From assembly GCA_030141605.1 (NCBI GenBank), contig JAQGDQ010000337.1:124001-188000 (forward strand): DNA of 64,000 bases, read 5' to 3'. Every line of letters begins with the position of its first letter. The stretch's first letter is position 1. Below, one piece after another: positions 1 through 64,000 of this stretch. Below the pieces are notes generated by a model that did not search any database, was not told the origin of the DNA, and worked only from the letters and a program-made list of their open reading frames with translations. The stretch comes from Tubiluchus corallicola. Its lineage: Eukaryota; Animalia; Priapulida. The translations under genes were made by a program, and so were the position numbers.

Positions 1-421
1 GGACAGACTTGCATTATGAGACAAAAAAGTGCTTTTATGACTAGTAAAATTCAAATGTTTCCAGTTTTAATAAATAGATGTGTTAAATCAACGTACCTAG
101 TAAAATTCAAATTTAGTAAAATGTTTTAATAAATTAATGTACCAAGCCAATGCACCATATGATTTTAAGTCTGAAATAAACTGTTAACTTTAATAGTTCA
201 AGGACTAATTTGCTCTGTCAGCTTCCTAAGGTGCAAAGAGTATATAATTATTAGTTGTTTAGCTAGTCGACTTGATTAGCAATCTTTGAACTATGCTGGC
301 TATTTCAGATGCAAATCCTGTGATTTCATATTCTGTAATTAATTTTAAACAAACTAAATTGTCAATTATCAATCTTTGGCACCAACAGGTGAAACTAATT
401 ACCGATTTTATACACACTTAC

Positions 422-2051
422 TAGGTACTGCATAGCCAGCTTTCTCCGGAGTGGTCCAGGTGGCCCGATCAGAAAAATGTCCTGCCGTAGTAAATCCTGA
501 AAATACATCACATCCAACTCATGTATGTATGCAATTTCTCATAAGTGTAAAGTGAAATTTTTTAACTTCTACATTGAATTAAAACACATGTAATTTTTGC
601 ATATAATCGCTCAGTTCGAAATCTGAAACTTTTGCTCATTCTTCTAAAAATCCAATTAGAAAAATAAGCTTCATGTTAAAAGAAAACTCTATTTCCACAT
701 TAAAATTTCAACCATATTAACCACTTCCATCACCTTTATACTGCATCAAGCTACTCATTATAAATTCATTATCCTCAATCTCTAGAGCTCAGGAAGCCAA
801 ACATAACAAAAATGTATAATTACAAGCTATTCACGTTTCAATGTGGGACATCTTATATATAACACGTATAGGATAATAAGAACAACACAAAATTAGTCAA
901 GCAAAGATTGCCCCTTGTTATCAGTACCTTTTGCATCATCCATCGCAAGTGCTGCAGTGTAGATTGTGGTATTGGTGATGGCACTATTAAGAAATAAACA
1001 AAAGAACATTGTTTTAAAATCACACTTTACTAAAGTTGCCTTATTTCTTATTTTCTTAAATAAATAATACTTTATTAAATATAATAAGCATTTACAAATA
1101 TTATTTAATGCAGTTCAATTTCTGTCACATTATTCTTACGCATAATTCCAAAGTTGTAAATGCTTACACACACGTGTTGCATAAAATATACCAAGTGCAA
1201 GTGCACTTCAAACGAAAAATTTTACGAGACGCTTAATCAAAATTATAGGATTAAAAATTATACCTAAAAAAAATGAACAAGTTTTTAAAATGGTTAAGTG
1301 GAGCTAAAACTGGCTAAAACATTTGAACACCGAATCACAGAGAAAATCCGAAAAAAGTTTACAATGGTCAGACCAACAGGTGAATCAATGTCTAATGAAT
1401 CAATTACCTTTAATGTCTATTAAAAGATCAGGCAGCAAATTATGAAAACCTGATCAGACATTTCTGAGATTATTCATTGTGTGAGGCACTTTTTAACAAA
1501 AATATTCCAGAGTGAAAAACGTTGTTTTCATTTAGAAAAAATAAAAAACGACACTTACGGTAGTTTACAGGCACAAGCTCTGGATTCTTTGGCGGTCTGA
1601 GTTTTGCGGAAACATCACCAATATTTACAACCAAATCATTAGTTCCTAAAGTGAACAATAAGACATACGTATGTGATTTAGGAATGCGAATAGCTTCAGT
1701 ACTAACCATCAACAAGGATACCCTACACAATTTTTTACTGACACAAAAGAAATTGAAATACAATAACTTTATATACAATAGTTAAAGAAATAAAGAAATA
1801 AAGCCTCATAACCAGTCACCAAACTCTCATACCTATAGGTTACAAATTACAATAAATTGCAGGTATGGCAGGTAGCCTCCTTTCACTTAATAAACACGCA
1901 AGTGAATTACACAGTGAATTCTGCTCAAAGCTGTACCTGTTCCATAACTGTTACACGTTCCTGATGCCAGAACAGAAGTGTTTAAAACTTGTCGTAAAAA
2001 TTTTAACTGCCCAACAGCACTTTCTGCTCTCATGCTCCATAATCGAATCAT
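422..2051 (-). CDS. VWA8: VWA8 (von Willebrand factor A domain-containing protein 8, mitochondrial AAA+ ATPase), first four coding exons; gene continues off the left edge
   Basis: Exons 2051-1937 (MIRLWSMRAESAVGQLKFLRQVLNTSVLASGTCNSYGT, presequence-like), 1645-1559 (GTNDLVVNIGDVSAKLRPPKNPELVPVNY), 983-928 (LPSPIPQSTLQHLRWMMQK), 496-422 (DLLRQDIFLIGPPGPLRRKLAMQYL). All introns GT-AG with compatible phases (1,1,0). The spliced peptide matches the recalled VWA8 N-terminus (VNIGDVSYKLKIPKNPELVP...QHLRWIMQKDLLGQDVFLIGPPGPLRR). Exon 1 is the least certain. Confidence 0.88.
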
Positions 2052-4570
2052 CGATTAAAACAACAATGAAGAGGAAACCACACAGAAATAGATGGTCCTC
2101 GATTATTCATGCGTCATACTGTAACAAAAATTAAACAAAAAGAATATTACAGCATTTTGTCTAAAGCACAATGTTTTCAATACCATCGGTACCAATAAGA
2201 AAGGAAAGACTAAGCTTTCTGCACTTACAATGAAACTTTTAAGCTGAAAATTGAGCAACAAATCAACAGAAGTGTATATCTGACTTATAATCAACCTTGC
2301 ACTGTAATTTATATTAGAAGTGAAAGACGATTAGTAGCATTTACAGTTTCAACTGCAGTAAGAATGCATTTTTGATACATTCAAATGGTAAATTTCGAGA
2401 TGTGCACAGTGTATATCCTAGTCTGTGTGACTCAACTTAAAAAACACAACTTATACCAACAAGTGTGACTTGCTCTAAGTTCTAAAACTCAAATATTGCC
2501 ATACAATTCACAAATTCATCACAATAGCAGTGTAGTACTATTAATTGCAAACAGATTTATTTAGACAACACAAGGTTAAGTCCGTAAACAGCAGATCACT
2601 TTCTCTTATTTACCGAAAAAATCTACCTGAGAATATGAAGTAGTACCTTCCTTAGTATTAAATTTTGATTTTATTAACTACTAAGTTTCACTCAGAGCCT
2701 CAAGTAAGCTAAAAGGTACTGAAACCAGTTACTAATGTTTTATTGACATAAAGCTTTGGCTTTGCCTACCAATTAAATGACAGTTATAAGTCCCTTACAA
2801 CTCAAGGCACACGTGAAACTGATCCACTTTCATAATTTCCATCACTAGCACACTTCAGTTCCACATTGGTTAAACTGAGCAATACGGGGCAGCTTTAAAA
2901 AACAGACAGGAACAACAAAAATAATTTTTAGTGAGCCTAACGACATGACCGGGAAAAGAATATTTAACCCACTAATATAACCACTGATCCCCCGCACGAG
3001 GGTGGAAATTTAATAGAGCGCACTACATTTGTACTTGCAAAAACATAGAATAAACTTGATGCGCATGAGTAAAAAATCTCCACAATAAAAAAGAAGATAC
3101 AACACTTCAATTCAGTTGTTAGGTAAGAAAAAAGCAAATAATCATTTAGTTGGTCAGTAACATTACTATTTTTTGTTTTGTATTATTATTAATGTATTCG
3201 GTGAGAAACCACAGATAATATCGTGTGAAAAAGAGGAAATCATGAAAACAAACACAATAAGAAAACACTAAGAGCAGTAATCACAAGTTTGCAACACGTT
3301 TGAAAAAAAGACAAAAGGTCTCGACAGCAGTTAATCTATTGAGATATGTAAGAACACAAGAAGAAACTTCTAGTAGAAAGTCCCTGACATTGTACAACAT
3401 GAATAATGCTTCAAATTTGTCTTCATAGTTTTTTTCTACAGTTTGACAATTCTGCAAGTCAGCATCTAGCATTTAAAGGCAAAGCCTATTTAATTATATA
3501 AATAGTTGTGGCAGAACTGGAATTCAGAGAAATAACAAGATAGTCCATTAAGTCGAAATGGAAAACAAGCAATTAAAGGTTTCGTAACTATTAGCAATTG
3601 TACATTCGTCCTCCACAAAACGGTTCAACCCCTGGTAGATTTCAAACATTTTTGGCTTATTTAATTCAAGTTAATTGGTGATTTAAATTAATACACAAAG
3701 TGTATGGAAAAACTAAATTCTTTCCTAAGGTAAATGCATTTATAGTAGTTACAAAAATAATGCCATTAAGTAATTATAAAAAATAACTTTCTGTGAAAGT
3801 AAAATAACATCTGCGTGCCAAATTTTAGTTTTTACTCAAACATTGCAGTTAAACAAGTGTGTGTATTAATTAGCACAAAGTTGCATTCTTCGGTATTGTT
3901 ATGCAGTATGCACTCAGTTGATAGCCTTTTGAAGTTGGAACACGAACTACTGAAAAAATGAAACTACTACAACTGCAGGAAGTACTGAGCAAATACCACT
4001 GAAGAGTTTGCTAGACATATTACTGGACGTCCTTAGGTATATTAATACAACGTGTGTTAAATATGCACACCACAGGCCTATTTGTAACTACATGTAGTTA
4101 AATTTTTATTTGAAAAAGTGATAGCATCACCAGGACAATTAAAATGAAAATGGTCAATACCATTTCACGTTTTACTTATAATTGGTTCTGACCAGTAGGA
4201 AATGATACACTTTTTTAAAAAAAACCAATAACCTTTTTCATATGGCAAATGTATTTAATTTTGTCTAAATTTAATTTCACAACAAGCATGATATACAGTG
4301 GTGAAATGAACAATTGTCTGATCTTAAACATGCCAATTGTAGTACCTTGAATGCAATCGAAATGCTAGTCGGAATAGAATATGTTGTAATGTAGTGAAAA
4401 GAAAAAGATTGCACAGATTGTTGGTAGATTCTGAGTGTAAATGAAAGTTTGTTTATCGATTTTGTACGAAAGTGAGAAATTAAATCACAACATCAAAAAT
4501 ACATTTACAGCACTATTATAAATATATCTCAAGATTTCCAAAAACAATTTACTAAATAACATTTTGCTCA

Positions 4571-6583
4571 TCATTGCTTACTTGCAGCTGCTACACCTGC
4601 AATTGTTTCACCCAAAGTTTCCAAAATTTCTTTGCGATACTCATCAAAATCACCATCAATTTCCTCAACTGACTGATCTTCTACAATCCATAGCTGACAG
4701 TCAGTTTCACGTATCATTCTCTCATCATGCGACACGATCACAACGCCTCCTTCAAAATTATTGATAGCATCCGAGAGGGCATCAATGGACTCCAAATCCA
4801 GATTGTTTGTCGGTTCGTCCAGAATAAGAACATCAGGAGCACGAAGGGCAAGCTCAGCCAACGCTACTCTTGCTTTCTGTCCACCAGAGAGATCACGATT
4901 CTTGATCGTATGAGCATGACCGGCCAAACCTTGACTACCCAGACATTTGCGGGCACTTTGATAATCGAGATTAAACAATCTTCTAAGATACTCCACTGGT
5001 GACTCATCTAAAGTGAGGTGCTCACCAGAATGCTGATCAAATTTTCCTATTCTCAGTCGATGATTTTGCCTTTGTTCGCCGCTGTCGGGTTGTAATTTCC
5101 CAGTAAGCAATTTCAAAAGCGTACTTTTACCTACTCCATTTGGTCCGACAATGGCAATCCTGCTAGACATGTCAATTCCAAAATCTACATCAATGAATAG
5201 CGGTTTCTGTCCCGGATAGCCAAAATTTACAGAATGAAGCCCTAGAATTGGCGGCTGCAGTGGTGGTGGTTGTGGGAATCTGAATTTTACAATATACTCC
5301 TTTGGTCGTTGAAGCAATTCAACAGGACCTGTGTCTTCCTCAGCTTGTACTTGTTGCTTAGTTTTGTTCTTTTCCTGCTTTTTAGTTAGCGCTTGTTTGG
5401 CAACCTTTTCTGCTGCTTTGCCAGACTTTCCAGAAGATTTCATTTCTTTAATTCGTTTCTCCTGCTTTTCGTACTCTTTCAGTTGCTCCTTCCTTTTCTG
5501 TAAAAGCATCTTCTTAAACTGGGAGTAATTTCCTCTATAATAAAATAATTTCTGTTGATCAAGATGGATGATATCTGTGCAAACATTGTCCAAAAAACTT
5601 TGATCGTGGGAAACTACAAGCAGTGTCTTTTTCCATTGTTGTAAATAATTATCTAGCCAAATAACAGCATTTAAATCTAGATGGTTAGTAGGTTCATCTA
5701 ACATCAACAAAGTCGGTTCTACGAACAATGCCCTTGCTAAAGACACACGCATTCTCCACCCACCAGAGAACTGATTTGTTGCACGGCTTTGCATTTCAGT
5801 ACTAAAACCTAAACCAGCAAGAATTCGTCGAGCTCGAGGCTCAGCTGAATGAGCTCCAATGGCTTCTAGCTCCTCATAAACCTCCTGAAGGCGCTCAGAA
5901 CTATCGCTGCTTCCTTTCTCAGCTAGAGCCATTAATTTTTTCTCTTCCTCTAGCAAGTCTAACCGTTTGGTATCGGCCTTTAAAACTGCATCAATAGCTG
6001 GAGTTTCATCTGCTTCGACCTCCTGTTCACAAAGCAACACATCGATGTTCTCAGGTATATTCAGTGATCGATTAGCAATGTGCACTAGCAAAGTTGTCTT
6101 TCCATGTCCGTTAGGACCCACCAATCCATAACGCCTCCCTTTTGTAATTGCAAGGTTAGCATTAACAAAAAGATCCTTTCCTCTGGCTGCAATTGAAAAA
6201 CTATCAATTTTTATGTCAACTGCACTATCCTGAATTTGTTTGTTAGCAGATTTAACTTGTTGGGATAAAGAAAACTGCCCACCATCTGTACCACCTTTCA
6301 AAGCCTCCATTTGCCTTTGAAATTCCATCTGCTTTTGTAACTTCTTACGTTCTTTTCGACTCATTATTGGCTCCTTCTGGCTTTCACTGTCGTCATTCGT
6401 ACTTTCGGCTGTTGAATTAACAGTGCCTTTACTTGCGTCATCAACATTACTATCACTGTCTACATCAGCATCGTCTTCACCGCCACCACTACCATCGTCC
6501 TTTATGTCTAATTGTTGCATTGCTTCAGTAGCAAGTTCTTCTTTCTTTGAAGATACCTTCTTTGCTTTAGATTTCTTAGGCAT
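4571..6583 (-). CDS. ABCF1: ATP-binding cassette sub-family F member 1 (ABC50), 670 aa, intronless
   Basis: Single ORF with a K/D/E-rich N-terminus and two NBDs: Walker [10 protein letters not shown] and GPNGVGKST, signatures FSGGW and LSGGQ, Walker [13 protein letters not shown] and [12 protein letters not shown]. No TM segments. ABCF1-like segments [20 protein letters not shown] and [15 protein letters not shown]. Confidence 0.95.
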
Positions 6584-9043
6584 ATTTATAAGATTTCAGA
6601 GTAAAACAACAACTTTTAAGAACGTAGCATACGCCGACCAAAATTTCGCAATTTTCGACGTGTGTGAATAAGCAATATGACAACTCTTGTAAATTTTGAA
6701 GCAGAGCTGTAGTGACACGTTGGCGTGACTGTGTCATAGATATGGAAGAATAGTACGGGCCAACGGCTAGTCGGTTACTACGGCGGCTAGCGAACTCTGT
6801 CATTGCCAGCAAATTAACTGATCGAAATGTTTAAATTCAAGGCACTTAAAACTTTACAAAGTGCAGGCAAATGTTTGTAAACTTAAGCGAGTTCCTGTCC
6901 AAGAAACCTCTGGATAAATTATAAAAGTTTTGGACGGCTCGCTATCCGCTCTCCTTTTGACTTATTACTAGCAATTCAGCTTTATTTACCTGTATACTAT
7001 TCATCAATTGCACCCTTATAGACTAGAAGTGGTTACTGTACATTTGTAAATTGGATAAAAATAAATAAATTTCAATTTCAGGTATGCTGTACTGTTTAGC
7101 GTATTGGCATTTTTAGCTTTTTATAAAGGGAACTATAAGTTTTTTCTGCACTGTACTCGTTTTTCGGAACCACTTGTTTCACTCAACATTTCTCACCTAT
7201 TTTTTTTTTACTGTAAAGTGCTTCTAGCGTGTTATAAGTTTGTAGGCCTATATACAAACAATAAAGGAAACCAACTCTTAAACCACAATCATCGTGTAAG
7301 GCAAATCCAGACATTATAAATCTTGTAAATCACTTTTGACCTTAAACAAAATACTAAGTCACTGACTACCAACTAGTTTGTCTACCACATGGTATTACAG
7401 ATTGTCCACTTCTGTTTTCTTTTTTGGATTGCATATGCACGACTTTTAGCAATGAAATGATCGGTGAAAAGTTCACTGATTTCTTCACTAAAATCTACAA
7501 CTGCATACCTAGTTAGAAACGTAAACATCGGCAGCAAAAAGAAAAAACAATTAAATTTCAAAACATTTTGCAGTTCTGTACAAGTGATCATTAACCTCCA
7601 TTACTGTTGCGATGGCTAAACTAACCAGCATGACCTTAAGCCACATACTCAAGGTCATCAACTGCTCCAAAAGATTAATACCTGCTCATTTATATTACAA
7701 ACAGTTACATTTTTGCGCTACACTCATCAATATGTACTACACAATTTCTTATGACTATTCAAAAATGAGGAACCAAAATTATTACTGAGAAATATGTTAC
7801 AACTTTTTATTAACGCATAAACATGGCTTAAACAAACACCATAAACAACATTAATGCACATTTATCACCACAGATCACTTAATAATAAATCTTTGAGGCT
7901 TATTTTAACCAGAGAAACTCTTAAAAACAGATTTAAAATACACAAGAGTAAGAAAACATTGACTTTAAATATTTAGCACTAGTACTGTAACAAAACTCAG
8001 GGGAAATAAGTATATAAGTCCAAAAAATGGACAATATCACGTTTAATTAAATCAAATTTATAATGCAGGCTTAGGAAATACACAATGAAACTGATGACAA
8101 TTTGCAACATTAATCTGCAGTATTAGCAAGGAGTTCCTCTTTTTAAATTTCCTTCTCTTTTTGTGCACTTTTTGTATTTTCAAGTAAAAATGATACATTA
8201 AATTTAATTTTACACAAAATTATAACTGTTTTAATACTTTTCTTAAATGAACATGACGACCTATTTAAAAAAAAGCATGTCCCACCTCTTCTAAGTGGGA
8301 ATAAACAAAAGAAGGAAATATAAAGGTGTATTTGAAATTACAATAATTTAAAGGATTGAGACCAGATAACAAAGCACTATGTTTCAAATGGGATCCGTTT
8401 TAAAGCTTGCGAGGTTTGGAAAACAGCAACTAAAATTTTTGCTGGTAACACGACTAATCTCGAGTGAGAGTTTAACTTAAAATATCAGGTATTAATAAAA
8501 AATCTAATCCCTTTTGGACTTTTAATCATCAATTTGTGTAATTTTTTTTACGATTTTCTTTACGTGACATGAAAGTATCTTAAATTATCTTTTTGCAATA
8601 CACATTTTTTGTTATTGACAGTCAATGAATTGCACCTGTCAAGCTGTGAACTTACAATAAGTTCTTTTACAGTTTGCACGGCTCACTCGGAATACAAGCT
8701 GGAATCCAGTACGCATTTCAATGTACCAGTACTAGGATGTGGTCCATTAACAAAATCCAAGGATTAGATTTTGTTAATCTAATCTGTAAGACACTAAATC
8801 TTTCTTAAGCAAGGTGAACAATAAGAACCAGCATGGCAAAAAATATTCAGAGTAACTGCTAACTCTTGCGGTAACTCATCCAACTCACTATCCAGAGTAA
8901 CTGCGAACTCTTGCGGTAACTCATCCAACTGACCAAACAGATTCAGTCTCGCTTAAAGACCACACATTAAGAAAGACATTACGCTTACAACAATTAGCCC
9001 AGCGGCTAACTAACTGAAGGTGATGGAAGTACTGAAACATTAT

Positions 9044-9116
9044 GGATCGACCAGGATTCAAACCAGAACCTCCCTGCTCACATGGCGGGTTGCTCTACCA
9101 TTTGAGCTATTGGTCC
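9044..9116 (-). mobile_element. tRNA-derived SINE head / tRNA pseudogene
   Basis: Minus strand GGACCAATAGCTCAAATGGTAGAGCA...GGTTTGAATCCTGGTCGATCC has Pol III A- and B-box-like motifs, but the acceptor stem has 2 mismatches and the anticodon loop is non-canonical. Confidence 0.6.
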
Positions 9117-9649
9117 AACTTAACAGAGCTAGTCTGAATTCACATCCTAACAGCACACAATCAATCAGAGATACATACATACTGTTACCAATTAGCTTGT
9201 CCTCTTGTTCCAAAGATGCCTGTATGTGTGAGACTAACTCATTGAGAGGCACATTGCACAGAAAAACAAACAAGTGGATAAATGAATAGATCTTCTTTCA
9301 CGAACCCCCTTTTTTTGTATGACAGCTGTTAATAACATTGTTAATTAACACACTATTCCATCAGAATGAGATTACCATAATACACAAGAAAAAATTACAC
9401 CTACCAATACTACGCATTCTCACAAATGATCCATACAGTATTATACAACAGTTTTACACTGGTTAATTACAGTAATTTGAGGTGGGGGAAGTGCATTTTA
9501 TTTAAATACAAACTAATATGACATGTTGTAACATGTCATTTTTTTCTGATAAATATACACAACAAAACACCACTGGAATATCACGTACCATGCCAATGAA
9601 AATGGCAATAAAATGTGAATATATGACAGATATTCATGGAACGCAGGTA

Positions 9650-9985
9650 CAAGTATCAAACACAGATACTAATACTAGGCACAGATACCGATATCGAGCA
9701 CAGATGCTGATACCAAACACAGATAACGGTATCAAGCACGGATACTGAAACTAAGCACAGATAATGGTATCAAGCACAGATACTGATACCAAACACAGAT
9801 ACCAGTATCAAGCACAGATAGTGATACCGAGCATAGATACTGGTATCAAACACAGATACTAGTATCAAGCACAGATAGTGATACCAAGCACAGATATCGG
9901 TATCAAACACAGATACTGATACCGAGCATAGATATTGATATCAAATACAGATACCGGTAACAAGCACAGACAATAATGGAACACA
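9650..9985. repeat. Degenerate 19-bp minisatellite (38-bp dimer periodicity) just downstream of the SPCS2 stop codon
   Basis: Units such as CAAGCACAGATACTGATAC / CAAACACAGATACCAGTAT recur every 19 nt (9771, 9790, 9809...). Confidence 0.85.
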
Positions 9986-10015
9986 GGTAAGAGCAATTAT
10001 GTGTTAAATTGTTGG

Positions 10016-13000
10016 CTATTTTTCTTTTTTCTGGCTCAGTAAGCTATCATGTAATTTCACTATCTCCGGCTCAAATAAATCTACGAGCAAGTTCCCATTT
10101 TCGTCAAACCAACTGGCTACGGACTTTGTGAGATGAACTTCTCGCTGTTTCTTGGTGTGACCGTCGATGAATGTTAACACCAAGTTGTAGATGTCATCAT
10201 ACCTGTTAAAATTACATTGTGTAAGTGCATGAAAAAAGAAAATTACTCTTGTTTTATTTGGTCGTATGAAATCACGTGGTTGAAGTAGAAATTTGCAAAC
10301 AGGTAATTCACCTCAGTCAAATAACCACTCAGACAAATATAGCAAAACTTGCAAAGCGGGTACACTACCAAACGTACTAAAAAAGCCTACCACAAAACCC
10401 TGAAACTACAAATCAACAGGTTTACCACTAAATCTAGTAAACTTTGAAGCCAGATCTGCAATGTCAGCATTGCTACATTTACAACAAAGCAACGTCAATG
10501 CTACAAATTCACTGCTAATCACTGAACACTAAGAGACACACTTCATCACCCACAGAATAAAGAAATGTTCAGTAAATGTGCTTAGACCTAATAAAATATG
10601 CAACAAGTCGTACCGTTTAACAAAGGAACGCAGTTTCCAATGATTGTCCGGGTCAACTCCAGCTTGGTCTTTTTGGACAGCTACCATGAAACAACCCTTT
10701 TCTCTAAACTGAACGTACAGCGTGAGAATGCCCATCATGATGAAATAAGTGCAAATGTTAAAGAAATTCACACGTGAAATTTTACACAAGAGAGGGTTTT
10801 TAAACAGGCTGTCCGAACCTGTTAACTAGTGACCTTTGTCTCTTGAAGTTTTCTCTGTGAAAACTATTTTGCTAATATTGGCATTTAATACCAATTTTAA
10901 GTATTGTACACACACTCAGGTCTCAGTTTGACATTTATAGCAAAATAATTTTTGCATGAAAAAAATCTCAGAACTTTTCTCCACTGTTCCTAATGCTATG
11001 TTAATAAAATCTGTAAAATGGGAAAAAAAGAATAAAAGGAATCAATACTGCCATGGGTAAAGGTGGATTGTGAGCTATAAGGAGGAAATCTTAAGCCTGT
11101 TTTGTCATGTTGGGCCGGAAGCTTAGATGGTAGAGCATGGGAGTATTAATCTCAGGTCTTGGGTTCAAAAACTGACTAATCCGCAATTTGTCAGTGTCAC
11201 CTTTCACCAAAACATCACCCGCAATGGATAATTTATTGGCAAAACAGACTGCAATGGTTTATAAAAATTCTTGCATTCACAGTCACAATTAATTAATTAA
11301 TAAAACAAAATCTCTTTCACAACTTTCATTAAGCATATGCAGGAATCAGTGTCCTAACAAGCTATTTATTTATTCCAGTTGCTTAGCTAATTTCAACATC
11401 AGCTATTAGATGCTAAAGTTATTGATCTGTTATCTATTTGTGAACCAGCAATTGATCAGAATTACAAGGTCTGTAAAAAAGCTTACAAACTGTAATAGTT
11501 GAAAAACTGAAAGAAATATTTGCGCATGAATTTCGCATTTTTATAGTAGATCTAAATGTTACTGTAAATTAAGATTTCATACTATGAATGAATATAAGCC
11601 TCGTAAATGTGGACGCTTTTTCTTGTACACAAAATGAACAACAATTTTTATCCTGCCACTTATTATTATTATTGTTGCTATTATTAACTTTGCTCATATG
11701 CACATTTTCATGTATTTAAAACGATCATATGAAATCTGCTGTATACAGCTTCATTTGGCTGATAAGCCAAGATCAGATTAGATTTGCTTATTAGCTTTGA
11801 GCATCCTGTCATTCAGTTGTAGTTTTGATAATCACGAGCCCCTGGTCAGCAAAGCAGCTACTGTCTAGCTCGAAAGCTTGGCCAGGTAGCTAAGAGACAA
11901 TATAGCAACTTTAAAATCACTAATATTTTCTTTATTATCACTTGTTTAAAAATGATACACGATGTTAACTGTTTATGTAAATCGATTTTTGTACAGATTA
12001 CTAAGTAAGCAAGCTTCCAAGAATTACTAGGAGGCCAAAAAGCTCATTGTTGTTCATGTTCTTATGCACTGTGTCTTTAAGTAAAAATAAGAGTGATGGA
12101 TTTTGTAGCTTATTTAATACAGAACCTCTTGCTACAACACTACAAGCTGTTAAACCATGTACTGATTGTACTGGCTTGCATTTTGCACCACAGCAGTGAG
12201 AAATCACCTATTAAGTCACCTCAAGCTGTTGGCGGTTTTGCTACGAAAAGCTGACATCTAGCGGGCACATATTAAAACAACAACAAAGTGAAAAAGAAAA
12301 CACTTAGTTATAGACACTGATACTACCACTTTAATATATCTTTTTTGCATAACTGGGTACTATGCAAACCACAGTCCAGCAGTCAGTGGAAGGGCTTCTT
12401 TAGTGTCGAAGGTGCAGCAGGATTGGAATCTATCTCATTATCAAAGATAATATCAGGCACCGATAGGCGGATGCACTGACGCATGGGCGTCCGTAGAATT
12501 TGCTGGGTAGATAATCTCGACACTAAACAAATTAAGCTTAAGTAATGGATCATCCACATTGCCGTGTATTACGAACTTGCTTTTAAAATATATATATATA
12601 TCATATACCTACTACAATAGAATACAATGAATATTACCTAGGTAAATGTAGGTAACATATATTTATTAAAGCGGAATTTTTCACGTTTCAGGAAGTCTAT
12701 GTTCGAGAATTTAGATCTCATTTGAGGCCTCCAAAATGTGAATACATACAGGAAAATCCATTGGTGGCTGGGGCTCCGCACCGGACCCCCTAGCTGCTTG
12801 TGTGTAAAATCTTTTAAACTCTGGCGCCGCCGCTGTCTTTAATAGAAATTACTGATACCAAACTTTTCAGGTGTTTTTTTTCAAGAAACCCAAAGCATAA
12901 ACGGATTTTAGAGAAAAACATAAAGAATTTGTCATGCACATCAGCTGACTTTTGCTCCACAAACATGACAGAGAAGAACATCAAGAGATTCGACATGATA

Positions 13001-16000
13001 AATGTACGTCTTTCAATACAATTCACAAAATATACTGAGTGACTTTTCAAATTATCAGCAAGTTATTACTGTTCACTGCATGAACATGTGCAATATTATT
13101 TAATTTGCTTTTCAGTGAAACAAAAAAAAGGATATCTAATAACACAGAATATGAGAATTGGCTTGGATTCTGGAAACGGATGCAGGTAATCCCATATAAG
13201 TGCAATTCCGGCTAAAAAACATGCCGTAAATGATATGAACAATCGTCCATCCATGAGTCTATGGCACTCTGTGTACCCTAGCTTACCAGACATTACCTGA
13301 AAAACAAGCAAACTTAGTTAGAGGAAGGAGTATGAAGTATGTCATATATAGTTGTAATCATTTTGTGCAGTTGTTGGATCGACTTCTGTTATTGATTCAA
13401 ACTTGGTTTCAAACACAGGCGGTCCCTTTCAGCCTAAAAAATTCAAACATTTGCACCTCTATCTACTCAGCGTCTCAGATTCGACTTTAACTCCGGATTT
13501 CCAAATTTTGCCAATTGAAAATCAAACAGGAACTCGGCTGTAAATGACCAAGGCTTTAATTATCAATTTGTATTATGTTAAGCAACTGCTATGATGTTGA
13601 TGTTATTTAGCAGCAAATAGACTTTTTGCCATGTCACAATTTCTACTGAATTAACCCTTTCAGTCCCAAATTATTTTTTTAATAAGAAAATTTTTTTTTG
13701 ATTTAGTACTTTTGTTCAGTATGTCCATCTTGTTTACACATAATAATTATTTTTTCTACCTGTGCCCGCATGCTAAATATAGTCTGTATCCCACGGGATA
13801 CATTGGGATTCAATGGAAGCATAAAATGCTTCATTTTGCAACTGCTGATAATTTTTTAAAATATTTAAGACATTTAGTATGCATGCTATACTGATCTGTA
13901 CAAAGTCGTATCTAAAGTATTGTACCTTGCGCAGTTTTTTTATGCTATGTAAGTTTTCTAGTTTGCCATTTTATCACTATTTTAGTCTATTGTTATTGGC
14001 TTAAATCAAAATAACTATTAACAGATCAAATAACTGTCAGTTTTATTTATTTTAAAGGCAGAAAATATTCTCGTATCCCACGGGATACAACGGGTATGAA
14101 AGGGTTAAAGCACAAAAATGTTAAATCTGCACATTTCCTTTTTAGGACATAACATACAAAAGAATTTAGAAAATACCAGTGACAGTCAGAGAGACAATTT
14201 TATGTTTTCATCACTATGAAATTCTTTGTGTCAAAGAATAAAAACTGCGATAAAAAATGTTTAACAACACTGAAATAAAACGATTATAAATTAGTTTTAC
14301 TAAGCATTTATATACCTATTTAATTTATACAATTTTATATACATATCATTTGCTTAAATTTTAAGTGCAAAATCTATTAAAAAGCAGCATTCATGTCCCA
14401 TTCATGTGTATGGTGATGAATTGAGATACCAGTACAGTAAATCCTCGCTCAGTGACGTTAAAGCGTTCCAGCAAAATACGACGTTAAACGAAACCAAGAC
14501 TTCCATATAAAGTAATATAAAAGAACTGAGATACGTTCCAGACGCAAAAATCAATGCTGCTTAAATCGTATAAATTAAATATTTTATGAGTTTCATTCAT
14601 ATTTCTACTGATTAATTTCTTTCTGTTTGCTTGAAACCACCTTTCTTACCAATATCTAGCTACACTTGATAGCAATTTCCTTTACCTTAAAGTTGAAGCC
14701 CATATATATGCAGTCAGCAGTTAAACATTGTGTAGTGAAAGCCAAGCACACTGCATTGAGCGACCTTGAGACAATTTCATGTAGCACTAATCTGGTTGTT
14801 ATAATAACAGGTTGTAGACAAAATTCTTTGGCATAAAGTTTAAACTCTGGTGTCTGGAGGTGCATAAATCGGCAAACAGCACTCGCTTGATACAAACGGT
14901 TAGCATTTAGTACGTAGTCAGCTGGGAAGCAAAAGCATTGTAATAATTGCACTGCTTAGGTTACTAATGTGTTTTTAGAACAGAATAATGCAATATGTAC
15001 CGTTTTAATACCATAATTAGGTAAAAAAAGTTGTTGATAAAAAAATGGAAAAGATGTCGTTAAAATAAAACATGCGTCGTTAAGTGAAATGCTCCTCGTT
15101 TCTTAAAATAAAACGTCGGTAAAAAGGGAGTCGTAAAGCGAGGACTTACTGTAATCATTATATATTCTATTTGTATATCGCTTATTTAAATCTAACTGGA
15201 AATAAGTCAATCCATATTAATTGAAGAAATCAAATACAAGAAGTCACAGGTTTTTTCTGTGACTTTGATGCTTGATATTATTGATATGATTGATCTTACT
15301 ATTTTTTCCATTCCATCATTTCTTCTGACCATAACCATTCTTTCATTCACTCATCCTCCCCTCCATTCCTTCTTCCTATCCCTAATATTACTATTTTTCT
15401 CCATTCTATCATTTCTTCCGACCCTAACCATTTTTTCATTCACTCATATGTGCCACCTTAACAAGCCAAGCTTTCAAGGTGTCATACAGCAACTCTTTTA
15501 TTTGGTTAATTTGACTTGATCAATGTTTTTTTTTACCTATACTGTTTCTTTTTTTCAACAATATTGTATGTTGATGTATTGTATATGTATTGCTGGAGTG
15601 AAATAAACTGATTTGATTTGATGATTTCATGAAATACAGATTAAATGTGAATCCGCTTTTTCTGGTTGTAGTCCAGATCCAGAGCTTGCCATTCTTGTAA
15701 CTGCCATGTTACTATTATGTATTACAGTAAAAGAACTTGACAAGTTGAATCTAAAATAATAACATAAACTGTCACACGAGCAATAATACCAACCTTTTTA
15801 GCTGCATCATCTAAAGCATTTTTAACTGCAGTCCCGTCCCACTTGTCAACCTTGATCGGTTTTTCTTCTTCTTTCGTTGTAGCTACATTCTGCTGTCCCT
15901 GTTTAATAAAAAAAACTTGAAGATGTAAGCTGATATATTCTATAAAACTGATATATCTTATCAAAGTGATTATATCAAAAATGTTAAATTTAGCATAGTT

Positions 16001-16669
16001 TTACAACCACTAGTGCATAGTTGAAGTTTTACATAAAATCGATATGTACTTTGTATTTTCGATGTATCATTGACACGATCGATAACAATTTTTTAATTAT
16101 TAGTCAGTTTAACTAACTACTTAGTGTTAGCTTCAAAATATTTTTATTGAAAGGAATAGAAAAAATGCAGAAATTACGCTCACAGCCACAGCTCACATTT
16201 TAGCTTGCACTGCATGGGAAATCTCGTTATCCTAAATGTGATATATGACATTTCTTTTGGAAAGATGTTTAATTAGCAAAACAGCAACCAGTTAGCAGTT
16301 ATGTAGAATAAATTTGTTTTAAAAAATTTAAAAAATAGGCAGGATAGTTTTAAAAAATCACGTAATTCATTACATTGCCTTGCTCTATTTAACGATTTCT
16401 TACTTTTGTATAACGGATACTATCAGTGACAATCAAGAACTTACACTACGAATACCGCTACCCACTGCCCTACCACACCCCCACCCCACGTAACTCCTTA
16501 TCACTCTCATCTCCGCAGGAAAAACAGCACCCCTGACTATTGCTTCTTTGAACATAATCGAGAATAAGCATCATTACATGATTTTGAAAAATTAGATGAA
16601 CTACGTTCGATAATAATTGGTGCAAACCTTTGACAGGGAAGCGTCTTTCTTTTTCGTGTTAGAAGGCAT
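10016..16669 (-). CDS. SPCS2: Signal peptidase complex subunit 2 (SPC25), 5 coding exons, 209 aa
   Basis: Exons 16669-16628 ([14 protein letters not shown]), 15898-15794 (GQQ...[23 protein letters not shown]), 13296-13136 ([19 protein letters not shown]...[19 protein letters not shown]), 10748-10614 ([12 protein letters not shown]...[13 protein letters not shown]), 10202-10016 (RYDDIYNL...[11 protein letters not shown]...[12 protein letters not shown]). Total 630 nt in frame, two TM helices and diagnostic SPCS2 motifs. Confidence 0.93.
11112..11185 (+). mobile_element. Degenerate tRNA-derived SINE head
   Basis: GGGCCGGAAGCTTAGATGGTAGAGCA...GGGTTCAAAA has A/B-box-like motifs but no intact cloverleaf. 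Confidence 0.45.
12482..12836. mobile_element. Probable non-autonomous DNA transposon remnant
   Basis: GC-rich ends CATGGGCGTCCGTAG...CTGGCGCCGCCGCTG with loose inverted complementarity, and an internal GGGGCTCCGCACCGGACCCCC motif typical of invertebrate MITEs. Confidence 0.35.
13655..14104. mobile_element. piggyBac-type MITE in SPCS2 intron 2
   Basis: TTAA target-site duplication (13651-13654, 14105-14108), termini CCCTTTCA...TGAAAGGG, and two internal GTATCCCACGGGATAC near-palindromes (~13786, ~14073). Confidence 0.8.
14435..15151. mobile_element. Tc1/mariner (pogo/Tigger-like) MITE in SPCS2 intron 2
   Basis: TA duplications flank TIRs CAGTAAATCCTCGCT...AGCGAGGACTTACTG. A second copy starts at 17445. 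Confidence 0.82.
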
Positions 16670-17259
16670 TAGACTAACAGAAATTGCAGAAAAACATTTA
16701 CAAATCACAGTTTCACTGAAATTTCACGTGTAATAGTGGACGCAAAACACGCGAAATTGAAAATCAAGAACAATTAATTCATGTTTGCTGCGCTTTATTC
16801 TAGCATTTCAGCATTAAGTGCAACTTAGCTTTAAAAAGTAAAATTACAAAAGCAATTTTCATATTTTTGCCCAATTTCTCGATATGCAAGACATTCAAAT
16901 ACAAAGTGTTATTCATCCTCTATTGCGTGTTGCACGTTACTGTAATGATAGAGAAGAAACAGAGTTGTGCATTTTCTTGTCGATTCCTATCTGCCTTTTT
17001 CAATTTGCAGGTCATGATCACTTATCCTGAATTTTTTCATTTAATCTTATTCTTAAAGTTATTTTTAATCTTTCAGTCTTCCTTAATCTTTTATAATAAT
17101 TTTGGCTACTCAAAGCATGACTAACATTAAGCCCTCAATCTCTCCTCTAAAAGTTTGTTCACTACCACTTGTTCACTACCAGTTGTCTCAGAAATATTGT
17201 GCGCATAAGCGTTTTCACAGTTCCAGTAATTGATAATAATTGTGAAAAGGTCAATAGTT

Positions 17260-17442
17260 CAGGACCAGCTCTATGCAATTTGACACCATAAGCAAAAGTA
17301 TATTAGCACCCCCCCTTCACATGTCAACCCCTTTCCTACAGACCAAATGCACCCACATACAAACTTGAAGTTTTGTTGCATATATTTTAGTAAAATGGTA
17401 CTTGTGTGTTAGGCTCATATACCATAGTGTGCTAATTAATAG
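17260..17442. mobile_element. Truncated copy of the hAT-like MITE found at 29756
   Basis: CAGGACCAGCTCTATGCAATTTGACACCATAAGCAAAAGTATATTAGCACCCCCC aligns with the left end of the element at 29756. Confidence 0.65.
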
Positions 17443-17444
17443 TA

Positions 17445-17670
17445 CAGTAAGTCCTCGCTTAGCGATGTTAATCCGTCCCAGTAAAACGCAACGTTTAGTG
17501 AAACATCGTTAAAGGAAGCCAAGACTTCCATAGAAAATAATGTGAAAGAGCTGAGATACGTTCCAGAGGCAAAAATCAATGCTACTTAAATCATATAAGT
17601 AAAAGGTTTGAGTAATGTGTCTTACTCATGGTTCTACTGCTTTCTTTTTGCTTGCTTGAAACCACCTATA
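17445..17670. mobile_element. Truncated copy of the Tigger-like MITE
   Basis: TA|CAGTAAGTCCTCGCTT...CCAAGACTTCCATA...GAGATACGTTCCAGA...GCTTGAAACCACCT closely matches 14435-14642. Confidence 0.75.
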
Positions 17671-18301
17671 TATCTTACTTGCCTAGGCAGCTAGCAGTTC
17701 TCCTTTCGCTTGCGTGTAGGCAAATAGGTATAGGAATTGAAATAGTACTAATTTGACAAGTGTGTGGTAGTGTAAGATTATAGTCAATAATAGTAATACT
17801 GCATTATATTTACGTGCGGTATTGTGTACATCCAGCTAATAACATAGTTAATAAATCGAGCAAAAATACGTGTCTCAAATCTCAAATGCCAAACGGCAGT
17901 ATTAAATTTATTTACACCTGCTTCGTTGTCGCTGGCTATGAGAAGGATCGACAGTATCCGTTGTATTCAGTGTTATAAGAGCGAGACAGTGACAGGCGTT
18001 ACGTATCCCGAAGCTTTAACACGCGCAGAGTATTGAGCGCTTCATACAAAACTGAACGGTGCGTTGTTTACTTTTTACAATTTCGCGACACTTTATTTAT
18101 AACCTGTAATTTGTGCTACATTATTTTTGTACAGCGTCATGTCATTCATTACTTTCTCTCATAAAGTTATCTAGTTTTGTGACTAGTAAAGTGAGAGTCT
18201 AAAGATCTGCGAAAACCTAAAATTTGATAATGTGTGTTTGAAAATTTTCATTACAAAATTGAAAGGTGCCAAGACCAAACTTGAATCAAAAGGAAAACAC
18301 C

Positions 18302-20602
18302 ATGGCAGATAAAAGTACATCGAAAAGCTTATCGTCTCTTGGTACTGAAGAGCAGAGTTTAGAAACAACTGTCCCTACAGACCTTTCTTTTTCGCCTGAT
18401 ACTACATCAGAAAAAGGTGCTCCTGGAAGTAAGGCCAAGGTTACAAGACAAGTAATTGAACGAAAGCAAATGATTCATGATATTCAAATGCTGAAAATTG
18501 AACTGTCACAGAAAAACCTTATTATTGACAATCTTAAAGCTGAGCACCTAACCAAAATGGAGGAACTGGAAGAGAAGTTGTCAAGCGTCAATCACAAAAA
18601 CAGTATTTTACAAACGAAATTAGAGTCTCAGATTAGAATTCACAATGAAGAACTTAGGCAGTTGAAAAGTAAAACAACTTTAGAGCTGGAAATGCTGATA
18701 AAGAGGCAAAAGATTCTTGAAGCCACAAATGATCAACTTCAGTCTAAAGCTGGAGATATAAAACAACATTTAAATAACTTGGAGATAACGGAAAATGAGT
18801 ATCTACAGTTAAAAGGACAAAATGAGCACATGTTATCATTGAAAAACTTTGCGTCTCTTAAGGTTTATGAAGCAGTGAGATCGTTGAAGCTTGAAATAGA
18901 GGAACTCCGAATCGCACGCCAGTCTCTTGGTCATGACCTCAAGATGCGTAATCAGGAACTTGATCTATGCAAGGAATCAAGTACAAAGGCAAAGGAAGCT
19001 TTAGCTGAGTTGCAAGTCAGGTATCATAAAGTCATTACAGAACTGAACGAAGCAAAATCACATCTTAAGCAAGACAATTACCGAATCAATAACTTTGATG
19101 ACGTGAAGAACAATAACTTGAAATTAGAAGAAGATTTGCTTGAACTAAAAAAGAAATATTCCCACTTAGATGCGACATTTCATGCCTTGAATAAAGAACG
19201 TGATGACTTGTTGAAAGAAACTGCTAGTTTGACTCAATCTGTTGCTTTATTAAAACAGGATAAAGAGTATTTATCTCATCGTTTGACTGAATTAACGAGT
19301 CATAACATTAATGTTGATGAAAAGTTGCAGCAAACAATTGCACAACTTGATGCTGCTAAGCAAGCTCGTGAAGAGATGTATGAAAAATACATAAACTCCA
19401 GAGACCAGTACAAAAGTCATTATGAGTTACAATTAAAAGAAGAACTAGATTCAATCAGAACAAAAACAAACAGTGAGATAGATCGGCTTAGAACAACGAC
19501 CAGAGAAATGTATGAACGAGAAAACAGAAATTTAAGGGAGTCGAGAGATCAGTATCTTTCAGAAAAAGAGAAAGCAGTTTTGGCGGAAAGAGAAATTTCT
19601 ACAAAATATGAAGAGCTTTTGTCAGAGTTTCGTCAGTTACAAGTTCAAGGTGATAGCCGTGTATCAAGCTTGCAAAATGAAGTTAGATTAAAAACTTTTG
19701 AAAGTGAAAGGACTCAACTTCTATATGAAGAAACACTGAAAAACTTAAGAGAAATTCAGTTAGAAAGCACGAAACTAAACAAAAAAATAGAGGTGTTAAC
19801 TAGGGAGTATCATGCGATGGAAAATCAACAAGAAAAGAGATTTGTTGAGACTGAGGCTAGACTTAAAGAAGCAAAATCAAGATTGGACAGTTATGAAAAA
19901 CTAGAACAAGAACTTGATGAAGTGATATTACAAGCTGCTGAAGTTGAAGATCCAAAGGAAGCAGAAAGAGTTATGTTCGCTTATGGTTACGGTGCCAATG
20001 TGCCAAGTACTGCAAAGCGTCGGATGCAGCATAGTGTGCATTTAGCTCGGCGAGTCTTGCAGCTTGAACGGGCAAATACTTCATTACGAATCCAAGCTGA
20101 AAAAGATGTAACAACTACTAAGCAGTTAACTGAGGAAATTAAACACCTGACCTCCTTGTTAGACGAAGCGCAACAACCTTATAATTATTTAATAGACAGC
20201 ATGCGTCAGAGAGACAACACAATCAGGTCTCAGAGGGAACAAATCAAATCTCTAGAAACTGACATTAGCCAGCTAACAAAAGAGAGAAATGATCTTATTA
20301 AGGTTAAAAATCAATTGTCATCAGACCTAGAACGATTGCTGAATCAGAGAGAGGAACTCGGACTGCTTAAGAAAACTGTGCTTACACTCCAGAAACATGG
20401 TCAGCTGGGACAAGGAGATGTTGGTGATCTGACTCATGAACAGACACTTAATGACGAAGATCATGGGGTACCAAATGTACGACAGCCTCAGCCTACTGCA
20501 TTTACAAAAAGTAAAATATCATCAGAATTATTCAACAAGTTGAAACAGGACACGTCATTAGCAACAAATTTTTCTAACGAATATGCTATTTCAACTTCTT
20601 GA
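18302..20602 (+). CDS. PIBF1: Progesterone-induced blocking factor 1 / CEP90, centriolar coiled-coil protein, 766 aa, intronless
   Basis: First ATG at 18302 (the ORF track starts at an upstream GTG). Long coiled coil with PIBF1 motifs SLETTVPTD, KVTRQVIERKQMIHDIQMLKIELSQKNLIIDNLK and FAYGYGANVPSTAKRRMQHSVHLARRVLQLE. Candidate AATAAA at 21341. Confidence 0.93.
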   Translation: MADKSTSKSLSSLGTEEQSLETTVPTDLSFSPDTTSEKGAPGSKAKVTRQVIERKQMIHDIQMLKIELSQKNLIIDNLKAEHLTKMEELEEKLSSVNHKNSILQTKLESQIRIHNEELRQLKSKTTLELEMLIKRQKILEATNDQLQSKAGDIKQHLNNLEITENEYLQLKGQNEHMLSLKNFASLKVYEAVRSLKLEIEELRIARQSLGHDLKMRNQELDLCKESSTKAKEALAELQVRYHKVITELNEAKSHLKQDNYRINNFDDVKNNNLKLEEDLLELKKKYSHLDATFHALNKERDDLLKETASLTQSVALLKQDKEYLSHRLTELTSHNINVDEKLQQTIAQLDAAKQAREEMYEKYINSRDQYKSHYELQLKEELDSIRTKTNSEIDRLRTTTREMYERENRNLRESRDQYLSEKEKAVLAEREISTKYEELLSEFRQLQVQGDSRVSSLQNEVRLKTFESERTQLLYEETLKNLREIQLESTKLNKKIEVLTREYHAMENQQEKRFVETEARLKEAKSRLDSYEKLEQELDEVILQAAEVEDPKEAERVMFAYGYGANVPSTAKRRMQHSVHLARRVLQLERANTSLRIQAEKDVTTTKQLTEEIKHLTSLLDEAQQPYNYLIDSMRQRDNTIRSQREQIKSLETDISQLTKERNDLIKVKNQLSSDLERLLNQREELGLLKKTVLTLQKHGQLGQGDVGDLTHEQTLNDEDHGVPNVRQPQPTAFTKSKISSELFNKLKQDTSLATNFSNEYAISTS

Positions 20603-22374
20603 TAACAGTTTTAAATAATTTGCTTAATTACCTATTGGTGCATTTTTCACTTTTTGCTAATTAAAAGATATGTATAGCAGTGCATTGCATTAAAATTAAA
20701 TGAGAAGTACATGTATTGCAATAATTTATATGGCATTATAAAAATTTAATGTAAAAGTGCAAAAGAAGTGGAAAAAACGTTTGGTTTAAGAGTTCAAGTG
20801 GTTCAAGAGTGGTAAGTTACAGTTTATTGCAGTATATTATACTATGTATAGGCAAAGATTTACATGTCACTGTTACTTGTTAGGGAGAGACTGTTAGCCT
20901 GCATATTGAACAGTAGTTGAAAAGTGCCTGGTATATGGGCTGTTTTTGTGAAACAATCGAATGCAGTTTTTTTCATTGTGCAACAAAATGCCCATTGTTT
21001 GCCTCACTTTTTGCACAATCTAACAATATCTGCCTGCACTGCATATATATGTTATTTAAATCTGTGGTACAGTGATATATGCATATATAAGAAATTTTTT
21101 ATGTACAGTACAAAATGTTTTCCTGTTCTTCTTCTAGCATCAGTTCTGCATTTCAAAAGCAGTGACGGTGTCATTTACTACTAATATTTATTTTGCTCTG
21201 TATAGTCTATTTGTTGGTCTGTTGGTACTTGACAAAAATATCACTGTACCTGTATAATGTATTTATTTCACTATTTTTAGTAACTTAAGATGAATTTTTC
21301 TATTTAAATTTAAGTACGTACATGTATTTTAGTTAACTTTAATAAATTTGTTTTGAATAAGCTATTTATTAATACACTTGTGTTACACTATAAAAGTACA
21401 ATAATCAATGCCAATGATGTCACAGTTATGATGTACAATTCATGGTGGTATTGTGTCATATGTGCTATTCATCATACATGTAATACAGAATATATGTACA
21501 TGAAATAATTTAACTGAGTGCTGTATTTAGTTAGTAAATAATAGTAGATCTCTCCTGTATAATACTCTACATAGTAAAAATTCAGTTTATATTTACAAGA
21601 ACTATAAGGTGTTGTCGTAGGAAGGAGATGAGAACTTGAAGATAATTTCTTGCAAGGTGGGAATGAACTAGACTGATGGAAGTAATCAAATGATTTTTCC
21701 CTCAAGTAAAGTTGGGAATGCAACTTGATTTAATTTTAATTTAAATGTACCAGCTAATCATCGTCATCGTTAATTATTATAATTCTTTTGACGTCACATG
21801 GGGATAGACTCGTTTCCTAAGAAAAGTTCTTTGTGTGTAAAATTTTTTGCCTGACAAAAAAAAATTCACGAAAAATTTTATCAGCAAAAATCTTTCCAAA
21901 CAAAAAAATTGTCATATCCGAAAATAAAATTCACAGAAAATATTGTTTTTAAAGTGCAGCTAAATATTATGCAATGAAAAGTAGTTTATTTTAACTTGTT
22001 AAGGCAAGAAGGTTTTTTTATCAATGTCTGAATGAATAATAGCGAATAATGTTGATACGCATGAGTGATCACGACATGTGTTTGGCAAAGCTGGACCTGG
22101 CGACTGATTTGTTGGGAGACAGTTTAATAGTCTCACTCTTGGGCAGGTTCTTTTACTTTGATTAAGAATTATTTCGTTCATTTCTTAGTGGTTAGAAAAC
22201 ATGTACATGCTTCCAAATGTGACTGTGGTATCTTTGTCAGTTTGGTATTTCATCTCAGAGAATTATCCTGCTAATGAACTAGGATCTGGTCCTGCCATAG
22301 AAGAATCAGTAAAAGATTTTGCTAAGCAGCATGATTTATTTCGCAAATTTAGACGTCAAGGTATATGTGATATA

Positions 22375-22572
22375 ATGTGACAAAAACTTTTTCCAGTGAA
22401 GTTATCTTCTCACACACTGTACAATTCACATGGCACATACGTGTGGCAAAAAATGTTTTCATATGAGCCTTTTAATTCGTTCTCACTTAGACGAAAAACC
22501 TTATGAGCGTCATCACTATGACAAAAAATTCTGTTTCAGAACTGGTTTCACCTCACAAAAATTAGTACGCAC
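22375..22572 (+). pseudogene. Decayed C2H2 (Kruppel-type) zinc-finger array fragment
   Basis: Reads CDKNFFQ*SYLLTHCTIH...CGKKCFHMSLLIRSHLDEKPYERHHYDKKF...QKLVRT. It has an HTGEKPY-like linker, an in-frame stop, and zinc ligands one base from Cys/His (CGT/TAT for TGT; CAA/CGC for CAC). Confidence 0.6.
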
Positions 22573-25500
22573 ACAGATCGAAACACCCGTTCGCCCAGAA
22601 ACGTGGCCAGCAATTATCTAACGCCGTGATTGTCATATTCCGTGGAAAAATTGCCCGACTTCTTCATCCACACCAGATTTTTTGAATTATTTTTTTACTG
22701 GAGTGAAAAAAGTGATAAATGGCATCATTTAGATGTGCACTATTCTACAAAACATGATTTTGCTAGTCTTTCTTGTGTCACATTGTAAGTCTGACATGCT
22801 TAGAATAATTCTACATCAGAAACTGGATACGTTAGTGGTGGAAGGTCATCAGATGGTGTGACATCACAATTATGTTACCAAAAAATGCCTTAAATCCATG
22901 GAGCTTTAATGTCGGTTTTTAACGTTCGTGCACGTTGGGACTTTTTAATAATTGTGTAAATTATGCAAATTCTGTGCAGATGTCATTTGCTGTACTAAGG
23001 AGCCCTAAAGCAATTTTGGGCAGCAGCAGCAGAACGGACACAAAGAACAGGACTGCCCGCAAAAAAGTGCAATATCTTTTCCTTGTAAAATTATGAATAA
23101 CAGACATTTGAAACTGTGGTAGTGAAAGAATTAGTTTGGTTTGTTGTGTTTAGTAACAGTTTGTACGCCATGTCAATGCAATTAACAGGTAATTTTAGAC
23201 ATTAAACACCACTAGATGAATTTAGCTTGTACTTTGTAATAAAATTGGAAAGGAATCTGTAACAAAATTGCTGAATGTATGAACGTTTACTTAATTAGTT
23301 AAAACTGTGATTGTTCAGGGTAATAACGATCACAAACAAATAATAACTTTCACAACCAAATTACATCAAGTGCACACAATATGCGATTACTTTTATATCT
23401 GACACAAGTTTTGCAATTTTCACATCCTGATTATGCCAAGTAATGAATGTAGAGCTATCATTATACTTTAGTGGAGACAGCACACCACTCTTTCTGTAAA
23501 ATGAGCTAATACTGCACATGTAAGTTCCTAAGGCTTAACTATTATTCTTTGATTATTTGTTTGTGGTCTTTACAAAATAGTAAATCACTTAGACACCTGC
23601 AGATCTTTCGGTGGGGGTAATTTGCAGAGGTAGCATAGTTTTTGAACATGTATTATGTTTAACTCTATTCCAAATTTTTGAATTTTATATTTTTTATTAT
23701 GTTTAACTCTATTCCAAATTTTTGAATTTTATATTTTTTATCAATATAAATTTGATGTCTATTTTGTGTTTAACTATGCTATAAAATTCTGAATGCAACT
23801 TAATATAAAAATTCAGTAAAAGTAAAACAAGAAAACATTCAGATATTGTTTAAACTCTGACTTTATTTGCCTAATGCAAAAGCTAATTTTCTGATCAAAT
23901 TTTGTCCACTGTTCAGTCAGAGTGGCACACAGACCTATAAACACACAGCATGACAGCACCCAAATCTGGCTTTTATAAGCTATATAGCTAGCTGCTTTAT
24001 GCTTGCAGCTGTGCCTAAAGCTCTATGTTAAACTATTTCCATGGACTTTTAGCCCCATAGTTAATATAATTGGTTAATAATACATAGCATAAACAAATCA
24101 CATTATAGGTATCCAATACGACATCTGTGACCAGCAAAGAATTTTGAAGGTCATTGTTATCAAACTACACGTGTAGTGAAAATCCTTTGGCCAAAATGCA
24201 TCCTTTACAGTTGAGGCTAATGGCTACTCAGCACTTTAAATGACAAACAAAAATCAGTTACTGAGCCACAGACTTGCATATCCAACAATACAGGAAACAA
24301 CGGTACAATAATTTAGTGCTCTGTGCAGCTGTAGTAACATGTTATTTAGACAGGATCTGAACTCCTGTGAAACAATGACTTTATAATCATGAATAGGTAA
24401 AATTTGCATGTTATGATCACACAACATCACATCTACACGGTTACAGCAAATAATAGTTACATTGTTAATATATCATCACTTAGTTTTAATTATAGACCTT
24501 CAGCAGACATGTACTGCACATGTCAAAGTATAGTTTTACTTACTGTAACTGTCTATTTTTTGTTACCCCAAAAAACCATCAGCACAGAGCACCAAAAGTG
24601 ATATGTGATGAATACAAGTTATCTAGAAAAGTTGTCAGCTTAAATTAGCACTGCATCACGCCAGAATCCAGCAGAAAATAACGACAACACAGACATACTT
24701 ATACAGCTGTGGAAATAGCACTATACCACAAATAATTTTACTGATTACCCACACCAACACAGGATCAAACTTTTCTACTGTTTAAAACACAAAAACGCAC
24801 TGTACTATTTGCAACCGTCCTGCACCCACAAGCGATGGGTTGAGAAGTAAAACAAGCACAATTCTTTCAAGATATTTTATGCGATTAGCTTCGCTTATTA
24901 GCTGTAAAGCACAAGCTCAAGCGAATAAGCAAAAATTGAATCGATTTATTCGCCTTTCCAGTACACGTATTGGCAGACGGTTTCAACGAGGACTGTTACG
25001 GTAAATTTGATTACAATTTCATTCTTATTTAGCACGGCTAGCTTATATACAAGACACAGATTTTCACAGTAGAATACAAAGAACTCACGTCTGTAAGAGG
25101 TTCAATGAAACTAGTTGAGTTTAATTGCTTGCAAATAATTCTGGATACAAAGATATAGAAGAATCGTACCATGACAGTAAAATCTGATCTTATAATCAAA
25201 GAAATGACACTGACATAAGCTAACCATGTTAAATAGCGTTCACAAAATATGAACGCATGCCAAATCTCAACGTGGTACATTGAATTCACTCGCTCGATAA
25301 ATTACTGGTGGCCACGTTAATTTTGCAATTTTAGTCCAGCTGCTGAACCAAAGCTTACGCAAGTCGCAACAAAAAGCAGGCCGTGCCTTAAAAATGTTCA
25401 TACAAAAATTATTTTAATACAGTCCAACATATACTTACAATTTCTACAGTCCTTTATACAGAAAACTACTCACGTTGAGCAAGTAAAAAACGTTCTCCAA

Positions 25501-28412
25501 AACGAAAATATCTTGAAAGACAATCAACAATAAACGCTCGCAATGTTGCTATCATAGGTGGCCGTATACTCTGATGAAAATAATTCTCGTTCCAAAGTTT
25601 TGTGATAACTAAAACGATTGCCGTTTTTCAAAAAACTCTCTGTCCACGGATAACAATGCATTCACAGAAAAAAAACCTATAGATACTGCTAGAATATTGA
25701 TTTTTGACACGACTTAAATATTTAACAATAAAATATCACATGAATCAATAAAAATGAGAATTTAAATGCCAGACATCGTTATAAAACTGGCATCGTCGAC
25801 ATGCTTATACAAGTTTCTTCTACGTTACAAAAAATTGATACATTGAATTATGACATACACACATGCACATGTAATTATTATATATATTATATACATAAGT
25901 GCAGTTTTACCGCAAAATGGACCGAGGATTATTTGCCAGTCCTTAAGTATTATAAACACTAGATACGATTATACTGACCATTAAAGACAACTACGAATGG
26001 GAAAGTCGTTCCAGCAATACTTGGTACAGTGACATAAAATGTGAGATATTCTATGACTTTACAATTCAAACGCATGTTTATACAATGCTGCAAAACATCA
26101 ACGAATTAGTTTTTAAACACTATTTACTCACTTCCAAGTAGCACTTAAGAATTGTGAAAAACAGATTCTCAATATATTGACTAGGTTACACACATAGAAG
26201 TGAAAAGTGACATTTTAATTGTGAAATGTTTTTTCGCTGCAGGTGACCAGTGCAATAAATATTGCAATTAAAAAGATCAGTGTTGTGTGAAAATGATAAA
26301 ATTGACTTAAGAAATGGAACGATAAAACCTGACATTTGAACGATGCATCCTATGAGAATCTCTGCAATCTTCACAGCAACAGAGAAAGAAATGATATATT
26401 GTACCAAGTTTTAAGAGAATATACAAAACAAGTAATCAGTGCTGAATAATTATGAAGTACATTAATAGTGATAATAATAAGTAAATTCTGCAGCAGAAAA
26501 CGTATTTGTACCATATACGATGCAATCCTAACACGCACGTACAACGTGTTACACAAGAACTATCTTGCACCGTAAAGATCTGCACTTTAAAAACCAAATT
26601 TACAATGTGCTCTACATTTAAAACTCAGTAAAATTTTAGCAAAATTATCAACATGTTAGAAATGACACATCAATTTACCCTAGCGCTTGGGTTCAACGCT
26701 ATTCAGCCCCTAACTGCCAACATGACTATTTATAGGCTCATGTAATGCAGCGATAAATGTCATATCAAACCCTATTAGACTTAGTTAAACTTATGTACTG
26801 TACATAAACACAACTTGTCAAATTTACACAACAATAATAAGAATCAGAACACAATTCACCTAAACTTTACTCATAGCATACAGCAAAGAAAAACATCGAA
26901 CCAGCAACGCAAACCAATCTATTGCCAAGCAAAATGTTTTTCTAAGATTTCTCATATTTCCTCATGCGATGAAATCATGAGACCATACCACAACAAGTGG
27001 TAACTTTCCAGCTTTCTGTAAGTTTGTAATGATTGACATTATGCAATCATTTTCATAACAATTAGAAAAACGAGTTGAATAGATTAATAAACAAAGTCTA
27101 AAGGTGTAACTTTCTACTACCTACACCTCATATCAGACTGAATGAACATATAGATCAAATGATAAAATATCTGCACGTATAAGAATTAATAAAACTTGCC
27201 AAATGTTTTAAACTTGTAATGTACTGCAGGTATTTCGCCAATATTTTGACTGCTTGCAGAAAGCTTTGAGTCATAAATTAAAAGGATTTCAATATCACCA
27301 CAATTAAGAAGAACTGTGCCCATTAAGTCTACTGAGAAAAATTTGCAAGGTTATAATTACAATTTTTCCAGGTTTGCCCAAATGTTTAACTTGTCGTTTA
27401 AACAAACTAGTCAGCCTGGGCAGTGAGTTCGTTTCCTGTGAAAGGATTTTTCCCACTCTAATGACTAATATTCCAGTCCATAATGACATTACGTTCCAAT
27501 AAATTCTACCCTATCCTCCGGCTTGTATAATTAAATTTTGCAAAGTCTTCCACCGCGCTTGCACGCATTCAGTCGTATGAAAACAGCTAATACAAAGTCC
27601 ATTGTAAATGCGACGACTACAGCAGTTCCCTGCGTCTTATAGACGTTACAGAAAAATGAATAGTACAAACGTTGCACCAGTCCAGTATTTACAAATTACG
27701 ATACAAAATGGGCGAATGTACAGCAGCTCTTTCTTTGTATCACTTACCAAAATATATGACAAGCTAAAGGCGAATACATAATAAAACCTTACCAGGTGTA
27801 CAAAACAGGTATACAGAAAGCACCGGTTAAACCGAATGCTACGTATGGCAGTAAAAACAACCCTATTTTAAACGAAAAATAAACTTTGGATAAAAAGTTT
27901 CACCGGTTTTTTTTTGTTTCCACACATATTTCCCGCCGCTGAATTACATCATCAGCAAAGTTGCTAAAAATCCGTAAACATACAAAAAGTTTGTACAACA
28001 TAGTTTAAAAACGACAGCTGATTTGATTGCAGTAAGACCGCAACTGCAGTTGAAATCTTTTAAACACCGGATGCTATAATGGACTAAATACCGGGGAGTC
28101 ACTGGCTAATATATTAACGTATTCTTATCACAGAATAGCACCAATGAAATCATATATTTATCCAGGAGCCTGCTGTGCTACTCCTGTCTGTAAATTCTTA
28201 CTACACTACATCTGTAGATGAAACGGATCTGAAATGGACCGCACCTCATCTACAAAATATATATTTATACATATTCAATGTTTTGTGTGCGTATGAGACA
28301 ACTTTGCACCTGTTTCTAAAATAATAAACAAACACTAATGTTTACACAGATTGTCTTATGCGGATGCTGGTAAAGGTGCTCGGAGTGACGTTAATGATGG
28401 CAACGACAATAC

Positions 28413-31400
28413 CTATATTCCTGCAGGCGGGCTGGAGCCGTTGGACACTGCGGAAGCGGCACTGGATGCCATGGCAGACAACACGCGTTGTCTGTCCGAA
28501 GGAGCTAGGATTCCAGCCAGCAGAGGAATGTGGTAATACTTGCACAGCGGTCGACTGCACTTGCCTTTGACGTAATCTCGACACACGGTAACTTTTCCAT
28601 CAGTTATTTCTACATAATCTGCAAAATTGTTTACATTTGGCAAATTAAATACTAATGCGATGCAATTAAGTTAAGCTGCACTGAGTTTGGACAGCAAACT
28701 AGATGGTCTGCCACTGAGAAGACTGATTCTCAGCTTAACACATCGATTCCCCGTTGCCTTTCCATTACCATCCTTCCTTTTTTTTATCTCTGACCTAATT
28801 GTGTTTTGTTTTTTTCCCTTTTTTTGAATGGCTTTGACAAAATGCAGCAGTATTGCCATGCCAAGTCTCTTCAGTCTAAACTGTGATTAGTAAATATTAT
28901 TAATATAACATTAATAAACTGCATTTATGCGCATTTTTCTCACAGATTCAGTGTAAGTTTATATTCAGTGTCATTATAAACAAATAAATAAACTTGAAAC
29001 TTCTGGGCAGTTTCACCTGCTACACAAGTATTCTCTTCAAGAGTACATGTGCACACACATGTGAACATGTGTCGGACGCTCCTGCCAGTTCAGTATCTCA
29101 TGTTAGAGAAACACTCTTAATAATGAGCAACAATAATCATAAAGAAACACAAAGAATCATTTGTTAGAATATCGTGGATAGACTGAAAGTGTCACAGTGA
29201 AGATGAACTTTGTTATCAGTTTTATCAACTATCAATTAGCATTGAATTAAACAAAGAAGAATAAAAGTAAAATATTTACTGTACCTTCAACTACATGTAC
29301 GTATTTGCACTGGGGCCGCTTACAGTTGCCCGTCTTAAAATCTCGGCACACTAGGAGGGTGTCCAGCAACTGAAGAACGAATTAAATTATTCATTAATAA
29401 CATTAAACGAGTTATCTTTTCAGATGAATGTTCACTAGATGTCTGCAGCTTAATCACCAACAGTTACAAAGGGTAATCAGAAGTTTTTGGCCACGCCCTG
29501 AATTAAAGAAGATACATGGTAGTAGTAGTAGGACACAAAGTGCATTCGTTACAATTCAAAAAATACTCATCAGTGCAAGACGTTTCTGCAGTGTTACATC
29601 ATTCAAAAGCCAATCAGCCAATATGGCACTTATGAGTCATACGATAGTTGTAACTTTTTGTAAAATATGATTTTGCAAAAATCGTTTGATCAACGTTTTG
29701 AAAGCCAAAATTGCTAAATTATTTTATAGAACATCAGTTTATTATACACTGCTGGCAGGACCGGCTCTAGGTAGTTTGACGTCATAAGCAAAAGTATTTT
29801 AGCGCCCCCTCCTGAATGGACAACCTCTTCCCCATAGTCCATTTCAGAACCCCCAATATTGCATTTTTCTTGTACAATATTATAAGAAAGTATAATGGTA
29901 CTGGTGTATTAGAATTATGCATGTATTATAGTGCACTAATTAAGTGTAGTTAATTACCTATCTACAGTTTGTGTTGACTGAATTTGAAACAGAATTTATG
30001 ACTGATCGAATTTGAAACTGAATTTATGACTCCACTGTTTTCTATGTAAGTCGCCAGCTTTTTTATCATTCGTTTCCTGTATTCCATCTTGAAGGCTTCA
30101 ATTCTTATTTGCTTCATCTGACATAATTAAATGAATGCCATTGCAAGAAATTTTTTTCTTAACAGAATGGTTATTCTGTAAAAAGTTATATAGAAACAGT
30201 GGGCAGGAGGATGGTCATGTGTCTGTAAGGTCTGCATGAAATGACGTAATCTTAGGAAACAAGATAAAACAAAATTAGAAGCAAATTAGTTGTTTTATAT
30301 AAAAGTAAAAACAGAAAGTGTTTTGCCACGCATGCAGACACTTGCTGGCGTCGATGAATCATACATTTGAAAGGAAAATAACGCAACTTGTTTGTTTCAT
30401 TTAATTAGTGTTATGCACTTAAGGAATTATGCATAAACTATGTTATTACTTGTACTAAACTTAAAAATGAAAGAACTAGTACTAGAATTTGGGATGCGTA
30501 GATTGCCTAGTTACAGAGCCGGCCCTGGCTACTGCTTTTTAAGCTTATTAACAAACCTCAGAAATAGCACATATTTCTGAGGTCTTCAGAGCTGAAGGTT
30601 AGAGACAGTTGTAGATTCTTGGCTTCAGTTGAAATAAATTATCTTCAGACGTAGACAAATTGCAAACAGAATTTCCTTATTGTCGAGAAATTAGAATTCC
30701 TCTTTTATGTATTGGCTTCAAATACAGTTCAAGCAGAAATAACTAGGTCAATTTCTACAGAGATAGGTTAGTTAGTATTATAGTACGATATTTTTCTTCA
30801 CGCAAGATAAAAATTTTGGTTGCAAAATGTCTACGTCTATAGAAGATTTATTTCTACACACCTGAAGCCAAAGATTTACAACAGAGACTTCTGATCAGCC
30901 ATGGTAACCAGATGTTTCAGATGTACAGAGTAAATCAAATAATGCAATTATGTATAAAAGCAACAACACAAGATGGCGCTTGAACTGCACAAGATTCCAA
31001 GCTTAGCCGTTACTTAATCAGCATGTACTACTAATTAAAATTCACCGAGACCAAGAAATGAAGAGCTAAAAGTTATGAATATGTTACAGTGTTTTTTTGT
31101 CGTTTAGTTAGGCCTGCACCACAGCCCACAAGCTTTCAGCATAACATGAACTGAGAAAAATCAGCAAAACAAAAAAACAGCCAACAACCGAAATTAGTAA
31201 AATACCTGGTTTGACTCATCAAAGTAATTAACACTAGCAGCGTTAGTAACTACGGGAATGCTCGTCACAGATGGCATCAGAGGCACTTCATGTTTCCATG
31301 ACAACGAGGCGTGCACATCCAATAGCAATACAGCGCCAGCAACAGCAGCGGAAAGGAGTAGTGTGCATGCAGTGTGTAATTGTGTGCAGTGTGAATTAAG

Positions 31401-34400
31401 CAGTTGGAGAAATGGTCAAGCATGAAACGAAACAGAAAGAAGTTAGGAAATGACCAATAAGTGTCCAAAAAGCTGAAATTGAACAGTTTAAATAGACAAC
31501 AGCAGCTTTGAAATGCTGAAGATTTTTTTACAAAATGACTCATATCTGATGCCTCGTTTTTGTGACTTCTTCTAATAACATCACTGAATGGAATAGAATG
31601 TGTAAGTTATTAACATTTTGTCAGAAAATTTGGTAGACACGAATATAAAATGAGAAAATATGCACAAAGAGTTTTGCTACAATTCCGAAATGAAGATCTT
31701 TCTGCAGTAATATATATATTATTTGAAAAAATAATTTTACTATTTTAAAATTCAATTCCAGCTATAATGGTCACCATTAAAAATTATGATTTCCAGTCAC
31801 AAATGTTAATACTTCCTTTATAACAGTAAGAACAAAGAGCTGTCAAATGTATAAACAATACTAAAAATTGTAAACAGTTTTGAAAAGTATTAAAACACTC
31901 GAATACACTAAAGTTATATTATTTAGTAAGAATCGTGAAAAACCCGGAGCAGAGCTTGAATCTTGGTAAATCGTCCTACGGGTTTCTGGGAATTCAGATC
32001 TACAAAAATTTCTGGCTCCTTGCCCTGACTCTCTACCCTAGTCAAAGGGTAGCACACAGGTGCCAAATAATTTTAAAATGTGGCTACATGAGAGGACCCA
32101 TGGTGTGAGCCACTCCACATTTTCAATGATTTGTCAATACTTCACCATTTTACATGATAAAAAAGACTAGTTTCACTATGTGAGAAAGCTGCAGTATGAC
32201 TCAGTCAGTAGTGTCATGCACCATCAAAGCCATATTTTCGTTTATCCATTTAAACTCCATTTTATAGACGAATGAGTTTTTCTTAGTCAGCTTTTACGAC
32301 AGTAGCAGTAATCATGACTGAGCCTTGGTGCTTCTAAACTCGACAAAATTGCGAATTTTGTGAAAGTTTTTTTGATTAGCAATGATGACTGAACTCGTGA
32401 GTAAGAATAGCATGAGTGCAGTCATGACAGGGCAGTGAGGAACAAGCCTTGGATGCTTACCTATCTAAGTTTGTGTAGCAGAATGCACTAGAGTAGTGGA
32501 ACAACAGTGCCCAAAATTACTCAAATGCACAAATACTCAGCCACCATTTTGTTCGAGTGATGCACCATATGATTTCTCTTGGTTTTCCTTTGTTTCACTA
32601 AAAGCTTATTTTTCAAAGCGAGAAAAAACTGGAATAACTCATCCTTTTTGACTGTTTCCTGGCCATTTTTTGCAAAATGCATAAATTTGTTGTGTAGAGA
32701 ACAATAGGAGCTCGCTAAAAGATTGAAAGTAGTTCAAAAACACACTCTGCAGTGGATGTCGTTGATATAGGTTCCGTGGGAAGCCCTGGGTCTCGTGCAG
32801 GTCTTATTTTACTTCGTTCCCAGTTTCGTGGGGCCTTGCTAATTATATACATGTATTAACAGTCAGACATGTTAATGAAACTGAATTTAGAAACCAAAAC
32901 TTGAACGGAAATTTTTGAGACGTCGGAAACTGATACCGTAACAAAATTAAACCTAAATTGTTTTAGAAACAAGTAATGTACTTTCTTTTTTTTCTCGTTT
33001 GCTTCATTTGCTCTGATACAAACTTGATGACATAGCTAATCGACAAAAATTCGTATTGCATAACAGTGGAACTAGGACTAGAACCACGAAATTCAACAGC
33101 AACTACAACTTGGCACTGACTGCTTAAAAAATTAACTAATTTTATTTTGTATGAATTTGGTTGCCTATATTTCATAAATTCTGAAATTAAACTTGGCTTT
33201 GTTCAAATCACGCATTAATATTTCAGTTGACTGTGCCTGGAGACCCTAAAGCTTCACAGTCATTGGCACGGAAGATATACTGCGTCGCCGTAAGAAACTG
33301 ACTTTCGGTTTTACTTGAAATGAAATTTTCGATTCATTTGAGCTATTTTAGTTAATATATTTACCTTTTTTAACATCTAAGAAAAAGGTAAGCTAGACAA
33401 ATCATTTAAAATCGAAAATTACAAAGTTTCGGTTACGGCGAAAACAAAACTGAACAGAAAAGAAAATTATCGGCAAATGGAAATGAAAGTCATTTTCGGT
33501 TACAACTCTGACAACATTTTCACAACAAAATTAATTGCCAATACAAGCCATCCGTGTAGTTTAGTTGCTTTTTCTAGATTTACCCTGATTTACAGATTCG
33601 CTGTTACAAATGTCTCTCATTAGTATTTAGTCAGTTTTGTTAACGACTATAGGGTGCTGACTACTGACACACCGACAGCCTCTTGCAGCTCCTCAAAAAT
33701 GACGAACATGACTGGGACTTCAACTTTTTATGCTAACTTTTGAGGACAAGAATAGTCAAATGTTGTCAGACAACTTTCCCCGGTGTCATTAGCATCTAAA
33801 TTTCAACTTTCCCCGGTGTCATTAGTATCTAAATTTCAACTTTCCCCGGTGTCATTAGCATCTAAATTTCGACTTTCCCCGGTGTCATTAGCATCTAAAT
33901 TTCAACTTTCCCCGGTGTCATTAGTATCTAAATTTCGACTTTCCCCGGTGTCATTAGTATCTAAATTTCGACTTTCCCCGGTGTCATTAGCATCTAAATT
34001 TCAACTTTCCCCGGTGTCATTAGTATCTAAATTTCAACTTTCCCCGGTGTCATTAGCATCTAAATTTCGACTTTCCCCGGTGTCATTAGTATCTAAATTT
34101 CGACTTTCCCCGGTGTCATTAGTATCTAAATTTCAACTTTCCCCGGTGTCATTAGTATCTAAATTTCAACTTTCCCCGGTGTCATTAGCATCTAAATTTC
34201 AACTTTCCCCGGTGTCATTAGTATCTAAATTTCAACTTTCCCCGGTGTCATTAGCATCTAAATTTCGACTTTCCCCGGTGTCATTAGTATCTAAATTTCG
34301 ACTTTCCCCGGTGTCATTAGTATCTAAATTTCAACTTTCCCCGGTGTCATTAGTATCTAAATTTCAACTTTCCCCGGTGTCATTAGTATCTAAATTTCAA

Positions 34401-37400
34401 CTTTCCCCGGTGTCATTAGTATCTAAATTTCTACTTTCCCCGGTGTCATTAGTATCTAAATTTCGACTTTCCCCGGTGTCATTAGTATCTAAATTTCGAC
34501 TTTCCCCGGTGTCATTAGTATCTAAATTTCGACTTTCCCCGGTGTCATTAGTATCTAAATTTCGACTTTCCCCGGTGTCATTAGTATCTAAATTTCAACT
34601 TTCCCCAGTGTCATTAGTATCTAAATTTCGACTTTCCCCGGTGTCATTAGTATCTAAATTTCGACTTTCCCCGGTGTCATTAGTATCTAAATTTCAACTT
34701 TCCCCGGTGTGATTAGTATCTAAATTTCAACTTTCCCCGGTGTCATTAGTATCTATATTTCAACTTTCCCCGGTGTCATTAGTATCTAAATTTCAACTTT
34801 CCCCGGTGTCATTAGTATGTGACATCTAAATTTGTGCGATTGCTCAACGCTTTCTATTTGGTCGAGGAAAAGACACAATTATGCCAGATTTCTAGAGCGA
34901 CAAATTTGGTGACAATTTTGAACTTTTCATTGATAACTGGGCTAATTTTATTTGAACTCTAATAACATTAGTGTGTCAACATAACACTCTCCGAGTGCAA
35001 TAATATCCGTCATGCTCTTTCTTAAAGGAAAGGCCAAGCCGTCTAGGAGGTTAGGATTTTATTTCAATGTAATTCAGTAATTCAGTAATAAAACTGCAAT
35101 AAGTAACTAGCAAAATCACTTTAAAGTCGTGATGACTTCACGTTTGGGCGCTCCCATTTTCAATGCCCATTCTTCTTCCAATGACGTAATTCGTCTTGAA
35201 AAAAAGTAACGCACTGCCAATTTTCATCAAAAGTATAAGTTTTTACAAAAAATAGATAATGTAATATTTTTGTGTTAAGATTAGGTAAATTGCAGAAGTT
35301 TGAATTAGTTTGAGCAGCGCGTGCTTATGGAAAGCCACGAAGTGCTTACGACAAGTCGTGAAGTCTCCATGCAGTTATGTCATTATGTTCAAGTGAATGG
35401 CGGCAACCACTAAGTCAGAAAATTCCTATTCAAAGGTAGTGGTATTTTAAATTTATGCTTTATAGGCAGTACTTGAGGCAAATTTGAGTGACTTGTTCTT
35501 TCCTTTAAAATGATACATTTCCTTTAAAACTACAATTTATGCCTTAAGAAAAACTATAATAGTCGGCTTATAGAGACGATGCCAGTGTTACTTACAGGAA
35601 ACTGGGATGTACGGCTGCGGCAACTGCATCGAGGTTATTGCTTGCTGATATGTAGCTCCTGGTTGATAGACTGGCACCCCACTTTTTTCCATGGCAGGCC
35701 TTTTCGTCGCATACTGCACTACTGGGAAAGCAGCAGCCTGCTTTAATAACAGAAATAAATACTTTAATCACGGAAGTCGAAATCAACAACGCAAATTTTC
35801 CTACAAAACTAGATTTTACAGAGTCAATGACTTCTAAGATGTAAAAATGAAATTAAATGGAAAATTATTATGACAATAAAATTTCCGAGTTTATTTTGTG
35901 GGATTAAACTGAAGCATTTAGAATTAAAAAAATAACTAAAATTTAAAGATTTAAAAAGTTTATAAAATCATCTACTAGAAATGAAGAGGAATCCTTGATC
36001 TTTGCTAAACGCAGGAGAGCACAGATATAATAAAAGGGCGGATTTGCACCATTATCATTAAACAAAAACTCTAGGAAATCTAAACTCTTTAAAAGAGTGG
36101 ACAAGTGATCCTTTAATAAGCAAGTCTAATTAAAAAAATTAAAGGCAGACCTGGAAAAAATAAAAAAATGAAACTTAAAAATGCAGTTAAATCAACTCTT
36201 CATCCTGATATTTTATGATAAATGCAAAGCCTGATATTAGCAGTTAATATACAGCACAGAAATAGAAATGTTCCCAAAACATAGCTGCTAATATACAGCA
36301 TAAAAATAGAAATGTTCCCAAAACATAGCTGCTAATATACAGCATGGAAATAGAAATGTTCCCAAAACATAGCTGCTAATATACAGCATAAAAATAGAAA
36401 TGTTCCCAAAACATAGCTGCTAATATACAGCATGGAAATAGAAATGTTCCGAAAACATAGCTGCTAATATACAGCATGGAAATGTTCCCAAAACAAAGTC
36501 CAAAACACAATTTAACATTAATGAATTTAAAACGTGATTAGAGAATAACGATGAAACGATGGGTACCATTTCTAAAGCAGAGTGGAAATTACAAATGGAA
36601 AGCACTCGTAAGCAGAACTATTTACAAGCAACTACTGATTGACGACATAACATTACACCATTTTAACTTTAGATCTCTGGCCAAATAACACTTACAAATA
36701 TTAATTAGTCATTCCTCGCTAACTTTTTGTAGTTTCTAAAATATGTGTAGATTATTTCATAAGAATAAAACGTTAAGATTTCTGGTGCTAACTATAGTAA
36801 CGAAAACAGCATAGAGAGGTATCACTATGACTGCTAAGCGGTCTGATTTAATCTGCTTCCGCGAGGTTAGCAAAACTTTCAGTTAATAAGTTGCAAAGCA
36901 AAATAAAGTCGACTTGAAATAAATAATACAAACAAGGTGTGCAGTACAAGCACCGACCAGAAGCAGAGTGACCATCAGACCACGAAGCAAGAAGAACCCA
37001 TGCAAAAGCACTTTAGGGAAAGTAGTACCAGTATAATGTCGTCGGTGGCATCGTGCGGACGTTTCTTCGCCCCGCTGAGTACGGCGGCAGCAGTGGTGGT
37101 GTCCAGTTGTGTTGGCTAATTAGTATGCAGTACAGCAGCCATGAGCAGGGCACACAGTTGCAAGCAGCAATGCATTGTGGGAGATGAAACAAAACAAAGC
37201 ACAATTGAAACCATGCACATTGTCAAAAATGAATGACAATCCAAGAACAAAAACCACTGTTACCAGTAGAGGTGCCCAAAGCGTATTTCCAGCATATTTT
37301 AGCAAGCCTTTCAAATACTTGTTACTGTTGCGTGCACTATGACAACCTGCCTGGACGGGCCAAGCTACAACACTTAGTCAGCCATTTGCAATTAGGCAAA

Positions 37401-40400
37401 AAAAATTCAGTAATGTATTAGTTACCTTTCTAACCGAAGCTAGAAATAAATGTCACAACAATGAAAACAGATATACATTATTATCAAAAATTGAAATAAA
37501 TGCGATAATTGTCAATTCTGGCCAACATGAGGCAGCACAGGCAAGGTTGTCATGACAGCAGAGCGAGTGTAAACGTGCACTGCTAGCAATCTAGTCAGTT
37601 TACTTCTAGTCTACATAGGGAAAAGCGTATGTGCATAAAAAATTCCACATGATTTTGATTCACTAACGTGGTTTAGTTTAAAACGTAAACAATTGTTTAA
37701 AAATCATAAAAATAAACAGGTCTGCCTAAGTTTTTTCGAACATAAATCACAGATTAATTTCAAAAAAAAGGGAAAAGATTGTTGAATGAAAGGCACAAAA
37801 ATATGTTGAAAACTAGCTCTTGGCATTTCAAGACTGAAGTAAGAATTTTAGTCTATTACAGATTAAAATATCAAAACTGTAATTACTTTTCAACATACAC
37901 ACGTGGCAGCAAAATTACGCAAAACTTAAGATAATGCTTGTGCTATATATGTGTATCTTCAACTGATATTACTTTGAGCTGCTGCTAATACATAATGTCG
38001 AGTTTTTGTTAATATAATGCTAAATAATGATTTAATATTAATTATGACCACTGGTACAATTGCAGTCACTGTCTGTGTGACTTACTAAATAAATGTACCT
38101 TAAAAATAGCTACTAAGACATCTTTATTTCAGTTGAAAGAAAAATAATGACGTTCAGTTTTTATTTATAAACAATTTTAACTGTTTTTGACTTAATCCCA
38201 CTTAAATTAAATGTCCAAAATTGATTTCAAACAGGATGTAGTTATTGTCACAATGGTGGTGTATGTTTACTATTTTTATTTTTCTATTTTATTTTATTTT
38301 AGTGCCGTTTTTTATTTTCTAAAACAACTACATTTTGGACCAAGCTAGACTCATTGTTAGTGGATAACAATGTACAGTAAAGAGCCAGTATGATCACCTA
38401 AAGAAACAATGTACCTGTGAATAGAATCATGCAAAATAAATGTGTTAAGTGCATTGGTAATAGAAACCATGTTGACATTACCCAAATAATAATAACTATT
38501 AAGAAGGTGTAAGTGAATGGTAAACACTGTAATAGCGTATCTGATTAGTTTTCTGTTGAAAGTACAGCTTGTACATACATAAGGTAATCATGTGCCGTAC
38601 GTCCATATGTGAATACTGTATAAGCTTGTTTGATTGAGACAATTGTTTTGCATTTTAATTTTGTTTCACAGCTGCAATCATATGGCTGCGATTGTTGCAA
38701 AAACTAGTGAGTTCATTATAAATAATTCCAAAACAAAAACAACGTGAGTAGAAGTATCAGCAATGTTTCAAAATAGACGATCACGGACACTATTGTGAAA
38801 AGAAACATTGTTCATTTATTATTCATAAAACATTCATAATTTTAAGGTTACTATTAATGATGTTGTTTTAGTGACACTCACAGTGTTTTCATTTTTAATG
38901 ACACATTGGCATTGGAAAAAAAACCTTGTTTGACAATCACCATTTCAAAAGGAAGGCTAATCATTTATAATGATTTTATTTATTTAGGTTATCTTACCTA
39001 TAATGTTTCAAAGAGACATTGAAATTAATACATTAGTTTCATCTTTACTCTAAAATAAGAGCTAGAAAAGCAATCAAATAAGCCTTTTCACAGTTTCGTT
39101 TTTCGCACTAGCAGTTGCCGTACATCAAAGGTTAAGCGTACCACAGCAACGTGTCTTAACTACAACCATCACGTGACATGTGTAAAGCAAAGCCGTCTGC
39201 TGCACGAATTCAGTAACGTCAGTTGTTTTACGTTCACTTTACTTAAGTATGCATTAGTCTGTGCAAAGGGTAATTTACTAGCAGGAACTTGCTTAGAAAC
39301 AAAGAAAAAATGAACTAGGTAAGGTTCTAGCTAGGTAAGGTGTTGTCTGGTAGACTTAACTTTCGACCTATTCACGATCATCATCAATCACTGGAACTGT
39401 GTGAAAAAGCTTATTGGGACAAGACAAAAATGGTTGTATAAATCTTAGGCTGCTGATAGTTTAGATTTATGATTATGTAAAGACAACCAAATTGCAGATG
39501 TATTCAATTTTCTTTATAATAATTAATGAAATCCTTTATTCTGAAAAAAAGACTGATTATTTCTCCAATAAGTTCATCTGCTGTAGAATAAGTTTTTGAC
39601 TAAATCAGTAAGGAGAGTATGATGCTGCTTAGTAAATTTCGTATTCACATTTTGTATATTTTATATTTGCATCAGATCCACGAAAAAGCATTGATCAATG
39701 CTAGAATGGGGAGGCAAAGAAAGAATGCAGTAATTAATATAACAAGCTGAAATTTAAAATGTAAGACCACAAAGCCATAATGCGCAGTGCATAAGCAGCC
39801 ATGTTTAGCTGAATCTGACAGCAACAAAGCATTCTGAAACTCAAGATTGTCTCTAGAGGCAGAAATATATAAGCAGCATAACAGCGGGTAGAAGAGATAA
39901 AGGTAGACGAATAATGAAGGCAGAAGAGGAAAAGTTAACGGTGATTTAAATAACTACTTGATGTCCTATTAAATGAGAAGTGCCTCCTACCATAGCAGCA
40001 GCAGCATTAGCTCGGCTTTGGTTTGCCTTTAATTGCGCTTGCAGGTGTTGCGGTGGATGAAAGTAGCGGCACTGCTCTCTAGTGCATCGTCCCTTCACAT
40101 GGTCCATACAAACAGTAACCATGCCATCTGTCGAGTCCACCGTCACATGCTCAGGAGGGTGAGCAAAGCGACATTCAGTCTCCAGCCGCTTGCAATTGCC
40201 CCGCTGAAACTCCCGACATACCTATAAGCAAACATAAGCAACAAGCCGTACAAGCGACAGTATTTGCTAAAACAAACTGAGAAGCTGCCAAGCTGAAGCA
40301 CTTGCTCCTACTGCCTGTGTGCCAGAGCAATCAGCCAAACTTAGCTATAGCTTAATATTACTACTTAGTGAGTTAAAGCGCACTTTGCTGGGAAGTGATG

Positions 40401-43400
40401 AAAAACCATGTTGACAGCCAGTGGTGTTCCTCAAGGTGATGTACTGGGGCCACTTCTTTTCAGGTTGTACATTAAATTATTAATGCAAATTTTCAAAAGT
40501 GTCGCATTTTGCTAAAGGCAGTATAAACTTAGCATAGAAGAGTGACAGAAAATAATAAGCTGTCAAATGGACAAAGAGCAACAATTCAATAGCATTCATG
40601 CTTCCTATGCAATTACTAGGATATCATAATGAGTTACATAGGTATTTGACCGCTTGAGCGTTTCAAGACTACTTACCACTGGCACCATGATGTCAACTTA
40701 AGCAGTTTAAAGAAGTGGTGGATAAGGAATTAAGGCAGTCAGTAGGCTAGTGCTTCCGCAGGTAACAGCACACTGTAGTGTACATAATGAAGTTTGGTAC
40801 TACCAATATCAAATGGCAATTAGTGCTTAACAGAAAAAAATTATGCGAGTAATTGACTGTTTTATTAATTTAAATGTTGCTTTTTTAATTTGCTTTTATG
40901 AGTTTCATACTGTAGTAGTTTGTCGCAATATCAGCCTCTTTTGCAACTAAATTTTACCTTAATGTAAGATGGCTTATTAATGTATATAATGACTTACACA
41001 AAAATGTAATGTAGTGGATTAATAATTTCATACGTACAGTAATTTTAAATTAGAATAATGAATTATACTATGGCTTTGGAAATTTCAAGTATATTTTTAT
41101 AATTTCTTTGTTAAAGATATTTGCGATTTTTTTTCACTGTAATAGATTAATTTTTGATGATGTTAGAGCCAACCAAAGTAATATAAAGACAACAACTGCT
41201 TTCGAAACCTATAAATATTTCGAGTGAAAGTATATAAAATATGTAGAATATTGGTTATACACGTGAATGTGTTTAATGTGCTTTGTTTAACAATATGCAT
41301 ACGTATTTTGTGATGATTTTTTATTGTCAATGAAACGTATAAACCTTCTTAGATTTTTATACTGTCATAAAAAGTAATGATAAGTTTTCGAATAAAGAAA
41401 TGCTAGTCATACCTCTAACCGGTCTGTTCGAGCTGGTTTCTGCTGTGCAATCATCTGAGGTGACACCACTCCATATGGTGACGCCACTGTAGCCGCATCG
41501 GCTGGGACTAGTCCTTGCATGAGCATTGTGGGATTATTGTACGGATTAAGAGGTTGTACAGTTGGAATTGTAGTTACGTATGGAGGGTTGCCACCCTGAA
41601 AGACAATGAAGAAATGTTATTAGAGTTTAAACACAAAGGAGAAGCATGTTTAAAGATAGCTTCTTTTCAGGATATAGATAAGATTTTTATATTAACGTTG
41701 GTATCATGTTAGTGATGTGTTTGTTAATTTCTTTTGATATTTTAATTGCGTAAGATCAATTGAATTCGATTTCAATTAATTTTTATTGCACAAATAAAAT
41801 AATGTACCGTGGCAAAAATGTACGTAAATCTCTTCGTGTGTTTATTTTAAGTAGTTATGATTCAGTGCACCCCCTATTCAGTCTAACAATTGTAAAATTA
41901 TTTCCCTCCATCCCTGAGTGTCACTGTCATTTATGGCACAAGCTGATCATGTACAAGCCGTCTGGGTAAAAAATTTCACGCTAAAATGACATTTTGACTG
42001 CCACGGCATCAAACGCCAAACATTCATTCGTGCCATTGATAGGCAGCATAGCAAAGATCTTTTATTGTGTGAGTTACCATGTTTCGAAATTACGTTTCAT
42101 CCAAATGATGTTCTATTGACGAGTTAGACAAATCAATATTTGCTTCAAATTGACTAGATATAACAAAAACCAATTTAGCGGTGCCCGCACATACACACAA
42201 AAGGCAGATGTAATCTGTATAGAACCAGGAGGTCAAGAAGTTGCAAGACAAATTTCTAACACTGCACGATCTTACAGATCACAAACTTAAAAAAATGAAC
42301 TAGTCAGTCCATTTAAATTCAAGTTTCTATGGCTCAAGTAACATTTACAGACAGGTAGTGCATGCAATTTGCCATCTACCGGCCGCACAGTAAATAACTT
42401 ACACATAGACGGCTTTGCTTTACCCACACCTAACGTAACGGTTGTAGTTAGACACACCTAACATTTGACCTACAGCAACTGCGCGTGCGCACAGCGAAAT
42501 TGTGAAAGGGCTTATTATTAGTCCAAAAGCCGACTTTAGAATAACAAGTCTTATTATTACCCGTGAAACTGGTCGATCTCTGTATATACCATAATGTCCA
42601 AGCATGAATTTATGTAAACATGGGTGGAATTTCAATTTCGTATTAGCTACATGGTGCAGCCATTATTGCGAATTTTTGTATTGCAAATTTTTCCGTGACT
42701 CTGTCTAGACATGTGATTATTATGAACAGTAAGCCAGTAATCAGGGGCGTGTCTTACGAAACAGTGTGAAGGGTGGGGTAGACTGGTTAAGTGCAATCTT
42801 AAAAAAATGAGATTGTCACAAAGTCCCTTCTAGATCTCCTAATTGTGCTAAGACAAAGCAAAGTTTTTTGTGGACATAAGTTTCCGCGAGTCTTGTTTCA
42901 ATCTAGGGGGCGTGCTACAGCTGAATTTTATCTGCCCCTCGTTTTTTTAATTTTGGTTTCGCCCGCGCCGGTAATTATACTTAATCCACACGATTTCAAA
43001 TTTCAGACGCAAGCAGTTAGCACTACAGTCAGAAAGACAGCTGCAGAAAGATTTCATTTTTTACTCGTTTTAAAACCTTCAAGGTTGAAATATGTAAAGA
43101 ATGTCAAGAGAGGCAACCATGTTTACATAATCACGGCTGCTGTGTGAGATTTTAAACAAAACGCGCTGTTGCGCGAGATCTCTAATATAAAACACGATTA
43201 AATAAAACGCGTAAAACTAAAACACATCCGGCGGTAACAATAGAATTTTGACGCGTAAATTATCGCAATAAAACCACACGCAAAGTTGTAAAATTGGCGT
43301 CTTCCTGGGGGAAACGTCCCCAGATGAAAAACTAGTTTATGAAAAAAACGACTAAAATTTAGTCTGGAACCTAAAAAGCGTTAAAGCCAAGAGTTAACTT

Positions 43401-46400
43401 CCACGCTCACAACTTGCACCAAATCAAACGTATTTTGTTTCCAGTTAGTTATACAAGATGACAGTAGCTTCCTAAACATATTATGTAACAATAATTTAAT
43501 CATAGCTCAATCCACTTGCCTCACTACTAGGTCTACATATTGCAGATAAAATAAACAAGATGCTAGACAATATACATTTGGCGCTAAAGTTAATTATCTT
43601 ACTAATGGGGCTTAAAATGTTTTTTTATAGCCTATTAGTTGTATATTTCCGATACGTTATTCTGCTATCATATTTGCTAAATACTACATATCACTGTAAT
43701 AACTTTGCAATAACTGTGCAACCACTAAGTCACGTTTAAGACCGTGGTAGAAAAAAATTAAATGTAAAACTAATCGATATACAATATAATGTAACACTTG
43801 CTCAAAGTGGAGACGCTGTACGATACTTAGATGTGTTCAAGCGGTAACTGTTTGTGGTGTATAATCAAACTAACGGGATTTACAGGAATAAAAGAGATAC
43901 GTTATTATGATTACGTAATATTAGCTTATTATTAGATTTTAGTCATTAGTTCAATATTACTCACTCATTAGCAGCTCAATTTTTTGTAATTAATTATGTA
44001 ACCATTAAAACAAATTTGACACGTTGGTAATGCAAAAATCAATTTGATGCGAAATAAAGAAAACAAGACTTGAAAACTGCCTTATTAATTGTAATTATTG
44101 CGCTTAGCACTAGAATTAAACCCCCTGGAGGAGAACAAGCTTAGAATTTAAAAGAACAATTTGCTAAAATACATAACAGTACAAAAAAACTTTGTAGTTA
44201 TTTAACCACTAAGTTACGTTTAAGACGGTGGGATGCAAAAATTACCTGTAAATCAAACCAAAAGATATGCTCAGAATAGAGCCATCTTAAATGTATCAAT
44301 GCCTTAACACACGCGGCGTTACTTAAACGTGGTGGGACAGTAAGTACTTGTGGTGTATAACCTATTAACAGATTTATTATGTTATTAACAGAGTGTAATA
44401 CTTAAACGTGGTGAGACAGTAAGTACTTGTGGTGTATAGCCCATTAACAGAGTTATTATTTTATTAATAGAGCGTAATTATGAATTAATGCCACTCATTA
44501 GCAGACACATCGAGTAGCAGCTCACATTTTTAATTACAATAAGTAATAACTAAGTCGCATTAAAGAGCGTGGTATACAAAAATGTTCAATGTAACACGTG
44601 TAGTTGGATGTTCAGACACGATGCGATGATATAAAATAACACTAGAGATGTAACTGCTTTTAATGTGTAACCGCTTGATAGAAATATCATTTATAGCTAC
44701 AATAGCTGAATAAAATTACCCCTTCTATAATTAGCGGGTAAATTACCTCGAAAATAAGTTTTATTTTAATGCCCTGCATACGACTGACTCAAACAATAAC
44801 GAGGAATAGCAGCAATAATAATGCGCTAGCCAAACCCCCCAAAAGAATTTTGTGCATAAACTCACAACAACAACCCACACTACACCCCACTCACAATACA
44901 CGAACCAAGCGCTTCATTCACAACACAACACCCACCCCACACCACACCACACCACACCTCCCACATCATATCACAACACAACACAACACCACAGTACACC
45001 TCCCACACCTGGTCGTCCATACCACAACACCACATGCACCATAGCACATCACCCACACAACCAGCCCCACCCCACTCACAACACACCACCCACACCACAC
45101 CCTACCACACCAACCAAGCACTTTGTGCACAACACACCTCCCACATCATACCGCAACACAACACCACATACACAATAGCACATCACCCACACAGCACCAC
45201 ACAACCACCCCTCACCCCCCATCCCACCCTACTCACAACACACCACCCACACCACACCATACCACACCAACCAAGCACTTCGTGCACAACACACCACAAC
45301 ACCACCCACACAACACACCACACACACAACACTACAAAAAGTCACCAACACCAACCACACCACACCACCCACACCCTATCACTCCATCACATTATACATT
45401 ATATATATATATATATATAATTAATATATATAATTAAAATTGAATCTTATAATTAATTTTGGTGATATATATATATATATATATTATTATATATATATTA
45501 ATTATACAAAATATACAAAATTAATTATAAGATTCAATTTTAATTATTTATTTAGGTGATTTCAAAATTACTCTTTAATATACTTAAAACATGTTGTTGC
45601 AAACTGAATACAGCTGCATCACCATTTTACACTTTCTTGTAATTAATACAATCTTATTAAAATATTAGACGTGAGTTAATTAATTAAATAATGGTGCACT
45701 ATTGAGAGGCTGATACGAAAAAATGCTACTGCTATAAAATCAGCTTTGTAACCTGTTAGAAATTATGTCGAATTTAGGCCCCGGTAAAAAATAATGTATA
45801 AATATTTTTTAACTTAATTATCTAACATTAATTAACTACGTAATTAACTTAATACATGTGCTATTATTTACTACTACTAAACGGACTAAATAGTTTTTCT
45901 AAGGAATCTACGAGTAGTCTTTGGACAAATGCCCCAACGCAATGCTCCGTCTTGATAACCTCAAAGGTTTTGCAAGTGCTTTCATTACTGGTGTGAAGCG
46001 TTCGAATTAAAACTTCAATAAAATAGTTAAAAAAATAATAATAAATGCAACAACAAAAGTGCCAACAATTTTGCGATGAATAGATTTCTATAAAACCGGT
46101 TGAAGATGTGAAATAAAAATGTTATAATTATAAGCTCAATCAGAGGTAATTCATGTGTAAAATTTGCCTAACACGGCAGGCAGTCAGCGCATCATAAAGT
46201 ATTCACAAAGATTCACACGCCGGGCGTAATGCAATTTGACGTAATTCGTGAAAATTCATGAGCTCCACCGAAAAATGATCAAACTTAATTTGCCAAATAT
46301 ACGCAATTACAGCTAAATTATGCTACACATACAGGATGCCCCAAAACTTTAACATTTTCAAGTAACCTAGGATAAAGTTATTGCTTTTAAACCTGAAGAT

Positions 46401-49400
46401 ATTTTCCCATCAAAGTCCATTATCAAGATCCCACGAAGCGTTAATATTTCAATGCAATTGTAATTTATGCAAAACGCCTCCATCACTATCAAAAAGCCAT
46501 ATTTCCAGCAATTCATTTCATTTCAAATTTCGAAATAACCAGTTTGTAAGATTGTTCGCATTGCTGTTTAATGAGACTGTTCTGTCTGGTTGTCAACAAC
46601 AAAATGATTTCTGGCACATAAATAAACAGCAAAATGTTAATTTAGATTTGTAAAATAACAACAGGTCAATGTGCGTATAATAATATGCAACATTAAGGTT
46701 CAAAACATTATAATGACAAAATTTTTGACAACTTTTGTTTAAAAATCTAATCAGCAATCTTTATACACGCTTTATATAAATATGCAAAAAGATTTAAAGC
46801 ACATAATTATAACGCACAGTTTTTAACTTTGAAACAATAATAATTTACGATATATTTCAATAACCAAAGAGACAGAGAGTTGGCCTACAACTGGCCCACT
46901 GCAAACGTAGGCCCTATAATGTAATAGCGCACAATGTCAAAAGCAGCATATAGCAGCTGATACATACATTTTGTATTATGACCCGAATGTTTGTATTATG
47001 ACTAGCAGCTAAGGCAAAGCGCTTGCTTTAAGCAGCTAATGCTGGCTTAGCATGGCTAGCATAAAATTTAGTACTTCGTGGAAATATGTGGTTATTTTTC
47101 AGCTGAAAAATTTATGTAATTATGACGTGAGTGCCCTAAACTGAAATGTGACTATTAAAAATGGGTTTTTACGACGATGGCGACATTATGGTGATGACGA
47201 TGATTTTCTGTAGCTGTTTTACCTACCTAAGATAACTAGGATTTCGAATCCTCGGACAACTGGAAAGAGAAACTCGGGCTGGGGCTAAAAGTTTCATTCG
47301 CTTATCACTGAAAATTTGGAGTTTCAGGCATCTGCAGTGCCTAGACGAAAATGGCTTGCGAAGCACACAGCTGACTTTGCAATTAGCACAGATTTAATTA
47401 ATTAGCAAAACAAAGCTATAAGGCTCAAAACTTGGCTGGAAGCGTAAAGCGGCACAGATAGCAGTAGCTGATAATGCCGATAAGTCTATAAACAGAATAT
47501 TACCAACCACTGCTGTATACTGTGTCGGAAACACTTGATTGGGAAAGATAACTGATTTACCCGTAGCTGCAACCTAAACAAAATAAACAATAAACAACTT
47601 GGTAAACAATCAACAAACAAACTAGATTCGACAAAGTATTGTTACATTTAATACATTTTTGCTACTTTTGGGAAGACGTGGTTTATAGCTGAGTGACTAA
47701 GGCGTGTGTTTAAAGACCTGTAAAGTTAAGCAACACCAAGGCTGGACTCTACACAGATGGATGACCACCTGCCATTTAGAAAACTGGTTGAGTGGTTGCA
47801 CTTCCTGATGGATCATGTGCGTCTGATTACCTAGGAACGTTGCTAAGTACTTTTGCAGTTTCCCCCTCTCTCTGTATGTGTCTCATCACAGAGGCTTTAT
47901 CCTTGGTAATGAGATAGATACTGGTCCTGCCACATTAAGCAGGTACCTGCTATTGAGTGCTAAATTCTTTTTTTCGAAAAATAAACTAAAAATATATACA
48001 GGTGAAAACAACTTCATTCATAAAAACCCCATTACGCGGTCATTCCTATTACTTTTTATTTATAATTACCTTAAAATTTTGGTGAGTTAGCAGTTATGAC
48101 ATTTTTAAAACAATATTAATGTTAATTTTTACAGCGAGTCTGGCGGTAGCTAGATGGTAAGAAGAAGATTCTTTCCACGCAAAATAACGCCCAGGAAAAT
48201 CCTCAGAGGTGAAATTTTAAAAGTAAATGTTCATGGCAAATATTCATTAATTCTGTACAAAGCTTTAACGAATCTTTTACTGTCATTAAATACATAAAAC
48301 TTTGGCAGTTTAACGAATGTATGCGGTTCGGTTAGCAGAATGACAATTACATAAATGTAACAGCCACGTAATACAGCCATTTTCAGTAACATTGAAGTAA
48401 CCTTCATAATACAGCGGGGGATCTTACCATTGATTTCCTGAAAGACATGGAATATTTTCTCCCAAAGTTAACGCGTTTGCTATGTATATGTGTGTGTATA
48501 TATATATATATACATAGGGAGAGACCATAAGCGCTGATAAAACCGTGTCTATATCCAAGCTTTGACCGTTTCAGTTTATTATTCATTCAGATCCTCTAAG
48601 AGAAATTTTGCAAGGCGGTACAAGACCCCGAGGCAGGCAAAGATTTTTTCAAAATTGAGAATTTGATGTCCAGTAAATATACATGTAAATTCTTATAAAT
48701 GCTTTATTCCCATGGTTAGATATAACATAATGTAACAAACATATTCAATTAATGCAACAATATAAATAAGCAATTAATTTTTAGTTTTTGGTCAATTTAC
48801 GCTAAATTGCGCATCTACGCATCTACCCCGGGCCGTAAGTAGATACTCTCTGTATCATAAGTAAGGAAAAGAACTAAGTGTGACGTGATAATTCGAGCAT
48901 GTAAGTGTATGTCGAGCTTTAGTTAACAGAAAGTGCTTGTTCTCGAGGGGGGAAAATGGTTGTTGTATGGTTGCTGTGGGCCCACCTCCCTTCTTAGCTC
49001 GTGGGCCCGCGAACAAAGAACCGCCTGGACCCACCTCTCATAGGCCCTGTGTTTATTCACCATTCGTACAGGATTACACACATACATATATACGATGCAG
49101 GGCACTCTGTACTCTACAGGGTATTATAAACATTAAAAGCAGACAAAATAAAATTAATTTTAAAATCAAGTCTGAGAATTATCAAAGACTTGTGAAAACA
49201 AACACGTTATCAATTTACACTTAGTGTGAAAGCAATTATCGCAGGTTCCATGTTGCAACGAGTTCTAGAAATATGGTGCACACGTCCAAAAAGATCTTTA
49301 GTTAGTAGACTGGCTTGTCACCTTTTGAAATAGCGACAGTGGTAAATGTTAATGATATCTGCAGTGAGATCACGTTATAAAAAGTTCAGAAATGCAAAAT

Positions 49401-52400
49401 GTTTCAATTCGACATGGCATCTTATATAGAAATCCACGAAGTTTGATAAAGCGTCGTTGTAGCGCCAATAGCCAATAATCACATTTATTGATATCGCAAA
49501 ATCACAACATAGTCCGCAGAATTTTGCTGGACTCTTTTCAGCTTTGAAATGTTATAGTCTGGTGGCTTACAAAATAAACTACGTGTTGTTATAACAATAA
49601 TACATAGTAAAGCTGCACTAGGCTATGAAGATGTTCTGTGAATTGGCAGAATTCGGTACGAAGTCTGAGAGATACATAAACCGGTGTTGGGAATCCACAG
49701 ATCAACCGGTAAAACATCTATATAAGACTGTATGCAGGGAGCATTATCAGATTTAATGTAAGACATTTCAGAGTTTTGTCGATTGTGAACAGTTTAGATA
49801 TTTTTCAGTTTAAGAAATTGAACTTACGTGTTTTTATGGAGCGTCATATTGCTAATTTAACGCAAGAGAATATGGTATATGCTAATATCATCAAAGAGTG
49901 TTTATTTGGGATCGAAGGTAGGTGTGGAGGCCTAAATAATGAGCAAATGAAAAGAATAAAAAGTTACCTAGCCACTGTTTAGTATCTACATGTAAATACT
50001 GTGTAAAAATCTTTGCAAATAGTGTTGTTGTTTTTCTGTTTTAATTTAATTAACTAACTCAAAATGTACAAATTAAAGTACGAATAAAGATGATATATAT
50101 GAGGTTAACCGTTAACAAATTACTCTACCAAGTCTTCTGATTTGATTCATGCACACATCTATTACATTATATACCGTGTTCTTCGCTCTCTTACAAATTT
50201 CATCCATGGGCCACTAAACGTCCTTTACTGACCCATGGAGGAAATTTGTAAGAGAGTGAAAAACACGTTGCAGTAAACGATGGGCTTACGTCTCTATCAA
50301 GCCACACCCACAAGAAACGGTAGGCCATCTTTCTAGCAACCAAGACAAAATCAACGCGGATAGATGTGGAACCGTCAATGCAGAAATTTAGTTGATATAA
50401 TATTTAATGATACTAATCATTAAACTATTTCAAAAACAACCAAATAATGTCAGCAAATGTAAATGTTAGAGCATGAAATATATTAAGTACCGCCAAGTAC
50501 TATAATAACTGTTAAAACAAACCTGTAGCATGTTGATGATACCATAAGTTCTATAACGGTGTTTACTTTGATGTTATTATATTGATTAATATTAAATAAT
50601 GCGTACAAAGCCAGGCTTATAACAGGTACATTTTTATTACACGACACATACACCTAGGCCTATAGCAATAAAATCTCCATTTGCACAGTTTGCAGTCGTG
50701 GAGTCTAGACGCATTTTTCCACTTCATAAATTCTTTATGGAAATTGTATTTGATCGTTTCCGTATCTAATGTGGTCTTGGGTAATGGCGCATTTAAATTG
50801 GATGAAAATTCGAGTTTTATTTGCAAATACACGAGAAGAAATAGAAAATATCTAGAGGCAAAGAGAACGAGAAAGAGAGCAAATCATTGAAATCAATGAA
50901 GCGGAGGAAAAGGAGAAAGAGTAAATGTTTGAACTGAATTAAACTGATTCAAATGTTTAACGCCATCCACTGATTTATCTATATTTCTAAACAGAAAATT
51001 TCTAGCAAAACAGGGATTTTTATAATCATGTGAACAACCGACATAAAAATTGTTTAGCGATGCCATGGGATAACAGCAAAATTTATTCATGATAGCAATT
51101 CCGATTCCTCTAAAACCACTCGATTTCAAGTGATTTTCGGCTCCAATTATTTATTTTATTTTTATTTATTTGTAATACATCTATGAAAAGAAGTCAAGAG
51201 ACTTACATGTCCATTAAGAACATCGTAAAATATATCTACAGTCTATAGAGAGCAAAATTACAGCTAAAAGTACAGAATGCATGGCACATGGTTAGTACAA
51301 TGTAAACAAGCAAATAGTTGGACAAAATAAAAGTGTGGGTAAGAACACGAAAACCTGATTAATACGGTAAACTTGCTTAATTATGGTAAAAACATTTACA
51401 TCATTTAACAGATAACACATTGTAGGGAATTTCACCAAGTATCTCGTTGGTCACGTGACCACGATCACTCACCTGTGCAGATCTGTTTCTACCTGGGCAA
51501 GTGAGATAGTTGGTAGACGTTAACAGGCTTCTTTAAAAGTAGTTTTTCATAGTATGATAGTGACATAATTTGTCAGATATATTGGTAAATACTAGATCTG
51601 CTTTATGGAGACATACGATGTAAGTAAATGCACCATTTTGTATTATTTTGAATCATCATGAACTGATCACTTTGAGCATTTTAGTTTAATGAATTACAAT
51701 TTTATAAACGATAGAACGTGGTATAAATTAGTAAGTTAGGTTTATTTAACGTTTGTGTTTAGTAAAGTCTAGAACTACAGAATTAAATGCAAATTTGTAA
51801 AATAGCCCCTTTTTTAATAGAAATGACGTATAAAACACTACAATATTTTGTTGAATTATGGCAGACATTGATTGTATGTTCTAGTAAATATTTTTAGAAG
51901 GTCTGAAATTTATATTACTGGCTTGTTTTATTCTATTGAGTAAATTATTCCACATTACAGCACCATTATACATGACACAATAATTCATAACATTGGTTCT
52001 GCACTTAAGGATATGGAATTTGTCGTATTGTCGAGTTTGGTAGGAAAACACACTGCTATTATAATTGAACAAATAGTGATGCACATATATAATCAAAAGA
52101 TTATTAAACATATCCGGGCTGAACATAAACAGGTTAGTTTATTTTTATTTTTTTCAAAAACAATGCTTATTTTGTTTTAAAGTTTCATATTTTTGTTTAA
52201 TTAAATTAATGATTTAATTAAATTAATGCAAAAATTAATGATTCACATTATGAGCATGGCGACATAGCGATAAGAAAAATAAGCTGTCTTTTTTTCTTGT
52301 ATTTACAAATTTGTAAAATAGCCCCTTTTTTTAAATAGAAATGACGTATAAAACACTACAATATTTTGTTGGGATATGGCTGACATTGATTGTAGTACAT

Positions 52401-54218
52401 ATGTATATAGTTAAGTTGTTAAACAGACTACAGCAGATTGTGAGTTCGAGTTCCAGCTGGTGCCCACAAATTTTTCGCTAATTTTTTAAACGTCGACTAC
52501 TGAAAAACTGTTTCAAAACTGCTTCAAGTGTAAAAGAAGAAGCGTTAAAAACGGTTTCTGTCTATTGTAACTGCAGACAGTATGCGGGAAGTTAATAGAA
52601 GTCTGTATTTGTCGGCGGAAATGTTCGTCTAAAACCTGTTTTCGTTCAGTGACATTCGCAGCAACTTTGAGAAAATAAATGGCAGCAGCAACAATTCGAT
52701 AAATTGTGAAATCGATGCAGAAAGAAGAAGTTAGCAAACCGGCTGCTGCGTTGCCCTAGCAACCGTCTAGACAGTTAAAAATGTTTAATCACAATAAAGG
52801 TACTTTAACAGTGCTCAGCGATGGTAACAGATAGCAGCAAAATCAAACTAGAAGCCAATTAAATAATGGCTAACAGTCAGAGAGACGCCTACCGGTCATA
52901 AGCAAAACTACAAACATTTTAGATGAAATGCGAGCAGATAAATACAATTGCAAACAGTAAGATGATGTCTAGCGGCACACACGACTTAGAACATTAGTTC
53001 AACTGCTTACGAACGACTGATATGTACCTTTTTACAATATCCTGCAACAAGGAACACGTAAACGAGCAGCTTGTATCAAAAAGACGAGAATAAACAAATT
53101 TACATGTAACGCTTTTGGCATAACTACTGCCAGTATCATCATCATTAATGATATGCTGCCATCATTACTATATCGTCTTCGTCGTCGTCGTCATTACCGT
53201 CACCGTCATCATCATCATCACTAACACCATCATCATCATAGTCATCATCACTATCACCATCATCATCGTCACCATCACCAACACCATCATCATCATTGTC
53301 ATCACCAACATCATCATCGTTACCATCGTGATCATCATCATCATCATGATTATCATCAACACTAACACCATCGCTGCCGCTACCAACACCGTAATCCACC
53401 ACACTCAATATCAGTTTGCTGATAATCGGTACTATGTCGTTGTCGTCATTTTCATGTTGTCAATCTGTTTAGTTATTATGGTTGTCATTGTTTTACCAAA
53501 ATCACCAAAATTTTTCGAATTACTTTGATGCAAAGGATACAAAGTTTTCCAAGGATGCAAATCTCACTGACGTTACCACATGCGGTTCAAAAACACCATA
53601 ACCACCACCACAACCACCATCATCATCATTATCATATGCCGATTACGTCTATTGTAAAATAGCGTATCGACATTAGCAGGCAAAATTCTAAAATAAACGA
53701 AATTTGCCCTCAAGACACGTAAACATAGCAGCAATCCAGCAAGAAACTAAACACTGCTATACCAGTGGCATGTCAGCACCACCTCCGCTCCCAAAACGCC
53801 ATAAGAGGAGGACCAGTTTCCCACAGTTGTTTTTATAACTATGTATATTGAAAGTCCACCATCTTTGTGTGCTGGATATTAATAGTCGAAATGTTTACTA
53901 GTACGGCTTGCAGTAGTACAGTGTTTTTAACACAATTTTACCTCCAGCAATTTTTTTTTGCTAAACATGAATAAACGTCCTACTTCCTACTTCTTAAGCA
54001 CGTTAAAAACTTGATAAAACTTTTAGAAGATTTGCAAAAGAAGCCATACTCACCACAGCAGGTATTTGACCAGGAATTACTTGCTGAAACGGCACTTGGT
54101 TCATCAGGGCGGCTTGTTTTAGCGCTAAATTATTCCTACCATTAATTAAAAGCTGATCTTTTAAATGCTGCGGTGGATGGAGATACTTGCATGGTGGCTT
54201 GTCACGATTACATCTACC
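28413..54218 (-). CDS. MBNL: Muscleblind-like CCCH zinc-finger splicing regulator, 5'-partial (ZF1 exon not found, presumably beyond 64000); longest isoform carries three tandem zinc-finger pairs
   Basis: Exons: 54218-54054 ([31 protein letters not shown]..., end of ZF2); 47573-47508 (tentative); 41595-41413 (...[10 protein letters not shown]); 40221-39991 ([21 protein letters not shown]...[30 protein letters not shown]3-4); 37115-37029 (...KKRPHD...); 35737-35596 ([16 protein letters not shown]...YIPVS); 31285-31206 (80-nt cassette); 29369-29285 (ZF5 or [11 protein letters not shown]); 28618-28413 (ZF6, stop). All GT-AG with compatible phases. Confidence 0.92.
29285..29369 (-). CDS. MBNL: MBNL dual-frame exon (85 nt)
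   Basis: Phase-1 entry gives [11 protein letters not shown] (TAA at 29337-29335). Phase-0 entry gives [28 protein letters not shown] (C-x7-C-x4-C-x3-H). Acceptor ttcttcag, donor AAG|gtacag. Confidence 0.88.
29756..30527. mobile_element. hAT-like MITE in MBNL intron
   Basis: TIRs CAGGACCGGCTCT...AGAGCCGGCCCTG. The flanking 8-mers ACTGCTGG/GCTACTGC match at 5/8 (possibly a decayed TSD). Partial second copy at 17260. Confidence 0.65.
30608..30882. repeat. Foldback (long imperfect inverted repeat), probably a MITE
   Basis: GTTGTAGATTCTTGGCTTCAG pairs with CTGAAGCCAAAGATTTACAAC, and the nested AGACGTAGACAAATTGCAA pairs with TTGCAAAATGTCTACGTCT. Confidence 0.6.
31206..31285 (-). CDS. MBNL: MBNL 80-nt frame-shifting cassette exon ([27 protein letters not shown])
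   Basis: Acceptor catgaag|TG, donor AACCAG|gtatt. Length 3n+2 converts the phase-1 end of the 142-nt exon into the phase-0 start of ZF5, with no stops. Confidence 0.75.
33771..34818. repeat. 33-bp minisatellite, ~32 near-identical copies, in an MBNL intron
   Basis: Unit CAACTTTCCCCGGTGTCATTAGTATCTAAATTT with two recurrent variants (GTA/GCA, CAA/CGA). It explains the 309-aa repetitive ORF. Confidence 0.97.
36241..36495. repeat. 44-bp minisatellite, ~5.5 copies
   Basis: TAATATACAGC recurs at 36245, 36289, 36333, 36377, 36421 and 36465. Confidence 0.9.
37029..37115 (-). CDS. MBNL: MBNL 87-nt in-frame cassette exon with basic KKRP motif
   Basis: tactaattag|CCA ACA CAA...ATA CTG|gtacta encodes [29 protein letters not shown], phase 0-0, flanked by dense YGCY motifs. 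Confidence 0.75.
40420..40476 (+). mobile_element. Non-LTR retrotransposon reverse-transcriptase fragment
   Basis: Translates [19 protein letters not shown], matching the conserved GVPQGSVLGPLLF motif of LINE RTs. The flanks are decayed. Confidence 0.75.
43720..44620. repeat. Old degenerate tandem triplication containing an internal ~79-bp duplication
   Basis: ACTAAGTCACGTTTAAGACCGTGG-like motif at ~43724, ~44208 and ~44548. ACTTAAACGTGGTG.GACAGTAAGTACTTGTGGTGTATA occurs twice (~44321, ~44400). Confidence 0.55.
44860..45395. repeat. C/A-rich low-complexity degenerate repeat
   Basis: Mostly CAC/ACA/CCA with recurring ACCAAGCACTT..TGCACAACACACC and CACCTCCCACATCATA blocks. It explains the His/Thr/Pro-rich ORFs. 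Confidence 0.85.
45430..45547. repeat. Perfect 32-bp inverted repeat around an (AT)n spacer
   Basis: 45430-45461 ATAATTAAAATTGAATCTTATAATTAATTTTG is the exact reverse complement of 45516-45547. Confidence 0.9.
47508..47573 (-). CDS. MBNL: Tentative MBNL 66-nt linker exon ([22 protein letters not shown])
   Basis: Long U-rich tract ending tttgtttag, donor GTG|gttggt, phase 0-0, open frame. No recognisable conserved motif. Confidence 0.5.
47678..47775 (+). mobile_element. SINE-like remnant with a tRNA-like A box and a 5S rRNA-like segment
   Basis: TAGCTGAGTGACTAAGGCG followed by AAGTTAAGCAACACCAAGGCTGG...GATGGATGACCACC, which resembles the 5S internal control region AAGCTAAGCA...GGATGGGAGACCGCC. 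Confidence 0.4.
50175..50267. other. 93-nt hairpin with 36-bp arms (3 differences)
   Basis: CGTGTTCTTCGCTCTCTTACAAATTTCATCCATGGG ... CCCATGGAGGAAATTTGTAAGAGAGTGAAAAACACG. Confidence 0.8.
51881..52126 (-). mobile_element. LINE (CR1/L2-like) ORF2 C-terminal remnant, between two ~90-bp direct repeats
   Basis: [40 protein letters not shown] resembles the Y.TR...G..lWN.L tail of CR1/L2 ORF2. CAAATTTGTAAAATAGCCCC...GACATTGATTGTA occurs at ~51790 and ~52306. Confidence 0.55.
53135..53400. repeat. Degenerate (CAT/CAC/CGT)n trinucleotide microsatellite
   Basis: Imperfect CAT-dominated triplets that give the poly-D/I/M ORFs. Confidence 0.9.
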
Positions 54219-54501
54219 CTGAAATAAAAATGCAAGTTTGAGAACAAAAGCCTTAAAACATTGGAAGGGTCAAAAACAACAAAGGTCAACATCAAACACC
54301 TTTCCCACTTGGTACATACTACGTATCAAGCTGGTCTCAGGAGCAAGTCCTTAAACCGTCTTTGGTTGCACAAAGTGAACAGACGTGACAGCGACGCAAT
54401 TTGTTAAAAGGTCAAGAGGGTCACAATGGACAAAGGTGCAACGAATGACCCTTCTCTACTTTGTATACACGTAGATGAAATATTGCCGAGTTTTCCTAAA
54501 T

Positions 54502-54752
54502 ACAGAGATCTTATTCAGTACATGGGTGTAGTGACAGAAAGGGTTGTGGGAACAGAGATCTTATACAGTACATGGGTGTAGTGACAGAAAGGGGTGTGGG
54601 AATAGAGATCTTATTCAGTACATGGGTGTAGTGACAGAAAGGGTTGTGGGAACAGAGATCTTATTCAGTACATTGCTGTAGAGACGGAAAAGGGTGTGGG
54701 AACAGAGATCTTATTCAGTACATGGGTGTAGAGACAGAAAGGGGTGTGGGAA
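54502..54752. repeat. 50-bp minisatellite, 5 copies
   Basis: ACAGAGATCTTATTCAGTACATGGGTGTAGTGACAGAAAGGGTTGTGGGA with period 50. Confidence 0.93.
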
Positions 54753-54917
54753 GCAAAAAAGGAGAAGAACAAAGGACAGTCAGGTCTTTTTTATTTCTAG
54801 ACCTACGTTTCAGTGTAAGGTAAGGTAGAATACTATTAAATTCAAAGTAGCAGAGTCAACAATGTAAAAATATTACAATAATACAAGTATTACAGAACTC
54901 GCTTGAAGCAGAATATA

Positions 54918-55145
54918 ATAGGTTGCCGTGAACAGTCTCCCAGGGACACGGGACACACAAATAGTTAAAAAGTACAAAAAACCAAAATATTTCCAGAAAG
55001 TTTTAGACGTTATTTCAAAGTATGTGAAAAATAGGTTGCTGTGAACAGTCTCCCAGGGACACGGGACACACAAATAGTTAAAAAGTACAAAAAACCAAGC
55101 TATTTCCAAAAAGTTTTAGACGGTATTTGAAAGTATGTGAAAAAA
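54918..55145. repeat. ~113-bp tandem duplication
   Basis: ATAGGTTGC.GTGAACAGTCTCCCAGGGACACGGGACACACAAATAG...AAGTATGTGAAAA occurs twice in tandem. Confidence 0.85.
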
Positions 55146-58100
55146 AGTGCAGGTTCTGATCTATGCAGTAGCCTAAATTAGAAAAAAAAACCAAAAAGGT
55201 GAAAAAGGTTAAACGGTTTTCTGATTCAGTACGTAGGGGTGGAATTAGGAGGAGGAAAACTAAATGCAAAGTAGCCGGAGAGAAAGTCTGTGGGAAGGAC
55301 AGCAATGTTATAAAGGGGTGTAAAGGGCACAACACCCCTCCCCTTAATCAAATCCGTGTAACAGTGAAGAATAAGTCTAGACTCCAGGACCACCTTCTAT
55401 TAGCGGTGTAAAAGAATTGGGCAGTTTTCAATTTACGGTTTTAAAAATTCGGAAAGTCTAATGAAATTGCACGATGAGTTTTACTCTTTGGTTTTGGTGT
55501 TTTAACTTCAATGATTTCCGTTGCAAAGCGTTGGTGCCGCTCAGAAACTTAAAGCACAAAAAACCCTCCACTTACATAAAGCTTAAAAATTTCGCTTTGA
55601 AATTTTATACCACTTACGTACTGCCTTTTTGCATATTAGACTTGCGTTGGCAATAACGCTGTATAAAACATGTAAATTTAAACTCGCGATGACCGTTAGA
55701 CGCAACCATTTTCACGACAGGTCATTTGAAACAAGTTTAGATAATAATGTGTAAAGTTTGAAAAATTAATCAGAGGATAAGATTAAAAATACGTTTTTGG
55801 TTAATGAGTGGTGCACCCTGGAAAGTGACTCAGCGATATTTTACCAATTGGTGAAACCATTTTAAATAATTAATAATTTTCTTTTCTAGTTACACAAGTC
55901 TTTCAAGTAGATAAGCGAAATAATATAACTCTGCATTGAAAGTTTTTTGGGACATACTTTAACATTTACTTTTCTTCCCCTGATTTACGTTTGCGTAGTG
56001 ACGTAATGTAATGGCGCGGTCGGTACAGTGTCGCGCGAGATTTAAATTGAAAACTAACAAAAAATCATTTTAAATCGTGAGGTCGATAAACGCATAAGAT
56101 TGCTATAAAGTAGTACAATTTTTTAAGACGATTTTTCTGAAACTACATCAGGTACCCCTTTTTCTCGTCCTTTAAGTGATCTAGTACACTCTTACTTTTG
56201 CGTATAAATAAGACGCAACGTATGCCAGTCACAAACCACAATGGACAACTAATTGGCATGGTTTTTATTAAAATCCGTTGAACAATATTCTCAGTAGTAC
56301 GTATATTCTAAATCAAATGGTAATCAATTTCTTAACTGGCACGCAGCAAATTAATACTTTTTTATAACTGAATCTATTCAAACCAGTTTTACACCAATAA
56401 AAAAACAACTAACTGTGATAAATCATAACTGCAAGTGGCATTTCCATCCGTCACTGAGTTTAATGAAACAGGCAAACCTTGTGTAAGTATTTACCTACAT
56501 CAATTAGAATGACAGTTTAGTTGACCTCAATGAGTTTTTGTATCTAAATTTGAAAAAATTAAAATTGAATGTGTGAACAGCCGTAAAAGTGACAGCCCCT
56601 TCGCGATGAATTGAAAAAGATCAGCACACGCTAGTGCTCCACTTAAAAAAATTAAAGATCTCTATAATGCTTAAAAAAGTTCTCCAGACCACAATCAGGT
56701 CAACTTCGCTTGAACTCACAAACATAATATGGTCGATGCGCGTATAGTTTAATTTCATGACAGATTTCATGCCGCAAGTTGAGAAAGTTAATACGTGGTG
56801 AAACGCTCCGTGCTCTTTACGATTAATATGTCTGAAAACCACCTCAAGCTTTCTACTTTCCATTTGAAATTAATCGCATGTCAATTATTAGGTAATAAGA
56901 CGGCGAGACGTAGAAATTGGGCCACAGTACAAGGGCCACTATAAGTATTGTGTAATTAAATACTCACACCGTAACGACAATTGATAGAAAATTTTCTTCT
57001 TGTTGAAACTTACTGAACACGGAAACATTAACGAAGTGCCCGAGAGAAAGTTGGGGGCGTTTTACTTGCTCTTAATACAACGAGAGCACCCCACACGTGC
57101 CCCCCTTGAACACGCTCCTCAAGCTACTTCCCGTCTGATGCCCAGTCAAGTAAAAATAACCGTGACCGTTGCTTGAACTCATGGTGGAACCCTTGCAATG
57201 GGTGAATGCGTTATTTTTGTTTTTTATGTGCAGGAGGGCCTTCAGCGTTCTGAATGAACTGAGTTATTATTTTATGAAAGCCTTGAAGGTATAGACTGTA
57301 TGTGAAATTCGACGACTTCACACCATTTTATTAGTTATTAGGTAAGAATATTACAGTAATTACTGATGTAGGCCAATAGAACGATTAATTTCCATGTCAA
57401 AGCAACAGATTTCAGCAAGTTTTTGATTGAAAAAGTTTCTTTAGCTAAAATTCTTCTCGACTATACGCACCACCAGTAATCCTACCCACATAAAACTACC
57501 AAGCGATTATTATTAATCCGGGTTACATCAAGTTTAATAAATCCGCATGCTTGAGCAAAGAACTAGCGTTACCGTTCATTTCAGTCTTTGATGTGGTTCG
57601 ACAGTGGAACTGAACTCACAACTTTCCACGTGGAAAGAAGCACACAACCCTATGAGCCATTCCTGTACTACTGGTTCCCGAAATTTCGGCAGCTGTTGTC
57701 TTTTATTACAATTCAGACTAGGGCAGTATATGTATATGGGGGTACCCACATAAAACAGGTGCTATTTTACCAGCTTATTTTACACGAGTGGCTTTTTGAA
57801 GATTGTATCGCCGCCAGTTTAGGGTCATTAGTGCGCAAGATGAATAAGGATCATATACGTGAATAAGACTGGTATGGCTGTGGTGTGGTGGGTGCTACAG
57901 TTTGTAAATAAGGCAGTAAGCCTATTGATTCATTAAAAATTTCGAAAGAACAGTGTGCATACATTTACCGTCAATGCAACGCACAAGTAAATATGATAAT
58001 TGTGATTTAATGCATTTTACACGTTTCACTTAACACAGTGCTGTACGAAGCTGAAAATGCTCAGTCGCGCATGGCGTGGAAGCCAGACACGTGGCTTCAT

Positions 58101-59299
58101 TTGGTTGATAGCAGACAGTATTAGACGACGCCAGTCCTTCAATTCACACTAGTCTATAAAAGCAGTGTCATTAAACTGCAGTCAGACAAACTCAATCACC
58201 TGCCTCAGCACTAGAGGATATAAAAACCTAATATAAAGAAATAAAGTCATTAAGAACTTGGTCGTCTTTTTGATTACAGCAAATTGAAATAAAGTTGGGC
58301 TCCAAAGAGAACAACATAGTTGACGCAGTTGCATCCATCCTCCAAATATAAACCATCCTACTTTTTGTTTTACCTGCGAAGAAAGCTTTAGCATAACATC
58401 ACATTGTTAGGATTTTCGATGGCAGGATAGATCAGAATTTAAGATGTCCTACTGACTCTTGGTTTGCGTTACAAGGTTAAATTAAATCATGCTTTTTTAT
58501 GAAAGCTGTTTGTTTGATATCAAGCCAATAGCAAATGTTCCATTTGGACTTTCAGTCGAAGAGACAATATCAATGAAGAGCCATCAGCTTCATGACGCGT
58601 TGCCAATATTGTACCTTCCTGGCACACTGATTCACACTCAGCTTCTGATATGAAATCCATTCTTAGCGTGACAATCCTCTTGTAAGTTTACGTTCTTGTA
58701 GGGCATACATGTGTCAAAATATGTTATTGAAATAGCATTACAACATGCTTCATCGTTTCTTTCTGAGAGGCACCAGAGCTACCCTCTTTGAAACTTACTG
58801 GAAGCAAAACCTATATGCTAAATATTACTGAACCTAGAGACATGTCAAAAGGAACAGATTTATAATTCATAAGAGCCGTGACGTCATAATGACGTTCTTG
58901 GCTGACATTAGAACATCGGGAATATCAGTCAGTTTCACTTCATGTGCCTACATAGCTTCCTCTTTTGTTGCTCGTCCTAGCTGGTCAAGACTTTCTGAGA
59001 CTTTGTTCAATAAATACCGAACTGGACAACTCAGTGTAGAAACATCTTTTATTATAGTGCAATTCACTTCACAAAATGAAAGTTTGATTACCTGTCATTT
59101 GTCAATTGTCACGGTGATTTTTCTTCCACAATTTTGCAAAGACAGAATGGTTTAACACGTGCAACTTTGCACGATCCTTTTTACTCGCTGACAAGGTTAT
59201 TACTTTACCGAAAAATCAATCACAATCAACGTGTCTCACGTTTAAACAGCAGGGCGGTGAAAATAGTGAACAACGTATTGCACAAAACACACCAGGTAG

Positions 59300-60090
59300 C
59301 AGTGCTGAGCAAGATTTGAGTATGTCATGTGGGAAGCATGATAACAGTGCTGAGCAAGAGTTGAGTATGTCATGTGGGAAGCATGATAACAGTGCTGAGC
59401 AAGAGTTGAGTATGTAATGTGGGAAGCATGATAACAGTGCTGAGCAAGAGTTGAGTATGTCATGTGGGAAGCATGATAACAGTGCTGAGCAAGAGTTGAG
59501 TATGTCATGTGGGAAGCATGATAACAGTGCTGAGCAAGATTTGAGTATGTCATGTGGGAAGCATGATAACAGTGCTGAGCAAGAGTTGAGTATGTCATGT
59601 GGGAAGCTGATAACAGTGCTGAGCAAGAGTTGAGTATGTCATGTGGGAAGCATGATAACAGTGCTGAGCAAGAGTTGAGTATGTCATGTGGGAGCATGAT
59701 AACAGTGCTGAAGAGTTGAGTATGTCATGGGGAAGCATGATAACAGTGCTGAGCAAGAGTTGAGTATGTCATGTGGGAAGCATGATAACAGTGCTGAGCA
59801 AGAGTGGTATGTCATGTGGGAAGCATGATAACAGTGCTGAGCAAGAGTTGAGTATGTCATGTGGGAAGCATGATAACAGTGCTGAGCAAGAGTTGAGTAT
59901 GTCATGTGGGAAGCATGATAACAGTGCTGAGCAAGAGTTGAGTATGTCATGTGGGAAGCATGATAACAGTGCTGAGCAAGAGTTGAGTATGTCATGTGAG
60001 AAGCATGATAACAGTGCTGAGCAAGAGTTGAGTATGTCATGTGGGAAGCATGATAACAGTGCTGAGCAAGAGTTAAGTATGTAATGTGGG
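59300..60090. repeat. 45-bp minisatellite, ~17.5 copies, in the large MBNL intron
   Basis: Unit CAGTGCTGAGCAAGAGTTGAGTATGTCATGTGGGAAGCATGATAA, with scattered 1-3 nt deletions that shift all repeat ORFs. Confidence 0.97.
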
Positions 60091-63000
60091 ATGATAAGTA
60101 TGATAATGATAAATGTCAATTAAGTCTACTTTTATGTAAAAAAATATTTCTGCGGTGTGAATCTTCCTCAAGGAAACCAAAGCGATAAGGCACTCACGTT
60201 TCAAGTTCTGAGCGTGGAAGTCCTCCAACTTGAACTTTGACCTTTGGACGCAGTTTGACCATTGTGATCATGTCCTCTAACCTTGGAACCGTAGCAGTAC
60301 ACAACTGCGCATTGTACAGGGATCATGCTTCTATAAAACTCGGTGATAGTTCACGTATTTGTTTTCGAAATGTACTGAATACAATGTAGGGTTTACTTCG
60401 ATCGACCCGAAGGCTGAGGGTCTACTTGCTTTGCGATCTTGACTCGACCGTGACATTGGTTTACGAATTTAGAAGCCTTGTAGTTCAGCTCTACGTTACA
60501 GGAAAGGCTCTGTACCTTTTTCATTAGTCATCCAGATGCGCGGCTGCGAGTGGATATGATTTTTAATTTTGACCATTTGACCTCGTATATGCATTATTTC
60601 TAGCATAGTTCAAAATTAAATACAACCATACTACTAAATTTAATTAAATTTGATACTGTATCATGAACATTAATTAACTGCAGGGATATAACAGGTGGCA
60701 AGTCACTGACATAGCAAACATGGCATAACTGACAAGACAATGGGCATAGCAGAATTCAGTGATGGCTGACTATGTTCACTTGTCTTGACGAGAGATTAGA
60801 ATCTCCCACACTAGTAACAATCAATGTCTGTAACAATCGATACAGTATTTCATGGCATTTTTACATGAATCCCGTACTTTTTCATGGCTTGGACACAAGT
60901 GAATAGAGGCATACGGACTAACAACGACCCGACTCAAGTGCCAAAACAATGTGAAAAGGCCTCAAAGGCAAATGTTACATCAAACTTAATGGCCAATCTT
61001 TAACAATGAAAGAGTTAAAGTGAGTGGGAGGAATACACAACGACTATCGACCAGTCTCCAGACGACCAGAGCTGTCAGACATTCAGAATGATTTCAACGT
61101 GACGTTAGACTCCAACTCGACGGTTCCAGACGGAGGTGGACGTGTGCAATTCACGAACGTGTGAAAAGCGAAATCCACAAGACAAACAAGCATTTGAACT
61201 CACTCGCTCAGCAGGAAAAAACCCGCACAGCAAATATTCTTACACTAAAGAAAATATTTACGAGCCATAATTCGAAGGGGAAGAATGCAGCGTGTGCCAT
61301 TAACTGGAAATTATGTAATGGCTGTCCGCGGGGAGGTGCTCAATACTCCCGCTGTTTGTTTGTTGAAAAAAGTCGGAAGTTGAATGAGGTCAATGAATAA
61401 CTGTTGATTTAATTATGAAATTCGGCTACGTAATCCAGCGTTATAAAGTATGACTTTCTTGAGTGAGTTCTGATTAATGCAGCATGGCAGAAGTTTCATG
61501 AAATGATGAAAATAACCTATCAATTATTCAATATCAATTTAATGGGTAAAACACTCATCTATACATCATATAACAATCATTATTATCATCATCATCCCTA
61601 ATAATAATGTTAGATTTTGTATGAAGTAAACAACATCACATTTTCATGTACTGTATGCTCTATTAATATGCACAGGTACAGATGTATGACTATATTCATT
61701 GTGTAATATATTTTTATTCAGTCTGCAGTGTTTTTAAAACAGTCATCAACAGAAATAATGAAATGGGGTGAAAGGAATGCTCTGGATTGCAGCGTATCGA
61801 AACGCATAAAAAGGTAAACTCTAAACGCTACGTGTACCCTTAAAAACAAAAAACACAAAAAATTAATGGTAGCCTGGGAAAATTCACTAAAAACAGACTC
61901 TAGAAGGTTTCCTATTTTCATTTACGTTTTCTAAGTTTTCATGTCAAACAGCCAGTGCCTTACAGCAAAAAATAATCCATCATAATCAAATCCACTCAAA
62001 TACAATCATATTTTCCATAACAATTATGTTAATTACCCGGTTTCATTGTAATTTTTTGAAAGTACTGCAAAGAGTGTGGTCATGCGGTCAATGTGAATTG
62101 GTTTTCGAGTTTTACTGGGATTTTTTTTCAATGCACCGTAAATAGTGTGGTCACGTGGTCAATCTGAATTCGTGAAGTTCGAGAGGTGATCTGAACCGCG
62201 TACAAGTGCACAAATTACGCCATGATTGTGCACTTGTTGTTAAACTTCAATCAGTCTGCCATGATGATTAGGATATGAAAGTCAGTGAATCGTGAACATC
62301 ATTGTCCACACTGTCTGATTACAGGCTGCGCAGAGAGTAGTACACTCACCCAATTTAATCAATTTCGCGTATTTTCCCGCAAACCCCACGTGACCTCAAA
62401 ACTAAGAGCAGACAGTCTGCCCTACTCATCACCTGATGGCAGTGTGCCTGACCGGTTAACAGACTCAACCAATCGATAGTTTGATTAGACTACGCTGAGC
62501 CTTTCATTAAACAAAGTTGCATGCAAGAAGCATCGAATTGCATTCATTAAGAATCCTAATGTAATGTCTCGAATAAGTTTGCTAATAGAATAATCGCATA
62601 AACTGATTATGGATGCACTAAAGGTACGTTCACAATAATCCACTAACATTGTGAACATCTCAAAACAACACTATGCATGTGATGCATACACTTTGCATCT
62701 CAAAACAAGCACAGTGTAGTAAGTTTACATATTATGAATAATATCAAACAAAGATCTGTCGATCTTTAACCCATGGTGTACAAGAATGTCAACATGTCCA
62801 CTATTATGCCGTGGATTATAGCTTACAGCTCAAGATGATTTTATAGCCAAATTTATGTTATATAATTTATAATTCAACTTCACGTGTAATTTTCTTTCCT
62901 AATGCAGAAGGTGGTTCTCAGTCTGTTAAATATATATCTGTCATGGTGTGTTGGGTGTGCAAGTATTGTGTGATGGTAATAGTTTAGTTTAGTTTAGTTT

Positions 63001-64000
63001 ATTATTGGCATATACATTATACTACAATTACAGACATACAACAAAACAACAACAAAATACAAAAGTACAAAATAGAGCTATTACATTATAGCTACGGAGC
63101 CAAAAAAACACATAACAAATAACAAATTTATATAATTTTAGTATAGATACAGTTAGCGTATCATGAAAAAATAATAAATAATGTTATCAATATTTACATA
63201 TTAGTACTATTTACTCCATTTTTAAAACACTTAAAAATGTAATAGGCGACTATTTTGGTTATATGGTGACTACTGCGATGTGAAATACCATCAAAAGCGC
63301 AAACAATTGGAAGGATGATGGTTGAGCAAATGAGCGAATAAACAGACACACGGACAAACAAGCAAGTACGCAAAACGGAACACACCAGACAAAATGCAAC
63401 ATAAAAACGGAAACAGACTGACAATGTGCGGCTCGGCTTACATGTTTAACTTCCACGAAACGCGTCTAAATAATCAGAGGCAAAAATTAATGGATTTTCT
63501 CTTGTCAAGCAATGCAAGCAGCAACAGCATGTTGATTAAGCTACATATTCATCTCTCTATTTCCTGCAGGGTTCGCTGATCAATATCACGTATTATTTCT
63601 CTCTTTTTTAAGTCTGGCACCACCATTCTTTACGTCTGAGCTGTTGTGGCGCTTCCAGAACATTGTACCCCTCTTTTGGCGGGAGGGAGAGTTGACAAGT
63701 GAGCTGATTTCATGTGTATAATTAAAGCAACTGTATGTTTGAAAAACTAGGAGATAAATAGTAACTGAACCCTCAGTAAAAGTAGCTAACTCATTTTAGC
63801 CCATCTGCCAATGAATTCAATTGTTTTGGTCAATTGGCAATGTCACAATTTCATGAAATTGTGAATAAAAGTTAAATTAGGCAATTTTCTGTGGCGACGG
63901 ATTTATTTGACATAAATGTAATTGTGGAAAAGCAGAACATTTCTAGAATTCAGGAAAGCTACTAAAATTTACAATAGCAAACAACTGCAAACTATTACAA

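Follow-up and report, generated by a model that had tools for sequence, protein, structure and literature searches.

A muscleblind gene with a probable frame-shifting cassette

The window, i.e., the whole 64,000-nucleotide stretch analyzed here, contains most of a muscleblind (MBNL) gene on its minus strand. Through a six-frame scan and sequence reading we identified eight coding exons (a–h, all minus strand), each with an AG acceptor and, for exons a–g, a GT donor. Exon a (54054..54218) encodes the second half of finger 2, i.e., the end of the first tandem CCCH pair (TZF1), and matches the same exon of orthologs, while the start of TZF1 and the first coding exon lie outside the window. Exon b (41413..41595) encodes a linker ending in RTDRLE and is covered by a contig of X2, an RNA-like run described below. 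Exon c (39991..40221) carries a complete TZF2 (fingers 3 and 4), which is 92% identical to scorpion TZF2 and grouped with the TZF2 of other animals in a tree where the muscleblind fingers of the window lie nearest to arachnid rows. Exon d (37029..37115) is an in-frame exon of 87 nt with a first KR motif (KKRP), located behind a 141-nt AG-free zone. Exon e (35596..35737) carries a second KR motif (TKRP), ends with YIPVS in phase 1, and has the donor gtaagt, which is common to both splice forms. A double KR motif, found in this gene on the adjacent exons d and e, is defined as a nuclear localisation signal in the available text of PMC10773944, and exon d would be the counterpart of the KR-motif alternative exon described there.

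The remaining three exons form the region of interest. Exon f (31206..31285) is a frame-shifting cassette of 80 nt (3n+2) that ends in NYFDESNQ, with acceptor aag and donor gtattt. Exon g (29285..29369; 85 nt, cag acceptor, gtacag donor) is dual-frame, with finger 5 in frame A and a 10-residue peptide in frame B. The coding part of the last exon, exon h (28413..28618), provides finger 6 and a tail in the long form and is 3′ UTR in the short form. The coordinates and translations of the initial annotation of this locus proved right on the minus strand, and the finger pair that it named is the third of the gene, with the end of TZF1 at 54218–54054 and TZF2 at 40221–39991. Rfam yielded no match across 25000–42000 of the window. 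Tandem arrays are present in the introns at 33771–34818 (period 33, 31.8 copies), 59300–60091 (period 45, 17.8 copies), 36238–36483 (period 44, 5.6 copies), and 54502–54752 (period 50, 5.0 copies).

An observed and a predicted splice form read exon g in different frames

When the cassette is skipped (joint 35596>29369), exon g reads 11 residues and reaches a TAA stop at 29337–29335. When it is included (e-f-g-h), translation continues through two 19-residue segments and KYYHIP to a TAG stop at 28415–28413. This long form has finger 5 in exon g and finger 6 in exon h, i.e., a complete third CCCH pair (TZF3).

X2, a single RNA-like run from a relative (29 differing letters over 530 in the key contig), was taken as spliced RNA because its joints have GT-AG ends. 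One X2 contig includes both 35596>29369 and 29285>28618 with such ends; hence the skipped form exists, and the intron between the finger exons g and h is spliced out even where it lies within the 3′ UTR of the short form. Among the junctions proposed by the initial annotation, the skipping joint was thus recovered, while the inclusion joints 35596>31285 and 31206>29369 were not found in X2 contigs, which cannot prove absence. No X2 contig covers exon f at either 90% or 80% likeness, and exon c is likewise uncovered in X2. Since contigs cannot show absence, we infer the inclusion of exon f in the window's organism from orthologs. The end of the cassette peptide, NYFDESNQ, resembles the NYFDQNGQ and NYFDSNQQ of orthologs, which also stand just before finger 5.

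Other routes can be drawn on the same exons. Splicing the cassette straight to exon h (31206>28618) would end in NQIM-stop, comparable to the IMLK or IILK ending of lamprey, tunicate, and MBNL2 forms, and splicing exon e straight to exon h (35596>28618) is in frame and leads to finger 6 alone, as annotated in lamprey records P0161 and P0167. Downstream, 26000–27821 contains conserved blocks with deep contig cover in the X2 relative, marking a 3′ UTR that is at least 2.4 kb long and in which some elements are conserved. One X2 contig at 41440–41596 contains the exon a–b junction twice, rejoining within exon b off splice sites, which is likely a library or assembly artefact and not a circular RNA.

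The third pair is a predicted CCCH module

Both halves of TZF3 passed the Pfam zf-CCCH_10 cut-off, and all eight zinc ligands are intact in the window. Comparison of TZF3 to MBNL1 and MBNL2 structures yielded E-values of 3e-13 to 6e-11 (6 sequences), with matches to the MBNL TZF structures PDB 3d2q, 3d2s, 5u6l, and 2e5s and a fold predicted to be alike. The spacing of finger 5 is C-x7-C-x4-C-x3-H, whereas fingers 1 and 3 have x6 (available text of PMC11837677). Modeling of the third pair alone, from a shallow alignment of 12 rows, reached a pLDDT of 45. For the spider ortholog P0001 (21 sequences), AlphaFold2 yielded a pLDDT of 90–95 over residues 441–510, which correspond to TZF3, with the same strand-helix pattern as in TZF1 and TZF2; the TZF3 of the window is 83% identical to that of P0001. 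By homology, TZF3 would bind RNA and offers a natural, predicted RNA-binding module with a different Cys spacing.

Foldseek matches of the full-length model at 57–72% identity were discarded as support for TZF3 because they reflect TZF1 and TZF2, and the ESM Atlas returned only zf-CCCH_10 and related clusters, below 0.9. Separately, P0010, a spider record of 120 residues with a toxin name, carries PF22628 and was matched by the exon-h peptide (81% over 93%); by sequence, it looks like a misnamed fragment of a muscleblind third pair.

Both frames of exon g are constrained

A scan of metagenome contigs with the frame-A protein as query yielded 3 loci among 379 pattern matches. All three are spliced short-form transcripts ending in GHPP[SG][VM]PRF-stop, with TZF3 intact in the other frame, and the three loci and the window are 67–76% identical downstream. 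Across these four sequences (pairwise counts being non-independent, and one inserted L003 codon dropped for register), synonymous differences at same-residue codon pairs were strongly suppressed where the two frames overlap: 8/57 in codons 2–11, compared to 133/228 in codons 13–61. Similarly, 7 of 9 columns were invariant in the overlap vs 4 of 32 downstream (Fisher p = 4e-4). Ten-codon controls near splice sites showed no such suppression (30/48 before the exon g donor, 25/47 after the exon h acceptor), so that the low synonymous change is not accounted for by proximity to a splice site. The initial annotation had suggested that both frames look constrained and had proposed a suppression test on the overlap, whose outcome agrees with that suggestion. 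As far as sequence comparison goes, both frames of exon g are open and constrained, and exon g offers a clear example of an exon that selection has maintained in two frames across phyla, with only a slim chance left to an RNA element as the cause.

One position differs in the window itself: at 29354–29352, two codons ahead of the first Cys of finger 5, the window has Leu where most orthologs have Pro, a change that is silent in frame B.

A long AG-free zone precedes the cassette

Upstream of exon f, a 187-nt AG-free zone (31287..31473, minus strand) includes 8 YGCY motifs; at 31448 it also has a branch-point-like TCCTAAC, after which pyrimidines follow. This zone is the longest of 3280 AG-to-AG gaps on this strand, and the fourth longest (141) precedes exon d. 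By length alone 0.19 such runs would be expected in the window, and the weight of this one thus comes from its position; as many YGCY motifs occur in 1.9% of same-size windows. Part of the region (31370–31489) is conserved in the X2 relative. The AAG acceptor of exon f has no adjacent pyrimidine tract, an oddity attributable to 31287–31286 being the first AG past the distant branch-point-like site. We set aside an alternative acceptor at 31473, since its use leads to a stop, and read this position as the edge of the AG-free zone.

This layout, i.e., a long AG-free zone, a distant putative branch point, and YGCY motifs, resembles that of the human MBNL1 95-nt exon, for which the available text of Corvelo et al. 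(PMC2991248) gives an AG-free zone of 224 nt, with the branch point mapped to -229; the same text reports a mapped distant branch point and a zone of 173 nt for the MBNL1 54-nt exon. By analogy, exon f may be controlled through its distant branch point and autoregulated by MBNL at its own YGCY sites, and the choice of form may be tissue-specific as in flies. Elsewhere on the strand, the second-longest AG-free run (20658–20843, 185 nt) is pyrimidine-rich, with no exon identified behind it.

Alternative readings of the switch

The muscleblind gene has, in the reading we favor, three tandem CCCH pairs, and the 80-nt cassette probably decides whether the third is made. Skipping would let exon g provide a short conserved tail ending in PRF-stop, while inclusion would shift the frame such that finger 5 starts from the same bases of exon g and is followed by finger 6, encoded in the last exon. 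This reading builds on the exon anatomy, the two open frames, the skipped transcript of a relative, the two-frame constraint, and the existence of both protein forms elsewhere. It is unlikely that the switch is real but that frame B provides only an early stop (truncation or mRNA decay), with a functionless peptide and with third positions fixed by an RNA element, e.g., a splicing enhancer. The frame-B stop does lie 50 nt ahead of the last junction, all four DNA sequences share the first 12 bases that follow codon 1, and no function for the PRF tail was found in the literature searched. Among the synonymous encodings of the window's frame A, 28% yield a stop at that codon anyway, yet merely 768 of 663,552 (0.12%) yield the frame-B motif. 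Several of the changes that do occur among the sequences moreover leave frame B as it is: Arg is unaffected by CGA→CGC, the stop is retained with either AAG or AAA, and where frame A of the window has changed from Pro to Leu, frame B still has Pro. Short-form transcripts are also the form found in X2 and at 3/3 metagenome loci, and the fly MBL-C protein is abundant on westerns (available text of PMC9352392).

A still less probable reading, to which we give very little weight, is that exon 31285–31206 is unused in the window's organism and that the third pair is either silent or reached by another exon or splice site. It would account for the missing inclusion joint in X2, the atypical acceptor of exon f, and the Leu that stands, ahead of the first finger-5 Cys, where Pro is usual. 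However, the cassette has the right length modulo 3, a good donor, and a peptide that ends as in orthologs; the eight zinc ligands downstream are intact; and the AG-free zone makes 31287–31286 the first AG after the branch-point-like site.

The third pair across animals

A search with the exon-h peptide yielded 11 matches among 48 candidates, and one with the spider third-pair region 175 among 399, with arachnids, a sea spider, insects, bivalves, gastropods, a bryozoan, hemichordates, and lampreys among the 120 matches listed. From 257 collected proteins (one record left out), mostly database gene models and not direct reads, 185 had the finger-5 motif, including 87 with six fingers. The short tail was detected in 44, picked by the pattern G[HQ]xxxxxRF, which itself fixes G, H/Q, R, and F; a conserved short tail was found only in protostome-type records. 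All 11 long forms that could be parsed, out of 12 tried, had a cassette of 20–38 residues ending in Q ahead of finger 5. Long and short forms were both available from one species for Mytilus edulis and for the tephritid Eurosta solidaginis, and 5/5 long/short pairs tested could be encoded by one DNA in two frames.

In a tree of single pairs (16 rows, one protein skipped), TZF3 formed one group (100/99). It was again a single clade (99/96) in a 15-row tree that takes in the coral Stylophora, the sponges Sycon and Oscarella, two echinoderms, and a tunicate-like record, although these trees rest on 63 columns and the long branch of Sycon makes the sponge placement the least secure. On this phylogenetic evidence, the third pair is ancestral to animals and older than protostomes. 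The initial annotation had described an old binary splicing switch that adds or removes an RNA-binding module through overlapping reading frames. Both forms in orthologs, the suppressed synonymous change, and the fly case discussed below bear this out; as for age, the switch is old as proposed, while the module, present in corals and sponges, predates protostomes.

Several variations were observed around this pair. In a comparison of records P0069, P0171, P0263, P0302, and P0308, Saccoglossus apparently has two versions of the finger-6 exon, both present in a row in one model, and echinoderms use the second version; the two are possibly duplicated, mutually exclusive exons. Small frame-preserving exons between exons e and g occur in the short form of other animals (L001, just before 1501; P0243–P0249; P0252–P0257), with one set carrying a 14-residue unit twice. 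Finally, five divergent, unnamed MBNL records (P0320, P0354, P0336, P0356, and P0402) have drifted short tails (GLQRF, GLPRL), and these sequences suggest that the short tail persists in fast-evolving lineages.

Relation to the known switch in flies

The splice switch itself is already published for Drosophila, and the gene in the window is its counterpart. There, mbl-C excludes exon AE3, whose inclusion shifts the frame and leads to a larger protein with two more zinc fingers (Pamudurti 2022, PMC9352392, available text). The same text reports both the mbl-C and mbl-O/P proteins on westerns and a split of mbl forms between photoreceptors and neurons or muscle. The fly switch and that of the window share a short protein upon skipping, a frame change with two added fingers upon inclusion, and a common last exon. 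In the window these two outcomes of inclusion follow from translation, and both forms exist in the tephritid Eurosta, from whose isoforms we would equate fly AE3 with exon f.

The two systems have nonetheless been described differently. The available text of PMC9352392 counts two pairs in MBL-O/P and does not treat the added pair as a third paralogous module or discuss its conservation, whereas the exons for TZF1, TZF2, and TZF3 are all in one gene here and six-finger isoforms are annotated in many animals. Likewise, Drosophila MblF is reported to have a weakly conserved second pair, C-terminal, distinct from the true TZF2 and 32% identical to human TZF2 (Irion 2012, PMC3315501, available text). 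What is handled there as a poorly conserved second pair falls within a conserved third clade in our tree, and tephritid TZF3 is 38% identical to jawed-vertebrate TZF2, compared to 62% for tephritid TZF2. A 2026 review (PMC13044900, available text) assigns one finger pair to invertebrates and two to vertebrates. No third MBNL pair was found in the literature searched, which comprised mostly papers free of subscription, without figures and supplements, nor does one appear in the available text of PMC13044900, PMC11837677, PMC10773944, PMC5041496, PMC2238819, PMC9084524, PMC4176163, or PMC6357765. Within that literature, the third-pair clade, the probable MBNL2 fossil finger described below, and the YGCY-rich AG-free zone ahead of the cassette are unreported. 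What the present gene adds is evolutionary: a third pair that spans the animals, constraint on both frames throughout protostomes, a shared layout with a distant branch point, and a probable finger remnant in MBNL2.

Fate of the third pair in vertebrates

Lamprey isoforms continue from SSANQ either into the third pair (SADTLTICRDF) or into IMLK-stop. The latter ending corresponds to exon-h codons entered in phase 0 (4/384 encodings), and this lamprey form therefore represents a direct splice from the cassette to exon h; the same ending occurs in the tunicate Phallusia. Among 49 records with jawed-vertebrate-type motifs, none had a third pair. The view of the initial annotation that vertebrates have no downstream fingers consequently applies to jawed vertebrates only, since lampreys have a whole third pair after the exon ending in ANQ, and it likely needs a further qualification for MBNL2, which appears to retain a decayed finger 6.

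Two protein records bear on this remnant. In the fish Scleropages, MBNL2 with the cassette ends in ANQ followed by IILK, which is the phase-0 reading of the same codons, while MBNL2 without it has a 41-residue tail. From its first residue, this tail aligns without gaps to lamprey exon h (finger 6), with 11/32 identical residues and a profile score of 29.1 against a shuffle mean of -31.4 (0/20,000 shuffles as high). For the snake Pituophis, the MBNL2 tail had 8/32 identical residues (1/20,000 shuffles as high). In both species, the exon-h register was the best one outside intact fingers, and the tails end in AC like that of lamprey. Based on these two records, the last exon of MBNL2 is likely a decayed finger 6, and exon g was likely lost in jawed vertebrates, which would thus have lost finger 5 while keeping the cassette and the decayed finger-6 exon. 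The human MBNL exon 8 cassette ends in ANQ, as does that of lamprey, and when this 95-nt exon is skipped in MBNL1 and MBNL2, translation of the last exon ends at a different stop (Tables 1-2 of PMC13044900). In MBNL2 it is skipping of the cassette that leads into the finger-6-like frame, opposite to the arrangement in protostomes.

Taken together, these patterns point to a likely scenario in which the common ancestor of animals possessed a Muscleblind with three RNA-binding finger pairs and splicing decided whether the third was made. Protostomes would gate it through the dual-frame exon, and lampreys, tunicates, echinoderms, hemichordates, corals, and sponges would have kept the pair, while jawed vertebrates would have lost finger 5 but kept exon 8 and its distant branch point, the exon-8-skipped C-terminus of MBNL2 being a translated ruin of finger 6. 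Splicing regulation depends centrally on MBNL proteins, which are also the key factors sequestered in myotonic dystrophy. If this scenario is true, the C-terminal isoform switch of human MBNL genes would be what is left of an ancient switch that turned a whole domain on or off, and the history of the third pair would explain where the alternative C-termini of MBNL1 and MBNL2, which are poorly understood, come from. A conserved third pair also alters the reading of fly and other invertebrate models, in that the two fingers added in MBL-O/P probably do not correspond to human fingers 3–4. For MBNL1, the skipped tail is identical to the lamprey finger-5 lead at 5/10 positions vs 2/10 for exon h, a lead suggesting that this tail may derive from exon g through an acceptor shift.
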